Part shown: in pieces, positions 1-37,008 of the stretch | Layout of the letters: the number at the start of each line of letters is the position of its first letter | How positions within the stretch are numbered: the first letter of the stretch is position 1 | Source: an uncultured Candidatus Saccharibacteria bacterium | Lineage (GTDB): Bacteria; Patescibacteriota; Minisyncoccia; Phycocordibacterales; PALSA-1337 | Assembly (NCBI GenBank): GCA_964602725.1 | Contig: CAZRRZ010000003.1 | Span: 1-37,008, forward strand | Length of the DNA: 37,008 nucleotides | Direction: 5' to 3' | Notes under the pieces: model-generated | Databases searched by the model: none | The model's input: only the letters and a program-made list of their open reading frames with translations | What the model was told of the DNA's origin: nothing | Position numbers and translations under genes: made by a program

Positions 1-55
1 GAATATCTCTATTACGTTCAAAATAATTTCGCAAAGTTTCTCCAGGAAGTGCGGT
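1..55. repeat. Terminal direct repeat, copy 1 (identical to 36954..37008): circular closure or terminal redundancy
   Basis: Nt 1-55 (gaatatctctattacgttcaaaataatttcgcaaagtttctccaggaagtgcggt) recur exactly at 36954-37008, so the unique sequence is 36,953 bp. Confidence 0.95.
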
Positions 56-1576
56 TGCAAGCTTGCCAACTGTGGCAGCGATTCCACCAGCAATAGGTCC
101 TCCAAAAATAGTCCCAGCCGCTCCTGATGCTCCAGCAACAATTCCGGACAAATTGGCCACTCCCGGAGCTTGACCAGCATTTTTCAAAGCATTAAGCGCA
201 GCAAATGCGGCTACTGTATCGGCTTTATTGTCTCGGTTTTGTTCTAGGTGAACTTTTTCTTCATTTACTACTGAAAGAAGACTTTCAGGGATGGCATCTG
301 GAGCTTTTGGAGCAAATTTACCCTTTTGAATAGCAGCGGCAAACTTGTTTTGATTAATCGCGTCATATTTTTTACCAGGATCGGCGTCACCCCTTGGAGG
401 AGGGTTAGCTTTTGCTTGGTGCATTGGAGCGATAGCGTTCATGGCGCTCTTTTTCTCCGCAGCTTCTTTATTCCTCTGTTGAACTTTGTTCATGAAAAAG
501 GGAACAACGACATTATCTTGCTGTTGTTGCATAGCATCGCGTTGGGGACCTGGAGGCATTTTGTTAATAGTTTCTTGCATGGAATGAACCGCCGCAGCGC
601 TAGACATATTTAAGGCATCGTTATAAGCCTGAACGTCTGTAATGCCAACTCCCAAATTGTCATATTGTTGCATTGCTGCCTTGCCACCAACTAACGCCGC
701 TTCCGCAGATCGCAAAGCATTCTCGGGTTGCATTCTTTCGTGCTCAAGACTCATTTTGTACCAATTTTGTTTATTGGCTTGCGTTGATTTTTGAGCTTCT
801 AAGTCTCTTTCTAATTCTTTATTCATCATCTCTAGCAAAGCATTCGGCTGACGTGTTAAGCCAGCGCCAGCGCCAGAAATCAAAAGGCCGAAAATAGTTC
901 CGATTTTTCCAAGCGTGCTTTTGCTTTCATAAAGATCTGAATATGTTTTTGGCGTAATTTTTCCATTATTCAAGTCCGTGTAAAAATCATACACATGTGC
1001 AGTTTTCTTTTGGGCTTCCTGATCGGGAGTCAAAACAACTGGTGCAGGCTCCGGAGCTTCTCGTCCCGGGGTCATTACCACCGGCCCAGCGGCGCTTTGC
1101 GGAATTTGAATTTTAGATTGATTTTCCCCTTCGTTTGGAATCGTTTGCTGAGGGACAACTGGCGCTTGTGCCGCAACTGGAGCTTGTGGCGCTGGTTGTG
1201 CGGGCGCTGGAGCGGGTGTTGAAATAGCGGGGGCAACTGGTTTTGGAGCTATGCCAGATGGTTGCTCGGCGGCTTTATCAGGATTCTCGTGAGTCTCTAA
1301 TTCTTTTTCTATTTCTTTGACGGGAGAGCTTTCGATTTTTTTGTCAGCCATTTCAGCGGCGGCAATTTTATCAAGATCGTCTTCTACTTCCTCATCAGGT
1401 ACCTGAACATCAGCGCCTTTTTTTGCGTGAAGTGGAAGCGCTATAAGCTTTTTGCGCAAGATCGGGCTAAGACCTGACATGGCTACTTTAATTTCATGGC
1501 CATCTGGATGTAAAAGCGTAGCGGTGTGCTTGTCTTGCTCAATTTTTTTAAATTTAGAAAATTCTAATTCCTTCAT
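1..1576 (-). CDS. Junction-spanning virion internal/ejection-type protein, N-terminal part (continues at 36953..36616; 637 aa in total)
   Basis: The minus-strand ATG at 1576 overlaps the stop of the upstream gene (ATGA at 1573-1576). I translated 1576->1 by hand and found no stop (MKELEFSKFKKIEQDKHTATLLHPDGHEIKVAMSGLSPILRKK ... GKLATALPGETLRNYFERNRDI). The last residues equal the start of track ORF 36616..36987, whose 'M' is really an in-frame TTG. The protein has a Pro/Ala-rich linker and two glycine-zipper hydrophobic segments (IGTIFGLLISGAGAGL; GIVAGASGAAGTIFGGPIAGGIAATVG). The function is inferred only from its position after the tail genes. Confidence 0.8.
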   Translation of the reverse strand, partial: MKELEFSKFKKIEQDKHTATLLHPDGHEIKVAMSGLSPILRKKLIALPLHAKKGADVQVPDEEVEDDLDKIAAAEMADKKIESSPVKEIEKELETHENPDKAAEQPSGIAPKPVAPAISTPAPAPAQPAPQAPVAAQAPVVPQQTIPNEGENQSKIQIPQSAAGPVVMTPGREAPEPAPVVLTPDQEAQKKTAHVYDFYTDLNNGKITPKTYSDLYESKSTLGKIGTIFGLLISGAGAGLTRQPNALLEMMNKELERDLEAQKSTQANKQNWYKMSLEHERMQPENALRSAEAALVGGKAAMQQYDNLGVGITDVQAYNDALNMSSAAAVHSMQETINKMPPGPQRDAMQQQQDNVVVPFFMNKVQQRNKEAAEKKSAMNAIAPMHQAKANPPPRGDADPGKKYDAINQNKFAAAIQKGKFAPKAPDAIPESLLSVVNEEKVHLEQNRDNKADTVAAFAALNALKNAGQAPGVANLSGIVAGASGAAGTIFGGPIAGGIAATVGKLATALPGETLRNYFERNRDI

Positions 1577-2958
1577 TTGCGTCTCCGTTTTGCAATCACC
1601 TTAGCCACAAAATCAGCGGCCCCTTTTATGGGATCTTTCCCCATAGCCACATCTCTTGGAATGACAATTTCGCCTTCGCTAAGCATAGCTGGCACTTTAT
1701 CATTCGCATACGAATTACCGGATTTCACGGCTTTCTGATGAGGAGCTTTTGCTTTTACATGGCCGCCAGAAGATGCTAGGCCGCCGTCAGCCATTTTTTT
1801 CTCTTTTTCGCCATGCAGTTTTTTGCCTACGGCTTTTCCGAAAGAAGCAAACCCTTGTTGAATTGGATTTTGTTGTTGGCTTGACTCGCCCATTTGCTTT
1901 CCGGCGCCACTTAAAAATTTTCCAAATGAAGACATAGGAGCGCTAGAATCGGCGGGAGCTTGTGCAGGAGCGGCACCCGACATGACCGCACCGCCTACAT
2001 CATAGTGTTGAACCTGACCGCCCTTTGCCATTCCGATAGCTGCTCCAGCGCCTTGCATAACTCCGCCAATAAGGCCTTGTTTGCCTTGCATACCTTGTTG
2101 AAGGAGTGCGGTGTTTCCGCTGTTCACGTTTCCTTGAGCAGCTACGTTTGCGTTGTTTTGTGAAGCGAGAGCGCTTTGCATTTGTCCGGCGTTGGTTAAA
2201 TTGGCATTGGTGTTTGCTTGGGTTTGTGCAATTTGTTGCCCAGCCATCTGGTTAGCCATGCCCTGTTGCATTCCAGCTTGTGTTGTTCCCAAGTTTCCAA
2301 AAGCTTGTTGAGTGTTTGCAAGTCCAGATAAAGCGTTGACTTGTTGATTGGCTTGCATGGTTGCACCCTGGCCAACGGCTTGCTGTTGAGTAGCAGCACC
2401 TTGTTGCGCGGCTTGCCTTGCAAGAAGACCTGTATTAGCACCAGCGCCACGTTGTCCGGCCATCAAAGCAGCTTGGTTAGCAACGTTTGCTCCTGTTTGT
2501 TGATTGAGCATTGCTTGAGCAGGATTTGGGCCTTTGCCTTGAGCGATGTTTTGATACATTCCGGCGGTGCCTTGCAAACCTTGAATCGCAGCGTTTTGCG
2601 TGCCAACACCATTTGCGGCTTGGAGTTGACCCGCCAAAGCCGATTGTTGGCCCAGTCCGTTTTGTCCTTGAAGTGCGGCTAGTAAAGCTTGCTGACTTTG
2701 AAGCGAATTATTAACGCCACCTTGAGCTTGTTGCATTTGCTCGGGCGTAACGGCTTGTTGAATGGTAGCCATTTGTGGCTTATCAATTCCAGCACCCATC
2801 GCACCAGAGAATTCATTGCCCATTTTTCCGGCAATACCGTTCAAGCCATCAGCATTTAGCCCAGACCTTTTTAGAGATTCATCATATACAATATTGCTAC
2901 CACCAGTTGCCACCGTCGCCGCATGGCTTCTAGCACCGCCGCTTGTTGCACTACCCAT
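1573..2958 (-). CDS. Gln/Ala/Gly/Asn-rich low-complexity virion (internal/ejection?) protein, 461 aa
   Basis: ATG at 2958 is preceded by AAGGAG. The long low-complexity Q/A/G/N core is not interrupted by stops. The C-terminus carries MAKGGQV, MADGG and GGHV motifs, PAMLSEGEIVIPRDV and a basic tail (AKVIAKRRRK). The gene is coupled on both sides to neighbouring genes. Confidence 0.7.
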   Translation of the reverse strand: MGSATSGGARSHAATVATGGSNIVYDESLKRSGLNADGLNGIAGKMGNEFSGAMGAGIDKPQMATIQQAVTPEQMQQAQGGVNNSLQSQQALLAALQGQNGLGQQSALAGQLQAANGVGTQNAAIQGLQGTAGMYQNIAQGKGPNPAQAMLNQQTGANVANQAALMAGQRGAGANTGLLARQAAQQGAATQQQAVGQGATMQANQQVNALSGLANTQQAFGNLGTTQAGMQQGMANQMAGQQIAQTQANTNANLTNAGQMQSALASQNNANVAAQGNVNSGNTALLQQGMQGKQGLIGGVMQGAGAAIGMAKGGQVQHYDVGGAVMSGAAPAQAPADSSAPMSSFGKFLSGAGKQMGESSQQQNPIQQGFASFGKAVGKKLHGEKEKKMADGGLASSGGHVKAKAPHQKAVKSGNSYANDKVPAMLSEGEIVIPRDVAMGKDPIKGAADFVAKVIAKRRRK

Positions 2959-2960
2959 AT

Positions 2961-3299
2961 TTAAATCTCCTTTTTAAATATTATAAAATCATTTGAACAA
3001 CTGCTCACAGTCATTCCGTATGCAAGCAAAACCTTCATGCTTGTTGTGCTTCCTTTCATCGAAGGAACCACCGAGCCAATTAATTCAGTGCAACCCTTTT
3101 CCTTGGCTTCCTTTACAATAGCGTCCGCCATGTTAGCCGCTTCACCATTTTTTCTTAGCTCTGGAATAATGAAGATATCAATAATATATACCGACTTTCC
3201 GTTGTTTACATAACGATAGGTTGCAAACCCAAAAGCGTTTTCGATGACACAATCGTCTGTTCTTTCCATAAGATACTTTTTATAAAGGCTCGCCATCAT
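2961..3299 (-). CDS. Small GNAT-family N-acetyltransferase-like protein (112 aa)
   Basis: The track ORF 2961..3362 was trimmed to the ATGATG at 3299, one nt after the TAA (3301-3303) of the upstream gene. YIIDIFIIPELRKNGEAANMADAIVKEAKEKGCTELI fits the GNAT motif A pattern (beta4 - R/Q-x-x-G-x-A/G - helix). Confidence 0.6.
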   Translation of the reverse strand: MMASLYKKYLMERTDDCVIENAFGFATYRYVNNGKSVYIIDIFIIPELRKNGEAANMADAIVKEAKEKGCTELIGSVVPSMKGSTTSMKVLLAYGMTVSSCSNDFIIFKKEI

Positions 3300-3300
3300 T

Positions 3301-6300
3301 TTACCCCACACTCTCACTTGCCGGTTGTGGCCTGAAACCCTTTTTAAAGCCCATGACCACATTGAGCCCGGAAATCGTTAGCCCTGCACCAGCAACTACA
3401 CCAAAAGATGGGTCAAAAATTTCTTGAATCTCTATCGCAAAAGCCATACATCTTTGACGCTCCAAAAATACACGCCACAACTCTAAATTTGTTCCGCCCC
3501 CGTAAGGATTTCCTTGGCCAAATGGCGTTTGTGATGTTCCAGATCCAAACGGAGTAGAATAATTGGTTGGTGATATGATTATACTTTGTGATGGGTTTTT
3601 ATCATAATCGTAGCTAAGCAATACTTGAAGCTTATGCGGAGAAATATACTCACCAAGCAGGTAGAAAAAGTAAGCTCTTTGGTATCCCTGCAAATCGCCA
3701 AGGCGAAGCGGGCCAGTTTTGCAACAAATAAGAACAGGATTCGAACCATCTAAATATGTGTCCACATTTTGTTGGAAAACATCCCCATATTGATTGATAA
3801 ACGTATGCATTTTTTGAAATATACAAGAGCTTATACAAGGCACACCAACAAACGTACCCCACTGACCATAAAAATAGTCATACATCAAAGTAATTCCGGT
3901 ATCTAACGTGAACAAAACCATGTTGGTTTCTGGAACGTTGACCGCACTTTGAACTAATGCTCCCAAGGTAAAATCTTCAACAGGGGCGCCGATGTAAACT
4001 GTGCTCAAATCCCTTCCAAGCAACCAAATACCTTTATCGCTTTGAAACATTAAACCAGTGGGAGTTAACACAATCGATTTTTGATTTGTGCATCCTACTG
4101 TTGCGGTAACAAATGTTGCTTGGCTGTATTGGTTGTTCGCGCCCGTATTATCTGGACCATTCCCGTTGATATATAAAATTGCGTTTTCTTTAAAAGTAAT
4201 GAGCTTATCGTCCATGGACGCGCCCGCCGTAATCGGCCCAGTAGCTCCTTGCGTCGATGTGGTTGGCGGAACAAAAATTGTAAACAAGTCTGACATTTCA
4301 ACCGGAGTAGCTGGAATGCACTGTTTGCTATACCACCATGTATTGGGATCTTCGGCGTTAACTAACCAAAGGCGTGAATCAAACAATGTCAAAATATTAG
4401 AAGCTGGCGCATTTACATCTTCGATAACCCCGCCGGTTGTGTAAATGATGTTATTTCCCAGTATGGTTGCGTCCGAGTTTGTATCTAAGTAGGTTATTTC
4501 GTCGATAGTCGTATCATTTAGGATCGGAGACGTTATGCTTGTGGTTTGGTAATAAATTTGTTGCCCAACTGACCATCTATAAATCACAAGCTTTACAGCG
4601 TTCGCAACCTTCATGGTTAAACGTAAAGTTGCAATATTTAATGTGACGCTGCCCGTTGTTCCGGATCCGGTTGTGGTCACTGGTATAGGAATGGAAGGCG
4701 CAGAGCGAAAAGCATTACCTTGGTTGTCAGTCCATTCATAAACAAACTGGTAATAGTAAGCATTTATATTTGTGGCCGTGTCGGGTTGCGCTGCCATGCT
4801 TCCGCCAGTAGTTGACCACGTTGCGGTATTGGCCGGCGTGTCTTGATCGGTGTCCGGCCACAAAAAGAAATTGTGTTCTACTGGCAAATAACCGTCATAC
4901 ATCCACAAAAAACCACCCGTTAAGTGCAAATTGTTTGCGATTTCGGATGTGTTTAAGTTTTGAGTGCCAATTTCAAATTTTGACAAGTTCAAGCCAGTTT
5001 GCGAATAAATTCCATCAACCTGAGTGCCCGATGGAACATCAGTATTTTTGTTTACAGCCTGAACTAGAAATTTAAACCGATAAGGAATGTAGGCGACATT
5101 ATCAAATACCGAAACACCAGGGATTCCCAGCGTGGAATATCCGCCGCCGTTGCTATAAGCTAATTTCGAAGCTATAACCGGACTATCTTCAGTGCTATCG
5201 CTTCCATTGATCAAAAAATAGGTTGGCTGGTAGTCGCTTTGATAAGCAGACAAGAAATATATCTTTTCGTTTATGATAAAAGCTTTTGAGCTTAATCCAA
5301 CGCTACGCAACACAATATATGGAGACGATACGCTTGGGCCCGATAACGTAACATCTACTGATGAAATGTAATTTGTAGGGATAGCCGCATTAAATGTATA
5401 AGCGTTTTCCACTTCCGCAAACACTTTGCAAACGCCATTTTGGGCCGCTGATGCAAGATTGAGCAGAGTAACCGCTGTGCTTATGGCTTGCGGACTCATC
5501 AGAGTGTTCAGATTTTTATCAACCGCCAAAGTATACGCGTCATTTGACACGTCATCGTAATAGCTCACATAAATCACTGGGCTTGCTGCGTTTGTGTTAT
5601 CGGCGGTAACGCTCACGATAGTTGCAATTTCTCCAACAAACGTAGCCGGAGATGCCAAAAAAAGCGTTTTACTTAAGTAAGTCACTTTCATGGCTTGACC
5701 ACCGGAGGTTGTGTTGTAAGCAATGTAAAGATTCACATCGTTTACAAAACCATCCCAAGAAAGTGTTGTGGCTGGCGCGTATCCGGAAGCTATATCCGTA
5801 TTTGTGCTTATGGATGTTGGCGTGTAGGCGCTGATTGCAACATATTGCAAATGCGGAGAGCCTAAAATTGTATTTGTAAAAACAATGATGAAATTATTGC
5901 CAAGAACAAAAACACGCATCCCACCCGATACCGTTCCGGTAGTCACAGGAATTACAGAAGGTGCGACAATGTTTTGGCCGGTTACCGAATCGGCAATGGC
6001 GTATTTGTTTACAGTATTTGTTCCATCTGATTCCAGATAAACAGTGCACACAAGGCCGTTCGGTGCCACCGCACTATCAACCGCTGTTTGATTTAAGTTG
6101 TTTCTAATCAAAGGCAATACGGAAAGACTTAGAGGTTGAATGGTTCCTTTTTGCACATAACTCGCATTAGCGGGGTTGTATGCGGCAATATTTTGACCGA
6201 TCGCAGTCAAATCACCATTGAAAGTGGTTAAGTGTGTGTAAGTGGTATCCGGGAGTGAAGATAATTTAGGATATCCATAACGTTTTTGTAACAAACCGCC

Positions 6301-6417
6301 TTTGTTGAACACCATGTTCTCAAGTTTGACAAATTTTCCAACTTGAACACGTTTAGGATCGGTTTTGGTATCCAATCCCTGTGCAAAACTTATATCAACT
6401 GCTTGTTTCTGAATCAT
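3301..6417 (-). CDS. Large beta-rich tail structural protein, 1038 aa (possible tail-tubular-B/nozzle analogue)
   Basis: This is the largest ORF, with a GAGG RBS. It is S/T/N/G/V/Y-rich with no coiled coil, so it is not a tape measure. The N-terminal GLDTKTDP...GGLLQKRYGYP loosely recalls the T7 gp12 N-terminus (GGISQQP...GLQKRPP), from memory only. It sits between the tail genes and the internal-protein genes. Confidence 0.55.
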   Translation of the reverse strand: MIQKQAVDISFAQGLDTKTDPKRVQVGKFVKLENMVFNKGGLLQKRYGYPKLSSLPDTTYTHLTTFNGDLTAIGQNIAAYNPANASYVQKGTIQPLSLSVLPLIRNNLNQTAVDSAVAPNGLVCTVYLESDGTNTVNKYAIADSVTGQNIVAPSVIPVTTGTVSGGMRVFVLGNNFIIVFTNTILGSPHLQYVAISAYTPTSISTNTDIASGYAPATTLSWDGFVNDVNLYIAYNTTSGGQAMKVTYLSKTLFLASPATFVGEIATIVSVTADNTNAASPVIYVSYYDDVSNDAYTLAVDKNLNTLMSPQAISTAVTLLNLASAAQNGVCKVFAEVENAYTFNAAIPTNYISSVDVTLSGPSVSSPYIVLRSVGLSSKAFIINEKIYFLSAYQSDYQPTYFLINGSDSTEDSPVIASKLAYSNGGGYSTLGIPGVSVFDNVAYIPYRFKFLVQAVNKNTDVPSGTQVDGIYSQTGLNLSKFEIGTQNLNTSEIANNLHLTGGFLWMYDGYLPVEHNFFLWPDTDQDTPANTATWSTTGGSMAAQPDTATNINAYYYQFVYEWTDNQGNAFRSAPSIPIPVTTTGSGTTGSVTLNIATLRLTMKVANAVKLVIYRWSVGQQIYYQTTSITSPILNDTTIDEITYLDTNSDATILGNNIIYTTGGVIEDVNAPASNILTLFDSRLWLVNAEDPNTWWYSKQCIPATPVEMSDLFTIFVPPTTSTQGATGPITAGASMDDKLITFKENAILYINGNGPDNTGANNQYSQATFVTATVGCTNQKSIVLTPTGLMFQSDKGIWLLGRDLSTVYIGAPVEDFTLGALVQSAVNVPETNMVLFTLDTGITLMYDYFYGQWGTFVGVPCISSCIFQKMHTFINQYGDVFQQNVDTYLDGSNPVLICCKTGPLRLGDLQGYQRAYFFYLLGEYISPHKLQVLLSYDYDKNPSQSIIISPTNYSTPFGSGTSQTPFGQGNPYGGGTNLELWRVFLERQRCMAFAIEIQEIFDPSFGVVAGAGLTISGLNVVMGFKKGFRPQPASESVG

Positions 6418-6424
6418 TTAACCT

Positions 6425-7429
6425 CTATGCACAGCTATAAGTAAACGAAATGGTGTATTGAACATTTGTACGCGAGTTAGACCAAGAAAGATCAATAAGA
6501 GTTAGATAAGATGCCACTGAAGCGTTCACATCGTTTCGTACTGCTTGAACTATGGAGCTTTCATAATTTCCTAGCACGCCAACAACGTCATAAACGGAAG
6601 CGAAAAAAGCCGTTGGATTAATTGGCAACGTCACAAAACATTCAATAGTATGAATTCCTGGGACTTGCAAAGTAGTGTCCCCAGTCAAATAACCAGTAAC
6701 CGTTACGATGTCGCCAACTCTTTGATAGAAAAACGGTGCCAGCGCCGCTTGTGCTGCTCCAAAACTTCCTGGTGTAACCGTAGGTGTATAAGTTCCCGAT
6801 GTAATCGGCGTAAAACTTAAATTACCGGATGTGTCAGAAATTACCGCGCTACTTAAAGATGGAAGGGCAACTGGAAGGGTTACGTTATAGTTGGCGGCTT
6901 GTGCAACGTTTGGACTGATTGTAACTCCAAATCCGGCTGCAACAGGCTGGCCAATTTTGACTGGTCCAATATTGAAGATAGCAGGAGTGTTAGTTGCGCT
7001 TTGAAATGTAAACGTGCTTCCTGCAAAAGAGGCTGATGCTGTTCCGGAAGGAAGTCCAGTGATTGTTCCGGTTGCTCCAGCCGGAGAGCCAGACTGAGTA
7101 AGTCTGATGTTGTTTCCAGATCCATCAATATAATATAGATCAACCCCAGCTTCATATAAACATCCAAGATCGGCGGGAAGCGCTGGTGTTGAAGATTGCG
7201 GATCAAATCTTAAGGTTCGTGCGGTGATTAAATTGTTTCCATTTAGTGGCAAATCGGTGTTGATATCGATTGCCGCTGGAGTGATCGCAACGCCTTGTCC
7301 AGGGGTGTGGTTATGACTGTCCGTAATGTATAAACATGAATCCAGATTTGTCGCCCATCCAGGTCCAGGAGCTTCGCTCACTGTAGGGATTGGCATGTTC
7401 ATGTTTGGTGAAATTGTTGTATCTGCCAT
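6425..7429 (-). CDS. Tail/virion structural protein, 334 aa (spike- or fibre-like)
   Basis: A strong RBS (TAGGAGAATTTATG) precedes the start. The N-terminus NMPIPTVSEAPGPGWATNLDSCLYITDSHNHTPGQGVAI is a pattern I associate with phage tail-fibre or tail-protein N-termini. The rest is beta-rich and S/T/G/A-rich. Confidence 0.5.
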   Translation of the reverse strand: MADTTISPNMNMPIPTVSEAPGPGWATNLDSCLYITDSHNHTPGQGVAITPAAIDINTDLPLNGNNLITARTLRFDPQSSTPALPADLGCLYEAGVDLYYIDGSGNNIRLTQSGSPAGATGTITGLPSGTASASFAGSTFTFQSATNTPAIFNIGPVKIGQPVAAGFGVTISPNVAQAANYNVTLPVALPSLSSAVISDTSGNLSFTPITSGTYTPTVTPGSFGAAQAALAPFFYQRVGDIVTVTGYLTGDTTLQVPGIHTIECFVTLPINPTAFFASVYDVVGVLGNYESSIVQAVRNDVNASVASYLTLIDLSWSNSRTNVQYTISFTYSCA

Positions 7430-7437
7430 AAATTCTC

Positions 7438-7728
7438 CTAAAACACCCAGAATGAAATTGTTGTATCAGCGCTACTTTCTAGCGTTAACGTGTATTGATT
7501 AAAAGGCGCCGCTCTCCAAACTACCGCGTTCGCCGTGTTGTCTGTTAAAAACCAACCTTGCGGCAAACGTTGAAGAAGATGATTTATTGCTAATGGTACG
7601 CTTGCAACAAGATTGACGCTATTGATTTGAATTCCGCTCAAAAAAGGAATCGCTAAAACGGGATTTAATGTTCCCGCCCACTTTGTATTAGCAAGGTCCC
7701 AAGTTAGTTTTGTGCTAAGTTGAGCCAT
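7438..7728 (-). CDS. Small virion-module protein, 96 aa
   Basis: The track start at 7734 is GTG. The ATG at 7728 shares a base with the upstream TAA (TAATG coupling). The protein is beta-rich and its function is unknown. Confidence 0.55.
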   Translation of the reverse strand: MAQLSTKLTWDLANTKWAGTLNPVLAIPFLSGIQINSVNLVASVPLAINHLLQRLPQGWFLTDNTANAVVWRAAPFNQYTLTLESSADTTISFWVF

Positions 7729-8783
7729 TACCACCCCGCATTTGCACCGCCGCCACCAGCAAAACCAGTACCACCGTAAATTGGGTCCTGACGGGTGTTG
7801 GAAATCTTATCAGGTATTCCGGCATCTCTGTTTTGCGAAGCTTGTTCGATTCTTTGTTTTAGATAAACGAGTTCTTGATCAAGCTTGGAAGTGTCCGAAC
7901 CTTCTTCTTTATCTAAAGCGTATTTAGCAGCTCGAACAATCGGGTAACGCAACCATCCACTATATCCGAGAGTAGTGACATCACTATCGAGGAGAAGGGC
8001 CGGGAGCTTTGGAGAATACCACATTCGAATTTGTTGATTGCCAGCAGGGGTAGGAATAATATTAACGAAATTACCCATAAGCCGGTAACGCATATTGTAA
8101 ACGCCGTAAATCGTAGACGTTGAGTTAGGGTAGACATATTTATTTCGCTCTATAAAATCAAACTTAAGCAAAGTAACCCAAGCGTTGTTGCTTGTATTAA
8201 CACCCAAATCCATTCCCGCTAACTTATAAAAAGCTTTTGCAGGATCTCCTGAGCTTCCGCCATATACGCCACCCAAATAGTTGTCGTATCCGTTTGGCAC
8301 CGCGTAATTTTGCGTGGTTCCATTGGTATTGATGAAAACATACTCAGAAGCAAACAAATCTTCGTAACTTGTAATGAGAATGTCGTAAAGCTCATACATA
8401 GCCACGCGAAGAAAAGCATTCCACTCGCTAACTGTAACAAATTGACTTCCTACTCTGTCAGCGGTTTGTTGAGACCGAAGTCTAAGCTCGCCCAAGCTCA
8501 TTTCACTCGGAGGGGCCGCTACCATTTGCATTACAGATGAGTACGGAGAGGTACCGGATCCGTTAACACCGGCTACTTGATAGTAGTAAACAATGCCAAC
8601 ACCAGGGTAAGAATCCACGTATTGAGTGGTCACTCCGGTTGTTGCAAGGTTTGTAAAGTTAACGCCATCAGTAGAGCGTTGAATTTGGTATGAAGTTGCT
8701 CCAAGCGAACCACTCCAAGTTAATAAAATATTTCCATCGGCTTGCTCAACAGACAAATTTTGTGGTTGGTACGGTATCGCCAT
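7728..8783 (-). CDS. Virion structural protein with N-terminal fibronectin-type-III-like domain, 351 aa (adaptor or tail protein?)
   Basis: An AAGGA RBS precedes the start. Residues 1-90 (PQNLSVEQADGNILLTWSGSLGATSYQIQRSTDGVNFTNLA...YYYQVAGVNGSGTSPYS) fit the FN3 pattern. The helical C-terminal region ends in a Gly-rich tail. Confidence 0.55.
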   Translation of the reverse strand: MAIPYQPQNLSVEQADGNILLTWSGSLGATSYQIQRSTDGVNFTNLATTGVTTQYVDSYPGVGIVYYYQVAGVNGSGTSPYSSVMQMVAAPPSEMSLGELRLRSQQTADRVGSQFVTVSEWNAFLRVAMYELYDILITSYEDLFASEYVFINTNGTTQNYAVPNGYDNYLGGVYGGSSGDPAKAFYKLAGMDLGVNTSNNAWVTLLKFDFIERNKYVYPNSTSTIYGVYNMRYRLMGNFVNIIPTPAGNQQIRMWYSPKLPALLLDSDVTTLGYSGWLRYPIVRAAKYALDKEEGSDTSKLDQELVYLKQRIEQASQNRDAGIPDKISNTRQDPIYGGTGFAGGGGANAGW

Positions 8784-8796
8784 GAGCTATCCTTAA

Positions 8797-8830
8797 TTAA
8801 AAGGCGGTCCCATATTATGTAGACCGCCCG
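8797..8830 (-). terminator. Rho-independent terminator after the 296-aa protein gene
   Basis: The minus strand reads GGGCGGTC-tacataatatg-GGACCGCC followed by TTTTAATT. Confidence 0.6.
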
Positions 8831-8847
8831 TAACTATCCTAATATTC

Positions 8848-9738
8848 CTATAAACCGTCGATCGTTACAGAACTTGAATCGTATTTAAAGGTCATGCCGA
8901 TTACAGTTCCAGTAGACGGGGCCGCTGCCGCAAGTGACATGCTGCCCGATGGAGTTCCAGCGCTCGCCGCAACAATCCCACCGTTTACACCGCTACCTGC
9001 AACCGTGATATCCGATCCAGTGTTAGCGCCAAGTAAGTTTGTGCCAGCGTTAACGCGAGTGGTAGCTCCATCAACAACCGCAGCATCTTTCAACAACAGA
9101 TCATGCGTATGTGTTCCAAGTGCCGAACCTGTGAAAGTTGCGCCAACAAATTGAACCATCAGCCATGCGCCACCGTTAGTTGCTATGTTTGAGCTTGCAA
9201 TCATGGTGTTTGCGGAACCAACCATCTCAACACCAAGGATTCCGGAAGTTGTTGGGGTGGAAACTCTAGATGTTGAAGTGTTTGCACCAGCGCCAACCAC
9301 TGTAGCAATAAACGAAACGCCAACCGCCGGAGTAATGCCGGCAGGAACGCCAATTGCTAACCATTGTGCAAGCGTCGCATTTCCGAGCGTGCTGATAACG
9401 TAGGGCTGACCAACAGTCAAAGCCGAGTTGTCAATCTTGACGGATCCGGTAACTGGGGGTTGAGCTTGAGCAAAACCGCTCAGGTAATAATTGAAATTAT
9501 TTTTGAATTGAACAAGAGCATATCCATTTGCAGGATTTGGATTCAAATACCCATCATTGGATGCTGGGGTTGTGGATGTATGCATGAAAACGTTGCGAAT
9601 ATATCCATTGGACTTAACAGAAGTTACGCCCAGTCCGTTAGACGGGGTGACTGTGAAAGTTAAATTGACATCTGTAGGTTTTGCAACGTTGGTATAAAAT
9701 GATTTGCCGTTAAGGCCAAAACCGCGAGGAATTGACAT
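8848..9738 (-). CDS. Abundant structural protein, 296 aa (capsid decoration/cement or other major virion component?)
   Basis: An AAGGGA RBS precedes the start. The gene has its own roughly 120-nt leader and lies between two terminators directly after the capsid gene, which suggests high expression. The protein is beta-rich and G/T/S/A/V-rich. Confidence 0.5.
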   Translation of the reverse strand: MSIPRGFGLNGKSFYTNVAKPTDVNLTFTVTPSNGLGVTSVKSNGYIRNVFMHTSTTPASNDGYLNPNPANGYALVQFKNNFNYYLSGFAQAQPPVTGSVKIDNSALTVGQPYVISTLGNATLAQWLAIGVPAGITPAVGVSFIATVVGAGANTSTSRVSTPTTSGILGVEMVGSANTMIASSNIATNGGAWLMVQFVGATFTGSALGTHTHDLLLKDAAVVDGATTRVNAGTNLLGANTGSDITVAGSGVNGGIVAASAGTPSGSMSLAAAAPSTGTVIGMTFKYDSSSVTIDGL

Positions 9739-9858
9739 AAAGTTGTCCCTTTATTTAACCAGAGATTTCTCTGCGGGTAGCTCTGGACCACTTGCCCGCC
9801 AGTATGACGATGAACCCTCACCGTCTTCATAATAGTCCTAGAAGCGTAGTTGCTGTAT

Positions 9859-9887
9859 AAAAAAGCCCCAGGGTTTCCCCCAGGGCT
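9859..9887 (-). terminator. Rho-independent terminator after the major capsid gene
   Basis: The minus-strand RNA AGCCCUGGGG-GAAA-CCCUGGGGCU forms 10 bp, including two G-U pairs that exist only on this strand. It has a GAAA tetraloop and is followed by UUUUUU. Confidence 0.7.
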
Positions 9888-9907
9888 CTAAACTTAAAGT
9901 TTACTTA

Positions 9908-11215
9908 TTAAGCGCTCAAAGCAACTTGCATGTTGTAGCCAGGTGCCGAGTTGATCAGATTGCCGTAGTAAGCAATACGGATCTCAAGAGCATCAGCGTT
10001 TCCAACGCGCAAGCCTTCCAAACCTTCCATACCGTAGGTAAGGATGTGAGGAGCTTTTCCGAGGGTACGAAGTTTCCACGTATCCATCGTCAAGCACCAT
10101 GCGGTTTGAGCTTGGCAGCTACGATCAGCAAGAACTGGGATCTTACCGTAAGCAGAATGGAAGTGGATTGCTTCGAAAGCAACTTCAACTTCATCGTGCT
10201 CAAGTTGCACGTATTGAACTTTCGCGCCAAGTTCATTGATCAGCGTCGAGTAGCTGACAAAGTCAAGGACGATAAGGTCAAACGATGCACCTTCGCGGTT
10301 ACCGAATGCCAAAGCATTGGTGATACCTTCGGAGATCGATTGGCTAGAAGCGTTGTAACGAAGACCGCCCAAACGGGTAGGATCTGCGGAACGGTTAACG
10401 CCCCAGAAGTTATCAGTAGAAGGAGGATCTACAGCTGGAACCCAAGCTGCGAGTCCGGACATTCCAAGCATACCCGCGATCGTGCTAGATCCGCCGATAC
10501 CGATGTCACCAAGCACTTGAAGGAAAGTACCAGCAACCCATGAAGTTTGTGGAGCGCCTTGAACAACAACACCAGTAATTGCGCCAGTTCCACGATTCAC
10601 CGAAGTGATTTGGATAGCGTCAATTGTTCCAGGAGTGTTTTGCAAAGCAGCGCCGCCATCCGTAGCAGAGCCTTGGATAGTCATGCCAACTTCGAATTGA
10701 ACCACATTTTGTGGGTTCGAAAGTGTAAAGCTGAGGTTAGGAGCAGAATAGACAGGTGCGGTTGCAGAGATTGCGCCGCGGGTTGCTGTTCCACCGTAAA
10801 ACAATTCGAAAGCCATGTTGTTGGAGATGTTGCGGAAACCGTTATCAAGAGTACGGCTAGCTTCATCAACAAATGCACCAGCATTCGACTTGGTTTGTTC
10901 CATCAAAAGGTTTGTGATGGTGACAAGTTGGTAATCTTGAATAGCGTAGACGAAGTACGAAACAACGTCAGAAGCTGTTTGCTGATTCTGGGCGTTAGCA
11001 AATGTATGCGAACGTCCTTGTGGGTTGCCGTATTCCAAAGGCACTGGAATGTATTTACCAGCAAATCCGTCTGGGCTTTCATTCTTAGGAACAAGAGCCA
11101 AAAACGGGTTTTTGGAATACACGATATTTTTCATGTAGTCTTTGTCATCTGTATATAATTCTTTTAATGCGGCTAGCTGGTTAGAGCTATTGGCATATAC
11201 TGGAGCGATTGCCAT
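9908..11215 (-). CDS. Major capsid protein, 435 aa
   Basis: The gene immediately follows the scaffold gene, has an AAGGA RBS and a size typical of HK97-fold coat proteins, and is followed by a strong terminator. The two long plus-strand track ORFs here are antisense shadows. Confidence 0.7.
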   Translation of the reverse strand: MAIAPVYANSSNQLAALKELYTDDKDYMKNIVYSKNPFLALVPKNESPDGFAGKYIPVPLEYGNPQGRSHTFANAQNQQTASDVVSYFVYAIQDYQLVTITNLLMEQTKSNAGAFVDEASRTLDNGFRNISNNMAFELFYGGTATRGAISATAPVYSAPNLSFTLSNPQNVVQFEVGMTIQGSATDGGAALQNTPGTIDAIQITSVNRGTGAITGVVVQGAPQTSWVAGTFLQVLGDIGIGGSSTIAGMLGMSGLAAWVPAVDPPSTDNFWGVNRSADPTRLGGLRYNASSQSISEGITNALAFGNREGASFDLIVLDFVSYSTLINELGAKVQYVQLEHDEVEVAFEAIHFHSAYGKIPVLADRSCQAQTAWCLTMDTWKLRTLGKAPHILTYGMEGLEGLRVGNADALEIRIAYYGNLINSAPGYNMQVALSA

Positions 11216-11224
11216 ATAAATCCT

Positions 11225-12106
11225 TTATTTTTTGAGTGTCCCGTAAAACGCGGCTAATGCACGCTGCTTCGCCGTCATCGGTACGGAAGCTGTATCTTTG
11301 TTTGTTAAAGTTCTCATTCCTTGCTGGCGTTGCTGCGCTTCAGGTGCAGGTTGCGAAGGAGCAAACAAACTCTGCATCTTTTTTAGACCTGCTAGCTTTT
11401 GATTTCTTGCAAAGAGTTCATCCTCTACAAGTTGACAGGCTTCGGAGACATCCAAGACTTCTTTGCTTTCACGGTAAGTCATTTCAATCAACCTTATTAC
11501 ATCTGGAACACTTCCGGTTGCTCTCACAAGCTCATAAGTGTCACCCTGATTTACAAGCTCATTAGCTTCTTGCCTCATTTCATTGAGGACTTGTTGCTCG
11601 GCTCGCGTATCGCGCTCTGTAAACTTCTTTTCGACGCCTTCTTTAAGGGCTTCGATTTCTGCTTTCAAAGCATTTACTTCAGAGTTGCCTTGGTTCGCTA
11701 AGATCGCTTCCGTCAATTGATCATATGTAACGCCATTTTCTAGCAACACACTCAGAGGTTCAGACTTCAATCGGGCTATTTCTACCGCGTCACTTCCTTG
11801 TAACTTGGCTTCAATCGCCTTCTCTTTTTCCCGTAACTCCCTCTCCTTCACTTGGAGGGCACGCCGTTGTTTTGCAAGGGCGGCAAACTGAGGACTAATT
11901 GGCTGAGTAGCTTCTTCAGTCAAATTAGATTCGGTATCATTATTGTCCTCAATGAGTAGTTTTTCATCAGGAATAGGTTGAGGTATATCTAGTTGGCTTG
12001 TTGTGGCATTGGTTGTCATTTGAAGGGCACGAATTGCGTCAACTCTTGACCCGCCTTCTGCTCCTGCAACTGTGTTGGATGGTGCGCTAACCGGACTGAT
12101 TTTCAT
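11225..12106 (-). CDS. Scaffolding protein, 293 aa
   Basis: The gene lies between portal and capsid. The protein is highly charged and helical with coiled-coil content (KQRRALQVKERELREKEKAIEAKL; ALKAEIEALKEGVEKK). Confidence 0.65.
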   Translation of the reverse strand: MKISPVSAPSNTVAGAEGGSRVDAIRALQMTTNATTSQLDIPQPIPDEKLLIEDNNDTESNLTEEATQPISPQFAALAKQRRALQVKERELREKEKAIEAKLQGSDAVEIARLKSEPLSVLLENGVTYDQLTEAILANQGNSEVNALKAEIEALKEGVEKKFTERDTRAEQQVLNEMRQEANELVNQGDTYELVRATGSVPDVIRLIEMTYRESKEVLDVSEACQLVEDELFARNQKLAGLKKMQSLFAPSQPAPEAQQRQQGMRTLTNKDTASVPMTAKQRALAAFYGTLKK

Positions 12107-12151
12107 AACTATGAATCCTTTCGAAACCTTTACTTAGGTTTAAGTTTAAAA

Positions 12152-14089
12152 CTATGCCGCTACAGGGGCATTAGTATTGGGGATAAGAGGAGATGTTGCG
12201 TTCGGCATTGGATTAGCCGTTGGCGTTGGTCCACCGGGTGCACCAGGTCCCATTGGAGGGACTACTGGTTGCGATCCTTGTATTAACGTTTGAACCTGAG
12301 AGAAAAACTTACGGAGCATGTCTGCTTTTTCTTCCTCAAGGTTAGCCGCAAGGTAGAGGTTGATGTATTGAACCACAAGAGTAGTTGCGAGTTGCAAATC
12401 AAGGAACGGATCCGGCATGGTGTAATCACCGTCTTCCACGATTTTATCCAAGATTTGGAATATGCGTTCTTCGGAAGCGTTATCAAGCTTCTCATTTTCT
12501 TCAAGGTCAGGAGCTTTCATCAGTCTTCGGCCTTCTTTGACCGTTAACATTCCAGCTTGAACCATTTCGGTGACGGTTTGAATTCTACCGGCTGGGGTTC
12601 TAGGCAAAGAAGACTCAGTAAAGCATTTGATGACAAATGGATTTTTCAAAAAGCCCATCTGTGGAAGATTGATTTCTTTTGTTCCATCCTTGTTTGGATA
12701 GACCGTTTGATACGAGCCAGTATCTTTTGCGATGTCCATGGCGGTATCGGTAATGAGATAAGCAAGTTCAATAGCTACGTTTTCATGTTTTTTTGACAGA
12801 TAAGCAAATCTATCCGAGTTGATGTCATCATAGCTTCGGATGGCTTCGCCGGAATTTAAACCAGCGGGCTTTTGTGCGGTTGCTTGCATATTGGACACGC
12901 CACATTGACGATATCCATATTCAATAAGCTTATCGCGCTCAGCATAAAGCTCGGGAGCATTACAAGGAGCAACCTCATAGCTAGGTTTTGTGCCGGAGTA
13001 GGTTACGATAACGCCAATTTCATTATTATTGTGCGCTTTGACTACCTTGCTGCCTTGTTCAATGAACACGCGAGGCACACCCACCAAAGAAATGGCTTTA
13101 GTGATGGTGTACATGATTCGATTGATAGAAAGCTGCGTACCAAATAGCTGAGTAGCAAGCCCTTGGCCCCAGAATCCTAAGAATGGGTCTGAGTAATGCA
13201 TGAATACGAAAGGAAATTTGGTTTTATGGTAGGGCTCGTCAAAAATAATGCCGCCCATGGTTGCAATTGTGTGTCTTCCGGGAGTATATCCGGGCGCTTC
13301 TGGATCCGGACCGCTTGCAAGCTTCCATCCTTCAACAACCAACACTTGATCGGCTGTTGTGCGTCCTGAATCTGACGCATTGTCAGGATAAGATTGAGGA
13401 GTAAGAGCTATTTCGGGAGCAGCTTTTGGGTTATTGGCAAGAAGCTTGTCCCTGTCTACAAGTTTCATCTGGATAAGTTGTTGAGGATCTCCATTGAGAG
13501 AATCATTGTCATCGACATACAAATCCGTTGTCATGACTCTATCAATGCAAACCTTGTCGTTATCACCGCGGTATACTTTTAAAGCACCGCACCCCATAAC
13601 AATTGCATCTCTTAAGATTTTGGCGATCTTTTCGTAGGCATCTGTTTGGTAAAACTCTCCGAGGATAAAACGGTTGAGTTCTTGCGCAAGATGACGCTGC
13701 TTATAATCGGCACCATCAGTAAGAAATTTGGGCGCCGGTTCATTTTGAGAGAGACGTGAGACCAATGTATCAGTAGCTGACTGTATAAGATTAAAAGTTG
13801 GACGATCGTCAGGAAGAGTTTTCGTGCGGTCCATTTTGGAAACGTTGGACCCTGCATATGAATATACGGACAACCCACAATAGAGACGGATATCCACGGC
13901 CAACTGACGCATCCGGTAAGTCTGATGAGTTTTAAGGTAAGCAAGGTTTCCGCACAGTTCGGCGGCGAGTTGTCTGTCATCTTCAGCCTTCCACCATTCA
14001 GCCATGAGTGAGGCACCATTTGTACCATCACTTGCCTGTGTTTTAAATTTAATCTTTTCTGGAAGCTTTTTGGCCTTGGTTATTTTCAC
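12152..14089 (-). CDS. Portal protein, 645 aa
   Basis: This large acidic ORF lies between terminase and scaffold. The GTG start at 14089 overlaps the upstream TGA (GTGA coupling). The C-terminus is Pro/Gly-rich. Confidence 0.7.
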   Translation of the reverse strand: MKITKAKKLPEKIKFKTQASDGTNGASLMAEWWKAEDDRQLAAELCGNLAYLKTHQTYRMRQLAVDIRLYCGLSVYSYAGSNVSKMDRTKTLPDDRPTFNLIQSATDTLVSRLSQNEPAPKFLTDGADYKQRHLAQELNRFILGEFYQTDAYEKIAKILRDAIVMGCGALKVYRGDNDKVCIDRVMTTDLYVDDNDSLNGDPQQLIQMKLVDRDKLLANNPKAAPEIALTPQSYPDNASDSGRTTADQVLVVEGWKLASGPDPEAPGYTPGRHTIATMGGIIFDEPYHKTKFPFVFMHYSDPFLGFWGQGLATQLFGTQLSINRIMYTITKAISLVGVPRVFIEQGSKVVKAHNNNEIGVIVTYSGTKPSYEVAPCNAPELYAERDKLIEYGYRQCGVSNMQATAQKPAGLNSGEAIRSYDDINSDRFAYLSKKHENVAIELAYLITDTAMDIAKDTGSYQTVYPNKDGTKEINLPQMGFLKNPFVIKCFTESSLPRTPAGRIQTVTEMVQAGMLTVKEGRRLMKAPDLEENEKLDNASEERIFQILDKIVEDGDYTMPDPFLDLQLATTLVVQYINLYLAANLEEEKADMLRKFFSQVQTLIQGSQPVVPPMGPGAPGGPTPTANPMPNATSPLIPNTNAPVAA

Positions 14090-14289
14090 TGTTGTCCACC
14101 GCCTACTGCGTAAAACATCATCTGTTCAGGAGTTAACTCATCTGTAGGAATTTCATCGCTATCATTAGCTTCAGTTTTGGCAGGCAAATCACCTAATTTT
14201 ACAGATACACCAGCAAACGAGATGTCGGTGACACCTTGCTTGCGGCATATCTTAAGGAATTTTTCCAATTCTTTGAGATCTGACAGCAT
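14086..14289 (-). CDS. Small acidic protein, 67 aa
   Basis: A GAGGA RBS precedes the start and the gene is coupled to portal. The C-terminus FYAVGGGQQ resembles the shared A-x-G-G motif. Confidence 0.6.
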   Translation of the reverse strand: MLSDLKELEKFLKICRKQGVTDISFAGVSVKLGDLPAKTEANDSDEIPTDELTPEQMMFYAVGGGQQ

Positions 14290-14296
14290 AAAATCC

Positions 14297-15121
14297 TCAG
14301 GCTGGACGTGGCATCTTGTCTTTTTTCTTACGAGACATCATAATTTGCTTAACAACGTCATGACGGTCTTCATCTTCCTGCTCATTACCAATCTCATCTC
14401 CTGAGTCCTCGCCGGTATAGCTGGATTCCAAATCATCACGTAAAACTAGATCATCAAATTGGTTTTCTTTTTCATCAACGTCCATGCCGTCACCAACATC
14501 GTTAGCAACCCGGCCGCCTTCAGAATATTTGCCCATGCGTTTTTCCATGATGTGCTCAACTAAATCTCTGGCACGTTGCTCATCGTCTTCAGCTTTAGCG
14601 TTATGTTTTTCATGTTCTTCTGGAAAATCGTCATATCCAGAAGCTTCTTCCATGGCTTCGTAGTCTTTTTCCACTTCTCCGCCTTCCGCATAACCGCAGT
14701 TTTTACATGCACTCACATGACCGCCTTCTGCATAACCAGGTTTTTTGAATGCTTTTTTAAAGCCCCGAGTAGCTGGGTTGGTATCCTCATGCTCTGGCAT
14801 AGGTGTTGGTTTTGGAGCAGCTTTAATCTCCTCGGGAGTTTTGAAAGCTTTCTTGAAACCTTCTTCTACAGTCCCGCCATCAGCTAAGTATTTGCGATCC
14901 TTTTTTCCCATGCGAATCATCTCGCCAAGAACTTGCAAATGTTTTTCTTTTGCTTTAGGTAAATAATATTCTTTTTGGCTTGATTTTGAGTCACGATAAT
15001 CCTCTCCGGCTTCGCTCATGCCAGGATATTTCTCGGACCCTTCTCCAGAGACGGGCTTATGAACGCCTTTCTCATGGCTCTTTTTCTTACGCTTCATCGC
15101 ATATGCAATTGCAAGACTCAT
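14297..15121 (-). CDS. Highly charged K/E/D-rich protein with four [YL]-[AS]-[DE]-G-G-x-V motifs, 274 aa
   Basis: The motifs are YLADGGTV, GYAEGGHV, GYAEGGEV and KYSEGGRV. GFKKAFK occurs twice, there is a CxxC (CKNC), and the tail is basic (SRKKKDKMPRPA). Confidence 0.65.
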   Translation of the reverse strand: MSLAIAYAMKRKKKSHEKGVHKPVSGEGSEKYPGMSEAGEDYRDSKSSQKEYYLPKAKEKHLQVLGEMIRMGKKDRKYLADGGTVEEGFKKAFKTPEEIKAAPKPTPMPEHEDTNPATRGFKKAFKKPGYAEGGHVSACKNCGYAEGGEVEKDYEAMEEASGYDDFPEEHEKHNAKAEDDEQRARDLVEHIMEKRMGKYSEGGRVANDVGDGMDVDEKENQFDDLVLRDDLESSYTGEDSGDEIGNEQEDEDRHDVVKQIMMSRKKKDKMPRPA

Positions 15122-15124
15122 GGG

Positions 15125-15499
15125 TTACACCCCTTGGTATACATTGATGATCGATTTGATAGCATTGCGAGCATTATCAACAGGTGCTGAAGAACTGAGC
15201 ACAACTGTGATTACATCAGTAGCAACGCATTGCAACCGCACGCTTCCGCCAACAATAGGTTGTGTTGGGGATGGAGCAGAGGTTGTTAGTACTGGTGAAC
15301 CGTTCAGGTTAACCACTACAACAAGAGACGATCCGCCAGTTGTTACTGAAGAATCGTTTGAGCTTCCAGATGCTTGATAAGGAACAAAGCATTTGAAATC
15401 AACAGTAAGAAACCCAGCGGTTGCCGAAGTTACTGTGTATGTTTGAGTTCCGAGACCGCCTACGACTGTGCTGGTATTTGCTTGTAAACTGTTAGCCAT
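15125..15499 (-). CDS. Small beta-rich protein, 124 aa (virion-associated?)
   Basis: A GAGGA RBS precedes the start and spacing to both neighbours is tight. The composition is S/T/V/G-rich. Confidence 0.55.
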   Translation of the reverse strand: MANSLQANTSTVVGGLGTQTYTVTSATAGFLTVDFKCFVPYQASGSSNDSSVTTGGSSLVVVVNLNGSPVLTTSAPSPTQPIVGGSVRLQCVATDVITVVLSSSAPVDNARNAIKSIINVYQGV

Positions 15500-15501
15500 G
15501 A

Positions 15502-15738
15502 TTATTCCTCGTGTGTTAGTTGTTCGTCTTGCATTTCGTCAATATATTGAATGTGCTCAATGAGAGCTTCTAGGGAAGATTTAAGAAGGCGCTTATCCTT
15601 CTTGTGCATAGCGTCCATCATGTCTTCGCAAATAGCGTCAAGCATCTCAAAAGACTCGCCTTCATCAGGCTTTCTTTCGATAGTCTCAACTGGTGCAGAC
15701 ATGCCGCCTTCTAGCTTATTTTTAAGAAATGGAAGCAT
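15502..15738 (-). CDS. Small acidic protein, 78 aa
   Basis: The track start at 15798 is a TTG that forms part of a TTGAAA -35-like hexamer. The first ATG (15738) has AAGGG upstream. Confidence 0.5.
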   Translation of the reverse strand: MLPFLKNKLEGGMSAPVETIERKPDEGESFEMLDAICEDMMDAMHKKDKRLLKSSLEALIEHIQYIDEMQDEQLTHEE

Positions 15739-15810
15739 TTTTGACCCTTTTTGGAGAATTTTGCTTACATATTCATCCCAAATGAGTAGTTTTTTCAAAA
15801 CATGTTGTGT

Positions 15811-15880
15811 TTGATATCAGGTGATATGACTAAAATGATAACATCATTTGATATCATTTCTCCCCAATATTAGATATCAT
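15811..15880. promoter_or_regulatory. Cluster of GATATC-centred palindromes (TTGATATCA x2, AGATATCAT x1)
   Basis: TTGATATCA occurs at 15811-15819 and 15848-15856, and AGATATCAT at 15872-15880 overlapping the terL stop. All lie in the terL-downstream intergenic spacer. The same 9-mer recurs at 21708-21716. Confidence 0.35.
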
Positions 15881-17346
15881 CCCAGATCCCCTAAAGTACC
15901 TTCCATAGGCCAGTCCCCACCTTGCGTGGTTAGCCTTTCACGTTCCTTCTCCCAAATATTATCCGCTTGGGACTGATACCAATCTCTGGAACCTATGATG
16001 AGCTTTTTTTCAGCAGGTATAGAAGCGTAGTGCCATCCGCAACGCCATGCGTATAAAAAAGCGTCACACAAATGGTTGGGCAATGCGGGGTGTTCTTTTT
16101 TTGGATACTTGATCTTATCGCCATCGGTCACCCAAACAAGTGAGCTCATCTCTTGCCAAAGGTCCCTGTTGTCGGCGTTGTCTAGTATCTTTATTTTTCC
16201 TTGAATGAGATCGTTATTACAAAGTTCAATGAATGTTGCTTTGTCTTGTTTGTCTGCATACTCAAATGGAATAGCAGAACGTTGTTTCATTGATTCCACG
16301 CCTTGCTTGTTAGCACCATCGATAATGATCTTGTGCGGGGCCATAACAGGGTCTCTTTGGAACTCCTGAATCTTGGCTATCACGTCATCAAAGGTCATTT
16401 TCTTTTTATGAAATGTTTTCGGGACAACCAAATAGGGTAGGTTAGTATGATATGCCGTGAGGACAAAAGCTGAGTCATCCTCCCAGCCTGTATCGACGCC
16501 CAAAACGAAACTCCATCCGCCATCCGATAAGTGAGGCATAGCAGATGAAAGATTGCGAGACATATCAAATCGGTAAACCAATTTTTCTTCATCAATCACC
16601 CATTGGTTGAGATACCACTGCTTATACTGTGGCGTTTGCATATACTCAGGACGTTCCCGAGCTATTTTGTCTAAGGCTTCTTGCCACTGTCTTGCGACAT
16701 ATGGGTTGTCATGCGCCGTCCAAATAAATAGACTCCATCCCTTTTCTGTTCCAACTGTAATGTCATAAAAAAGGCCACGAGGAAAATCGGATGCAGTACC
16801 CAAAAGGCAAATTGTGCCAGACTCATCTTCTGAGTTCGGGTCAACCATAGCTGGACCCAAGATACCGTACACAAGATTCCTAAGATCAATACTATACATG
16901 GATGCTTCATCAATGCATACAAGTCTAAACTTCCTTCCTAAGAGCTTATTCATCTCTTTTTCATCGGCGTCAGCGCCGGTTACTGATATAACACTACCGT
17001 TTGGTAGCGTCATAGTTAAATCGGTTTGGTTAAAGCTTGCTCCGAGTTGGTATTTAACGTCGATAATTGAGAGGATGTCTTTCCAGATGATAGCTTTTGC
17101 AGATTGTCTAGTAAGACCAATGAAAAGGCAGTTGCATCCGGGATTCCTGACTGCTTCATATACAAGATAAAGTCCTGCGGAGAAACTCTTAGCGCTTCTT
17201 CTAGTGCAGAATAAAGTTTTTTGCTTTGATGGGTCTTTGATGAAGTTGACTTGGTGGCTGAACGCACTTTCGAGGACATTGGGAAGATTCTCCTTAGCTA
17301 TGAGTCTAGCTGCATATTCTTCAAATATTAGTTTTGGGTCAGGCAT
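15877..17346 (-). CDS. terL: Terminase large subunit, 489 aa
   Basis: There is a Walker-A-like CTRRSAKSFS and a Walker B RLVCIDEASMY. The C-terminal RNase-H-like nuclease acidic residues appear in VLGVDTGWEDD, IIIDGANKQG and HLCDAFLYAW. Confidence 0.9.
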   Translation of the reverse strand: MPDPKLIFEEYAARLIAKENLPNVLESAFSHQVNFIKDPSKQKTLFCTRRSAKSFSAGLYLVYEAVRNPGCNCLFIGLTRQSAKAIIWKDILSIIDVKYQLGASFNQTDLTMTLPNGSVISVTGADADEKEMNKLLGRKFRLVCIDEASMYSIDLRNLVYGILGPAMVDPNSEDESGTICLLGTASDFPRGLFYDITVGTEKGWSLFIWTAHDNPYVARQWQEALDKIARERPEYMQTPQYKQWYLNQWVIDEEKLVYRFDMSRNLSSAMPHLSDGGWSFVLGVDTGWEDDSAFVLTAYHTNLPYLVVPKTFHKKKMTFDDVIAKIQEFQRDPVMAPHKIIIDGANKQGVESMKQRSAIPFEYADKQDKATFIELCNNDLIQGKIKILDNADNRDLWQEMSSLVWVTDGDKIKYPKKEHPALPNHLCDAFLYAWRCGWHYASIPAEKKLIIGSRDWYQSQADNIWEKERERLTTQGGDWPMEGTLGDLG

Positions 17347-17353
17347 AAATAAG

Positions 17354-17427
17354 CTGGAGGAGTTGGGATCGAACCAACCTATTCGGAATTAACAGTTCCG
17401 CGCAGTCACCCTGATTGCTATCCCCCA
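17354..17427 (-). tRNA. tRNA-Asn (anticodon GUU)
   Basis: Hand fold of the minus strand: acceptor UGGGGGA/UCCUCCA, D arm GCAA-UCAGGGUGA-CUGC, anticodon stem CGGAA/UUCCG with loop CUGUUAA, variable AAUAG, T arm GUUGG-UUCGAUC-CCAAC, discriminator G. U1-A72 and G73 match what I recall for E. coli tRNA-Asn. No CCA is encoded. Confidence 0.85.
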
Positions 17428-17874
17428 CTAAGCTATCTCCAATCCTTGTTCTCTTAGTAACTCTTTTTCCATCTCAATGAGCTCTAATTCTTTTTTCAAC
17501 ATTTCATTTCTTTCCATCATTTCTTCAGCGGAATAATAGATGGTTTTTTGTTGATAGTCCTCACCAAGAAAAGACCTAATAAAAGATTCACATTGTCCGA
17601 TACATTCCTTGGGCAAAGGATTGGGAAACTCTGGCTTTATTATCTCTTTGATCTCACCATATTTCAACCGCACCGCTGCTTCTCTTTTCCTCAAAGCTAT
17701 ATAAGCTGGATTGCTCCAGTCTTTAATCTTCTTTTGATACTTATGACTCTTTTTGTATTGAGTGAGCTTTACATTCTTAAATTCTTCTTGCTCGCCATCA
17801 ATATCATCTTGCTCATGCCTTGGGCGCATTTTAGAGAATGCTGAAAAAAAAGCTAGTGTGAGAGATTTAAGCAT
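17428..17874 (-). CDS. Hypothetical protein, 148 aa (positional candidate for small terminase)
   Basis: The stop abuts tRNA-Asn and the gene lies directly upstream of terL. The protein is charged with a C-terminal coiled coil (MLKKELELIEMEKELLREQ). Confidence 0.45.
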   Translation of the reverse strand: MLKSLTLAFFSAFSKMRPRHEQDDIDGEQEEFKNVKLTQYKKSHKYQKKIKDWSNPAYIALRKREAAVRLKYGEIKEIIKPEFPNPLPKECIGQCESFIRSFLGEDYQQKTIYYSAEEMMERNEMLKKELELIEMEKELLREQGLEIA

Positions 17875-18255
17875 CTACCACTTCTTAGGTCTGCCTGTGG
17901 TTTTGTCTATTTTGCCAGCAATAGATTCAGCAATAGCTTGATTGCGAGAATTCATAGCAGCAGCAGTCTGTGGAGTTTGTGCAACTACCGCAACTGGCTG
18001 AGGCTCTTCAATAGGTGGCATGATTGGAGGGGCTACAAAATCACCATGTCTTGCCATAGCCGCCAAAGTTGACGGCGCTTGCTTGGGTCCGGTTACTTGA
18101 TATGTGGGCAACGTTGGTGCTGGTCCATAGATAGATTGAGAAGGAGCAGTAAGCTTGCTCTCCACTTCTTTAATCCTAGAAGCAATAAGATCCTTAGTTG
18201 CTTTAGGAAGATCGTGGTTAAGCAGAAGCTCTATAAGGAAGCTAAGTTCAGTCAT
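17875..18255 (-). CDS. Hypothetical Pro/Ala-rich protein, 126 aa
   Basis: The gene is tightly packed, with ATGA coupling at 18252-18255. Confidence 0.5.
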   Translation of the reverse strand: MTELSFLIELLLNHDLPKATKDLIASRIKEVESKLTAPSQSIYGPAPTLPTYQVTGPKQAPSTLAAMARHGDFVAPPIMPPIEEPQPVAVVAQTPQTAAAMNSRNQAIAESIAGKIDKTTGRPKKW

Positions 18256-18503
18256 TTCTTTTTCGCTCTGTCTTTTTTGAATTTATCTTGTTTTTTTATG
18301 CACTTTTTTACAGCTAGATCAGCCAGACAACCACCCATGCTACCATCAACATAACCATGAACATCCTCATATACATCCACATACATATCCCTGGCGAGAA
18401 TATCGATGATGATTTTCAAAACCTCTTTGATTTGAGCGATGTCTACTTGCTTTTTTTTACCTTCTTTTTTACTGATGGCTACTGCAAGCTGATTTAGATT
18501 CAT
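18252..18503 (-). CDS. Hypothetical basic protein, 83 aa (N-terminus reminiscent of HU/IHF helices)
   Basis: MNLNQLAVAISKKEGKKKQVDIAQIKEVLKIIIDIL resembles the HU N-terminal helix pair, but no beta-arm follows. ATGA coupling occurs at both ends. Confidence 0.45.
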   Translation of the reverse strand: MNLNQLAVAISKKEGKKKQVDIAQIKEVLKIIIDILARDMYVDVYEDVHGYVDGSMGGCLADLAVKKCIKKQDKFKKDRAKKK

Positions 18504-19192
18504 GAACCAATTCTTTCTTGAATAATGTGAGATGGCATTGGTTTCTCAAGAACTTTAGCAAACATAGTCATAGACAACTCTTGCAAAGATTTAGCTTGGA
18601 AGCTTCCTTCAAGATTCACTTCACGCAAAGCTTCAGTCATCTTCTCATAGTATTCCTTGGCAAGCTTTGTCTCGATCGCAGATTGCTGTTGAGCATGAAC
18701 CGCAGCAAGTTTTTGAAGTGATTCGTTGTATAAAGTTGCTTGCTTGCTCAATTTGTCTTCCATTTGCATTTTTTGTTTTTCAAGCTCGTTCTTCATTTCC
18801 ATGCGATAAAGCTTTTCATGCTCAGCAAGCTCCATGGACTTCCTTGTTGCCAAGATGTCATATTCTGCTTGGAGCTTTTTGCGCTCAATGTCGATGATAG
18901 AAGTTAACCTTTTAACCTCAATTTCTAATTCTTTCTTTTGTGTCCACCAATTTAGCATTCCCATTTTATGTTCCTTTATGATGAGAGGTTCGAGTCTAGA
19001 TAATTCTATGTCCCAAGAGCGTATATTAAAAGCATCTTTCGTAGTCTTGTTTAGCTGGTAATCATTAAGAGGCCAACTGCGTAACATCTTTTCATACTCC
19101 TCAACCACTGGATTTGGCGTGCTCATATGAGAAGGAGTTGGCCTATGCATAAATGAATCCTCTGGTGGGATTTTAATAGGTTTAATTCGCAT
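18500..19192 (-). CDS. Coiled-coil protein, 230 aa
   Basis: The central region has long heptad-like, K/E/Q/L-rich sequence. Confidence 0.55.
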   Translation of the reverse strand: MRIKPIKIPPEDSFMHRPTPSHMSTPNPVVEEYEKMLRSWPLNDYQLNKTTKDAFNIRSWDIELSRLEPLIIKEHKMGMLNWWTQKKELEIEVKRLTSIIDIERKKLQAEYDILATRKSMELAEHEKLYRMEMKNELEKQKMQMEDKLSKQATLYNESLQKLAAVHAQQQSAIETKLAKEYYEKMTEALREVNLEGSFQAKSLQELSMTMFAKVLEKPMPSHIIQERIGS

Positions 19193-19193
19193 A

Positions 19194-19532
19194 TCATTTC
19201 ACTTTACCGCCAATCCCAGTTTTACCAGCACCCATGCCCGCATGAACATGACTCATAGGTGTCTCAACTTGTGCGGTTCCAGAAATACCGGCAACCATTG
19301 GAGCAGCGGTTTGCTCAATCTTTCTATCCTTGGGTTTGCCTGGAACATAATAAGCCACATTAGTAGATGGCATTCTTGCAAAGTGCGTAGCCCAAGTGAT
19401 ATGAAGCTCTTTCTCAACAAGATCGTATTCTAATTTAAGATCTTTATAGCGATAGGGGTCTAGCTTTTTCTCGAAGTTCTTGCCACCTAGAAATAGGGGC
19501 TCGTGGAGTGCTGCAAAACTTACTTCAATCAT
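19194..19532 (-). CDS. Hypothetical protein, 112 aa
   Basis: An AAGGAAG RBS precedes the start. The C-terminus is Gly-rich (HVHAGMGAGKTGIGGKVK). Confidence 0.5.
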   Translation of the reverse strand: MIEVSFAALHEPLFLGGKNFEKKLDPYRYKDLKLEYDLVEKELHITWATHFARMPSTNVAYYVPGKPKDRKIEQTAAPMVAGISGTAQVETPMSHVHAGMGAGKTGIGGKVK

Positions 19533-19543
19533 AGGTTACTTCC

Positions 19544-19717
19544 TTATTTAGATATGAAATTAACAAATTTATTAAGTAGATACACAAATATTATTGAGCC
19601 AATAATGATTATTATAATTTCTTCAATAGATGGCGGCTTATCATTGGTATTTGGATGCATACAATGTGAGTAAGCCACCATCATACATTGAGATTCTATT
19701 GTTGGACCACCAGTCAT
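19544..19717 (-). CDS. Possible tail-anchored membrane peptide, 57 aa (not in ORF track)
   Basis: Hand translation gives MTGGPTIESQCMMVAYSHCMHPNTNDKPPSIEEIIIIIIGSIIFVYLLNKFVNFISK. It fills the 19533-19723 gap but has no clear SD. Confidence 0.35.
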   Translation of the reverse strand: MTGGPTIESQCMMVAYSHCMHPNTNDKPPSIEEIIIIIIGSIIFVYLLNKFVNFISK

Positions 19718-19723
19718 ATTTGC

Positions 19724-20146
19724 TCATGCGAATGGGTTGAATTTCAGTTTCTTATAACGCGGTACCTTCAGCCATATCTCTGTAGCTGTTTTTGTAATAT
19801 GAGAAAAGGTTGTTGTACCTTCTGGGACTAACATGGAACCAATCCCTTGTTTGCGGTGGTCCCTATGCACATGAATATAGTCTAAAACGTCTTCTCTGGA
19901 AACCGAAAAGCCTAGAACTACGTCCCTATCATCGGTCAATACAGCCAACCGAATAACAGAATCAGGCTTATTCATAAGGTTTTCTATGAATAGGTGGTAA
20001 TGCTTGAAGTATTCGTCTGAGTTAATCTTTTCAAAATCGGGATTTCCGAAGCGAAAACTTCTAAGCCATTTAGAAAATACTAAGGACTTGTATTGGGGTG
20101 GCAAATGCTTTGCGGGATATTTGTGGATGGAAACCGTATCGCTCAT
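19724..20146 (-). CDS. GNAT-like acetyltransferase-fold protein, 140 aa
   Basis: VVLGFSVSREDVLDYIHVHRDHRKQGIGSML fits GNAT motif A (R-x-x-G-x-G). ATGA coupling occurs at 20143-20146. Confidence 0.5.
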   Translation of the reverse strand: MSDTVSIHKYPAKHLPPQYKSLVFSKWLRSFRFGNPDFEKINSDEYFKHYHLFIENLMNKPDSVIRLAVLTDDRDVVLGFSVSREDVLDYIHVHRDHRKQGIGSMLVPEGTTTFSHITKTATEIWLKVPRYKKLKFNPFA

Positions 20147-20553
20147 TTGTATATTCTCAACTGTTTAAGGTCATAATGTTTTAATCCCCAGATCATCTCA
20201 TACCTTCTAATGATAACCCTGACCGATTCTTTGGTTCTTGATTTGCCGATTTTGAGGAGAGCGCCCATAATATCTTTAATTCTTGCGCCCTCTGAATAAA
20301 GTGTAAGGATGGTTTTATCGATTTCATTTCTGAATTGTGTGTCTTCATCATTAACAAACTTTGAAAGTGAGTAGTAATATTCTTCCTTCATTTCCTTAGA
20401 GAACTTATCGTCTTTTCTGTAACAGTAAGACGCGGTTTGTTTAATGATCAGTTCTTCGCCGTGAAATTCTTCTATATCCTTGAATCCGAGTGTTTTTAGT
20501 TTGTCATACCATTCTTGTTGAAGCTTTTTGAAATCATCCCTGCTTAGCTTCAT
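20143..20553 (-). CDS. Putative DNA-binding/transcription regulator, 136 aa
   Basis: The C-terminal segment ILTLYSEGARIKDIMGALLKIGKSRTKESVRVIIRRY looks like a sigma-region-4/HTH unit. Confidence 0.4.
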   Translation of the reverse strand: MKLSRDDFKKLQQEWYDKLKTLGFKDIEEFHGEELIIKQTASYCYRKDDKFSKEMKEEYYYSLSKFVNDEDTQFRNEIDKTILTLYSEGARIKDIMGALLKIGKSRTKESVRVIIRRYEMIWGLKHYDLKQLRIYK

Positions 20554-20938
20554 CAGAAGCTTTCTTGGCTTCTTCAGCCGCAGTGCGTTCCTTGGCTTTC
20601 TTATTAAGTTCTTGCATGACCGCGTGAGCTACTTGGTTAGCTGCTCCCTTGCGAAGTGAATGGATAAAATAAGCATCTGGCTTATGAGATTCTGTTGGAC
20701 CTAGATGCATGATCATTGTAGCTATTGCGTACTTTTGACCTTCTAAAAATGCTTCTGGATTTTCTTCTCCGCCTTGAACCATAGCACCCGCAATAATACG
20801 GTCAGCCCATTCATCAAACTCAGTTCGACCTAAAGGCAAAGGCCTTGGTTCATTCATTTGATCTACGATTAGATCCGGTGGGGTTGATTTTAGATTCCTG
20901 CCAGTCAGCTTGGCCCAGAGAGAATAGAACAGCTTCAT
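20534..20938 (-). CDS. Hypothetical protein, 134 aa
   Basis: The ORF is tightly packed, overlapping the downstream gene by 20 nt. Confidence 0.5.
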   Translation of the reverse strand: MKLFYSLWAKLTGRNLKSTPPDLIVDQMNEPRPLPLGRTEFDEWADRIIAGAMVQGGEENPEAFLEGQKYAIATMIMHLGPTESHKPDAYFIHSLRKGAANQVAHAVMQELNKKAKERTAAEEAKKASDEAKQG

Positions 20939-21349
20939 TTAGGTTTCCTCAGGTAGATTATCTTTGACTAAAGTTAACAACTCTTTCATTGAAAGTTTTT
21001 GTAATTCTTGGCGCTCATCTAAAGATTCATCATCCTCTACAACGTCGCGAACTTTACCTACGCAGCGATCGAGTAAAAATGATAGGCGAGTAAAATCACC
21101 CTTCTCTAGACTTTGCTGGAATATAGAACAAATCGTTAATTCAATGATGGAGTTATTCGGGTCTTTCATCGCCACAAACATTTGTGACGGACTCATGCGA
21201 GCAAACTTAGAAATAAGCTTTGTAATCTCAATCTGAGTTAAAGACTTAATAGCTTTAAGCTCGGGAGGTAGCTGAGGAACCCCCCCTGGATTACCAGATT
21301 GCCCTTTAACCCATGGTCTTAGGTTTTTTAAACTAGCGGAATTTGCCAC
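20939..21349 (-). CDS. DUF5681-like protein with WxKGQSGNPGG motif, 136 aa (alternative small-terminase candidate)
   Basis: The GTG start is needed to include RPWVKGQSGNPGGVP. I recall this motif from phage small-terminase-like and DNA-binding proteins. Confidence 0.45.
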   Translation of the reverse strand: MANSASLKNLRPWVKGQSGNPGGVPQLPPELKAIKSLTQIEITKLISKFARMSPSQMFVAMKDPNNSIIELTICSIFQQSLEKGDFTRLSFLLDRCVGKVRDVVEDDESLDERQELQKLSMKELLTLVKDNLPEET

Positions 21350-21352
21350 TGC

Positions 21353-21559
21353 TTAGCTCTGTGCTCTGTATGATTTTATATCATCTCTGATTTTCATCAA
21401 CTCATCAAAGTCATGTGAGCAAACGCCATTACGCTTTGCGCGTTCTAAAACCGTTTTAACCCTGACTCTGTATTGTTCAGCTACTGCGGGCTTTTTTAAC
21501 ATAAGCCACAACTCAATAAGCTTGAAGATGATGTTTGCGATTAGCATGAGCATTGCCAT
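21353..21559 (-). CDS. Small membrane protein, 68 aa
   Basis: The track start at 21673 is TTG and lies inside a predicted promoter. The first ATG (21559) has AAGGA four nt upstream. The N-terminus MAMLMLIANIIFKLIELWLML is hydrophobic. Confidence 0.5.
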   Translation of the reverse strand: MAMLMLIANIIFKLIELWLMLKKPAVAEQYRVRVKTVLERAKRNGVCSHDFDELMKIRDDIKSYRAQS

Positions 21560-21662
21560 AAATTTCCTTACTTGGAAATGTCTGAAGGACTTTAAAGCTA
21601 TTAAACTTAAGTCCTCCAAACTCGAATCATTTTGGAAGATTAACTTTTTTAAAGGTAATTTA

Positions 21663-21691
21663 ATCGTATTCAATCAAAAAACATTTGTCAA
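21663..21691 (-). promoter_or_regulatory. Sigma70-like promoter (TTGACA - 17 nt - TACGAT)
   Basis: On the minus strand, TTGACA lies at 21691-21686 and TACGAT at 21668-21663, with an exact 17-nt spacer. Confidence 0.35.
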
Positions 21692-21707
21692 TGCCAGCCG
21701 TAACATA

Positions 21708-21716
21708 TTGATATCA
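21708..21716. promoter_or_regulatory. TTGATATCA palindrome, fourth site
   Basis: This is the same 9-mer as at 15811 and 15848. It lies 17 nt upstream of the -35 element of the predicted promoter. Confidence 0.3.
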
Positions 21717-21780
21717 TTAGTTTATACAGATTCACTCATGAACTATTAGGCTATTCCGTAGAGTTCCTTAGGAGGAAGTT

Positions 21781-21960
21781 ATGACCTACGATCAATTTAT
21801 GCAGGAATCCAATCGAGTGAGTGCTTTAATTTTATCGGCCAAAAGTGACATTGAAAGAACGCTTGCGGGCGCCCATCTTGAGTGGATACACGATCTTTAC
21901 AAGGCTGAGCTTAAACGTCAGCGTGAAGCTCAATGTAATCGCGATCCGCATACTGCTTAA
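21781..21960 (+). CDS. Possible 59-aa protein on the opposite strand (not in ORF track)
   Basis: AGGAGG at 21770-21775 lies 5 nt before the ATG. The translation is MTYDQFMQESNRVSALILSAKSDIERTLAGAHLEWIHDLYKAELKRQREAQCNRDPHTA. Its last 50 nt overlap the 3' end of rusA convergently. Confidence 0.4.
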   Translation: MTYDQFMQESNRVSALILSAKSDIERTLAGAHLEWIHDLYKAELKRQREAQCNRDPHTA

Positions 21961-22282
21961 CAGCTGTACAAATATTAATCTGGGAATCGTCTGCCCAAAT
22001 TACCCCATTCATGGCGTCTTTTACCGCCTTTATGAGGTTATCCAGGTCAGGGCGGCATACATGGGGCCCAACCTTGCCTTTAGGACGTTTAAAGTTGAAT
22101 ACAAGCCTCAGAGATACCGCACTTTCAAAAGGCTTAAAACCTTTGGAGAGTTGTGCCATGGCTAGATACTTTAGATCAGTCTCGAAATTCTTGGTTTTCT
22201 CAGGTGTGTAAACATTATGACGAGATAGTCTAGGTCTACGTTTGGGGATAGGTCTGATGGGGAATTCTAGAGAAATTAGCAT
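21911..22282 (-). CDS. rusA: RusA-family Holliday-junction resolvase, 123 aa
   Basis: PIPKRRPRLSRHNVYTPEKTKNFE...LRLVFNFKRPKG...RPDLDNLIKAVKDAMNGVIWADDSQI matches the RusA pattern, including the catalytic D-x-D-N and DD residues. It is the first gene of the leftward operon. Confidence 0.8.
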   Translation of the reverse strand: MLISLEFPIRPIPKRRPRLSRHNVYTPEKTKNFETDLKYLAMAQLSKGFKPFESAVSLRLVFNFKRPKGKVGPHVCRPDLDNLIKAVKDAMNGVIWADDSQINICTAVKQYADRDYIELHADV

Positions 22283-22592
22283 AACAAAAACAATAACATA
22301 CTAAAAATATATTGACTACTCATATGGACATAGGCATTTTTAAAATAGTCCCGTGAATACGGAACCGCACCACGAATTCTGAATTCCTTCAATCTTTAAA
22401 CTAGATTATTTCTGATATAAACTTAAATCCCTGTCATTTTATAATATTAAATTTTATTTTTGATTTTGAATCAGAAGAAAAAAAGACAAATAATATTTGA
22501 ATGATAAGCGAGTCCGTAGGACGAGCGCCATGAATGAAACATCAAGGTAGAATCGGAAATAACAAGCCAACCGGCGAATGAATAACTACGCC

Positions 22593-22621
22593 TTGACATA
22601 GCTGATTAAATTTCGTACATC
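22593..22621 (+). promoter_or_regulatory. Weak sigma70-like promoter candidate for the rightward operon (TTGACA - 17 nt - TACATC)
   Basis: The -35 element is perfect but the -10 matches only 3 of 6 positions. It lies 29 nt upstream of the 22650 ATG. Confidence 0.25.
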
Positions 22622-22649
22622 ACTTATCCAACTAACTGGAGATTCCAGA

Positions 22650-23027
22650 ATGTTCGATGAAAACACCCCAATTCCATATGGACCTTTACAAGGCCAGAAA
22701 TTAAACGAGATTGATGACAGAATGAGTCTTCGTCATTGGCTAGCTCTTGCGCCAAATTTGTGCAAAACAGAATCAGACATGGAGATATTAAATTTCATTG
22801 GCAAGCATGTTGATGGAGAAGATTGGATATCATACAAGATGAAGGCGGTACTTAGCGATGTTTACGTGGCCCCATTTGGTAAATTCAAAGGAATGCCGCT
22901 ATCTAAAATCCCAAGAAATGAGCTTGATAGCTATTTGAAGTATCTTGAAAATAACCCAACTAAAGATGCTCTAGGAAAAGAATATCTCGCCAAAGGACGC
23001 GCTTATTTAGCCGTTAATTTGAATTAG
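22650..23027 (+). CDS. DUF3820-like protein (two FGK[FY]KG-type motifs), 125 aa
   Basis: A GGAGA RBS precedes the start. APFGKFKGMPLSKIPRNELDSYLKYL is joined by a degenerate first copy, IPYGPLQGQKLNEIDDRMSLRHWL. Confidence 0.5.
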   Translation: MFDENTPIPYGPLQGQKLNEIDDRMSLRHWLALAPNLCKTESDMEILNFIGKHVDGEDWISYKMKAVLSDVYVAPFGKFKGMPLSKIPRNELDSYLKYLENNPTKDALGKEYLAKGRAYLAVNLN

Positions 23028-23030
23028 TAA

Positions 23031-23474
23031 TCAATCTTTTCTCAAAAGCATCGCCCAATACGTTTGAGATCTGGGACCGTCTTTTGTCAAGTGCCCAAAA
23101 AGTGGCTCCCATTGTGGCATTAAATCAAAAACACGTTGAAGTTTGATGTCATGGTTGTTCCATTTAAGTGCCATTAAAGCATTAGGTTTTGTAACCCTAT
23201 GAGCTTCCTTCGCGGTTCCTTCAATTGTTTCTAATATTTCCTTAGTTGTATGATAACCATATCGCTTACTCATATTGGAATTTGGGCCGCAATTCATGTG
23301 TGGCGGATCAAAAACCACCAGGTCCCAATCTGTAGGAAATAATTTCCCTAGATTTGTCGTGTTTATACAATAATCCGGGTTTACTTCCATTCTCCTGTCT
23401 AAATATAAAGCAAGCGGATGTTTTTTGTTGAACCATATAGCTCTATTACCCGCTGATAAATCTAAAATTTTCAT
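23031..23474 (-). CDS. Small SAM-dependent methyltransferase (DPPH motif), 147 aa
   Basis: Motif I is ILDLSAGN and motif IV is LVVFDPPH. RVTKPNALMALKW is also typical. The target (DNA or RNA) is undetermined. Confidence 0.6.
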   Translation of the reverse strand: MKILDLSAGNRAIWFNKKHPLALYLDRRMEVNPDYCINTTNLGKLFPTDWDLVVFDPPHMNCGPNSNMSKRYGYHTTKEILETIEGTAKEAHRVTKPNALMALKWNNHDIKLQRVFDLMPQWEPLFGHLTKDGPRSQTYWAMLLRKD

Positions 23475-23863
23475 TTTTGAACTAGCTCAAAATGATACAG
23501 GTCTTGAAAGGTATCATCAGACGGATTTAGGTTTTGGTTAAAGTCTCCACCCCAACGTAACGTTACACCCATTCTATCAGCTGTCCCCATCACAAAACCT
23601 GCCACATAAATGAGCTTCTTGACATTTTTTATTTCGTAGGGAATTGGGCTGATGTCGATAGCAAGGGAAGGTTTGGAGTTATGTTTAGAATTGGGCCATG
23701 GCAGTTTTGACGCTCCGCTTGAATAGGCTTCGTTTTGAGCTAACTCATCTCTATGACCGCACACTACCATAAGCGGAATAGATTTAGAAACTTCTAGGAT
23801 AACCTTCCCTAAATCTTGATGAACAGTACTCAATTTATCTTTACTAGCTTGCGATAATTCCAT
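23471..23863 (-). CDS. Peptidase M15-family cell-wall hydrolase (endolysin candidate), 130 aa
   Basis: VVCGHRDELAQNEAY, SKHNSKPSLAID and WGGDF...DLYHFE fit the zinc-binding H/D/H layout of VanY/M15 L-Ala-D-Glu or D-Ala-D-Ala peptidases. There is no signal peptide. Confidence 0.75.
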   Translation of the reverse strand: MELSQASKDKLSTVHQDLGKVILEVSKSIPLMVVCGHRDELAQNEAYSSGASKLPWPNSKHNSKPSLAIDISPIPYEIKNVKKLIYVAGFVMGTADRMGVTLRWGGDFNQNLNPSDDTFQDLYHFELVQK

Positions 23864-23896
23864 ACACTTCCCCGGTATTGTTTTGAATTAATAATT

Positions 23897-24778
23897 ATGA
23901 CACATGACTATTCAGAAATCACCGGAGAAATTATGCTTCCGACTCATCCTAGCCCTAGTGTTCATGCTTTGGCTTTGCGCGATTCTAAACAAGAAAGCGC
24001 CTTAATTATTCAAGGACAATCATGGGAAGCTATGAAACAACAGGCTTCACTTCTTGTAAAATCCGGCTTTCTTCCAGAGAGTATTAAAACAACCGAACAA
24101 GCTATAGCGATCGCAATCAAAGGGCATGAGATTGGTATGCCAATGATGCAAGCTTTTTCACAGATTCATGTCATCAAAGGCAAACCAACTATATCAGCGG
24201 AGGGAATGAATGCGCTCATCAGAAGAAATTGTCCCGGTAGTAAAATTGAGATTATCAGAAACGATTCCTCTGTTTGTACTATCAAAGCAACCCGACCTGG
24301 CGAGCGAGCTTTTGAATACAGCTATACAATCGAGGATGCAAAACGGGCAGGTATTGCAGGAAATCCAAGTTGGTCCAAATACCCTGACGCTATGCTTTTC
24401 GCCCGTTGTATTTCAGCTATCGCCAGAAGGGTGTTTCCCGATTGCCTTTGCGGGATCTCCTACACCCCGGAAGAGCTCGGGGCCGAAGTTAACGAAGAAG
24501 GCGAAGTCATCAAAATCGAAGCAACCCAAGCGCAAGAAACCCAAAAAAAAGTTGGTGATACCGTGGAACATCCCATAGTGATCAAAAAGGACGAAAAATA
24601 TAATTCCAATGATCAAAAACATCGAGATTATCTAAAAAAAGAAGCGCTAGTATTTGGGATTTCAGACAACAGATCTTTATTGCAAATTAGCGAATATTGT
24701 AAAGACGTAGAGCTTACCCATCTAGGTGAAGCAATAGGGCATTACCTGGATGCAAGTATTCCACCCGAAGGAGGATAG
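23897..24778 (+). CDS. recT: RecT/Red-beta-like single-strand annealing protein, 293 aa
   Basis: GMPMMQAFSQIHVIKGKPTISAEGMNALIRR and WSKYPDAMLFARCISAIARRVFPDCLCGISYTPEELG fit RecT-family patterns. The ATG at 23933 has a better SD (GGAGAA) and may be the true start. Confidence 0.6.
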   Translation: MTHDYSEITGEIMLPTHPSPSVHALALRDSKQESALIIQGQSWEAMKQQASLLVKSGFLPESIKTTEQAIAIAIKGHEIGMPMMQAFSQIHVIKGKPTISAEGMNALIRRNCPGSKIEIIRNDSSVCTIKATRPGERAFEYSYTIEDAKRAGIAGNPSWSKYPDAMLFARCISAIARRVFPDCLCGISYTPEELGAEVNEEGEVIKIEATQAQETQKKVGDTVEHPIVIKKDEKYNSNDQKHRDYLKKEALVFGISDNRSLLQISEYCKDVELTHLGEAIGHYLDASIPPEGG

Positions 24779-25111
24779 ATGTTGAAGATATTGTTTGCGT
24801 TATTGCTTACGGGATGCGGATATACCGCAAGAAACAATGAGATTGTGGGCCAAGTAAAAAAAGTATTGAATGTGACTCCTCTTGTTTGTAGTGATTTTAC
24901 GGGTGTTGATATTAGTCTTGGCGTGATGAAAAACGGTGTTGGTTCTATGTCACATGAGGATAAAGAACTATACGTAGACAAAGATGAAAACATCAAAATA
25001 CTTAAAAAAGCTCTTGAAACTGGCGAGCTTGTATCTATTGTATATGACACTAAAAGACTTACGTTTTGCGTCCCAGATCAAATAGTTGTATCTGTGAAAA
25101 TAATTAAATAA
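24779..25111 (+). CDS. Lipoprotein, 110 aa
   Basis: A GGAGG RBS precedes the start. The signal peptide has a lipobox, MLKILFALLLTG|C. Confidence 0.65.
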   Translation: MLKILFALLLTGCGYTARNNEIVGQVKKVLNVTPLVCSDFTGVDISLGVMKNGVGSMSHEDKELYVDKDENIKILKKALETGELVSIVYDTKRLTFCVPDQIVVSVKIIK

Positions 25112-25121
25112 GGAGGTTGAT

Positions 25122-25304
25122 ATGTTAGTTAAAATTAAAGATGTGAACGGAAATGATATTCTTATTTCCAAAAATCATGTTGCATCGGTTCAACAAAACG
25201 TGGTAGCCAACAAGCCCACAACTATTGTGCAAATGGTGAATGGTGTTAATTTCGCGGTTCAACCATCATTTGCGGAAGTAGAAACACTTTTAAAGGGAGA
25301 ATAA
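25122..25304 (+). CDS. Small protein, 60 aa (FlbD-like sequence pattern)
   Basis: An AAGGAGG RBS precedes the start. MLVKIKDVNGNDILISKNHVASV...TTIVQMVNGVNFAVQPSFAEVETLL resembles the FlbD/SwrD-type pattern I recall. Confidence 0.5.
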   Translation: MLVKIKDVNGNDILISKNHVASVQQNVVANKPTTIVQMVNGVNFAVQPSFAEVETLLKGE

Positions 25305-25305
25305 A

Positions 25306-25635
25306 ATGAACACAAAAAGAGCAAAAGCATACCAATCAGTAAGAGATTACCTTAAAAAAAATCCTTCAGCGTCAATTGCAAAGGCTTGCGACGAACTTGG
25401 CGTTAAGCGCTATGACTATCACAACCATAAAAGCTACCTTGCAACTCATAAGAACAAGATTTCAAAGGAAACCGCTAAAAAAAACATTAAAGTGAGAATA
25501 GCTCCAAAGATGCCTAAAGAAATAAGGGGTGGTTTTGATACTTCGGTTTTGAAGTCCGTCAGAGCTATTCTTTCGATCCCTCATTTGTCTGATACGGATA
25601 AAGTTAACCTTCTCAATACCTGCGTGATTCATTGA
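25306..25635 (+). CDS. Putative HTH protein, 109 aa
   Basis: PSASIAKACDELGVKRYDY is HTH-like and the protein is basic. Confidence 0.45.
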   Translation: MNTKRAKAYQSVRDYLKKNPSASIAKACDELGVKRYDYHNHKSYLATHKNKISKETAKKNIKVRIAPKMPKEIRGGFDTSVLKSVRAILSIPHLSDTDKVNLLNTCVIH

Positions 25636-25901
25636 TTGATCGCAATGAATACGAAAGACTTCTTGTTCGTCACAAAAACAAGAATTTTGATGAGGTTGAG
25701 CAGGCCATACTTATGTGTGAAATGCGCTACCTCATCGAGTATATCGAAAAGCTTGAAGCTGTTGTTGATGCCGCGAAATCACTCAGGACATCACACAGAC
25801 TCGACGACGCGAATCCCAAGGACGGCGAATCATTTTACGTTCTCACCGTTGAAAGCCATAAGCGTCTTGTATCGGCGATAGAAAAACTGGAAGAACAATG
25901 A
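25632..25901 (+). CDS. Hypothetical helical protein, 89 aa
   Basis: The TTG start overlaps the upstream TGA. The start codon is uncertain. Confidence 0.45.
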   Translation: MIDRNEYERLLVRHKNKNFDEVEQAILMCEMRYLIEYIEKLEAVVDAAKSLRTSHRLDDANPKDGESFYVLTVESHKRLVSAIEKLEEQ

Positions 25902-26020
25902 TCAAAATACTCCTTTTTCCCTGGAACTTCATCAAGTGCGTATTCTCATGCTTTATGATTTTGGTTTTTCTTATTCAGATTGAGTTTCAAAATTGGCGGA
26001 AGAACAGGAAGAAACCATGA
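25898..26020 (+). CDS. 40-aa hydrophobic mini-protein (not in ORF track)
   Basis: ATGA coupling occurs at both ends (25898-25901 and 26017-26020). The translation is MIKILLFPWNFIKCVFSCFMILVFLIQIEFQNWRKNRKKP. Confidence 0.5.
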   Translation: MIKILLFPWNFIKCVFSCFMILVFLIQIEFQNWRKNRKKP

Positions 26021-26379
26021 AGATAGAAGAAATGCGCAAGATTGCAGACGAGAGAACTAAGGGTAAATGGGAGATAACTGGACCATCTAGTGATGACCCT
26101 AGATATACCGGAATAAATGTTGATGATAAATTTCTCATAATGACTCGTATTGATTACCAAGATAGTGGCGTTGCTATTGATGATGGAAAATTCATCGCCC
26201 TAGCTGCTAATACCTATGATGCTCTGCTTGATATTGCTGAGGCTTCAAAAGCCATTACAAATATTTATTATAAATTTAATTCTACGATGAGCCTAAAAGA
26301 ATTTTGGAGTCTTATGCAGGAATATTGTGATGAATATGGGCTATTGAAAATGCGCATAAGAACACTGGATGAATTATGA
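26017..26379 (+). CDS. Ead/Ea22-like protein, 120 aa
   Basis: The track start at 25993 is TTG. The ATG at 26017 has AGGAAG upstream. RTKGKWEITG and DDGKFIALAANTYDALLDI fit the Ead/Ea22 pattern. Confidence 0.5.
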   Translation: MKIEEMRKIADERTKGKWEITGPSSDDPRYTGINVDDKFLIMTRIDYQDSGVAIDDGKFIALAANTYDALLDIAEASKAITNIYYKFNSTMSLKEFWSLMQEYCDEYGLLKMRIRTLDEL

Positions 26380-26636
26380 CTCAAGAAGACAGAGAAGAAT
26401 TATTACTTCAAATTGAAAAGCTTCGTGGACGGTTTGATATTATGGTTCCGGTGGCTATTCTTCAAAGAGGGCTTCACAGACTTTTCTCTGAGATTGACGC
26501 ACTGGATGAACATACTGACCAACTCGATACGGCTTGCTACGCCCTTGATGAAAAGTTGTCAGAAGTAAAGGCCGCGTATACAGAGCTTCAAAAAGAGTGT
26601 CAAACATTTAAGGATAGACTCTATCCAGATTTATAG
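26376..26636 (+). CDS. Hypothetical helical protein, 86 aa
   Basis: ATGA coupling links it to the upstream gene. Its stop codon overlaps the 3' end of the antisense tRNA. Confidence 0.5.
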   Translation: MTQEDREELLLQIEKLRGRFDIMVPVAILQRGLHRLFSEIDALDEHTDQLDTACYALDEKLSEVKAAYTELQKECQTFKDRLYPDL

Positions 26637-26707
26637 TGGCGGATGGATTTGAACCACCGACTTTCCGCTCATGAAACGGACGCTCTGCCCGGCTGAGCTA
26701 CGCCACC
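26634..26707 (-). tRNA. tRNA with CAU anticodon (elongator Met or Ile2-type; not initiator)
   Basis: Minus-strand fold: GGUGGCG-UA-GCUC-AGCCGGGCA-GAGC-G-UCCGU-UUCAUGA-GCGGA-AAGUC-GGUGG-UUCAAAU-CCAUC-CGCCACU-A. The 1-72 pair is G-U. The anticodon stem has no GGG/CCC run, and no CCA is encoded. Confidence 0.85.
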
Positions 26708-26952
26708 GTTGCAACTAGAGCCCCGCGCGACTAAGGCCCAGCTTTTCTCGTCGCAACCCTTCTAGATGGTAGCTGACCTACGCCTGTGCATGTCTCCAGA
26801 AATACTGTTGGTGCGCTGTCACTATGCCCGTCGACATATAGATCGCCTACGTTCACTCCAACAGCCCTCCGTAGGCTAGTTATTTCAGCGTTGGCCCACC
26901 TCGAACGGTATTACTACCTCGGTGAGCCTTCCCATGCCGTCTAGTTGCAACC
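26708..26952 (-). ncRNA. Unclassified structured RNA element (245 nt) abutting tRNA(CAU) +1
   Basis: The track shows no ORF on either strand. My hand count gives 134/245 G+C. A 12-bp closing helix pairs 26940-26951 with 26708-26719. The hairpin at 26893-26928 has a GUAA tetraloop and a tandem G.A/A.G beside a 4-nt bulge. Several further helices exist, and G-U pairs plus GNRA loops occur only in the minus-strand transcript. Confidence 0.5.
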
Positions 26953-27014
26953 TTATTTATAATCATTTAAGCTTGATCACACCAGATCCAAATTGATTTT
27001 CAAGGGGTTCATGT

Positions 27015-27218
27015 ATGTATTTTCGCATCCACAGAGACATCGATGGTCATGCTTTTAGAATTCGTAAAGTTGTTCTTGAGCTCTTTAGAGACGATGGAAC
27101 TTTAGTAGATCGACGACGTATGTTCGCCGGACTATTCTTCGCAAAACGCCTTGCAAGAAAACAAGCGCGAATGGCAAAAATTGGCAAAATCATGGTAGCG
27201 TGTAGCTATAAATTATGA
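27015..27218 (+). CDS. Small basic protein, 67 aa
   Basis: An AAGGGG RBS precedes the start. The protein is Arg/Lys-rich and is the first gene of the accessory operon. Confidence 0.5.
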   Translation: MYFRIHRDIDGHAFRIRKVVLELFRDDGTLVDRRRMFAGLFFAKRLARKQARMAKIGKIMVACSYKL

Positions 27219-27331
27219 TTCCATCTTCGGAATATTTAGTACTCATTTACATGATTATAAGCGCCTATTTATTCCCTGTTTTTGCTATTGCTACATTTTT
27301 ACTGTTAAAGTATGGAGATAGGAAAGATTAA
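27215..27331 (+). CDS. 38-aa single-TM mini-protein (not in ORF track)
   Basis: ATGA coupling occurs at 27215-27218 and TAATG coupling at 27329-27333. The translation is MIPSSEYLVLIYMIISAYLFPVFAIATFLLLKYGDRKD. Confidence 0.5.
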   Translation: MIPSSEYLVLIYMIISAYLFPVFAIATFLLLKYGDRKD

Positions 27332-28275
27332 TGCGTCACGAAAGTCATGACAGGGATAAGTTTCACGTCGTTACGATGATTTCTAACCCAGTAAGGTATG
27401 AATCAAGATATGAGCTTTATAAAGTCTTTGCAGCAAAGATGGCTAGTGCCGGTGTCAACCTCACAACCGTGGAATTGCAACTTGGGGATAGACCTTTTGC
27501 TATTACGGATAGAGATTGTGCGCGCCATATTCAGCTCAGAGGATGGGACGAATTATGGCACAAAGAGAACTGTCTCAACATTGCGATTCAAAGCTTGCCT
27601 TCAGATTGGGAGACCGTGGCTTGGATCGACGCTGACGTGGAATTTATCCGTCCCGATTGGGTGGAAGAAACAATCAATCAACTCCAAGTCTATCAAGTTG
27701 TCCAAATGTTCGAAACCGCCATTGACCTTGGTCCATCCGGAAAAACCATTGCAACCCACAAATCTTTCATGAGTCAATATCTGGAGAATAAATCAATGCA
27801 TCCAGAAACAAGCTATCAAGAATGGCATCCGGGTTTTGCTTGGGCCGCAAGGAGAGAGGCTATTGATGGAATGGGGCAACTTTACGAGAGAGCAATCCTT
27901 GGAGCAGGAGACCGCCATATGGCTCTGGCGTTTGTTGGAAAGGCAGAGTGCTCCTTTGTCCATGACATGCAATCAGAGTATGCTCAAGATATCCTTAGGT
28001 TCCAAGATCGATGTCACCATACGATCCGCAAGGATGTCGGAGTTGTGCCAGGCACTATTGTCCACAATTGGCACGGCAAAAAGCGGGATAGACGTTATTT
28101 CGACCGATGGCAAATCCTTATCAATAACGATTACAAACCGCACCGAGATATTAAAAAAGATTCATTTGGTGTATTCAATTTTGTAGACGATCATTCGCCA
28201 CGCTTCATCAGGCTTCGCGACGAGATACGTCATTATTTCCGACAAAGAAATGAAGACAGCGTGGATCTCGAGTGA
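27331..28275 (+). CDS. Glycosyltransferase (GT-A-like, DxD = WIDADVEF), 314 aa
   Basis: FHVVTMISNPVRY, a DAD motif after a beta-strand, and HNWHGKKRDRRYFDRWQIL fit a pattern I recall from phage and virus glycosyltransferases. Confidence 0.6.
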   Translation: MRHESHDRDKFHVVTMISNPVRYESRYELYKVFAAKMASAGVNLTTVELQLGDRPFAITDRDCARHIQLRGWDELWHKENCLNIAIQSLPSDWETVAWIDADVEFIRPDWVEETINQLQVYQVVQMFETAIDLGPSGKTIATHKSFMSQYLENKSMHPETSYQEWHPGFAWAARREAIDGMGQLYERAILGAGDRHMALAFVGKAECSFVHDMQSEYAQDILRFQDRCHHTIRKDVGVVPGTIVHNWHGKKRDRRYFDRWQILINNDYKPHRDIKKDSFGVFNFVDDHSPRFIRLRDEIRHYFRQRNEDSVDLE

Positions 28276-28394
28276 TGTTTGCACTTCTTCTATTATTTGG
28301 TGTGGTTACGATTTTACCATCAATTATTTTGATGTTTATCACCTGGTTTTTTGATTATCTCCATAACGAATTTTTTGACAAAATTAGATTTTAA
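28275..28394 (+). CDS. 39-aa single-TM mini-protein (not in ORF track)
   Basis: It overlaps the glycosyltransferase stop (TGATG). The translation is MFALLLLFGVVTILPSIILMFITWFFDYLHNEFFDKIRF. Confidence 0.5.
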   Translation: MFALLLLFGVVTILPSIILMFITWFFDYLHNEFFDKIRF

Positions 28395-28447
28395 AATCGA
28401 TCGCTGTTAAAATAGCAACTGTTCACTAAGTTTTACAAGGAGGTAAA

Positions 28448-29530
28448 ATGCTTAAGTCATTAGTGTTGGTTTTTTGCATCGGGTCATCTATTGCCCTGGC
28501 GTCTACATCAAAATTCCCCATCATAAAAGGAGAAAACGGAAAAAGATACCATACGGGTCTGCTTCATAAGCCACAAGCTTACAAAGGACTCGGAGAAACA
28601 CACGTCAAACTTGCAGATTGTGAAAATCTTCCAGAAGAATTTGATTTGCGAAAACTCGGAACTGTTACAGCTATCAAAGATCAAGGATCTTGTGGGTCAT
28701 GTTGGAGCTTTTCTAAAACAGCTTCTCTTGAATCCGCGATTTTGGCAAACGGCGGCAAGTCCATGGACCTGTCAGAAAAAGAATTACTCACATGCGATAG
28801 AAATAACTATGGATGTGACGGCGGTTTGCTCAACCAAAAAGAATACCAAGTAGTTCACGGTCAAGGACTTGAGTCTGATTTCCCATATTCGCCTTCAGAC
28901 GGACCATGCAAAAGCATTCCTGTTGCCGTTAAAGCAACTGAGTTTGTAATGGTTGGATCTTCTAACAGATCTCCAAACCTCAAAGAAGTGAAATGCGCGC
29001 TGTATAAATCTCACACCGTGCCATGGATAACAGTCGCCGCAGAAGGAAACTGGGGTCAAGCGCCTAGTACAGAAGACACTATGTTTAGGTCTTGCGGACG
29101 CGGTCAAACCAACCACGCCATCGGTATCGTGGGATGGAAAAAAATCAACGGCAAGGAAGGTCTGATCATCAGAAATTCTTGGGGCATGGGTTGGGGAGCA
29201 AAAGGCTACGCTGTTATGCCGCTCGGTTGCGATAACCTCGGTGAAGAAGTTGCATACATCATGACGGACGCGATGCCATGTAAACCACCCGTTTTTCAAC
29301 TTCCAGCGCATATAGAAATCTCTCCGAATGTAGAAGTTATGCTTGGAGTTAAAGAGCAATCTGGCGTGGAATATACCTGGTATTCAGCTGATAAAGAGAT
29401 TGGCAAAGGGTCTATGATCTATGTCATTCCATCTGAAGACACAATCTATAAACTCGTAGGAAAAACCGCTTGCGGTACTGTTGAAAGTTCAGTAAAAATT
29501 AGCGTGATTAAGGCCAGCCAAGCGCTTTAA
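28448..29530 (+). CDS. Secreted papain-family (C1) cysteine protease with C-terminal beta-domain, 360 aa
   Basis: An AAGGAGG RBS precedes the start. The signal peptide is MLKSLVLVFCIGSSIALA. The mature N-terminus reads LPEEFDLRKLGTVTAIKDQGSCGSCWSFS (Gln/Cys), followed by NHAIGIVGW (His) and IIRNSWGMGWGAKGY (Asn/Trp). About 90 extra C-terminal residues follow. Confidence 0.9.
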   Translation: MLKSLVLVFCIGSSIALASTSKFPIIKGENGKRYHTGLLHKPQAYKGLGETHVKLADCENLPEEFDLRKLGTVTAIKDQGSCGSCWSFSKTASLESAILANGGKSMDLSEKELLTCDRNNYGCDGGLLNQKEYQVVHGQGLESDFPYSPSDGPCKSIPVAVKATEFVMVGSSNRSPNLKEVKCALYKSHTVPWITVAAEGNWGQAPSTEDTMFRSCGRGQTNHAIGIVGWKKINGKEGLIIRNSWGMGWGAKGYAVMPLGCDNLGEEVAYIMTDAMPCKPPVFQLPAHIEISPNVEVMLGVKEQSGVEYTWYSADKEIGKGSMIYVIPSEDTIYKLVGKTACGTVESSVKISVIKASQAL

Positions 29531-29540
29531 TTAATGAAGA

Positions 29541-29591
29541 AGGCGGTCGCCCTGGACAACTCATTGTGAGTAGCGCCGCCTTTTTTATTTT
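29541..29591 (+). terminator. Rho-independent terminator (possibly bidirectional)
   Basis: AGGCGG(U)CGC pairs with GCGCCGCCU and is followed by UUUUUUAUUUU. It lies between convergent operons, and a second 9-bp hairpin sits at 29606-29657. Confidence 0.7.
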
Positions 29592-29663
29592 GTAATAATC
29601 TAATTGACCCCAGTCATTGCCTCATCGTGAGGGTGTGGAATCTTCTTTGACTGGGGTTATGTA

Positions 29664-29849
29664 TTATGGTGTTGGGACGCCTAAAGCCTCTGCAATAACA
29701 GAAACCATATAATCGTCAACTTTGTTGCTGGTATCTTTTGCCAATTCAGCAAGATAAGCCACTAAAGCTTTCTTTCCTTCATCAACAACGTTTCCAGATA
29801 ACAATTGCTTCAATACAAAAATCAATACTTGCTCAAGAACTTTATCCAT
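29664..29849 (-). CDS. Small amphipathic protein, 61 aa
   Basis: The track ORF was trimmed to the ATG at 29849, which overlaps the upstream stop by 8 nt. It is the last gene of the minus-strand operon. Confidence 0.45.
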   Translation of the reverse strand: MDKVLEQVLIFVLKQLLSGNVVDEGKKALVAYLAELAKDTSNKVDDYMVSVIAEALGVPTP

Positions 29850-30150
29850 AAATTTCTCCCGCGATTTTTGCCTCGATTCTTTTAATGCGACACACTGCAT
29901 TATCAATATCGATGGCGGTTTTGTGGAAATCAGTTTCAAGCTTAACATGCTTTTCAGCCAACTCGGTAATGCCATCAGTAAATTTTAACACTTCCGAAAG
30001 CTGACCTTTGATGTAAGAAATATCTGAGGCAAATTTTAGATAATTAGCAATTAACGCTGATAAAACACCAAAAACAAATGTCATCAAGTTTAAAATCCAC
30101 GGGTATGTATCAAAAATATCAAGCACGTTAATCCTGATGAGCGGATTCAA
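29842..30150 (-). CDS. N-terminally membrane-anchored coiled-coil protein, 102 aa (i-spanin- or holin-like)
   Basis: The TM segment ILNLMTFVFGVLSALIANYL is followed by a helical, charged domain. Confidence 0.45.
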   Translation of the reverse strand: MNPLIRINVLDIFDTYPWILNLMTFVFGVLSALIANYLKFASDISYIKGQLSEVLKFTDGITELAEKHVKLETDFHKTAIDIDNAVCRIKRIEAKIAGEIYG

Positions 30151-30298
30151 TTATCTCGTTAAATTGTTCTTCTGTTTTTCCAAAATGGTTTGTTGCAACA
30201 CCCTCGATAGATTTCCGGCATACACATGTCTTAGGATGTCCGGATGCTTGAATCGAAAAAATTGCCAAAAGTCCTTGAGCTATTTTTTTATCAATCAT
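30128..30298 (-). CDS. Small protein, 56 aa (not in ORF track)
   Basis: ATGA coupling links it to the fibre gene stop (30295-30298). The translation is MIDKKIAQGLLAIFSIQASGHPKTCVCRKSIEGVATNHFGKTEEQFNEIIESAHQD. Confidence 0.4.
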   Translation of the reverse strand: MIDKKIAQGLLAIFSIQASGHPKTCVCRKSIEGVATNHFGKTEEQFNEIIESAHQD

Positions 30299-32070
30299 AT
30301 TAAGTTCACCCAGCTTCCTGCTTCATAGCCTCTAAATTTTCCAAGGTCAGTGTTGTATATCATCATACCATCAACTGCGGTTAATGCGGCTTCCTCAGCA
30401 TTAGTTAATCGTGGCAACAGGAATGCTCTATCTGTTCCGCCAATTTCGAGTCCTACACTGGCGTTGCTTACTTTTCCTGTAGGAGTGTTGATAGCCAATT
30501 TGTACATTGAGTTATCAATGTCTGAAGCAATCTTTACGCCCCAATGGTTGGTTGCAAAAACACCTGCACCGCCGACTTCATGATAAAAGCCAGTCGCGTT
30601 CGTGGTAGTTCCGGTATATCCGGCGTTTATCAATAGAGAGTTAACACCGCGCCATTCTCCAACAGTAAAATCATCCATAAAAATGGCGCCAGCCGTCAGG
30701 GCATTTAGTTGGTCCATTTGACCATGTCCATGACATTGACCAGCAAAAGCAACCATGTTTACTCCTAAACCAGATGGCCCGAGAGCAACGCTAGATCCAG
30801 CGTTTCCAAAGTTTACATCCGGGCTAAGGATGTTCATTAAAACATCTGTGCCCGTGATTGCTGTTGAATCCGGTGTGCTGTAAGCGGTAAACAATACGTG
30901 TTGACTTTGAATTGTTTGTCCGCTTTGAGCTACCATGGTGCCGCTAACACTAAAGCGAACCCCGTCAATACTTGCGCCAGCTTCTTTTCCGTCCGCGGTT
31001 AAACCGCCTAATTGCAAAACAGAAAGATTAGTTGAAGTGCCAGTGACTTGACTCAAACTTCCTGAATATAAAGTTACATCGGCGTCGCCGCCCGCAATGG
31101 TTGGATTTGAAGAAAATCCGGATACGGTACCATGTGAGGTTGTTATGTTGGTATTAAACGCAAATCCGTTCATGTAGCCAGTTGGCGACATCGTGGTAAC
31201 CGTTCCGCCGCAACTGAAACCATTGAACCCAGAGTTTCCTAAAAAAGTGGTAATGGTCGGATTTAGGTTAAAACCCTGGTAGTTGTTGTTGTTTCTGATT
31301 GACGCAATTTGTGGGTTTGCTGCGTAACTGTTCCAACCATCAATCTCACATTCGATGTTTGCAAAATCACCGAAAATAGTAGAGAACGTGGTTCCAGTTG
31401 AGGTTGTAGCCGCTGAATGCGCGTGCGGTTGAAAAATATAACCCTGAAATCCGCGAGATAAATTGACGTTATCGTTAATGTCGCCAAAAATGAAATAACC
31501 GTAATATCCTCCAACATCGATAGGATCAGTTCCGTTTCCTATGTTTGAATAAGAACTGTTTAATGTCAAAGTTCCGGTGTCGCCGGTTCCAGTAAGTGTA
31601 AATCCAGAACTAATAAGAGTCCCTAGTGATCCGTTAGTGCCGATAGCAAATCCAGTACTAGTTGGGTCAACAGTTGCTTGAACGTTGAGAAAATTATATG
31701 TGGACGTTGGAGATGCAAGCGTAGGGATCAAATTTGCTTGTAGGTTATGAACAGTATAGCCACCAGTGTTGTCCACTGATTGGTCTAAAATTACATTCAT
31801 GCCCAAGGTGTTAGTGTAATAATTCCATCCAGGGAGGACACTTAAATCACCAGTGGGATCAACCCAAAATGCAAAGCTTGGAGAATTTCCAGGCACAGGA
31901 AGTAATGGAGCAGAGTTTGTGATGGTAGTTATTCCGCCACCGCTTACAATGCTTATTCCCGTTCCCGCATTTATAAACTGGTTTGCAGACGTATCGCCGT
32001 TGATAGAAAGAATGTTTCCAGTACCGCCCCCACCGCCTTCGACTGGGAGAAAAATATACCCGCTGCTCAT
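30295..32070 (-). CDS. Tail fibre / receptor-binding protein 2, 591 aa
   Basis: The N-terminus GGGGGTGNILSINGDTSANQFINAGTGISIVS is shared with fibre 1. The body is beta-rich and G/T/S/N-rich. The C-terminus reads AFLLPRLTNAEEAALTAVDGMMIYNTDLGKFRGYEAGSWVNLI. Confidence 0.75.
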   Translation of the reverse strand: MSSGYIFLPVEGGGGGTGNILSINGDTSANQFINAGTGISIVSGGGITTITNSAPLLPVPGNSPSFAFWVDPTGDLSVLPGWNYYTNTLGMNVILDQSVDNTGGYTVHNLQANLIPTLASPTSTYNFLNVQATVDPTSTGFAIGTNGSLGTLISSGFTLTGTGDTGTLTLNSSYSNIGNGTDPIDVGGYYGYFIFGDINDNVNLSRGFQGYIFQPHAHSAATTSTGTTFSTIFGDFANIECEIDGWNSYAANPQIASIRNNNNYQGFNLNPTITTFLGNSGFNGFSCGGTVTTMSPTGYMNGFAFNTNITTSHGTVSGFSSNPTIAGGDADVTLYSGSLSQVTGTSTNLSVLQLGGLTADGKEAGASIDGVRFSVSGTMVAQSGQTIQSQHVLFTAYSTPDSTAITGTDVLMNILSPDVNFGNAGSSVALGPSGLGVNMVAFAGQCHGHGQMDQLNALTAGAIFMDDFTVGEWRGVNSLLINAGYTGTTTNATGFYHEVGGAGVFATNHWGVKIASDIDNSMYKLAINTPTGKVSNASVGLEIGGTDRAFLLPRLTNAEEAALTAVDGMMIYNTDLGKFRGYEAGSWVNLI

Positions 32071-32071
32071 A

Positions 32072-32437
32072 TCAAACTCCCTTTATGCATTGAAATGCGT
32101 TGAGGGTGCCGGTGTCGCCACCAGCGGGCGCGTATCTAAGTCTCACATAAGGGGCGGCCGTTCTAGTCATGTCCCAAATGTAATCACCCGCACCCGTTAT
32201 AAGTTTTGGGCTATCTAAAACTGTTGTCCATGTTCCTGCATTCAATACATTTCCTAGTGGATCTAAATTATAGCTCACTGAAGCTTCTAAGCTTAAAATT
32301 CCGCCAAGCGTTCCTGATGTAGTATAAATGGCTTGAATCATGTATCCCCACATTTGTTCAAGTCTCACTACGGTACTAACAATGGTTGAGGACATATCAC
32401 CGTTAACTACTATTGGAATGCGAATTGCTTCAAGCAT
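32072..32437 (-). CDS. Small beta-protein paired with fibre 2, 121 aa (paralogue of 34156..34548)
   Basis: Landmarks shared with the paralogue are VNGDMS, NAGTW and Y(V/A)(R/I)RL(R/I)Y. Spacing to the fibre gene is 1 nt. Confidence 0.6.
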   Translation of the reverse strand: MLEAIRIPIVVNGDMSSTIVSTVVRLEQMWGYMIQAIYTTSGTLGGILSLEASVSYNLDPLGNVLNAGTWTTVLDSPKLITGAGDYIWDMTRTAAPYVRLRYAPAGGDTGTLNAFQCIKGV

Positions 32438-32446
32438 GTTTAATCC

Positions 32447-34156
32447 TTATAGATTCAAATATGTTGTAAATGTTGTGTGATATCCGCCGCCAGCCGTCAA
32501 ACCTGAACCAGAAGCCCAATTTGAAGCGTCAAATTTGGTAACAACAGCACTTCCATCACTGGAAACTTTTAGGATTCCGGCAATTTCAATGCCGCCACCA
32601 TAAATGCTCATGCAAGATTGATTAGGGCCGCCACCCGTATAACAAAAACGTGTTGGAAAAGTAGATGTCGGAATGGTTGCGTTGAGGGTTGCTGTTGCCG
32701 TTACGGTGTCAGATGAAAAGTATCCAGTAACAACTTTGTTATTTCTTTCAAGAACAAGAGTTGCTGTTGCTCCAGCTAATGCGCCACCTAAAGAGATGCC
32801 GGTTATTGCGCCATAACTTTCGTAGACACTAACCACTCTCCAATCGGCTGGAGTTGCAGGAGTAGCAACCATAGCCTCGAGTATCACTTGGCCAATTTGA
32901 ATGACCGCGTCACCTTGAGAGCCGGTAAATGCTGTGCTGTAAAGAATTGGATTGCTATCAGCCGCTCTAATTGTGAGATCAAAGTTTGTTGTGTTCTCAA
33001 GAGTCCAAACTTGACCCTTAGCCACACCAGTAGAAGGCAAATCAACATTTCTGGCAGCGCTTAGATCAAAAATTTGAATGTGATTATCAGACGAAACAAG
33101 CGTTGTGGTACCAGCGCCTTCAGTAGCCCGAACATTTCCAGTTACAGTTGGTGAGTTTGTTGTCCAACTTACTCCTACGGCTGTTCCGGAATCTGCGACA
33201 AGAACCTGTCCATCAGTTCCAACAGGGACTCTTGCGTTAACAGTTGAAAATCCAACTAAATCACCTTTGGTTGTTAAGGGTGACAAAGCGTTGAAAGCAG
33301 GATTTGCGGTTGTTTGACCAGTACCGCCATTTGCAATCGGTAGAGCGCCAGTAACTTTTGCCGTTAAATCAATTGTACTGTTTGCAATTTTAGAGTTTGT
33401 AACAGCAAGGTTTGCGATAGTAGCCGCAACTGATCCAGGTCCGGTTGCCGTTACGTCTCCAGTTAAAGCAGTGATATAGCTGCCAGCGGCTTGCTTAGAG
33501 TTAAACGTTGTCCAGTCTGTTGATGACAAATAACCGTTTTGACTTCCGTTAGCAACTTGCTGAGAAATCGAAGTACCAGAGCCAATAACAGATCCAGTGC
33601 CACCCGTTATGGTGATTCCATCTGTTCCAACATCCGTTAAGTTTCCAATCGTCAAAGCAGCTTGTTTGCCGTTGAATGTCGACCAATCTGTTGAAGAAAG
33701 GTAACCGTTGTGCGTGCTATCAGCCACTTGTTGACTTATGCTTGTACCCGAACCGATTACAGATCCGGTTCCGCCAGTGATAGTTATGCCGTCAGTGCCA
33801 ACATCCGTAAGGTTGCCGATTGTGAGAGCAGCTTGCTTTGCGTTAAAGGTGCTCCAGTCTGTGCTTGAAAGATAACCGTTGTGAGTTGAATCAGCGACAT
33901 GTTGAGAAATACTTGTGCCCGCTCCAACTACCGCACCAGTTCCGCCGGTGATGGTAATCCCATCGGTTCCGACATCAGTCAGGTTTCCATATGATACTGT
34001 GCTGTTAATTGTGTGCGTATTAGCGACGCTGTTAACCGATATTCCTGTTCCACTAGCAATAAACTGAGCGGCTGTTGTATCGCCGTTGATCGATGTGATT
34101 CCACCGCCACCGCCGCCGCCACCGCTGAGTGCTGGATATGTAGCAAAAAATGACAT
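32447..34156 (-). CDS. Tail fibre / receptor-binding protein 1, 569 aa, with 3 x 57-aa tandem repeats
   Basis: The N-terminus GGGGGGGGITSINGDTTAAQFIASGTGISVNS is shared with fibre 2. The repeats contain NGYLSSTDWSTFN(A/G/S)K, a fibre-repeat-like motif. Confidence 0.8.
   Translation of the reverse strand: MSFFATYPALSGGGGGGGGITSINGDTTAAQFIASGTGISVNSVANTHTINSTVSYGNLTDVGTDGITITGGTGAVVGAGTSISQHVADSTHNGYLSSTDWSTFNAKQAALTIGNLTDVGTDGITITGGTGSVIGSGTSISQQVADSTHNGYLSSTDWSTFNGKQAALTIGNLTDVGTDGITITGGTGSVIGSGTSISQQVANGSQNGYLSSTDWTTFNSKQAAGSYITALTGDVTATGPGSVAATIANLAVTNSKIANSTIDLTAKVTGALPIANGGTGQTTANPAFNALSPLTTKGDLVGFSTVNARVPVGTDGQVLVADSGTAVGVSWTTNSPTVTGNVRATEGAGTTTLVSSDNHIQIFDLSAARNVDLPSTGVAKGQVWTLENTTNFDLTIRAADSNPILYSTAFTGSQGDAVIQIGQVILEAMVATPATPADWRVVSVYESYGAITGISLGGALAGATATLVLERNNKVVTGYFSSDTVTATATLNATIPTSTFPTRFCYTGGGPNQSCMSIYGGGIEIAGILKVSSDGSAVVTKFDASNWASGSGLTAGGGYHTTFTTYLNL
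33476..33988 (-). repeat. Three in-frame 171-nt tandem repeats inside the fibre 1 gene
   Basis: The units lie at 33818-33988, 33647-33817 and 33476-33646. The peptides are nearly identical (GNLTDVGTDGITITGGTG.V.G.GTSISQ.VA....NGYLSSTDW.TFN.KQAA) but many synonymous codons differ. Confidence 0.9.
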
Positions 34157-34548
34157 TATGTAACCTTTCCATTAACTGTAACGGTAAGAGATCCTGAACC
34201 ACTCACCGATGTATAAATTAAACGTATTGCATAACCCCCGGTTCCCAAAATTTCGATGTATCCTGTTCCGGTGTTTCCGGATACTGGAGCGCTGTTCACG
34301 GTAGTACCGCCAACCGAAATCGGTGCGGTGTTCCATGTGCCAGCATTTTCGACAGTTCCATTTGGGTTCAATTTGTAATCATCAGAGATTTGCAAGGATA
34401 CGGACCCAACAGGTGTTGATCCTGTCCACGTAAGGGCATAAGAGCCGCAGCTAAGTGATTGAAGTATGGTGGGGTCAGTTACAAGGTCTCCGGACATATC
34501 TCCGGCATCTAATACAACTTGCGGACGCAAGTTTGTCCTGGTCGACAT
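34156..34548 (-). CDS. Small beta-protein paired with fibre 1, 130 aa
   Basis: The track start at 34593 was rejected in favour of the ATG at 34548, which has AAGGAG 8 nt upstream and gives a length matching the paralogue. TAATG coupling links it to fibre 1. Confidence 0.6.
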   Translation of the reverse strand: MSTRTNLRPQVVLDAGDMSGDLVTDPTILQSLSCGSYALTWTGSTPVGSVSLQISDDYKLNPNGTVENAGTWNTAPISVGGTTVNSAPVSGNTGTGYIEILGTGGYAIRLIYTSVSGSGSLTVTVNGKVT

Positions 34549-34732
34549 AAAGGGGTCTCCTTTCGCATTACGAGGGGTCTCCCCGTAAGTCATTGATTCT
34601 ATATGTGTCCTAAAAGCGTAGTTTTTCGACGTATCAACAGGTTAGGCAAAAAATAGTTCTCAAGGTTTCCTGAAACGTGCCGATGAGTATTACATGAGTT
34701 GAATTGATCAACTTCATTTAAGGAGTCCCGCC

Positions 34733-35023
34733 ATGAAAACCACAGAAAACAAAAAAACCATCGCCCTAGTTGACCGCCTTTCTGAGATTATTGAATCTCG
34801 CAAATCTTTGGAAACTGAAGAACGCGAAATCAAATCCCAACTGAAAAATCTGATGTCCGAACTTGATACTAGCATTTTAAATGTTGGCAAATACGTCGCA
34901 ATTATCAGCAACCGCGTTCGTACTGATCTTGATAAAGAAATGGTGGCTACCCTTCTTGGTGACAAATACAAAGATTGTCTCAAGAAAAGCGAATACCAAA
35001 TTTTTGAAGTGAAAAAAGCTTAG
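34733..35023 (+). CDS. Hypothetical helical protein, 96 aa (first gene of plus-strand island)
   Basis: An AAGGAG RBS precedes the start. The protein is charged with coiled-coil character. Confidence 0.55.
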   Translation: MKTTENKKTIALVDRLSEIIESRKSLETEEREIKSQLKNLMSELDTSILNVGKYVAIISNRVRTDLDKEMVATLLGDKYKDCLKKSEYQIFEVKKA

Positions 35024-35086
35024 ATAGCCGGGTAGACGAAACTAACACCGGCTACTACCAGAATATCAAACATTAAGGAGAAAGCA

Positions 35087-35368
35087 ATGCTTAGGAATTT
35101 TATAGAAAAAGATTTAGTGTCTTGGATTAAAGTGACTTTTTGGATGGCGGTGATTTATGTCATTTATTGTAACGCACATACCGCATTTACAATTGGAATG
35201 TATGCTCCCGTAGACGTATCTTTGACGGCAGTTAACTTTAACTTTTTCCAAGTTCAATATTTACTCGCCTGTTTTCTCCACTTTTATTTGTTTTGGTTCT
35301 TGTTGCCGCGCTTCTTGTTCAGAAAGTTTATGGGCCTAGTTCGCAAATTTTCACCAGCAAAAGCATAG
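35087..35368 (+). CDS. Membrane protein, 93 aa (holin-like: 2 TM + basic C-terminus)
   Basis: An AAGGAG RBS precedes the start. The TM segments are VTFWMAVIYVIYC and YLLACFLHFYLFWFLL, and the tail is RKFMGLVRKFSPAKA. Confidence 0.55.
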   Translation: MLRNFIEKDLVSWIKVTFWMAVIYVIYCNAHTAFTIGMYAPVDVSLTAVNFNFFQVQYLLACFLHFYLFWFLLPRFLFRKFMGLVRKFSPAKA

Positions 35369-35376
35369 GAGTATTT

Positions 35377-35550
35377 ATGAGTATCGCTTTTTATTTCGGA
35401 TACTTCTTGGGCATGGTAGCAACAGTTGTAGTTTATATCCTTCATTATGGCATTCATTACGCGCTACCAATTGCCCTTGTTTATTTTTCGGCCAAGCTTC
35501 TTGTTAAGATTTTCCAAAAAGTTACTGCTTTTGTGAGCGCGCAATTCTAG
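35377..35550 (+). CDS. Membrane protein, 57 aa (2 TM)
   Basis: The internal ATG of track ORF 35293..35550 has TAGGAG upstream. The translation is MSIAFYFGYFLGMVATVVVYILHYGIHYALPIALVYFSAKLLVKIF.... Confidence 0.5.
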   Translation: MSIAFYFGYFLGMVATVVVYILHYGIHYALPIALVYFSAKLLVKIFQKVTAFVSAQF

Positions 35551-36619
35551 CCTGATTTCCTGTGAGATACGAGTCATCTGATTTTTGTAATGCAGACGGT
35601 TTTTGTTTTGGGGCGGCTTGAGGTTGTTGTTGCTGTTTTCCTTGAAAAGTAGCTTGGGCCGCCATTATGTTTTGTGGGGTCATTTCGGCTGAAAGAGGTA
35701 CTCCAAACAATAAGCTTAGTCCTTGCCTGATTTTATAACTTGGCTTCTTCCCATCTAATTGATGTTTGATTATTTTTTCAGTCAGCTTTTTTTGAAGCAC
35801 GTCATCAACTTCCGGATACATGGCCTTAAAATGTTTCACATGCTCAGGTTCAATAGTTCCATCTTTGATTTTTGTCAAAATACGAAATGGGTCGGCGGCA
35901 ATTTGCAGAGCTCTTTGATAAGACCTTTTTTGCAACGTCTGATCAGGTTCATCGTCAAAAGCTAATTTGGGTTGGTTTTTTTGTGGCTTTATTGAATTCA
36001 AATAACCCGACATTCTGGCTTTGGCTGATTGCAAAAGAATGTTTTGTTCAGGATACGTTTCAGCTATTTGGCTACTAATGCCTTTTCTAGGTTTTACGTC
36101 TCCGCCGTCAGCGAACATTTCCGGTTGATGTTGAGAATGTATTTCCTCTTGGATGTCTTGATCAATACCACCGCGCTCTATCCATTCATGAATGAGCTTG
36201 GTCATCTTTTCATCCGAAGTTCTTTGAGATGGTTCATTTCCGAACAGATGTTCGATTCTAGTCGACATGTTTTTGTGGCCACGCTTTATCGAATGATTGT
36301 ATCTATCGACATCATGGTCATGCATCTTGATAAGTCCATGCAAACCACTATTCCCTAAATACGAAACTGCGGCGGCATGATGATCATCGTGCTTTGGAAT
36401 GACTTCGCCACCCTCAGCATAATATTCGCACTCTTTGTTGTGCGGTTTATTAAGTGAGCAATAAGATTCTACCTCACCGCCTTCGGCCATGGATTTAGAA
36501 TGCTCTCCTCCGCTCGGAGCGCCACCGTAGCATTTGCAATTCGGGTGAGGTTTACCGTGTGACTTGCAATTGGGATTCTGGCAAGGGAGGTTATTATCAT
36601 ATGCGTAGTATGACGTCAT
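35522..36619 (-). CDS. Cys/His-rich internal/ejection-type protein with three A-[ED]-G-G-[ED]-V motifs, 365 aa
   Basis: ATGA coupling links it to the junction gene. The N-terminus reads CQNPNCKSHGKPHPNCKCYGG. The motifs are MAEGGEV, YAEGGEV and FADGGDV. Its 3' end overlaps the convergent plus-strand gene by 29 nt. Confidence 0.65.
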   Translation of the reverse strand: MTSYYAYDNNLPCQNPNCKSHGKPHPNCKCYGGAPSGGEHSKSMAEGGEVESYCSLNKPHNKECEYYAEGGEVIPKHDDHHAAAVSYLGNSGLHGLIKMHDHDVDRYNHSIKRGHKNMSTRIEHLFGNEPSQRTSDEKMTKLIHEWIERGGIDQDIQEEIHSQHQPEMFADGGDVKPRKGISSQIAETYPEQNILLQSAKARMSGYLNSIKPQKNQPKLAFDDEPDQTLQKRSYQRALQIAADPFRILTKIKDGTIEPEHVKHFKAMYPEVDDVLQKKLTEKIIKHQLDGKKPSYKIRQGLSLLFGVPLSAEMTPQNIMAAQATFQGKQQQQPQAAPKQKPSALQKSDDSYLTGNQARIARSQKQ

Positions 36620-37008
36620 TTAAAAAGGCCTCTAAATGGGTTCCATCCGGCATCTTCATTTTTTTGCGCTTTTTTGCTAGTTCCAATCGCCCCGGTTGAT
36701 TTCATTTCTGGTGCTGGCGGTTTTTTTGGTGGTTCAGGATATTTATATTTAGGTGGTTCATGAACAAGACCGAGTCTTCTTAGGTTTGGCGCTTTTTCTT
36801 CCAAGTTGTTATCAAAGTGCTTATTCATAACTTTCCAAACTTCTTTTCGCGATTCATCAGTATCAGCCCAAGAAGGTAAAAGACCAGCAACCTGTCTCAT
36901 TTTAGCTTCATCAGATTTATTGACGCCTAAACGTTCAGCAAGAGCGTTGATTTGAATATCTCTATTACGTTCAAAATAATTTCGCAAAGTTTCTCCAGGA
37001 AGTGCGGT
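36616..37008 (-). CDS. C-terminal part of the junction-spanning gene (see 1..1576)
   Basis: The frame is open to the window edge. 36954-37008 duplicates 1-55, so the unique coding part is 36616-36953. The C-terminus is Pro/Lys-rich (EPPKYKYPEPPKKPPAPE). Confidence 0.8.
   Translation of the reverse strand, partial: TALPGETLRNYFERNRDIQINALAERLGVNKSDEAKMRQVAGLLPSWADTDESRKEVWKVMNKHFDNNLEEKAPNLRRLGLVHEPPKYKYPEPPKKPPAPEMKSTGAIGTSKKAQKNEDAGWNPFRGLFK
36954..37008. repeat. Terminal direct repeat, copy 2
   Basis: Exact copy of nt 1-55. Confidence 0.95.

What the first reader, a model, noticed from the sequence alone, without database searches (positions are those of the whole stretch)
14086..15121. 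A degenerate [Y/F/M]-[A/S]-[D/E/K]-G-G-x-V motif recurs 10 or more times in four otherwise unrelated low-complexity virion-module proteins
The copies I found are listed here. The 274-aa protein has YLADGGTV, YAEGGHV, YAEGGEV and YSEGGRV. The 365-aa protein (35522..36619) has MAEGGEV, YAEGGEV and FADGGDV. The 461-aa Q-rich protein (1573..2958) has MAKGGQV, MADGGLA and SGGHV. The 67-aa protein ends in FYAVGGG. Several copies lie next to Cys pairs (CKNC; CSLNKPHNKEC). GF(K/A)(K/S)(A)F(K/G)K boxes also occur in two proteins, and the C-terminal tails are basic (AKVIAKRRRK; SRKKKDKMPRPA). A short motif shared by proteins encoded in two separate parts of the structural operon suggests a common recognition signal. 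Candidates are capsid targeting or packaging of internal proteins, a maturation cleavage site, or a metal or partner binding knuckle. I do not recognise it as a described motif.
Basis: seen in the sequence. Interest (0 to 1): 0.6.

Follow-up and report, generated by a model that had tools for sequence, protein, structure and literature searches.

The report
Gly-Gly tag on phage ejection proteins
A seven-residue peptide (hydrophobic, Ala/Ser, charged, Gly, Gly, any, Val) recurs far above chance in the proteins this uncultured short-tailed phage probably packs in its head and injects; the same motif flanks a conserved core in the tape-measure proteins of long-tailed phages, and phage T5 cuts its tape measure exactly in front of it.

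Summary
The window is a closed 36,953-bp podovirus-like genome. It holds nine full copies of Phi-[A/S]-[D/E/K]-G-G-x-[V/A]. All nine lie in three otherwise unrelated proteins (274, 365 and 461 aa), against three hits in the other 700 kb of the bin. The 67-aa protein's FYAVGGG is not this motif.

Homologues keep the motif: 296, 243 and 178 copies, against 2.6, 3.4 and 34 in shuffles. In four complete relatives it occurs only in the same gene slots.

The copies sit in coil or low-confidence parts of the AlphaFold2 models. In the 274- and 365-aa families they often lie next to Cys/His clusters.

The motif is not unique to this lineage. The 461-aa protein ends in a module, Phi-A-x-GG ... GG ... 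DK[IV]PAxLSxGE[IV]V[IL]P, shared with tape measure proteins (hhalign E about 1e-8; 683 phage records). Lambda gpH carries two copies. T5 pb2 is cut after R1127, directly before its only AEGG.

The function is unproven. I favour maturation or joint cleavage sites (about 0.37). A docking or assembly hairpin without cleavage is almost as likely (about 0.33). No phage protease is evident. This scan had already noted the same motif in a related genome, and a similar Gly-Gly tag in crassviruses.

The parts
14297..15121 (-). P0001, 274-aa family A protein. It lies between the large terminase (15877-17346) and the portal (12152-14089). It is mostly disordered and carries four motif copies.
   Evidence: Translation. 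207 homologues. 2104 representatives at 50% identity. AF2 mean pLDDT 66, motifs in coil after helices. Gene order conserved.
14867..14887 (-). Motif copy LADGGTV (P0001 residues 79-85)
14714..14734 (-). Motif copy YAEGGHV (P0001 residues 130-136), preceded by GFKKAFKKPG and followed by CKNC
14672..14692 (-). Motif copy YAEGGEV (P0001 residues 144-150), directly after CKNCG
14507..14527 (-). Motif copy YSEGGRV (P0001 residues 199-205). This is the family-wide, nearly invariant last copy, Y-S-x-G-G-x-V-A-N-D.
35522..36619 (-). P0003, 365-aa family B protein, last gene of the ejection-protein block. It has an N-terminal Cys/His-rich segment and a confident all-helical domain (residues about 80-320) with no PDB relative.
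36470..36490 (-). Motif copy MAEGGEV (P0003 residues 44-50), between conserved C30 and C54. A45, G47 and G48 are at least 90% conserved.
36401..36421 (-). Motif copy YAEGGEV(IP) (P0003 residues 67-73), just after C64. This copy is variable or absent in relatives.
36095..36115 (-). Motif copy FADGGDV (P0003 residues 169-175), in the loop between helices 151-164 and 184-188. G172 and G173 are at least 90% conserved in 118 sequences. A170 and V175 are also at least 90% conserved in the 22-sequence alignment.
36428..36583 (-). Conserved Cys/His cluster of P0003 (C13, C18, H25, C28, C30, C54, H60, C64); probable zinc sites framing motif copy 1
   Evidence: Invariant in 22 sequences and at least 90% conserved in 118 sequences
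1573..2958 (-). P0004, 461-aa Gln/Ala/Gly-rich family C protein, first gene of the ejection-protein block. It ends in a tape-measure-type module.
2011..2031 (-). Motif copy MAKGGQV (P0004 residues 310-316), at the end of a Gly-rich hydrophobic stretch
1576..1794 (-). C-terminal module of P0004 (residues 389-461): MADGGLA, then SSGGHV, then NDKVPAMLSEGEIVIPR, then a basic helix. It is homologous to a module of tape measure proteins.
   Evidence: hhalign against Gordonia phage Lilbeanie TMP E 5.5e-8, Pelagibacter phage Kolga gp11 E 1.5e-8, Brevundimonas phage Domovoi TMP E 2e-4. tblastn.
1657..1683 (-). Core unit LSEGEIVIP (P0004 residues 426-434). It has the motif's skeleton with the second Gly replaced by Glu. 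L65, S66, E69, V71 and P73 of the alignment are invariant.
1..1576 (-). First 525 codons of the 637-aa middle ejection-block gene, which continues at 36616-36953 across the circular junction. It has no strict copy here, but its counterparts in relatives carry 1-4 copies.
14086..14289 (-). P0002, 67-aa protein. It is NOT a motif carrier; its conserved C-terminus LTPEQ(M/L)MFYAV(G/N)G is a different feature.

Best explanation
SHOWN. The motif Phi-[A/S]-[D/E/K]-G-G-x-V is a conserved short linear motif. It lies in coil or low-confidence segments of the proteins that occupy the internal/ejection-protein slots of a large, wholly uncultured group of roughly 37-kb podovirus-like phages. It is the local form of a Gly-Gly unit that flanks the core D-x-[IV]-P-A-x-L-S-x-G-E-Phi-V-Phi-P in tape measure proteins of long-tailed phages and in HMO-2011-type podovirus proteins. 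The 461-aa protein carries that whole module at its C-terminus. In this lineage the unit has multiplied and spread to the other head-packaged proteins.

INFERRED mechanism. The units are exposed joints at which these proteins are proteolytically processed during or after assembly, with the cut between the hydrophobic residue and the Ala/Ser. This is what T5 does: its tape measure pb2 is cut at R1127|AEGG. Lambda gpH is probably cut likewise, in front of FATGG. Cutting would release the C-terminal module of the 461-aa protein (about 72 residues, analogous to T5 pb2C and lambda gpHC). It would also dice the 274-aa protein into small charged or amphipathic peptides plus a conserved 75-residue C-terminal piece.

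No phage protease is evident, so the enzyme would be a host peptidase, as OpdA is for P22 gp7, or an assembly-dependent activity.
For: Motif reality, specificity and conservation.

Structural setting: low-pLDDT coil following helices in family A. In family B, a low-confidence N-terminus and an exposed loop.

Module homology of the P0004 C-terminus with tape measure proteins:
- hhalign E 5.5e-8, 1.5e-8 and 2e-4.
- The actinophage module hits 683 phage records, nearly all annotated as tape measure protein.
- Brevundimonas phage Domovoi TMP against lambda gpH gives BLASTP E 0.004 over GEFV...YAxGGYVG.
- Lambda gpH reads FHFATGGFTGTGG...HRGEFVFT...RGYATGGYVG.

Experimental anchors:
- T5 pb2 is cut after R1127 (PMC10038345). 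Residues 1128-1131 are AEGG, the only [AS][DEK]GG in 1219 residues. Only 0.8% of pb2 bonds have GG at P2'-P4'.
[quoted passage not shown] A cut before ATGG predicts 79.8 kDa.
- The first 20 residues of P22 gp7 are removed by host OpdA (GenBank annotation). The next residues are KGGKGG.

Sequence pattern: positions -1 (Y/M/F/L) and 0 (A/S) are tightly constrained, with basic residues upstream, as expected for P1/P1' and subsites.
Against: - No prohead or other virion protease was found in the genome by Pfam, PHROGs or NCBIfam.
- The only protease, a papain-family C1 enzyme at 28448-29530, is present in 2 of 5 related genomes.
- The two experimental precedents do not share the exact register or the P1 residue: T5 has Arg at -1, and P22 cuts one residue before GG.
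- Conservation extends to Val at +5. The hydrophobic pattern (-1, 0, +4 in TMPs, +5) fits a two-residue Gly-Gly beta-hairpin better than a protease subsite.
- The T5 cut could simply fall at the accessible edge of a folded module.
- Copy 3 of family B lies inside a compact helical domain.
- Copy number varies from 1 to 6 between homologues, which is more typical of avidity-type binding motifs.
- T7 and P22 lack the motif altogether, so it is not a universal requirement.
- No mass-spectrometry data exist for this uncultured group.
Confidence: 0.37

Rival explanations
1. Docking or assembly hairpin without cleavage. Each unit folds into a two-residue Gly-Gly beta-hairpin only when it pairs with a partner. 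Candidate partners are other units, the related L-S-x-G-E-Phi-V core unit of the 461-aa protein, or a common virion surface such as the portal or the capsid interior. The motif would then be the address label and 'staple' that bundles the internal proteins in the head and lets them re-associate into the ejection channel. In tape measure proteins it would hold the oligomeric C-terminal module together.
For: - The motif is restricted to the internal/ejection slots in this genome and in four complete relatives.
- Copy number is variable (1-6) on variable spacers, which suits avidity.
- Hydrophobic residues are conserved on both sides of GG.
- The TMP module consists of three units of one skeleton, GG - GE - GG: lambda FATGGFT / VHRGEFV / YATGGYV, Domovoi YADGGYV / LSNGEFV / YANGGLV, Lilbeanie LADGGLV / LSAGEFV / FADGGRV. 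This suggests units that pack together.
- AF2 leaves the motifs unstructured in monomers, as expected for folding on binding.
- No protease is needed.
- Other agents of this scan read a similar Phi-[K/Q]-x-G-G tag of crassvirus cargo proteins as a docking tag. This is a lead, not evidence.
Against: - No reader or partner has been identified.
- Long-tailed and short-tailed phages share no obvious common partner for the motif.
- It does not explain why the T5 cut falls exactly at the first residue of the unit.
- The segments of lambda gpHC and T5 pb2C that hold the motif are unresolved, that is flexible, in cryo-EM maps of mature virions (PMC12617516; PMC10038345).
Confidence: 0.33
2. Metal-binding knuckle. 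The motif is part of small zinc-binding (Cys/His) or calcium-binding (acidic, Gly-rich turn, RTX-like) elements that stiffen otherwise disordered internal proteins.
For: - Family B has eight conserved Cys/His framing copy 1.
- In family A, CxxC is followed by the motif within 1-6 residues in 45 of 76 cases, and many relatives have C-x2-H-x5-C-x2-C-H-G-G directly before it.
- Acidic residues are common at +1 and at +6 to +8.
Against: - The motif itself has no Cys or His.
- Family C (3 Cys in 120 proteins, none near a motif) and the tape measure proteins carry the motif without Cys.
- Lys occupies +1 in about a quarter of copies, which argues against Ca binding.
- It does not match the RTX GGxGxD register.
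- The Pfam KGG and RTX models do not hit.
Confidence: 0.08
3. The motif is a composition artefact of Gly/Ala/Glu-rich low-complexity proteins and has no function.
For: The carriers are low-complexity. In the Ala/Gly-rich family C, shuffles already give 34 copies per 120 proteins.
Against: - The excess over shuffles is 100-fold in family A, 70-fold in family B and 5-fold in family C.
- Some copies are positionally invariant.
- There are 9 of 12 hits in 1,100 of 435,238 residues.
- The motif is exclusive to the same slots in relatives.
Confidence: 0.01

Closest known systems
C-terminal Gly-rich module of tape measure proteins (lambda gpH residues about 730-790; T5 pb2 residues 1128-1160; Gordonia phage Lilbeanie, mycobacteriophage and Brevundimonas TMPs; PDB 8zdo chain S gp16)
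   Same: The unit is the same, Phi-A-x-G-G-Phi-V, often followed by a second GG four residues on. The core D-x-[IV]-P-A-x-L-S-x-G-E-Phi-V-Phi-P is the same (hhalign E about 1e-8 to P0004). The proteins have the same fate: stored extended and expelled through the tail before the DNA. Both lambda and T5 tape measures are cut in this region, T5 exactly before AEGG.
   Different: This is a short-tailed phage with no tail tube or tape measure. Here the unit is spread over three (four in relatives) separate head-packaged proteins, mostly as solo copies without the GE core. Position +4 is hydrophilic rather than aromatic. The lambda and T5 links rest on motif resemblance and one weak transitive BLAST hit, not on significant profile scores. 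No Pfam model covers the module.
Shared cleavage/targeting motifs of phage internal proteins: the T4 capsid targeting sequence with gp21 L/I-x-E sites, and the giant-phage (phiKZ/SPN3US) S/A/G-x-E sites
   Same: A short motif is shared by otherwise unrelated proteins that are packaged in the head and ejected. It marks them for a common assembly step.
   Different: Those systems have a phage-encoded prohead protease and a Glu at P1. Here no protease gene was found, the charged position tolerates Lys, and copies are internal and multiple rather than a single N-terminal leader.
P22 gp7 ejection protein leader, removed by host oligopeptidase A
   Same: It is an ejection protein of a podovirus that has no protease of its own, processed by a host enzyme. 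The cut (E20|K21) is followed by GGKGG.
   Different: There is a single N-terminal site in a different register, with no Phi-A/S. P22 has none of the motif as defined here.
Crassvirus cargo-protein tag basic-[Y/F]-[K/Q]-x-G-G-x-Phi
   Same: The skeleton is the same, Phi-x-x-G-G-x-Phi, on several otherwise unrelated packaged or ejected proteins. crAss001 gp45 has NIFDTGGQS near its N-terminus and AFAEGGGL at residue 260.
   Different: Positions 0 and +1 hold different residues, and the copies are mostly N-terminal. The evidence is AI notes plus my single-protein check. No homology between the carriers was shown.
Gly-Gly maturation sites of eukaryotic dsDNA viruses (adenovirus (M/I/L)XGG|X; ASFV GG|X) and double-glycine bacteriocin leaders
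   Same: A hydrophobic residue lies a few positions before a Gly-Gly, repeated in several virion proteins.
   Different: Those are cut after GG by a dedicated cysteine protease, with the hydrophobic residue at P4. Here the hydrophobic residue is one position further from GG, the only mapped relative (T5) is cut before the A-x-G-G, and no such protease is conserved.

Membership tests
Tape-measure-type C-terminal module (GG unit - GE core) | Core D-x-[IV]-P-A-x-L-[ST]-x-G-E-Phi-V-Phi-P | tested here: met
   P0004 has NDKVPAMLSEGEIVIPR. Family C profile against Lilbeanie TMP E 5.5e-8, Kolga gp11 E 1.5e-8, Domovoi TMP E 2e-4.
Tape-measure-type C-terminal module (GG unit - GE core) | Phi-A-x-G-G-Phi-V unit upstream of the core, with a second GG four residues later | tested here: met
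   P0004 MADGGLASSGGHV against lambda ATGGFTGTGGKY and Lilbeanie ADGGLVGMAVGGMV. hhalign pairs these segments, but without significance for lambda and T5.
Tape-measure-type C-terminal module (GG unit - GE core) | The carrier is a tail tape measure protein of a long-tailed phage | tested here: not met
   The virion module is podovirus-like: P22/SU10-like portal, Podo-type major capsid protein, SU10-like adaptor, no tail tube or TMP. HMO-2011 and CRP-1 podoviruses also carry the module.
Tape-measure-type C-terminal module (GG unit - GE core) | Proteolytic cut at the N-terminal edge of the module (T5 pb2, lambda gpH) | not testable with these tools
   This needs virion mass spectrometry. The phage group is uncultured.
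T4-type capsid targeting sequence / prohead-protease sites | Phage-encoded prohead protease | tested here: not met
   No protease family hit among the 40 larger ORFs scanned (all virion-module and larger early ORFs), except an accessory papain C1 gene.
T4-type capsid targeting sequence / prohead-protease sites | Single N-terminal leader ending in L/I-x-E | tested here: not met
   Copies are internal and multiple. The charged position is E, D or K.
Substrate sites of the phage's own papain-family (C1) protease | The protease co-occurs with the motif carriers | tested here: not met
   PF00112 is present in 2 of 5 related genomes, all of which carry the motif proteins.
Zinc knuckle / zinc ribbon | Four Cys/His ligands within the element | tested here: inconclusive
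   Conserved Cys/His flank copy 1 of family B and many family A copies. The motif itself has no ligands, and family C and the TMPs lack Cys.
Pfam KGG stress repeat / RTX nonapeptide | Match to the family model or register | tested here: not met
   No Pfam hit for P0001, P0003 or P0004 at E <= 0.01. The register differs from GGxGxD.
Crassvirus cargo tag (scan notes) | basic-[Y/F]-[K/Q]-x-G-G near N-termini of consecutive cargo genes | tested here: inconclusive
   The skeleton is shared. crAss001 gp45 has FDTGG at residues 17-21 and FAEGG at 260. Residues at 0 and +1 and copy placement differ, and no homology was tested.

The most novel reading that the evidence does not exclude
Phi-x-x-G-G-x-Phi is a general 'exit-protein' code of tailed phages. 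It would be one ancient Gly-Gly unit shared by tape measure proteins, podovirus ejection proteins and crassvirus cargo proteins. It would mark the joints of every protein that is stored unfolded and leaves the virion through the tail, and it would be read by a common, still unknown mechanism, either assembly-coupled cleavage or hairpin hand-off. If so, tape measures and podovirus ejection proteins share ancestry, and protein cargo loading and release in uncultured phages could be predicted from sequence.
Probability: 0.2. Interest if true: 0.85.

Novelty: new variant of a known kind. Interest (0 to 1): 0.55.

Why it matters
It is poorly understood how short-tailed phages choose, store and release the proteins they inject ahead of their DNA. 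For most uncultured groups these proteins cannot even be recognised.

A seven-residue label that picks out exactly these proteins gives a sequence handle for finding ejected proteins. Here it marks them in a group with more than 2,000 family A representatives at 50% identity and no cultured member.

The same label is part of a widespread but uncurated tape-measure module, which gives a concrete link between tape measures and podovirus ejection proteins.

It also turns an old open point into a testable prediction: where and why lambda gpH and T5 pb2 are cut. The prediction is a cut between the hydrophobic residue and A-x-G-G.

Tried and rejected
- Chance or composition: rejected by shuffles and genome-wide background.
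- The 67-aa protein as a fourth carrier: rejected, because its homologues do not keep a GG motif.
- Prohead protease: none found.
- Universal podovirus feature: rejected. T7 and P22 have no copy even of a loose pattern.
- Direct homology of P0004 to lambda gpH by BLASTP: none. hhalign to lambda and T5 segments aligns the right residues but is not significant.
- Pfam, PHROGs and NCBIfam give nothing for the three carriers.
- PDB sequence search with the family B profile: nothing. Foldseek of the family B model: nothing.
- PDB search with the TMP module finds only a TMP chain (8zdo) and no resolved structure of the module. The HMO-2011-type module finds nothing.
- Cultured relatives: none in the phage collection for portal, capsid, P0001 or P0003.
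- Literature searches for a description of the motif found none. The mycobacteriophage TMP 'motifs 1-3' are different, host-like hydrolase domains.
- My recollection that the N-terminal extension of some family A members resembles a Pfam DUF was not borne out.
No multimer prediction is available here.

Full report
SETTING

The window is the whole contig C3 of a 737-kb, 76-contig bin. Its first 55 nt equal its last 55 nt, so it is a closed genome of 36,953 bp.

The minus strand carries a late operon in this order:
- large terminase (15877-17346)
- two small genes
- P0001 (274 aa)
- P0002 (67 aa)
- portal (12152-14089; P22/SPP1/SU10-like)
- a coiled-coil, scaffold-like 293-aa protein
- a Podo-type major capsid protein (9908-11215; NF033394, E 1.6e-18)
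- an SU10-adaptor-like protein
- a 1038-aa protein
- a GNAT
- P0004 (461 aa, Gln-rich)
- a 637-aa gene that crosses the junction
- P0003 (365 aa)

P0004, the 637-aa gene and P0003 are therefore contiguous. They occupy the position where podoviruses encode their internal (ejection) proteins. P0001 sits in the terminase-portal gap.

No cultured relative exists in the phage collection. Homologues are nevertheless plentiful in metagenomes, many on 36-39-kb contigs. The family A profile finds 2,104 representatives at 50% identity.

Yes, with corrections.

All quoted peptides are present. In six frames the core [AS][DEK]GG.[VA] occurs nine times. All nine lie in P0001 (4), P0003 (3) and P0004 (2).

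With the hydrophobic residue required at -1, the whole bin (435,238 ORF residues) yields 12 hits. Nine fall in these 1,100 residues.

In 120 homologues of each protein the totals are:
- family A: 296 copies, against 2.6 in shuffles
- family B: 243 copies, against 3.4 in shuffles
- family C: 178 copies, against 33.7 in shuffles

The profile is Y/M/F/L at -1, A/S at 0, E>K>D at +1, GG, variable at +4 and V/I/A at +5. Basic residues lie upstream and acidic ones downstream.

Several copies are fixed alignment columns. These are A45/G47/G48 and G172/G173 in family B, and the last copy Y-S-x-G-G-x-V-A-N-D in family A.

In ten IMG/VR relatives and four fully fetched complete genomes the motif is found only in the equivalent genes. 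There the middle ejection-block protein carries it too.

The three carriers are otherwise unrelated.

The 67-aa protein is not a carrier: its homologues end FYAVNGAQQ or FYAVGGQS.

STRUCTURAL CONTEXT

AlphaFold2 with deep alignments gave two models.

Family A is mostly disordered, with a few helices. Each motif lies in low-confidence coil, typically just after a helix.

Family B has a confident all-helical domain (residues about 80-320, pLDDT above 90) with no PDB relative. Copy 3 lies in an exposed loop of that domain. Copies 1 and 2 lie in a low-confidence N-terminal 78 residues that hold eight conserved Cys/His residues.

Cys is enriched near the motif in families A and B, and CxxC often precedes it by 1-6 residues. 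Family C has almost no Cys (3 residues in 120 proteins, none near a motif). The metal sites are therefore neighbours of the motif, not the motif itself.

WHAT IT IS RELATED TO

The C-terminal 72 residues of P0004 read MADGGLA-SSGGHV-(20)-NDKVPAMLSEGEIVIPR-basic helix. They are almost invariant in family C.

A tblastn of this piece hit tape measure proteins (Brevundimonas and Gordonia phages), a Pelagibacter siphophage protein, and the N-termini of a protein encoded after the portal in HMO-2011-type podoviruses.

Profile comparison confirms homology of the core:
- Lilbeanie TMP, E 5.5e-8
- Kolga gp11, E 1.5e-8
- Domovoi TMP, E 2e-4

The actinophage module in turn finds 683 phage records, nearly all annotated as tape measure protein. 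It occurs twice in a deposited TMP chain (8zdo).

In all of these the core is flanked by the finding's motif:
- Lilbeanie: LADGGLV ... LSAGEFVVP ... FADGGRV
- Domovoi: YADGGYV ... LSNGEFVI ... YANGGLV, and later FADGGYV
- Kolga: FAEGGIV ... LTPGEVVIP

Lambda gpH has the same layout, FHFATGGFTGTGG ... HRGEFVFT ... RGYATGGYVG. It is linked to Domovoi by a weak BLASTP hit (E 0.004), but it is not significant against the family C profile.

The core unit L-S-x-G-E-Phi-V has the motif's own skeleton with Glu in place of the second Gly. The module therefore looks like three units of one kind. This last point is inference.

No Pfam model covers the module. My literature searches found no description of it. 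T7 and P22 lack it.

EXPERIMENTAL ANCHORS

- T5. The tape measure pb2 is cut 'after R1127' according to mass spectrometry (PMC10038345). In my translation R1127 is followed by AEGGMMYPGVSYQMGEHGTEVVTP. A1128-G1131 is the only [AS][DEK]GG in 1,219 residues. Only 0.8% of pb2's bonds have GG at that distance.
[quoted passage not shown] A cut before ATGG would give 79.8 kDa plus 12.5 kDa.
- P22. gp7 loses its first 20 residues to the host peptidase OpdA (GenBank annotation). Residues 21-26 are KGGKGG.

These three cases make a 'cut-here' reading credible. They differ, however, in register and in the P1 residue.

MECHANISM

Shown: this is a conserved linear motif in flexible parts of the proteins in the ejection slots, shared with the tape-measure module.

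Inferred, best reading (about 0.37): the units are processing joints, cut between the hydrophobic residue and Ala/Ser by a host or assembly-dependent peptidase. Cutting would release the C-terminal module of P0004, as in T5 pb2C and lambda gpHC. It would also break family A into small peptides. Some of these carry the amphipathic basic GFKKAFKK boxes, and one is a conserved 75-residue tail.

Against this reading:
- No phage protease is present apart from an accessory papain gene found in only 2 of 5 relatives.
- Conservation reaches +5.
- Copy number is variable.

Nearly equal rival (about 0.33): the unit is a Gly-Gly beta-hairpin that folds only on pairing and serves as a docking or assembly staple. 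On this view the T5 cut merely falls at the module's edge.

Minor rivals: a metal knuckle (0.08) and a composition artefact (0.01).

RELATION TO EARLIER NOTES OF THIS SCAN

The same motif was noted on a related genome (e1-3510056; no follow-up shown).

Several agents described a similar basic-[Y/F]-[K/Q]-x-G-G tag on crassvirus cargo proteins and read it as a docking tag.

I checked only PhicrAss001 gp45. It has FDTGG at residues 17-21 and FAEGG at residue 260. These are leads, not support.

VERDICT

It is a lineage-specific expansion of a widespread, apparently uncurated tape-measure-type Gly-Gly unit onto all the ejected proteins of a large uncultured podovirus group.

The function is unproven. 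The decisive experiments are virion mass spectrometry on cultured carriers, lambda and T5 site mutants, and multimer modelling.

Noticed in passing
window 36428-36583 (P0003 residues 13-64): Eight conserved Cys/His (C13, C18, H25, C28, C30, C54, H60, C64) are invariant in 22 homologues and at least 90% conserved in 118. They look like two CCHC-type zinc sites at the N-terminus of an ejection-block protein. AF2 leaves this segment unstructured.
   Followed up: partly
window 35660-36380 (P0003 residues about 80-320): A confidently predicted all-helical domain (pLDDT above 90) has no Foldseek match in the PDB (best E 2.0) and no sequence match. It may be a new fold for an ejection protein.
   Followed up: partly
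window 2950-2958 (start of P0004) and 2961-3362 (GNAT): 109 of 120 family C proteins begin Met-Gly, and P0004 begins MGSATSG. The gene immediately upstream is a small GNAT acyl/acetyltransferase. N-terminal modification of the first ejection protein by the phage's own GNAT is an untested idea.
   Followed up: partly
window 14741-14764, 14837-14860 (P0001); P0004 residues about 343-382: Amphipathic basic boxes (GFKKAFKK, GFKKAFKT, FGKFLSGAGK, GFASFGKAVGKK) lie a few residues before motif copies. They resemble cationic membrane-active peptides.
   Followed up: no
window 15125-15499: The 124-aa beta-rich protein upstream of P0001 is a shortened form of a 250-aa protein in relatives (L013 9247-9999, L014 3526-4278). 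The N- and C-terminal thirds are conserved and the middle is missing here.
   Followed up: no
P0122, P0364, P0372 (family A relatives): Some family A members have an extra N-terminal 27-38 residues, MPLxxGKSxKAFxxN...GKPxKQSLAIAY, before the usual start. Pfam gives no hit.
   Followed up: partly
P0255, P0275 (family C relatives): These proteins carry two copies of the GE core unit (for example VSEKEAIIP and IPEGAVVIPR). The core, like the GG unit, can therefore duplicate.
   Followed up: no
L015 (T7) gp6.7 and gp7.3: By eye, two small ejected T7 proteins encoded upstream of the portal have degenerate look-alikes of the module: gp7.3 VAGGLAGLAGGTGEAQMVEVP, and gp6.7 EFGGSSDETDTEGTEVS. They are not significant and were not tested.
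   Followed up: no
G003:C1:21561-22007 and G002:C1:34593-35063 (IMG/VR relatives): The family A match is interrupted by one in-frame TGA in G003. In G002 it is split by a TAA into two pieces. This could be a broken gene, a sequencing error or recoding.
   Followed up: no
window 28448-29530: The papain-family C1 peptidase (Pfam E 2.7e-40) is present in only 2 of 5 related complete or near-complete genomes. It is an accessory gene, not part of the conserved virion programme.
   Followed up: partly

Follow-up and report, generated by a model that had tools for sequence, protein, structure and literature searches.

The question raised by this locus is what kind of element fills the stretch directly preceding a tRNA(CAU) gene on the minus strand of the window, by which the whole 37,008-nt stretch of DNA that was analysed is meant. 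A preliminary description of this DNA had put forward positions 26708-26952 as a GC-rich, ORF-free, multi-helix RNA-like element fused to the tRNA and as a candidate for something undescribed. The element, delimited here to positions 26708-26951 (244 nt), is a minus-strand gene for a folded non-coding RNA and, as judged from sequence comparison, is a divergent, unusually large, tRNA-fused member of a widespread and strongly conserved family of phage RNAs.

The minus-strand unit

The G+C content of the segment 26708-26952 is indeed high, 134/245 (54.7 %) versus 42.8 % for the whole window. The minus strand folds with an energy of -89.1 kcal/mol (z = -2.65) and is better in both energy and z-score than the plus strand (-71.8 kcal/mol, z = -1.79), as had been proposed. 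The two U-G pairs of hairpin P5 and the many G-U pairs found throughout the family are possible on the minus strand alone, which agrees with a structured RNA encoded on the same strand as the tRNA. The absence of ORFs from both strands did not hold, as mechanical ORF calling gives three frames of 37-52 aa that overlap it; these are not credible genes, since the homologues preserve helices and not reading frames. The parts of the unit, all on the minus strand and in the order of the transcript, are the following.

26940-26951, minus strand: 5' arm of the closing helix P1, GUUGCAACUAGA; 12/12 positions pair with 26708-26719
26928-26939, minus strand: motif 1, CGGCAUGGGAAG; CG linker, P2 5' strand and start of the internal loop
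26894-26927, minus strand: hairpin at the P3 position (helix b of the preliminary description); present in the MFE and centroid folds
26800-26893, minus strand: window-specific insertion of about 94-95 nt between P3 and motif 2; contains helices c and d of the preliminary description
26788-26799, minus strand: motif 2, CUGGAGACAUGC; UGGAGA as 3' side of the internal loop, plus P2 3' strand
26738-26787, minus strand: variable region V2, 50 nt
26720-26737, minus strand: P5 hairpin, stem GCCUU/GGGGC of 5 bp, two of them U-G; loop AGUCGCGC at 26725-26732
26708-26719, minus strand: P1 3' arm, UCUAGUUGCAAC; its final base directly precedes G1 of the tRNA
26634-26707, minus strand: tRNA with anticodon CAU (ARAGORN; Rfam tRNA model, 63.9 bits)
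26612-26626, minus strand: hairpin GGAUAG-AGU-CUAUCC, 8 nt 3' of the tRNA, read from the sequence

The tRNA(CAU) carries a G1-U72 pair and G37, its CCA is not encoded, and it is fused to the RNA without a spacer; the element ends one base before G1, so that the fusion to position +1 is as it had been reported. The hairpin at 26612-26626 was not called by a terminator scan; from its sequence, it may possibly form the end of the minus-strand transcription unit. The window copy is antisense to both neighbour genes and has its own small unit consisting of the RNA, tRNA(CAU) and the hairpin. On the minus strand, the region upstream of the window copy showed no consensus promoter.

The complementarities listed in the preliminary description are all present as written. 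Helix a, the closing helix, consists of 12/12 Watson-Crick pairs, while 7/7 pairs are formed both by helix d and by the first option for helix c (26870-26876 with 26845-26851); the second option for c (7/7) and helices e (6/6) and f (8/8) contain one G-U pair each. Two helices were missing from that list, namely P2 (GCAUG at 26933-26937 with CAUGC at 26788-26792) and P5, which abuts the P1 3' arm with zero spacer. Hairpin b, at 26894-26927, has a stem GCUCACC/GGUGGGC, an inner stem GGUA/UACC and a GUAA loop, with GA/GA flanking a 4-nt bulge, an arrangement that had been called k-turn-like, the canonical kink-turn having a bulge of 3 nt; its apical sequence is shared by no homologue found.

A family of phage RNAs

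Early patterns drawn from the window copy alone gave no match or chance 14-mers only. A scan with CGGCRTGGGAAG-N40-70-CTGGAGA yielded 53 loci with about 20 unique members, and a 15-mer scan at least 120 rows; one member, L114, was recovered by nhmmer and alignment and another, L115, by pattern scan. The definition of full members was fulfilled by 40 unique sequences. From 13 members, the window copy and L114 not being among them, a covariance model (R1) was derived. It detected 49 sites with scores of 38-121 bits, gave L114, which had been left out of the model, 68 bits, and had no matches in 868 kb of unrelated viral loci.

Metagenomic phage contigs contain at least 50 distinct copies of the family. 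Its members are 140-280 nt in size, compact ones (L267 4947-5087, L310 1355-1502, and L182 5700-5846) being about 140 nt, and are carried by many unrelated uncultured phages that span 39-66 % A+T. As far as the searches reached, the family is confined to uncultured phages.

The order of the core is P1, a CG linker, P2, an internal loop, P3, a variable region, and P5. The closing helix P1 has at least 7 bp in 87 % of the copies and is followed by the 2-nt linker. P2 is a 5-bp helix with a nearly fixed sequence, GCGUG/CACGC, and the asymmetric internal loop GGAAGCU / U(G/A)GAGA is invariant across the family. Motif 1 is invariant as CGGCGUGGGAAG, with the conserved stretch CGGC(G/A)UGGGAAG, and motif 2 as CU(G/A)GAGACACGC. 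P5 follows the variable region and runs, without a spacer, into the P1 3' strand; its stem is 5 bp in 36/40 members and its loop is usually the 8-nt AGU(C/A)GCG(A/C). V2, which is not alignable between subgroups and, on inspection by eye, resembles a pseudoknot in L202 and L218, measures 39-164 nt in typical members and 346 nt in L274, the weakest-scoring member. Tandem copies of the RNA are present in L247/L339.

Covariation in the helices

In an alignment of 23 sequences (A2), 92.5 % of the cells are paired versus 66.6 % in shuffles, and the covariation score is 0.599 versus 0.158; the observed value was reached by 0/500 shuffles, and slid controls scored 0.06-0.11. Similar values were obtained with an alignment of 48 distinct sequences (A4), with 93.0 % of the cells paired versus 71.0 % and a score of 0.553 versus 0.159, again reached by 0/500 shuffles. 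Changes on both sides of the helix were seen for 10/10 pairs of P1 in A2 and for 8/8 in A4, all five P5 pairs covary, and so does the family P3. The pairs with the highest mutual information are exactly those of P1, P5, and P3, and the scan revealed no covarying pairs beyond the known helices. Compensatory changes among homologues, which the preliminary description had made the touchstone of its fold, are thus strong in P1, P3, and P5, and its perfect 12-bp helix corresponds to the covarying P1 of the family.

Helices e and f fared differently. The GUCGCG used in e is the conserved loop of the P5 hairpin, and the length of its complement is at chance level: its best complement elsewhere has a mean length of 5.98 per member versus 5.84 in shuffled sequence and, in the window copy, a length of 6 versus 6.12. 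The two conformations that had been derived from these helices have, as the loop complement is no longer than in shuffles, no comparative support, and comparing members with shuffles revealed no pseudoknot partner for the P5 loop beyond chance. As the P5 loop and the internal loop are both invariant, docking between them would leave no covariation.

Membership of the window copy

As in the family, P1 of the window adjoins the CG linker with its 5' arm and P5 with its 3' arm. The three motifs occur in order once in the window and in 0/100 shuffles, the motifs having been partly derived from the window copy itself. In P2 of the window (GCAUG/CAUGC), an A-U replaces the G-C at pair 17-162 of A2, the sole double change at that position; it is a compensatory change, in which a G-to-A substitution is matched by a C-to-U in the partner strand.

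All core elements are retained, but P3, which in the family begins with a G-C pair beside the internal loop and encloses the whole variable region, deviates: at columns 27-153 of A2, the window copy is the single non-pair. It has a variant architecture, with local closure of the hairpin that takes the place of P3 and, after it, an insertion of about 95 nt. Of the proposal for hairpin b, therefore, the base stands, since it occupies the position of the family P3, while its closure is local and not around the whole variable region. The variable region V1 is 128 nt in the window versus 30-89 nt in the other surveyed members, and no homologue of the insertion 26800-26893 was found among the members recovered.

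With filters off, R1 scored the window copy at 10.8 bits (E = 0.012 in 1.6 kb), and with default filters there was no match; the alignment pairs P1 with an internal UCUAGA and not with the true 3' arm. As a consequence of the low score and the mispaired P1, formal model-based membership is weak, and it is the motifs and the compensatory pair that place the window copy in the family.

Searches against known families

The comparison with Rfam that the preliminary description had proposed was made using Rfam 15 and ten members including the window copy, at gathering thresholds and at E-values up to 5-10, and no family matched over the element. The models without a match included those for HDV-like/theta, twister, twister-sister, hammerhead, hatchet, and pistol ribozymes as well as those for tmRNA, RNase P, 6S, Y RNA, ROOL, and GOLLD; the only Rfam matches near the element in the window are the tRNA and the tRNA reverse strand. 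BLAST searches of five members including the window copy against 50,697 GenBank phage records, and of two members against plasmids, returned tRNA or chance matches only. A strict two-block pattern (motif 2 plus AGTCGCG) had 7 matches in genomes and metagenomes, all by chance.

No description was found by motif string or topic in the text of the papers searched. With no Rfam match and no literature description found, the element has kept its standing as a candidate for something undescribed, new meaning here absent from curated families and from the text of searchable papers. Candidates for structured RNAs of phages have been compiled automatically in large catalogues (Fremin et al. 2023, PMC10690425), and the motif may already be present, unnamed, in a catalogue of that kind. 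The absence from Rfam 15 and from the GenBank phage records queried with five members points to an unexplored part of phage biology.

Genomic context of the copies

A tRNA lies within 40 nt at only 3/41 surveyed loci, namely in the window (0 nt), in L193 (7 nt downstream), and in L336 (34 nt upstream), which speaks against the role of tRNA-specific leader or processing ribozyme that had been suggested. A co-directional ORF ends a few bases before 36/42 copies, mostly with gaps of less than 20 nt, and a co-directional ORF follows 29/42 copies, in many cases at a distance of 10-70 nt and preceded by a Shine-Dalgarno sequence. Many copies would thus be either cut from operon transcripts or cis-acting. 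A convergent gene is present downstream of 11/42 copies, including ORFs of 302, 500, and 262 aa. The genes downstream of the copies are unrelated and belong to no common family, and no conserved adjacent protein partner was found among the surveyed loci. Terminase, portal, and ParB-methylase-like genes recur within 5 kb only, at 3-4 loci each and with no fixed orientation; several copies are located near module borders beside terminase and portal genes.

The related L340-L345 phage likewise has the RNA in antisense orientation to the genes on either side, next to the same 313-314-aa gene, the closest relatives of which (L001-L005, L110-L113, and L346-L348) are without the RNA. No relatives were found for the 128-aa and 86-aa neighbours of the window copy. 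Strong promoters of their own are present at P1 in L181 and L191, the sigma-70 signal being strong in 2/40 copies only. A U run after P1, with at least 6 T in 8 nt, is present in 12.5 % of the copies versus 0.9 % of control positions; in other phages, the same RNA 3' end often precedes such a run.

Proposed role and alternatives

The reading we favour, with slightly better than even confidence, is that of a folded RNA of a phage family that is stand-alone and stable and presents an invariant surface to a conserved partner. That the RNA stands alone and is not cis-acting is suggested by the unrelated downstream genes, the convergent ORFs, the antisense copies in the window and in L340, the own promoters, and the U runs. 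The fold and the family membership come from the comparisons above, and the processing step from textbook RNase P action. RNase P cleaves at position +1 of every pre-tRNA; in the window transcript, a cut at this position would fall on the exact end of P1. It would free an RNA whose 3' end is flush and protected by the helix, and at the same time would generate the mature 5' end of the tRNA. As P2 and P5 as a rule each extend 5 bp from the junction, the invariant elements would be at the same height, and docking of the P5 loop on the internal loop is probable, which would form one conserved surface or pocket. The RNA would act on its own via this surface, with a host factor or a small ligand as partner, and would not be a leader serving the tRNA.

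A point against the favoured reading is that some 30 invariant bases are a feature of ribozymes and riboswitches more often than of RNAs that bind proteins. A bolder proposal, which we put forward tentatively and regard as rather doubtful, is that of a novel functional RNA class with its own chemistry, a ligand-sensing aptamer or ribozyme with a pocket made up of the internal loop and the P5 loop, that would be carried by phages of many hosts and would sense or alter a universal host component. As part of the same doubtful proposal, the window copy would show that such an RNA can be delivered in stable form through linkage to a tRNA and release by RNase P.

Four other explanations were weighed against the stand-alone RNA. 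The one that survives best, albeit as an unlikely one, is a riboswitch-like ligand sensor, in which the loops form a pocket for, e.g., a nucleotide signal of the host state, and P1 controls downstream termination or translation or the processing of the fused tRNA. The invariant bases amid covarying helices and optional inserts give the usual look of an aptamer, and the co-directional ORFs with Shine-Dalgarno sequences downstream of many copies, the U runs straight after the P1 3' strand, and the tandem copies in L247/L339 would all fit, as some riboswitches occur as tandem copies. However, a consistent 5' UTR position before related genes is lacking, since the downstream genes have no common family and a convergent gene faces more than ten copies. 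Moreover, the window P1 runs into G1 of the tRNA, leaving no room for an expression platform, and the copies in the window and in L340 are antisense to both neighbours.

A self-cleaving ribozyme or RNA-processing module that cuts phage polycistronic transcripts and, in the window, the RNA-tRNA precursor is considered quite unlikely. Twister-sister, hatchet, pistol, and hammerhead ribozymes have a comparable conservation pattern and phage intergenic location, and the family resembles them in both respects. Also in favour are the architecture, in which a single helix separates the internal loop from a multi-helix junction and a hairpin loop is conserved, and the tight packing between co-directional ORFs. 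Against such a module, the Rfam ribozyme families are unmatched at E-values up to 10, and no computational sign of catalysis was seen. The tRNA junction is located at the end of a variable helix, outside the conserved core, where RNase P would be sufficient for processing.

Decidedly improbable is a cis-acting transcript element without a separate RNA life, such as a 3'-end stabiliser, a terminator/insulator, or a put-like element that modifies RNA polymerase. It would account for the closely preceding co-directional ORFs, the enrichment of U runs after P1, and the copies at module borders beside terminase and portal genes; the orientation to the latter genes is inconsistent, though, the window copy heads its own tiny unit, and a stabiliser or terminator needs no 30 or so invariant unpaired bases across phages of such different A+T content.

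Hardly credible, and already largely refuted, is a tRNA-specific 5' leader, a degenerate group I remnant, a fragment derived from the host, or a small mobile element with inverted repeats. In its favour are the 11-nt ACUAGACGGCA, which is similar to J8/7-P7 in the tRNA introns of Azoarcus and Anabaena, the palindromic core of the 12-bp terminal inverted repeat, and the G+C content of the element, which is above that of the phage. These points are outweighed by the loss of ACUAGACGGCA in homologues, the lack of an Intron_gpI match, the absence of a tRNA near most homologues, the behaviour of P1, the sequence of which varies and yet stays complementary, as in an RNA helix and unlike transposon ends, and the absence of similar DNA from GenBank phages and plasmids.

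Comparison with known systems

The small bacterial tRNA group I introns (IC3, Azoarcus/Anabaena type) share ACUAGACGGCA and a size of about 245 nt with the window element. The resemblance noted in the preliminary description does not extend further, as this stretch is not conserved in the family and Intron_gpI is unmatched at E-values up to 10. A group I or permuted intron was rejected: the tRNA is intact, no gene is interrupted, a P3-P9 core is absent, and RF00028 did not match. The 14-mer ACTAGACGGCATGG occurs at 103 viral loci, and there was no intron in the 15 with the furthest-extending match.

The layout of the element, and only the layout, is reminiscent of a tRNA cloverleaf, with a closing helix, a 2-nt linker, and a spacerless 5-bp last hairpin. 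P1 and P5 could form a 12-bp coaxial stack, and contact between a side arm, at 5 bp, and the last hairpin loop is conceivable, in the way that the D loop contacts the T loop. Unlike tRNA, the element has no T-loop or D-loop consensus, a loop of 8 and not 7 nt, and a middle region of at least 39 nt, and it was not called by ARAGORN or by the Rfam tRNA and tmRNA models in any member examined.

With junction-type riboswitch aptamers and small self-cleaving ribozymes such as twister-sister, the family has in common that P1 closes a multi-helix junction, that stems of variable sequence are optional, and that the invariant bases are located in one internal and one hairpin loop at a matching distance from the junction. 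It differs from them in that the copies are not consistently associated with particular genes, the window copy lacks an expression platform, and no Rfam model of this kind matches.

Theta/HDV-like ribozymes and the T4 species 1 and 2 RNAs are likewise phage RNAs co-transcribed with tRNAs, and they are trimmed by the tRNA-processing machinery. Unlike the element described here, theta ribozymes follow the tRNA on its 3' side and fold into a small double pseudoknot. The T4 RNAs have no sequence in common with the family, in which linkage to a tRNA is the exception.

ROOL and GOLLD are orphan structured RNAs of phages and bacteria that are often located beside tRNA genes and for which cryo-EM structures have been obtained (PMC12286853). 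Like the present family, they are phage-borne, strongly structured, backed by covariation, and sometimes beside tRNA genes. They are about 580-800 nt long versus 140-280 nt here and have no sequence or structure in common with the family, also in Rfam searches at E-values up to 10.

RNA classes that combine dozens of invariant bases with strong covariation are rare, and in past cases they proved to be riboswitches, ribozymes, or parts of ribonucleoproteins. As a self-contained antisense unit from which RNase P should release the RNA, the window copy offers an experimental handle, and the compact members L267, L310, and L182 are suited to probing, ligand screens, cleavage tests, and structure work.

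The tRNA-linked element of the window

The window is the complete contig of an uncultured phage (37,008 nt) and had no match in a megablast search against 50,697 GenBank phage records. The features that concern us here are:

26634-26707, minus strand: tRNA with anticodon CAU (ARAGORN and Rfam, 63.9 bits)
26708-26952: GC-rich segment with 134 G+C in 245 nt (54.7 % vs 42.8 % for the window)
26708-26951, minus strand: the RNA element, directly 5' of the tRNA

The window copy carries a real, strand-specific and conserved RNA fold. The preliminary description had proposed an RNA-like element with several helices, on the basis of six sets of complementarities, (a) to (f). All of these exist exactly as written, and folding is more stable for the minus strand (-89.1 kcal/mol, z = -2.65) than for the plus strand (-71.8 kcal/mol, z = -1.79). 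The segment had also been called ORF-free; literally it is not, as it shares sequence with three mechanical ORFs of 37-52 aa, but nothing supports these as genes. In the adjacent tRNA, G1 and U72 form a wobble pair, position 37 is a G, which is unusual beside a CAU anticodon, and CCA is not encoded. This tRNA may read either Met or Ile.

Relatives of the element

Patterns derived from the window alone revealed no relatives, and metagenome and genome scans with an over-strict pattern gave chance matches only. The first homologue (locus L114, 2298-2478, on a 35,985-nt Logan contig) was reached via relatives of the neighbouring gene for a 314-aa protein, and the second (L115, from IMG/VR) was found with a pattern made from the blocks common to the window and L114. 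Three blocks are shared by these sequences: CGGC(G/A)UGGGAAG, CUGGAGACA(C/U)GC, and a hairpin with loop AGUCGCGC adjoining the 3' strand of the closing helix. With the first two blocks as query, 53 viral loci were obtained, about 20 of which are unique true members. At least 120 matches were obtained with the 15-mer CGGCGTGGGAAGCTG, which contributed members with the variant CUAGAGA of the second conserved motif. A covariance model (R1), trained on 13 compact members with the window and L114 left out, detected 49 sites in the member loci (38-121 bits) and an additional copy in the phage represented by L340-L345. The held-out L114 scored 68 bits, and unrelated viral loci (868 kb) contained no site. 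The family comprises at least 50 distinct sequences.

Architecture and covariation

Elements of the RNA family, from 5' to 3'
P1: helix that closes the fold; 87 % of copies have 7 bp or more
Linker: CG
P2: GCGUG/CACGC
Internal loop: GGAAGCU facing U(G/A)GAGA
P3: stem that continues beyond the internal loop
V1: apical segment of variable length (30-128 nt)
V2: second variable segment (typical members, 39-164 nt; L274, a weak member, 346 nt)
P5: stem of 5 bp with an 8-nt loop, AGU(C/A)GCG(A/C)
P1 3' strand: directly after P5, no spacer

In a MAFFT alignment of 23 sequences, 92.5 % of the cells are paired (shuffled, 66.6 %) and the covariation score is 0.599 vs 0.158 upon shuffling; both sides change in 21 of the 26 pairs, and controls in which the partner was slid score 0.06-0.11. 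A model-fitted alignment of 48 distinct sequences gives 93.0 % paired cells (shuffled, 71.0 %) and a score of 0.553 vs 0.159. For neither alignment did any of 500 shuffles reach the observed score. Double changes occur in all 10 pairs of P1, in 5/6 of P3 and in 5/5 of P5, while P2 is nearly invariant, its sole double change being the A-U pair of the window copy. Mutual information over anchored blocks of 35 members recovered exactly these helices and no others. The strand of the RNA is fixed by G-U pairs, of which the window copy has two in P5.

Since P2 and P5 are, as a rule, both 5 bp long, the internal loop and the P5 loop are equally far above the junction; to judge from these helix lengths, the two invariant loops probably dock and would form one conserved surface.

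In L202 (5206-5374) and L218 (717-873), V2 resembles an H-type pseudoknot (CCUCGG...CCGAGG), with a compensatory change in its helix (GGGCGAA/UUCGCCC vs GGGUGGAA/UUCACCU). A similar arrangement is seen in L267.

The window copy

Helix (a) of the preliminary description, a 12-bp closing helix, corresponds to P1. The window copy also has the CG linker, P2, both halves of the internal loop, and P5, whose loop is an exact match; the pattern of three motifs occurs once in the window and in none of 100 shuffled sequences. Hairpin (b), described there as k-turn-like, occupies the position of P3 but closes locally. Between it and the second motif lie some 95 extra nucleotides (26800-26893) containing the putative helices (c) and (d); the sequence of these helices and the k-turn-like detail were common to none of the homologues found. 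Helices (e) and (f) are rejected, as both use the conserved P5 loop, which across the family has no partner above chance level. Owing to the insertion, the window copy scores no more than 10.8 bits with R1, which wrongly pairs P1 with a UCUAGA inside the element; this copy is therefore an outlying variant. Its membership of the family, as read from the sequence, is based on its motifs, on the way the helices are arranged and on the compensatory pair.

UCUAGA occurs twice in the minus-strand RNA, inside V2 (26760-26767) and in the P1 3' arm (26708-26719). Therefore, the P1 5' arm has an alternative partner of 6-8 bp, which would leave P5 outside the fold; the internal copy is the partner selected by the covariance model.

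Comparison with known RNAs

Rfam 15 at gathering thresholds identified only two tRNAs in the window. The Rfam check suggested in the preliminary description, run with E up to 10 over 26550-27100, gave no match on the element, as did searches with nine homologues (E up to 5-10). In BLAST searches, five members compared with GenBank phages and two compared with plasmids gave tRNA or chance matches only, and full-text literature searches by motif strings and topic did not find a description of the family. In the membership tests, the RNA did not qualify as a tRNA, as a group I intron or as a member of any Rfam family. We rate the family as a new RNA class, with the caveat that automated catalogues of phage RNA candidates (PMC10690425) may already list it without a name. 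It recalls junction-type aptamers and ribozymes. In layout only, it also recalls tRNA: the closing helix has 7 bp, the linker 2 nt, and the final hairpin, of 5 bp, can stack on the closing helix. Closest in kind are orphan phage RNAs such as ROOL and GOLLD, which differ in size and have no sequence in common with it.

Genomic context and possible role

The genes downstream of the copies show no relationship to one another. Those that recur within 5 kb are limited to terminase, portal, small-terminase-like and ParB-methylase-like genes (3-4 loci each, orientation not fixed). A co-directional ORF lies upstream of 36/42 copies, mostly at less than 20 nt, and downstream of 29/42; 11/42 are followed by a convergent ORF, with 302, 500 and 262 aa among the ORF lengths. 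In L181 and L191, near-perfect promoters are directed at the first base of P1, and a U run right after P1 is enriched (12.5 % of copies have at least 6 T in 8 nt, vs 0.9 % of control positions).

A stand-alone stable RNA is the favoured interpretation, in view of a core that stays constant in phages of 39-66 % A+T, the lack of any conserved gene partner, the position of several copies antisense to transcription units or at their ends, and the linkage of a few copies to tRNAs. Either a host factor or a small ligand could serve as the partner of such an RNA, which would be one conserved in many different hosts. The RNA may instead be a riboswitch-like sensor or a new self-cleaving ribozyme, both of which fit well with the many invariant bases, or a purely cis-acting transcript element. 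A tRNA-specific leader role is largely refuted, a tRNA being present within 40 nt in only three of the 41 loci surveyed (window, 0 nt; L193, tRNA-Asn 7 nt downstream; L336, tRNA-His 34 nt upstream); the same applies to a group I intron relic, given the failed membership test, to a host fragment and to a mobile inverted-repeat element.

RNase P cleaves every pre-tRNA at +1. In a transcript reading from the RNA into the tRNA, the cut would for that reason fall exactly at the end of P1, and both RNA ends would then be locked in a helix.

Two phages have two copies each. Those in L247 (2108-2268 and 2303-2478; L339, 6605-6765 and 6800-6975) are in tandem with identical P1 sequence and spacer, and in the upstream copy A-U replaces the otherwise invariant G-C pair closing P3; those in L291 are 1 kb apart.

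Neighbouring genes

Further features of the window are:

17353-17427, minus strand: tRNA-Asn (GUU), directly abutting an ORF at 17428-17874
27331-28275, plus strand: gene for the 314-aa protein
28448-29530, plus strand: gene for a 360-aa papain-family (Peptidase_C1) phage protein with a hydrophobic N-terminus

Large minus-strand ORFs at 30295-34153 had no PHROG match. The RNA is 2-3 kb away from genes encoding a RecT-like annealing protein, a DNA methyltransferase fragment and an endolysin (23897-24775, plus strand; 23031-23860, minus strand). tRNA-Asn(GUU) also adjoins or lies near the RNA in L193, L184 and L310, and is present in the window-phage relatives L003 and L112. The 314-aa protein itself has no Pfam or PHROG match; metagenomic phages encode more than 3,000 homologues, of which a few are flagged as PF00535 glycosyltransferase. 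The L340-L345 phage encodes a 313-aa protein with 71 % identity to it, and in both phages the RNA lies beside this gene, antisense to both neighbours. In L112, a Peptidase_C1 gene occupies the equivalent place after the homologue of the 314-aa gene.

Follow-up and report, generated by a model that had tools for sequence, protein, structure and literature searches.

Accessory genes with which phages change the surface of their host are drivers of superinfection exclusion, host range and virulence, and most of those known come from a few model phages. There are established precedents for phage-encoded transferases whose targets are host glycans or virions, GT2-type examples being the O-antigen conversion enzymes of the GtrB type and the transferases proposed to glycosylate mycobacteriophage virions, and bor and lom of lambda are accessory ('moron') genes for exported proteins. 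Among papain-like enzymes, an I29-type prodomain is usual in C1A zymogens, although it is not needed for membership of the C1 family. Virion glycosylation is mentioned in PMC11256854, and the baculovirus cathepsin V-CATH, a C1A protease, promotes host liquefaction and dissemination (PMC9965964). In Bacteroides fragilis, a prophage-like element carries the C10 cysteine protease gene bfp3, and genes for staphostatin-like inhibitors are co-transcribed with C10 protease genes (PMC2873492).

The window, by which we mean the whole 37,008-nucleotide stretch of DNA that was analysed, is phage-like, with portal, terminase and major tail matches, and a search of 50,697 phage records gave no related isolate. 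At 27015-29530 on the plus strand it carries five co-directional open reading frames, which the initial annotation had presented as a self-contained system of a basic small protein, two single-pass membrane mini-proteins, a cytoplasmic GT-A glycosyltransferase and a secreted cysteine protease. The anatomy of that description, the identities of the genes, their coupling and the terminator all stand. The idea of a self-contained system is upheld only in part, since a check of synteny in relatives found the genes largely occurring independently. The interpretation towards which we lean, with a little more confidence than doubt, is of variable accessory cargo in an uncultured phage of some 37 kb, mosaic in make-up, with many genes for exported or membrane proteins, and placed at a hot-spot where the plus-strand arm ends against the late operon.

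The cluster is preceded by a minus-strand tRNA-Met (CAT) at 26634-26707 and a GC-rich folded stretch, in agreement with the tRNA and structured RNA first described there; an Rfam search of the tRNA-adjacent structured region returned nothing beyond the tRNA. A lone TATAAT hexamer at 26958-26963 (plus strand), 52 nt upstream of the first gene, is a putative -10 element that has no acceptable -35 element and went unreported by the promoter scan. The first gene, p67 (27015-27218, plus strand, as are all five; 67 aa), has a site of its own, AAGGGG, 7 nt ahead of its ATG. Its stop overlaps the start of tm38 (27215-27331), encoding a 38-aa single-pass membrane mini-protein, in ATGA at 27215; the tm38 stop and the start of the 314-aa transferase gene (27331-28275) share TAATG at 27331, and the transferase stop and the GTG start of tm40 (28272-28394), encoding a 40-aa single-pass membrane mini-protein, lie within GTGATG at 28272-28277. 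An alternative in-frame ATG at 28275 would make tm40 a 39-aa protein with a classic TGATG overlap. The stop/start coupling proposed for the first four genes can thus be read directly as three overlaps, and the strong Shine-Dalgarno motif attributed to the 360-aa protease gene (28448-29530) is likewise present, as AAGGAGG at 28437-28443, 4 nt ahead of the ATG and within a 53-nt spacer.

The strong terminator placed at the cluster's end was also recovered. A GC-rich hairpin at 29533-29589, directly 5' of UUUUUUAUUUU, has a dG of -25.9 kcal/mol (z = -4.74, with none of 200 shuffles as stable) and, with its A-run and U-run, forms an intrinsic terminator spanning 29533-29591 by folding and sequence; it was missed by a simple terminator scan because its loop is long. 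The A-run ahead of the stem allows it to serve the converging late operon on the minus strand as well, and the element, which lies between that operon and the cluster, is probably bidirectional. With this layout, we would expect the cluster to be read as one unit starting beyond the tRNA-Met of the other strand, its first four genes to be translated by stop/start coupling, the protease gene to re-initiate from its own strong ribosome-binding site, and transcription to end at the shared hairpin.

Sequence comparison makes a solid case that the 360-aa protein, which has a signal peptide, is a papain-family (C1A) peptidase. It matches Peptidase_C1 (PF00112) in Pfam over residues 61-260 (E = 2.7e-40; 139.2 bits against a cut-off of 20.7), and 156 PDB sequences match it at E <= 1e-10, with caricain and cathepsin K at E of about 1e-31 and aligned from residue 56-61. 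The mature N-terminus of caricain, LPENVDWRK, aligns with LPEEFDLRK in the window protease, and the Gln/Cys/His/Asn set of the C1A enzymes (caricain, cathepsin K/L) is common to both; Q79, C85, H223, N243 and W245 are invariant in an alignment of 33 sequences, with Q79 as the oxyanion-hole Gln, C85 in the QGxCGSCW motif, H223 as the catalytic His and N243 in NSWG. The predicted signal peptide covers approximately residues 1-19, with cleavage between IALA and STS, and is followed by a conserved 40-residue N-terminal extension (YHTGL) before the catalytic domain begins at about residue 61. No I29 prodomain was matched in Pfam, only these approximately 40 residues separating signal peptide and catalytic domain. 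In the structural model (pLDDT 88.6) an all-beta C-terminal domain occupies about residues 288-353, and the viral structural matches include both cathepsins and Ig-like domains. Like V-CATH, the enzyme is a C1A protease that a dsDNA virus encodes and that is directed out of the cytoplasm (PMC9965964), but it differs from V-CATH and its papain relatives in its bacterial Sec signal peptide (some homologues have a lipobox), its missing I29 prodomain, its conserved extension and its extra Ig-like C-terminal domain, and from V-CATH in having no chitinase partner. With bfp3 it shares the character of a secreted clan-CA cysteine protease on a phage-like element, but it is C1A, not C10, and has no adjacent staphostatin-like inhibitor. 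Such proteases are almost absent from deposited phage genomes, with three weak matches among 50,697 records, and a literature search found no study of phage C1 peptidases. Viral contigs yielded nothing to a single-sequence scan for the protease, whereas an alignment-based scan worked.

The transferase matched nothing in Pfam, PHROGs, NCBIfam, PADLOC or the PDB sequences, and its identity was resolved only by structure prediction and family-wide scanning. Nucleotide-sugar glycosyltransferases make up the top 48 of the 50 PDB matches listed by Foldseek for its AlphaFold model (pLDDT 89.5, pTM 0.90), with probability 1.0 and E down to 6.8e-7, yet with TM-scores of only 0.3-0.47; rank 49 is ADP-glucose pyrophosphorylase, a related nucleotidyltransferase. 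The best viral structural matches (TM 0.87) are uncharacterised proteins, one of them from Yasminevirus. A DxD motif (AWIDADV) follows strand E95-99 of the model, W98, D100 and D102 being invariant in an alignment of 32 sequences, and H245/H248 and R259/W260 are further invariant residues. PF00535 is matched by 16 of the 32 family members (best 4.5e-7) but not by the window protein, PF05637 and PF13506 are each matched by one, and the family profile reaches ceramide glucosyltransferase in the PDB at a weak E = 0.027. The GT-A assignment of the initial annotation is upheld by the Foldseek check and by the invariant DxD of the alignment, and the description of the protein as a soluble, GT2-like GT-A glycosyltransferase is borne out as far as a predicted model allows. 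There is no hydrophobic segment (maximum KD19 0.89), and the enzyme is predicted to act in the cytoplasm with a DxD-bound metal and a nucleotide sugar.

Set beside described GT2-type GT-A enzymes, the window transferase has their fold and their DxD after a beta-strand, and half of its family reach PF00535. It lacks the C-terminal TM helices of GtrB and ArnC, has no GtrA- or GtrC-like partners, and finds in GtrB only a distant structural match; the open reading frames that flank it are single-pass, 38-40 aa long and match no family, which sets the locus apart from a Gtr seroconversion cassette. Unlike the phage GT2 examples, the family, with 3179 homologues and no annotation, extends across phages and giant viruses, and we found no study of it in the literature. 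No recurrent neighbour emerged across 88 transferase loci, leaving no neighbourhood clue to the acceptor. The one isolate homologue belongs to the Xanthomonas jumbo phage XaC1, where all neighbours are annotated as hypothetical.

The p67 protein has 17 K+R vs 6 D+E (pI 11.2) and neither a signal peptide nor a TM segment. Its apparent orphan status, from a word-indexed search that returned only itself, was overturned by an exhaustive phmmer search, which gave at least 32 relatives at E <= 1e-3 (best 1.8e-14). The family spans 63-83 aa and carries the motif RDCDxRxRLRKVVxEL...DRRRMF; its broad alignment was too divergent for locus scans, and a narrower one succeeded in metagenomes and failed in viral contigs. 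In two relatives, L259 and L260, the p67 homologue is followed by an overlapping membrane-protein gene, and in a third, L265, it is fused in frame to a lipoprotein, its C-terminal helix running into the membrane anchor. Judged by these gene arrangements, coupling or fusion to a membrane or exported partner is a recurrent feature of the family. The mini-proteins themselves reach maximum 19-residue Kyte-Doolittle scores of 2.41 (tm38, hydrophobic core L8-L31) and 2.80 (tm40). No tm38 homologue was found among the relatives' loci, and we take tm38 as coding because it fits exactly between its neighbours and because similar TM partners follow p67 in L259/L260. For tm40, a 36-aa TM mini-protein between transferase and protease in L081 is a positional analogue.

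The picture in relatives is one of loose association. The protease lies within 8 kb of the transferase in 0 of 80 viral transferase loci, and the transferase within 10 kb of the protease in 0 of 80 viral protease loci. Among closer relatives, whose transferases are 63-83% identical, loci with and without the protease are intermixed when ranked by that identity. Four genomes have the transferase followed by the protease: the window, L081 (where a TM mini-protein lies between the two and the protease is split over three frames), L167 (with an HNH gene inserted between them) and L249 (with an opposite-strand C92 peptidase gene in that position). L082, L083 and L084/85 have the transferase without the protease, and in L084/85 an unrelated 253-aa exported protein sits in the protease's place; L166 has a protease that does not adjoin the transferase, and in L250 no GT-A gene lies within 10 kb of the protease. 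Both p67 and tm38 are absent from every one of these relatives (L081, L082, L083, L084/85, L166, L167, L249 and L250). On the evidence of gene order, the comparison shows the cluster to be a patchwork of separately mobile genes and not a fixed five-part machine, each family moving, being lost or being replaced on its own.

The pieces do, however, tend to meet again. Of 15 p67 loci, p67 adjoins the protease in four (window, L251, L257 and L263, in varying orientation), with one further weak case, and the transferase in three (window, L252 and L265). A fourth exported family, X, which carries a signal peptide or lipobox and is absent from the window, adjoins the protease in five loci, where the two share a strand and often have overlapping codons, and the transferase in two, counting the near-identical L084 and L085 once. 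The p67, transferase, protease and X families thus come back repeatedly as neighbouring pairs whose order and orientation vary, in a sample that is conditional, since the same genes were used to retrieve the loci and short contigs are many. L265 has a different phage backbone, with no other window gene within 8 kb, and has transferase, p67 and X. Pair adjacency more frequent than we would have guessed for unrelated cargo, together with L265, hints at real functional links among the four families that a mosaic reading may underplay.

Variable cargo of this kind finds its nearest likeness in the morons, which are also non-essential, individually gained or lost genes for exported or membrane proteins at the end of an operon beside a terminator; a difference from moron-type prophage genes is that the window has no recognisable lysogeny genes. 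In the window, L081, L249 and L250 the plus-strand arm of recombination genes has the protease as its last gene and converges on the late operon. The exported or membrane cargo found here or in the relatives' neighbourhoods comprises the protease, X, the TM mini-proteins and a two-TM 80-aa protein. From this we infer a host-directed role, our best guess being that the cargo acts on the envelope or surroundings of the infected cell, with receptor destruction, exclusion of other phages and progeny escape as candidate effects. The protease is predicted to be exported by Sec, to lose its signal peptide to signal peptidase I and to work outside the cytoplasm, having no prodomain. It may be the main effector, the transferase being, again as a best guess, an independent and widely shared viral enzyme.

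A more integrated scheme would have p67 and the TM mini-proteins tether the transferase to the inner membrane face, where it would act on a lipid-linked or envelope acceptor while the protease trims the same structure, so that receptors are masked or other phages excluded. Translational coupling of the first four genes is what such a system would lead one to expect, and the p67-transferase neighbourhoods of L252 and L265, the membrane or lipoprotein partners of p67 in L259/L260 and L265, and the order of transferase, TM mini-protein and protease in L081 all point the same way. Nevertheless we think it unlikely: about 89 of 92 transferase loci are without p67, small TM open reading frames flank the transferase in only ~10% of 84 loci, and the protease is dispensable in close relatives. 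The spread of the transferase family across phages of many hosts and giant viruses of eukaryotes is a poor fit to a host-specific envelope acceptor. There are also no GtrA-, GtrB- or flippase-like features, and PADLOC-DB profiles matched none of the five cluster proteins, family X, or the late-operon proteins dn102 and dn103.

These last two introduce a second alternative, in which the protease is an exit factor that works with small membrane proteins of the late operon and breaks down envelope or matrix proteins at lysis, comparable to V-CATH in helping progeny to spread, and the transferase is unrelated cargo. The late operon, on the minus strand, carries tail-fibre and small membrane-protein genes, and the protease gene abuts the pair dn102 (a protein with an N-terminal TM segment and a coiled coil) and dn103 (61 aa) in the window, L081, L251 and L257; in L166, the sole such locus, it shares their strand and comes after them, a position like that of an endolysin gene. 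No endolysin is recognisable among the 40 open reading frames of the window, for which reason the protease was considered as the phage's only lysis enzyme, an idea downgraded by the close relatives without the protease and by L249, which has a Peptidase_M15_3 gene elsewhere. An embedded spanin-like arrangement of dn102/dn103 was discarded, since stop codons interrupt the putative N-terminal extension of dn103 in relatives; neither protein matches a holin or spanin family. L082 and L084 keep the pair without a nearby protease. A C1 peptidase is not a muralytic domain, we know of no C1 peptidase that cleaves peptidoglycan, and the window protease lies on the strand of the recombination genes, opposite the late operon, an arrangement unlike that of a phage lysis cassette. 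On balance we regard an exit factor as quite doubtful. We would be similarly hesitant about a broader proposal, in which p67, transferase, protease, X and TM mini-proteins make up a combinatorial toolkit by which the host envelope is edited, with subsets that vary by phage, possibly among phages that infect Bdellovibrionota; here p67 would anchor its partners at the inner membrane face and the protease, joined by X in the phages that carry it, would act outside.

The mention of Bdellovibrionota stems from the closest cellular orthologues of the protease, which are full-length chromosomal genes of Bdellovibrionales at 52-55% identity, with a conserved housekeeping setting in metagenome-assembled genomes (MAGs) of Bdellovibrionales and Pseudobdellovibrionaceae. 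In a neighbour-joining tree these MAG copies nest among phage copies, and the GC contents match (43-45% vs 42.8%). Tetranucleotide usage was uninformative, with Bdellovibrionales MAG contigs ranking 20-41 of 66, and no other window gene matches those contigs. A GT2 gene beside the chromosomal protease in one Bdellovibrionales MAG was rejected as kin of the transferase (BLASTP E 0.28, hhalign probability 0.1%), and is absent from a second MAG. Bdellovibrionales may be the host lineage, and we put this forward tentatively on the strength of the protease sequences.

The same orthologues are one argument for roles away from the envelope, in which the protease would be an auxiliary metabolic gene exchanged with Bdellovibrionota and would enhance the digestion of extracellular protein by the host while it is infected, and the transferase would glycosylate a virion or cytoplasmic acceptor. 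The solubility of the transferase and its family's presence in phages and giant viruses make a virus-encoded or universal acceptor plausible, and L083 carries sugar-nucleotide synthesis genes and L250 a GT-B gene in its tail operon. We nonetheless find these roles improbable, as neither tetranucleotide usage nor any other window gene favours the MAG contigs, and a capsid gene adjoins the transferase in just 8 of 88 loci. Least probable is that p67 is a cytoplasmic inhibitor or chaperone, akin to the staphostatin-like inhibitors whose genes lie beside those of C10 and C47 proteases, guarding the cell from the prodomain-less protease before export: p67 does adjoin the protease in four loci, in differing orientations, but it is lacking within 10 kb of the protease in most protease-bearing relatives (L081, L166, L167, L249 and L250), occurs without the protease in L252, L259 and L265, resembles no known inhibitor family, is very basic and continues into a membrane anchor in L265; nor is it consistently inherited together with the protease in the way of staphopain/staphostatin, SpeB/Spi or Bfp/Bfi.

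Our preferred reading, of variable and mosaic accessory cargo, carries a caution of wider application, namely that tight coupling of genes in one genome should not be taken to show a functional system. The set of p67, GT-A transferase, C1A protease and X has not been described before. This locus unites a GT-A family of more than 3,000 proteins, common to phages and giant viruses and without curated annotation, with an exported papain-like protease found widely in one group of uncultured phages and almost absent from sequenced isolates, and p67 and X are two further unnamed families that recur beside them. If the Bdellovibrionales link were confirmed, these would be tailed phages of predatory bacteria, which we believe to be barely known. 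The toolkit reading, if true, would amount to an undescribed class of phage accessory system, and finding the target of the protease or the acceptor of the transferase would give a function to thousands of viral genes.

The five plus-strand genes studied here form, in our moderately confident reading, a mosaic cargo hot-spot where two genome arms meet. The window is one entire contig of 37,008 bp (42.8% GC) coding for a portal, a large terminase, a tail protein and RusA, and no relative of it was found among 50,697 deposited phage records. The cluster lies at the end of the plus-strand arm (23897-29530), and the minus-strand late arm wraps round the contig end, its last genes being tail-fibre genes and then two small genes, dn102 and dn103 (29664-30150, minus strand), which converge on the terminator of the cluster. 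ORF calling on the window recovered all five ORFs exactly where the initial annotation had placed them, encoding a 67-aa protein (p67; 27015-27218), a 38-aa mini-protein (27215-27331), a 314-aa transferase (27331-28275), a 40-aa mini-protein (28272-28394) and a 360-aa protease (28448-29530). The stop/start overlaps described for the first four genes are visible as ATGA, TAATG and GTGATG, and the 53-nt spacer ahead of the protease gene, with AAGGAGG 4 nt before its ATG, could likewise be read directly, as could a separate AAGGGG site upstream of the p67 gene. The strong terminator said to close the cluster was also recovered (29533-29591; hairpin of -25.9 kcal/mol, z -4.74, then a U-run), and since an A-run lies 5' of the hairpin it can serve both converging operons. 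Sequence inspection and a promoter scan of the window demonstrated no promoter for the cluster.

Several neighbouring features deserve mention. Both dn102 and dn103 are conserved beside the hot-spot in relatives. The former has an N-terminal TM segment and a coiled coil; the latter most likely starts at M40 (29858), because relatives carry stop codons upstream, giving 64 aa (M40-P103; about 60-61 aa in relatives), and matches only PHROG families of unknown function. On the strand opposite to the cluster lies tRNA-Met (26634-26707), and directly 5' of it a minus-strand GC-rich island (26708-26955; 54% GC vs 42.8% for the genome) is bounded by an inverted repeat of 12 bp without mismatch, GTTGCAACTAGA / TCTAGTTGCAAC. 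The island has no Rfam match, was not detected in any fetched relative and has a folding z-score of only -1.95; it may encode a stable RNA transcribed together with tRNA-Met. A further tRNA gene, for Asn (GTT), occupies 17353-17427 on the minus strand, directly upstream of that for the large terminase. The long minus-strand arm also carries two GNAT acetyltransferase genes, one amid structural genes (2961-3362) and one upstream of the terminase gene amid unannotated ORFs (19724-20146). None of the 40 window ORFs tested contains a Pfam-recognisable endolysin; among the retrieved loci of relatives (L numbers), L249 has Peptidase_M15_3 and L265 Phage_lysozyme.

The transferase was unrecognised by every sequence library searched. 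Its proposed identity as a glycosyltransferase is nevertheless borne out by predicted-structure comparison (a confident model, pLDDT 89.5, for which the top PDB matches listed are nucleotide-sugar GT-A transferases) and by a DxD motif (D100/D102) invariant across aligned family members; half of the relatives scanned reach PF00535. It is a soluble GT-A enzyme of GT2 type that matches no curated family, with 3179 homologues, more than 587 of them in IMG/VR, where they are spread over phages of every size and giant-virus bins. In one relative, L083, a sugar-nucleotide biosynthesis cluster (1803-5862; epimerase/dehydratase, CMP-sugar-type cytidylyltransferase, aminotransferase and acetyltransferase genes) lies 4-8 kb upstream of the transferase, and L250 encodes a GT-B glycosyltransferase within its tail operon (12223-13278); both are a hint that glycosylation is important to these phages.

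The protease belongs to family C1 (Pfam Peptidase_C1, E = 2.7e-40; caricain and cathepsin K matches of about 1e-31), but lacks the customary I29 prodomain. Residues Q79, C85, H223 and N243 are invariant in the family alignment, and the N-terminus is a predicted Sec signal peptide, MLKSLVLVFCIGSSIALA|STS, in place of which several homologues have a lipobox and Pro/Thr linkers. Residues 288-353 are predicted to form an all-beta domain weakly similar to phage Ig-like domains. The closest full-length cellular orthologues, 52-55% identical, come from MAGs of Bdellovibrionales and Pseudobdellovibrionaceae, where the genes are chromosomal and their housekeeping surroundings are conserved; a neighbour-joining tree places them amid phage copies. 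The GC content of these MAG contigs agrees with that of the window; tetranucleotide usage did not single them out. These orthologues point only tentatively to a host. In the Bdellovibrionales MAG locus L247, a GT2 gene (9049-9996) follows the protease orthologue; its product is GtrB/ArnC-like and has TM helices at the C-terminus. As a transferase counterpart this gene was rejected: it bears no relation to the phage transferase and is missing in the second MAG, so its likeness to the window gene pair looks coincidental.

The small proteins are more elusive. With a pI of 11.2, p67 seemed an orphan in an indexed search, and only an exhaustive search surfaced its relatives, 32 of 63-83 aa and two longer proteins (311 and 1,639 aa), with the family motif RDCDxRxRLRKVVxEL...DRRRMF. 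The mini-proteins have one hydrophobic span apiece, and L081 holds a positional analogue for the 40-aa one only; a small TM ORF lies downstream of the transferase in 9 of 84 loci and upstream in one. Outside the window we noted X, an unnamed exported family of about 230-280 aa, with a signal peptide or lipobox, a hydrophobic C-terminal part, the motifs GDHxP...THLxDI..NFxIPVVF and YW..C...G.G...C.P, and no Pfam or PADLOC match. In several distant phages it directly adjoins C1 protease genes, and in L084 (4509-5270) it replaces the protease; further copies lie in L088 (10951-11793), L089 (6737-7579), L095 (415-1200), L096 (712-1515), L121 (5073-5786), L265 (8001-8936) and L082 (1540-2235).

The initial annotation had proposed a self-contained five-gene system, and this survives only in part. 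Transferase and protease are independent at family level: no protease lay within 8 kb in any of 80 transferase loci, no transferase within 10 kb in any of 80 protease loci, and the transferase had no recurrent neighbour across 88 loci. Three relatives do keep transferase then protease (percentages are identity to the window's transferase): L081 (82%), with a 36-aa TM ORF between them; L167 (63%), with an HNH endonuclease ORF (2396-2812); and L249 (69%), with an opposite-strand C92 peptidase gene. The L081 protease (11109-12150) is broken over three frames, through decay or assembly error. In L084/85 (83%) a 253-aa exported protein, X, follows the transferase and the protease is missing, L082 (74%) and L083 (71%) have the transferase only, and L250 has the protease with no GT-A within 10 kb. 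L166 carries the protease downstream of dn102/dn103 on the same strand, its transferase apparently being elsewhere on the same contig, as judged only from equal 36,175-bp sizes. Profile searches over all fetched loci and tblastn also revealed recurring neighbour pairs. The p67 gene adjoins the protease in the window, L251, L257 and L263, in varying orientation, and the transferase in the window, L252 and L265; in L259/L260 it precedes an overlapping two-TM gene. In L088, L089, L095, L096 and L121, X lies beside the protease on the same strand and the two often overlap, and in L265, which has a different backbone, an in-frame fusion of X with a p67-like domain follows the transferase.

Transferase and protease would work in different compartments. 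We consider an integrated envelope system unlikely, and the rest of the probability is shared among an exit-factor model, an own-virion or auxiliary-gene model and an inhibitor model; the cluster does not qualify as a lysis cassette, a protease-inhibitor pair, a Gtr cassette or a catalogued defence system. Among known systems it most resembles phage-borne accessory genes for exported proteins, the C10 protease carried by a Bacteroides fragilis prophage (PMC2873492) and V-CATH of baculoviruses (PMC9965964). In the cargo hot-spot that we favour, enriched in exported and membrane proteins, genes would be singly gained, lost, replaced and reshuffled. The recurrent neighbour pairs allow for partial functional links: one could join p67, a membrane partner and the transferase, another the protease and X.

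Follow-up and report, generated by a model that had tools for sequence, protein, structure and literature searches.

The open reading frame at 28448-29530 on the forward strand of the window, by which we mean the whole analysed stretch of 37,008 nucleotides, encodes a papain-family enzyme of type C1A, whose active site is intact and whose fold is that of papain, and the window itself is a complete tailed-phage genome. The product of 360 aa consists of four parts: a Sec-type signal peptide, an ordered extension of 42 aa, the catalytic domain, and an Ig-like domain of 87 aa. Taking the evidence together, we lean with some reserve towards reading it as an active, Sec-exported C1A endopeptidase, encoded by a mobile accessory gene, that would cleave envelope proteins late in infection.

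Organization of the gene

The gene starts with ATG at 28448 and ends with a stop codon at 29528-29530. A strong ribosome-binding site, AAGGAGG (28437-28443, forward strand), can be read 4 nt 5′ of the ATG. On the 3′ side of the stop codon, RNA folding detected a hairpin at 29533-29589, set between an A-tract and a T-tract, with an energy of -25.4 kcal/mol (z = -4.6); none of 200 shuffled sequences folded equally well. Together with the T-run that accompanies it, this hairpin is likely a bidirectional intrinsic terminator separating the protease gene from the convergent late genes. With its own ribosome-binding site and terminator, the gene thus has the appearance of a self-contained unit.

Catalytic domain

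The C1A catalytic domain (residues 61-273; 28628-29266, forward strand) was delimited by Pfam, PDB and Foldseek matches, residue invariance, cysteine covariation, and dN/dS. Classification by Pfam, which the preliminary description had proposed as a check, gave a match to Peptidase_C1 (PF00112) at residues 61-260, covering profile positions 1-205 of 220 with 139.2 bits against a cut-off of 20.7 (E = 2.7e-40). The top solved-structure match in the PDB sequence search had E = 2.3e-31, and the family profile found solved structures with E down to 1.5e-52, values that leave no room for a chance similarity. The catalytic landmarks noticed earlier hold their canonical order: Q79 of the oxyanion hole and the nucleophile C85 lie in DQGSCGSCWSFS, H223 in NHAIGIVGW, and the orienting Asn, N243, in IIRNSWGMGWGAKGY as part of N243-S244-W245. 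In the PDB sequence, profile and structure comparisons Q79, C85, H223, and N243 fall on their counterparts in papain and the cathepsins, and all four, as well as C82 and W245, are invariant across 101 homologues. The mature N-terminus of LPxxFDxR type was also rightly recognized, being present as NLPEEFDLR with L61-P62.

The AF2 model of the full protein had a pLDDT of 94.1 and a pTM of 0.90. Its two-lobed papain fold is seen again in the Foldseek superpositions of the catalytic domain on cathepsin K, Der p 1, and calotropain (TM 0.87-0.89, rmsd 1.9-2.3 Å). Relative to the nearest homologue, dN/dS was 0.14 overall and 0.04 in the catalytic domain, and the gene is under purifying selection. Sequence and fold together predict an active C1A endopeptidase. 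Glu267, kept in 98 of the 101 homologues, may correspond to the S2-pocket residue Glu245 of cathepsin B; this likening, made in a manual register, serves as a lead only.

Export signal and cysteine pairs

The signal peptide (residues 1-18; 28448-28501, forward strand) was recognized by inspection as MLK, a core SLVLVFCIGSSIALA, and a cleavage site A-L-A/S, a heuristic reading that points to the Sec/SPI type without a lipobox. The low pLDDT of this region (just 56-59) is as expected of a cleaved leader. An N-terminal export signal, as first described, is also predicted for the family, since the N-terminus is hydrophobic in 99 of the 101 homologues, and 25 of the 101 carry a lipobox. In one subgroup of homologues a C-terminal TM helix replaces the Ig domain. 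The three formats of the enzyme (periplasmic with an Ig domain, lipid-anchored, and TM-anchored) would all keep it cell-associated.

Five cysteine pairs covary. C82-C123 is present in all 101 homologues, and the other four pairs are each lost by a distinct set of sequences: C58 and C183 occur together in 95 homologues and are both missing in 6, and the members of C116-C154 and of C216-C261 are likewise kept or lost jointly, by different sets. C82-C123, C116-C154, and C216-C261 correspond to the three canonical disulfides of papain (22-63, 56-95, and 153-200) and are presumably bonded in the same way. C58 appears to be tethered to C183, linking the extension to the catalytic domain, and the pair C278-C342 of the Ig-like domain is a predicted disulfide. 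These covarying pairs support export, so that signal peptide or lipobox and cysteines both suggest a protein destined for the periplasm or envelope.

N-terminal extension

The predicted cleavage after ALA leaves 42 residues ahead of L61, close to the pro-region of about 40 aa estimated at first. This extension (residues 19-60; 28502-28627, forward strand) resembles a truncated propeptide in the family profile and the model. A full I29 prodomain has about 100 aa with ERFNIN and GNFD helices; no Pfam match to I29 was found at E <= 1, and the view that a full propeptide is lacking was correct. The family profile aligns the extension with the end of the procathepsin K propeptide (its final 33 residues, 67-99), where the TGL of the extension (hTGL) pairs with MTGL. 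Conservation of T36, G37, and L38 is high (91, 101, and 98 of the 101 homologues). In the AF2 model the extension is ordered (pLDDT 92-97) and forms three short strands, and in Foldseek the proenzymes 1cjl and 1pci align over 254-259 columns (rmsd 2.5-2.9 Å) as compared with about 220 columns for mature enzymes.

How could such a short segment act? [quoted passage not shown] We infer that the protein is made as a mini-zymogen, whose extension would retain just this cleft-crossing TGL segment; both the position of TGL in the cleft and the C58-C183 bond are putative. However, removal of the α1 and α2 helices lowers the inhibition by the cathepsin L propeptide more than 33,000-fold (PMC7720491), and by analogy the extension may therefore be a structural strap instead of an inhibitor.

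C-terminal Ig-like domain

The beta-rich C-terminal stretch, first put at about 90 residues, comprises about 87 (residues 274-360; 29267-29527, forward strand) and is all-beta in the model. Structure prediction, suggested earlier as a check, gave a seven-strand Ig-like model with a pLDDT of 92.9, and Foldseek matched it with the Ig repeats of GhpA, titin, and the MAG glycoprotein (myelin-associated glycoprotein) at TM 0.66-0.75. Among 41 homologous C-terminal domains, Pfam matches were found to Ig_7 (24, at E <= 1, best 1.5e-6), I-set (20), and PKD_6 (16); the domain of the window protein itself reaches 15 bits on Ig_7 against a cut-off of 27.3. With the domain-family profile, matches were obtained to Aureispira GhpA in its Ig repeats (1.5e-33), to Ig proteins of phage tails, and to Hoc. 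The domain, which carries a conserved Y309-x-W311 motif, is thus modelled as an Ig-like seven-strand beta-sandwich, and it would hold the protease on a cell-surface or envelope ligand. The idea that it is shared with other proteins of the phage was rejected, as its profile matches the protease alone in the window and in nine related loci.

Phage genome and gene neighbourhood

A circular overlap of 55 bp closes the window into a complete phage genome of about 37 kb. It encodes the portal (12152-14089), large terminase, tail proteins, endolysin, RecT (23897-24778), a methyltransferase, and RusA, which bears out the earlier statement that the protease is phage-encoded. No cultured relative was found by megablast of 17 kb, or when the portal and major capsid proteins were compared by tblastn with 50,697 GenBank phages, and most ORFs next to the protease are without annotation. 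These two circumstances could speak for the absence of any working phage protease, the product being an inactive binding protein or the gene stemming from a host through mis-assembly or misclassification of the contig. The explanation is largely refuted by the invariant catalytic residues and the low dN/dS of the catalytic domain, by the circular contig with its phage genes, and by at least five other independent phage-like contigs in which the gene occupies a locus of this type.

The VanY/M15-like endolysin gene (23471-23863, reverse strand; phrog_465, E = 3.9e-25) lies 4.6 kb from the protease gene. In every phage locus where an endolysin was detectable, it and the protease are 0.25-4.6 kb apart; in one of them, L088, the gene of an amidase endolysin precedes the protease on the same strand at a distance of 254 bp. 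This nearness to lysis genes could suggest a peptidoglycan peptidase, that is a second endolysin of signal-peptide type whose papain-fold domain cuts the peptide stems of the wall, and some proteins with C1-like domains in the viral structure library (BFVD) are annotated as "Peptidoglycan binding-like" or "N-acetylmuramidase (fragment)". We consider this very improbable: the matches so annotated have just 17-19% identity, the best sequence and structure matches are protein-cleaving C1A endopeptidases of about 30% identity, and the phage already encodes an M15/VanY-type endolysin. Nor did Pfam match the protein to CHAP or NlpC/P60, giving PF00112 alone plus a sub-threshold PF03051. A CHAP-type endolysin was rejected on family, location, and signal peptide.

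Prohead proteases are cytoplasmic, are encoded between the portal and major capsid genes, and belong to the S49, S78, U9, or U35 type. Such a function was rejected for the protease, given its C1A family, its export signal, and a distance of 14 kb from the portal and capsid region.

A pair of small genes convergent with the protease lies at 29664-30150 on the reverse strand. One (29842-30150) encodes a TM helix and a coiled coil; the other (29664-29852, about 60 aa) was trimmed to an internal Met from a mechanical ORF of 29664-29975 and matches phrog_2738 and phrog_402, PHROGs of no assigned function. Homologues of both were found 0.1-1.9 kb from the protease in eight other loci on six contigs (L083, L088, L094, L096, L163/L164, and L167/L168), a range that holds for the small TM genes in every phage locus where they are detectable. 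The copies in L088, L163, and L167 gave weak matches to phrog_5225, also of no assigned function. The pair is possibly related to lysis, with a conceivable holin role.

Upstream of the protease, a gene of 314 aa with a DxD motif (27331-28275, forward strand) probably encodes a GT-A-type glycosyltransferase, judging from co-conservation and the domains of its homologues. It is kept alongside the protease in L167 with 42% identity. A few of its 3179 homologues have PF00535 or PF05637; the window protein itself matched nothing in Pfam, PHROGs, NCBIfam, or PDB. Joint capture of protease and glycosyltransferase was rejected, since comparison of the 314-aa gene with the glycosyltransferase beside the cellular protease copy gave a BLASTP E of 0.28. 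As to a co-encoded inhibitor or annotated partner such as chagasin (I42), Pfam had no match in 20 window ORFs, among them every forward-strand gene at 22650-28394 except unlisted ORFs under 90 aa between RecT and 27015.

The protease also neighbours tail-fibre genes, and glycosyltransferase or acetyltransferase genes of cargo-like kind recur beside it.

Distribution and transfer of the gene

The family comprises at least 120 sequence clusters, with 240 matches in all, and many of its contigs are 30-47 kb long. Phage contigs that carry the protease include related as well as unrelated ones, and it is also present in Bdellovibrionales-type chromosomes. Its nearest homologue (89% aa identity) lies on a contig that has no other gene in common with the window, a behaviour typical of cargo; the gene has moved between unrelated phages. 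At the same time, its 52% identity to the phage copy in L165 is in line with that of 10 other shared proteins (35-67%), which argues for long residence in phages.

The preliminary description regarded papain-like cathepsins as typical of eukaryotes and their presence in a tailed phage as unusual. The first view does not agree with the finding that 591 of 600 candidate stretches from GTDB species genomes, in many bacterial and archaeal phyla, encode relatives, and the second overstated the rarity. C1A peptidases are widespread in prokaryotes and have been acquired by Myoviridae and Siphoviridae (PMC10380794); UniProt holds Peptidase_C1 entries from uncultured Caudovirales and Streptomyces phage Shady, and the protease weakly matches phrog_16701 (E = 9e-6). 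Since C1A peptidases are common in bacteria and archaea and recorded in tailed phages, the gene donor is bacterial and not eukaryotic. Enzymes of this bacterial kind are thus known from phages, the protease is less unusual than first described, and C1A transfer into tailed phages is already published. NCBIfam had no family matching the protease, and our literature search found no characterized phage-encoded secreted C1A protease.

In one Bdellovibrionales MAG and three related contigs, chromosomal orthologues of the same architecture lie amid housekeeping genes, from which it follows that the enzyme works without any phage. Is the gene then only a copy of a secreted digestive protease of the host, possibly a predatory bacterium of Bdellovibrionota? 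It would have no part in lysis and would boost the breakdown of extracellular or prey protein, and thus the amino-acid supply, during infection. Such cargo serving nutrient acquisition or host fitness would agree with the chromosomal orthologues, the exchange between unrelated phages, the self-contained form of the gene, and the recurring glycosyltransferase and acetyltransferase neighbours. The cell-associated formats, however, fit poorly to a freely diffusing digestive enzyme. PHROGs found no integrase or repressor across about 40 window ORFs, which disfavours lysogenic conversion and makes a long-term benefit to the host less likely. In the NJ tree, phage-size contigs hold most of the family diversity and the cellular copies are nested within it. 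The host assignment is also weak: tetranucleotide usage placed an Anaerolineae locus at the top, with the Bdellovibrionales-type loci at ranks 15 to 39 of 146, and a GC content of 42.8% in the window against 43-45% in these loci is weak evidence of host. On balance we regard host-fitness cargo as possible, though rather unlikely.

Possible role in infection

The explanation that we prefer joins these observations as follows. The gene would encode a disulfide-stabilized, cathepsin-L-like endopeptidase of bacterial origin and would be a mobile accessory gene, located where tail-fibre and lysis genes meet in an uncultured lineage of siphovirus-like phages of about 35-47 kb with Gram-negative hosts. 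The protein would be exported to the periplasm or envelope as a mini-zymogen, its extension pinned by C58-C183, and its Ig-like domain would anchor it on a surface or envelope ligand. Late in infection it might then cleave envelope or surface proteins of the infected cell, the weakest step of the scheme, and so aid progeny release, remove receptors, or both.

The junction of tail-fibre and lysis genes is a classic hotspot for cargo ("moron") genes, so that position proves no lysis role, and the 4.6 kb between endolysin and protease in the window likewise count against one. A narrower version, in which the protease is a third-step lysis enzyme that stays latent until lysis and then assists or replaces spanins in this phage lineage, we judge doubtful. 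After early export, the oxidizing periplasm and the tethered mini-propeptide would hold the enzyme inactive; holin lesions would admit cytoplasmic reductant to the catalytic thiol and switch it on, and its substrates would be the proteins linking outer membrane and wall, or further proteins of the envelope.

Somewhat more doubtful still is a receptor-destroying or superinfection-exclusion enzyme, which would trim a receptor of protein nature on the infected cell, be it an outer-membrane protein, a pilus, a flagellum, or the S-layer. This would prevent later phages from adsorbing and save progeny from being wasted on debris. The predicted export or envelope anchoring, with a quarter of the homologues being lipoproteins, would suit such an enzyme, as would an Ig-like domain typical of surface binding and neighbouring genes for tail fibres and putative surface-modifying glycosyltransferases or acetyltransferases. 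Yet a periplasmic enzyme cannot reach surface epitopes without a secretion route, and the cellular orthologues occur outside the phage context.

As annotation the protease is solid and holds no surprise. If the enzyme acts on the envelope of the infected cell, as we prefer to think, proteolysis would join endolysins, spanins, disruptins, and LysB as a route of breaching or remodelling the Gram-negative envelope, and in the extension nature would provide a tethered C1A propeptide of minimal size. If the gene is only cargo, it is a well-sampled case of a secreted cathepsin-like bacterial gene moving among phages and Bdellovibrionales-type chromosomes. In addition, the compact, disulfide-rich, Ig-tagged C1A scaffold without a prodomain is a candidate for expression and profiling.

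Comparison with known systems

With cathepsins K and L, papain, caricain, and Der p 1 (MEROPS C1A) the phage protease shares about 30% identity, the same fold, the Gln/Cys/His/Asn site, the LP..D.R mature N-terminus, and the cysteine pairs of the three canonical disulfides. In contrast to this group, it lacks the ERFNIN/GNFD helical prodomain (I29) and adds the C58-C183 pair that would tether its short extension. Its family is also distinguished by a bacterial Sec signal or lipobox and the C-terminal Ig-like domain, and is prokaryotic or phage-borne, whereas the cathepsin and papain group is lysosomal or vacuolar.

Short bacterial C1A peptidases of xylellain type and their Caudoviricetes copies are likewise prokaryotic, lack a full prodomain, and often have signal peptides (PMC10380794). 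Xylellain was not among the 60 best PDB sequence matches, and the phage C1A entries in BFVD share the fold with just 14-20% identity. What sets the window family apart from the xylellain type and PHROG 16701 is the added Ig-like domain, together with the TGL extension and a fifth and sixth cysteine feature.

Baculovirus V-CATH, which aids the breakdown of the host after death, and the cathepsins of giant viruses are also virus-encoded C1A peptidases. Unlike the phage protease, these enzymes of eukaryotic viruses have full prodomains and originate from eukaryotes (PMC10380794). The best BFVD match of the phage protease was the "cathepsin L2" of Tupanvirus (E = 3.4e-17), and V-CATH fragments matched weakly.

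By description, Cwp84 of Clostridioides difficile can also be likened to it, being a secreted bacterial C1A protease with a beta-sandwich ("lectin-like") domain after the catalytic domain that acts on a cell-envelope protein, the S-layer precursor. Cwp84 differs in its Gram-positive source, its full propeptide, and its cell-wall-binding repeats, and it is not phage-borne.

The spanins Rz/Rz1, of which the o-spanins are outer-membrane lipoproteins, and the mycobacteriophage LysB are located in the envelope, are encoded beside holin and endolysin genes, and act after degradation of the wall. The protease of L088 likewise stands in a post-endolysin position. The analogy is one of function only, as there is no kinship in sequence or fold, and the phage protease would work by proteolysis instead of membrane fusion or ester cleavage.

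Protease gene and catalytic domain

The protease gene (28448-29530, +) is a real ORF of 360 aa. A strong ribosome-binding site, AAGGAGG, lies at 28437-28443 (+), and 3′ of the stop codon a hairpin at 29533-29589 (-25.4 kcal/mol, z = -4.6), with an A-tract and a T-tract on its flanks, looks like a bidirectional terminator common to the protease and the convergent late genes. The Pfam check assigned residues 61-260 to Peptidase_C1 (E = 2.7e-40; 139 bits versus a cut-off of 20.7), as expected from the preliminary description of a papain-family (C1) enzyme, and every motif quoted there for the catalytic landmarks and the LPxxFDxR mature N-terminus was found in the ORF. The best solved relatives were procaricain, caricain, ervatamin and cathepsin K, with E of about 1e-31 for a single-sequence query and 1.5e-52 for the family profile.

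When the protease was aligned with 101 homologues (34-82% identity), Q79, C82, C85, H223, N243, S244 and W245 were invariant, and in profile and structure comparisons the catalytic residues (Q79, C85, H223, N243) line up with those of the papain family. The AlphaFold2 model based on this alignment (pLDDT 94.1, pTM 0.90) is confident everywhere except the leader; its catalytic domain matches calotropain, Der p 1 and cathepsin K with TM of 0.87-0.89 and rmsd of 1.9-2.3 A at about 30% identity. As a whole, the earlier structural description proved accurate.

Predicted export, N-terminal extension and C-terminal domain

Residues 1-18 form a predicted Sec-like signal peptide (MLK, a 15-residue hydrophobic core, then A-L-A↓S), as had been proposed, and a hydrophobic N-terminus is present in 99 of the 101 homologues. 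In 25 of the 101 the leader is replaced by a lipoprotein signal (e.g. ...FSCSK, ...LGCSKK), often followed by a Pro/Ser-rich linker. The cysteines fall into five pairs, three of them the canonical papain disulfides. The C82-C123 pair is invariant in the alignment, while C58-C183 (kept in 95 sequences, missing as a pair in six), C116-C154, C216-C261 and C278-C342 covary, each missing from a different set of sequences. Together, the leaders and the five predicted disulfides give strong grounds for predicting that the protein is exported into an oxidising compartment.

The extension between the signal peptide and the mature domain comprises residues 19-60, and the Pfam search detected no I29 prodomain in the protease; the minimal pro-region claimed earlier, lacking a full I29-type propeptide, is thus upheld. 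The model shows this extension as ordered, with three short strands and pLDDT of 92-97. Catalytic residues aside, no motif of the family is better conserved than the T36-G37-L38 that it carries (91, 101 and 98 of 101, respectively). The family profile sets the extension against the C-terminal 33 residues of the procathepsin K propeptide, with 'yhTGLl' on 'KMTGLK'. Proenzyme structures share about 30 more aligned columns with the model than mature enzymes do, at similar rmsd (procathepsin L 1cjl, 254 columns, 2.5 A; procaricain 1pci, 259 columns, 2.9 A). We read the extension, from profile and model, as a truncated propeptide, which would retain the cleft-crossing segment; the extra C58-C183 bond would hold it in place beside the mature N-terminus. 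In a cathepsin propeptide, it is the C-terminal part that passes through the cleft, in reverse orientation, and for cathepsin L inhibition becomes >33,000-fold weaker once the N-terminal helices of the propeptide are removed (PMC7720491).

The extra beta-rich C-terminal domain was predicted to be a seven-stranded Ig-like sandwich (residues 274-360; domain model pLDDT 92.9). Among 41 homologous C-terminal domains, Pfam matched Ig_7 in 24, I-set in 20 and PKD_6 in 16; the window's own copy stayed below threshold. The domain profile matches Ig repeats of the Aureispira grappling-hook protein GhpA (1.5e-33), phage tail Ig proteins and Hoc, and Foldseek returned generic Ig domains (TM 0.66-0.75). 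A profile search of the window and nine related loci found this domain in no structural protein of the phage or its relatives. In one homologous locus (L088, 9980-11116) and in homologues P0107-P0113 the Ig-like domain is absent, its place being taken by a Pro-rich linker with a TM helix at the C-terminus; P0110 and P0113 also have a Cys-rich insert of about 40 aa ahead of this anchor. Three formats occur in the family: two have an Ig domain, one of them soluble and the other lipid-anchored at the N-terminus, and the third has a C-terminal TM anchor. Since all three keep the protease there, its predicted retention at the cell envelope is reasonably supported.

The phage and its possible host

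The window comprises the entire contig. Positions 1-55 are repeated exactly at 36954-37008, and the assembly is therefore circularly closed, giving a complete genome of about 36.95 kb (36,953 bp) with 42.8% GC. It encodes a portal, a large terminase, a tail protein with an FN3-like domain, a VanY/M15-type endolysin, RecT, a DNA methyltransferase and RusA. A tRNA-Asn(GTT) lies at 17353-17427 (-), directly downstream of the large terminase gene, and a tRNA-Met(CAT) at 26634-26707 (-), within the otherwise plus-strand early block. The GenBank phage collection held no DNA-level match to the window and nothing similar to its portal or capsid proteins; the lineage is an uncultured one. Two acetyltransferase-like genes (2961-3362 and 19724-20146, both -; phrog_1249, phrog_7861) were noted, one overlapping the start of the 1038-aa tail gene. 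Right after the RecT stop codon begins a gene for a 110-aa predicted lipoprotein (24779-25111, +; lipobox LLTGC) with no family match; it might act in superinfection exclusion or take part in lysis at the outer membrane.

There are weak indications in sequence comparisons of a host in Bdellovibrionota: the only close cellular homologues found, similar GC, and the Gram-negative lipoprotein signals. Tetranucleotide comparison spoke neither for nor against it. The GC of the relatives ranges from 40% to 61%, so the wider protease family extends over more than one host group.

Neighbourhood and possible function

The protease is the last gene of a plus-strand block (RecT, small ORFs, a 314-aa DxD protein, protease) and converges with the late operon, which ends in two tail-fibre-like genes and a small gene pair. 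The 314-aa protein (27331-28275, +) has its DxD motif within WIDADVEF and itself gave no Pfam, PHROG, NCBIfam or PDB match. Most of its 3179 homologues lie on contigs of phage size, and a few match GT-A profiles (PF00535 or PF05637). The family probably consists of GT-A glycosyltransferases that are common in phages but lack annotation. In contig L167 the gene is conserved together with the protease. Glycosyltransferase or acetyltransferase genes are often found near the protease, and acetyltransferase genes are so placed in L165 and L170. Between the 314-aa gene and the protease lies a 40-aa ORF (28272-28394, +), nearly all one hydrophobic helix, which may have arisen by chance or may encode a small membrane protein.

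The tail-fibre-like paralogues (30295-32070 and 32447-34156, -) have in common a poly-glycine N-terminus and, after it, the motif ...SINGDT.A.QFI..GTGIS; this N-terminal module also occurs in relatives L089 and L107 (60-69% identity, about 55 aa). The small pair (29664-30150, -) consists of a gene for a TM helix and coiled coil (29842-30150), weakly phrog_5225-like, and a gene of about 60 aa (29664-29852; phrog_2738/402), both labelled 'unknown function' in PHROGs. The pair recurs at L163 11179-11709, L167 7916-8451 and L088 7976-8194; the distance between the protease and small-gene homologues is 0.1-1.9 kb in L083, L088, L094, L096, L163 and L167, and the pair is kept beside the protease across otherwise divergent phages. 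These are candidate holin-type or lysis-regulator genes. That the enzyme is a latent periplasmic protease, activated upon holin triggering and substituting for spanins, we regard as improbable.

Wherever an endolysin is recognisable, it lies 0.25-4.6 kb from the protease. For example, L088 carries on one strand a tail fibre, a small TM protein, a 139-aa ORF, an amidase endolysin, an 89-aa ORF and the protease, which starts 254 bp past the endolysin; an HNH endonuclease gene is inserted in this cassette on the opposite strand. A peptidoglycan-cleaving role for the protease itself is unlikely, because it closely resembles protein-cleaving cathepsins and the phage has a separate endolysin.

What, then, would the enzyme cleave? 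It is a well-supported prediction that the phage makes an active C1A endopeptidase which leaves the cytoplasm of its Gram-negative host. We favour a role late in infection, when it would cleave envelope or surface proteins and so help release, remove receptors, or both. This reading draws on the consistent proximity of the gene to lysis and tail-fibre genes, on the protease divergence, which follows the phage backbone in L165, and on the absence of lysogeny genes, no integrase or repressor having been found by PHROGs scans of about 40 window ORFs. A role in nutrient acquisition or host fitness is a serious rival, because the lysis/tail-fibre locus is also a classic cargo hotspot, the gene is horizontally mobile, and chromosomal orthologues work without a phage.

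Distribution and comparison with known C1A peptidases

A search of 5.8 billion proteins returned 240 relatives in all and indicates at least 120 sequence clusters; the best 120 are full-length with 35-89% identity, and many of them lie on 30-47 kb contigs. L165 and L166 have 11 and 7 proteins in common with the window, more than L163/L164 and L167/L168, and the IMG/VR contigs L089 and L097 have structural genes in common with it; these gene contexts confirm phages as carriers. The L165 protease is 52% identical to ours, a value inside the 35-67% spanned by the other shared proteins. The closest homologue among the relatives returned, P0002 (89% aa identity, 84% nt identity over 934 nt), lies on a contig with no other gene common with the window, and the protease gene therefore moves between phages. 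Compared with this copy, the gene as a whole has a dN/dS of 0.14, its catalytic domain one of 0.04 and its Ig domain one of 0.20.

Copies of the same architecture also occur where the surroundings are clearly cellular: in a Bdellovibrionales MAG, beside an FGGY kinase, M17 aminopeptidase, transketolase, sigma factor and Ser/Thr kinase, and in three syntenic contigs of a related bacterium. A neighbour-joining tree, a sketch only as it has no support values, nests the cellular copies in a mostly phage-borne radiation. Two further elements were seen near protease copies: a serpin gene (L002 9759-10925) about 7 kb from a chromosomal copy (homologue P0019) in a presumed Bdellovibrionales-type genome, and an IS200-type transposase 2.5 kb upstream of the copy in L001.

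C1A enzymes had been taken as essentially eukaryotic and hence surprising in a phage. This premise fails, because they are widespread in bacteria and archaea and already recorded in tailed phages. More distant C1A relatives were encoded in 591 of 600 candidate stretches from GTDB species genomes of many bacterial and archaeal phyla, in agreement with PMC10380794, and in 543 of 600 IMG/VR stretches, among them both giant viruses and phage-sized contigs. Acquisition of short bacterial C1A peptidases by Myoviridae and Siphoviridae has been reported (PMC10380794), and a viral structure library holds Peptidase_C1 entries from uncultured Caudovirales and Streptomyces phage Shady. The family is thus a new, well-populated subfamily of the bacterial-type secreted C1A peptidases already recorded in tailed phages, distinguished by its apparently truncated, tethered propeptide, its Ig-like tail and its three alternative anchors.
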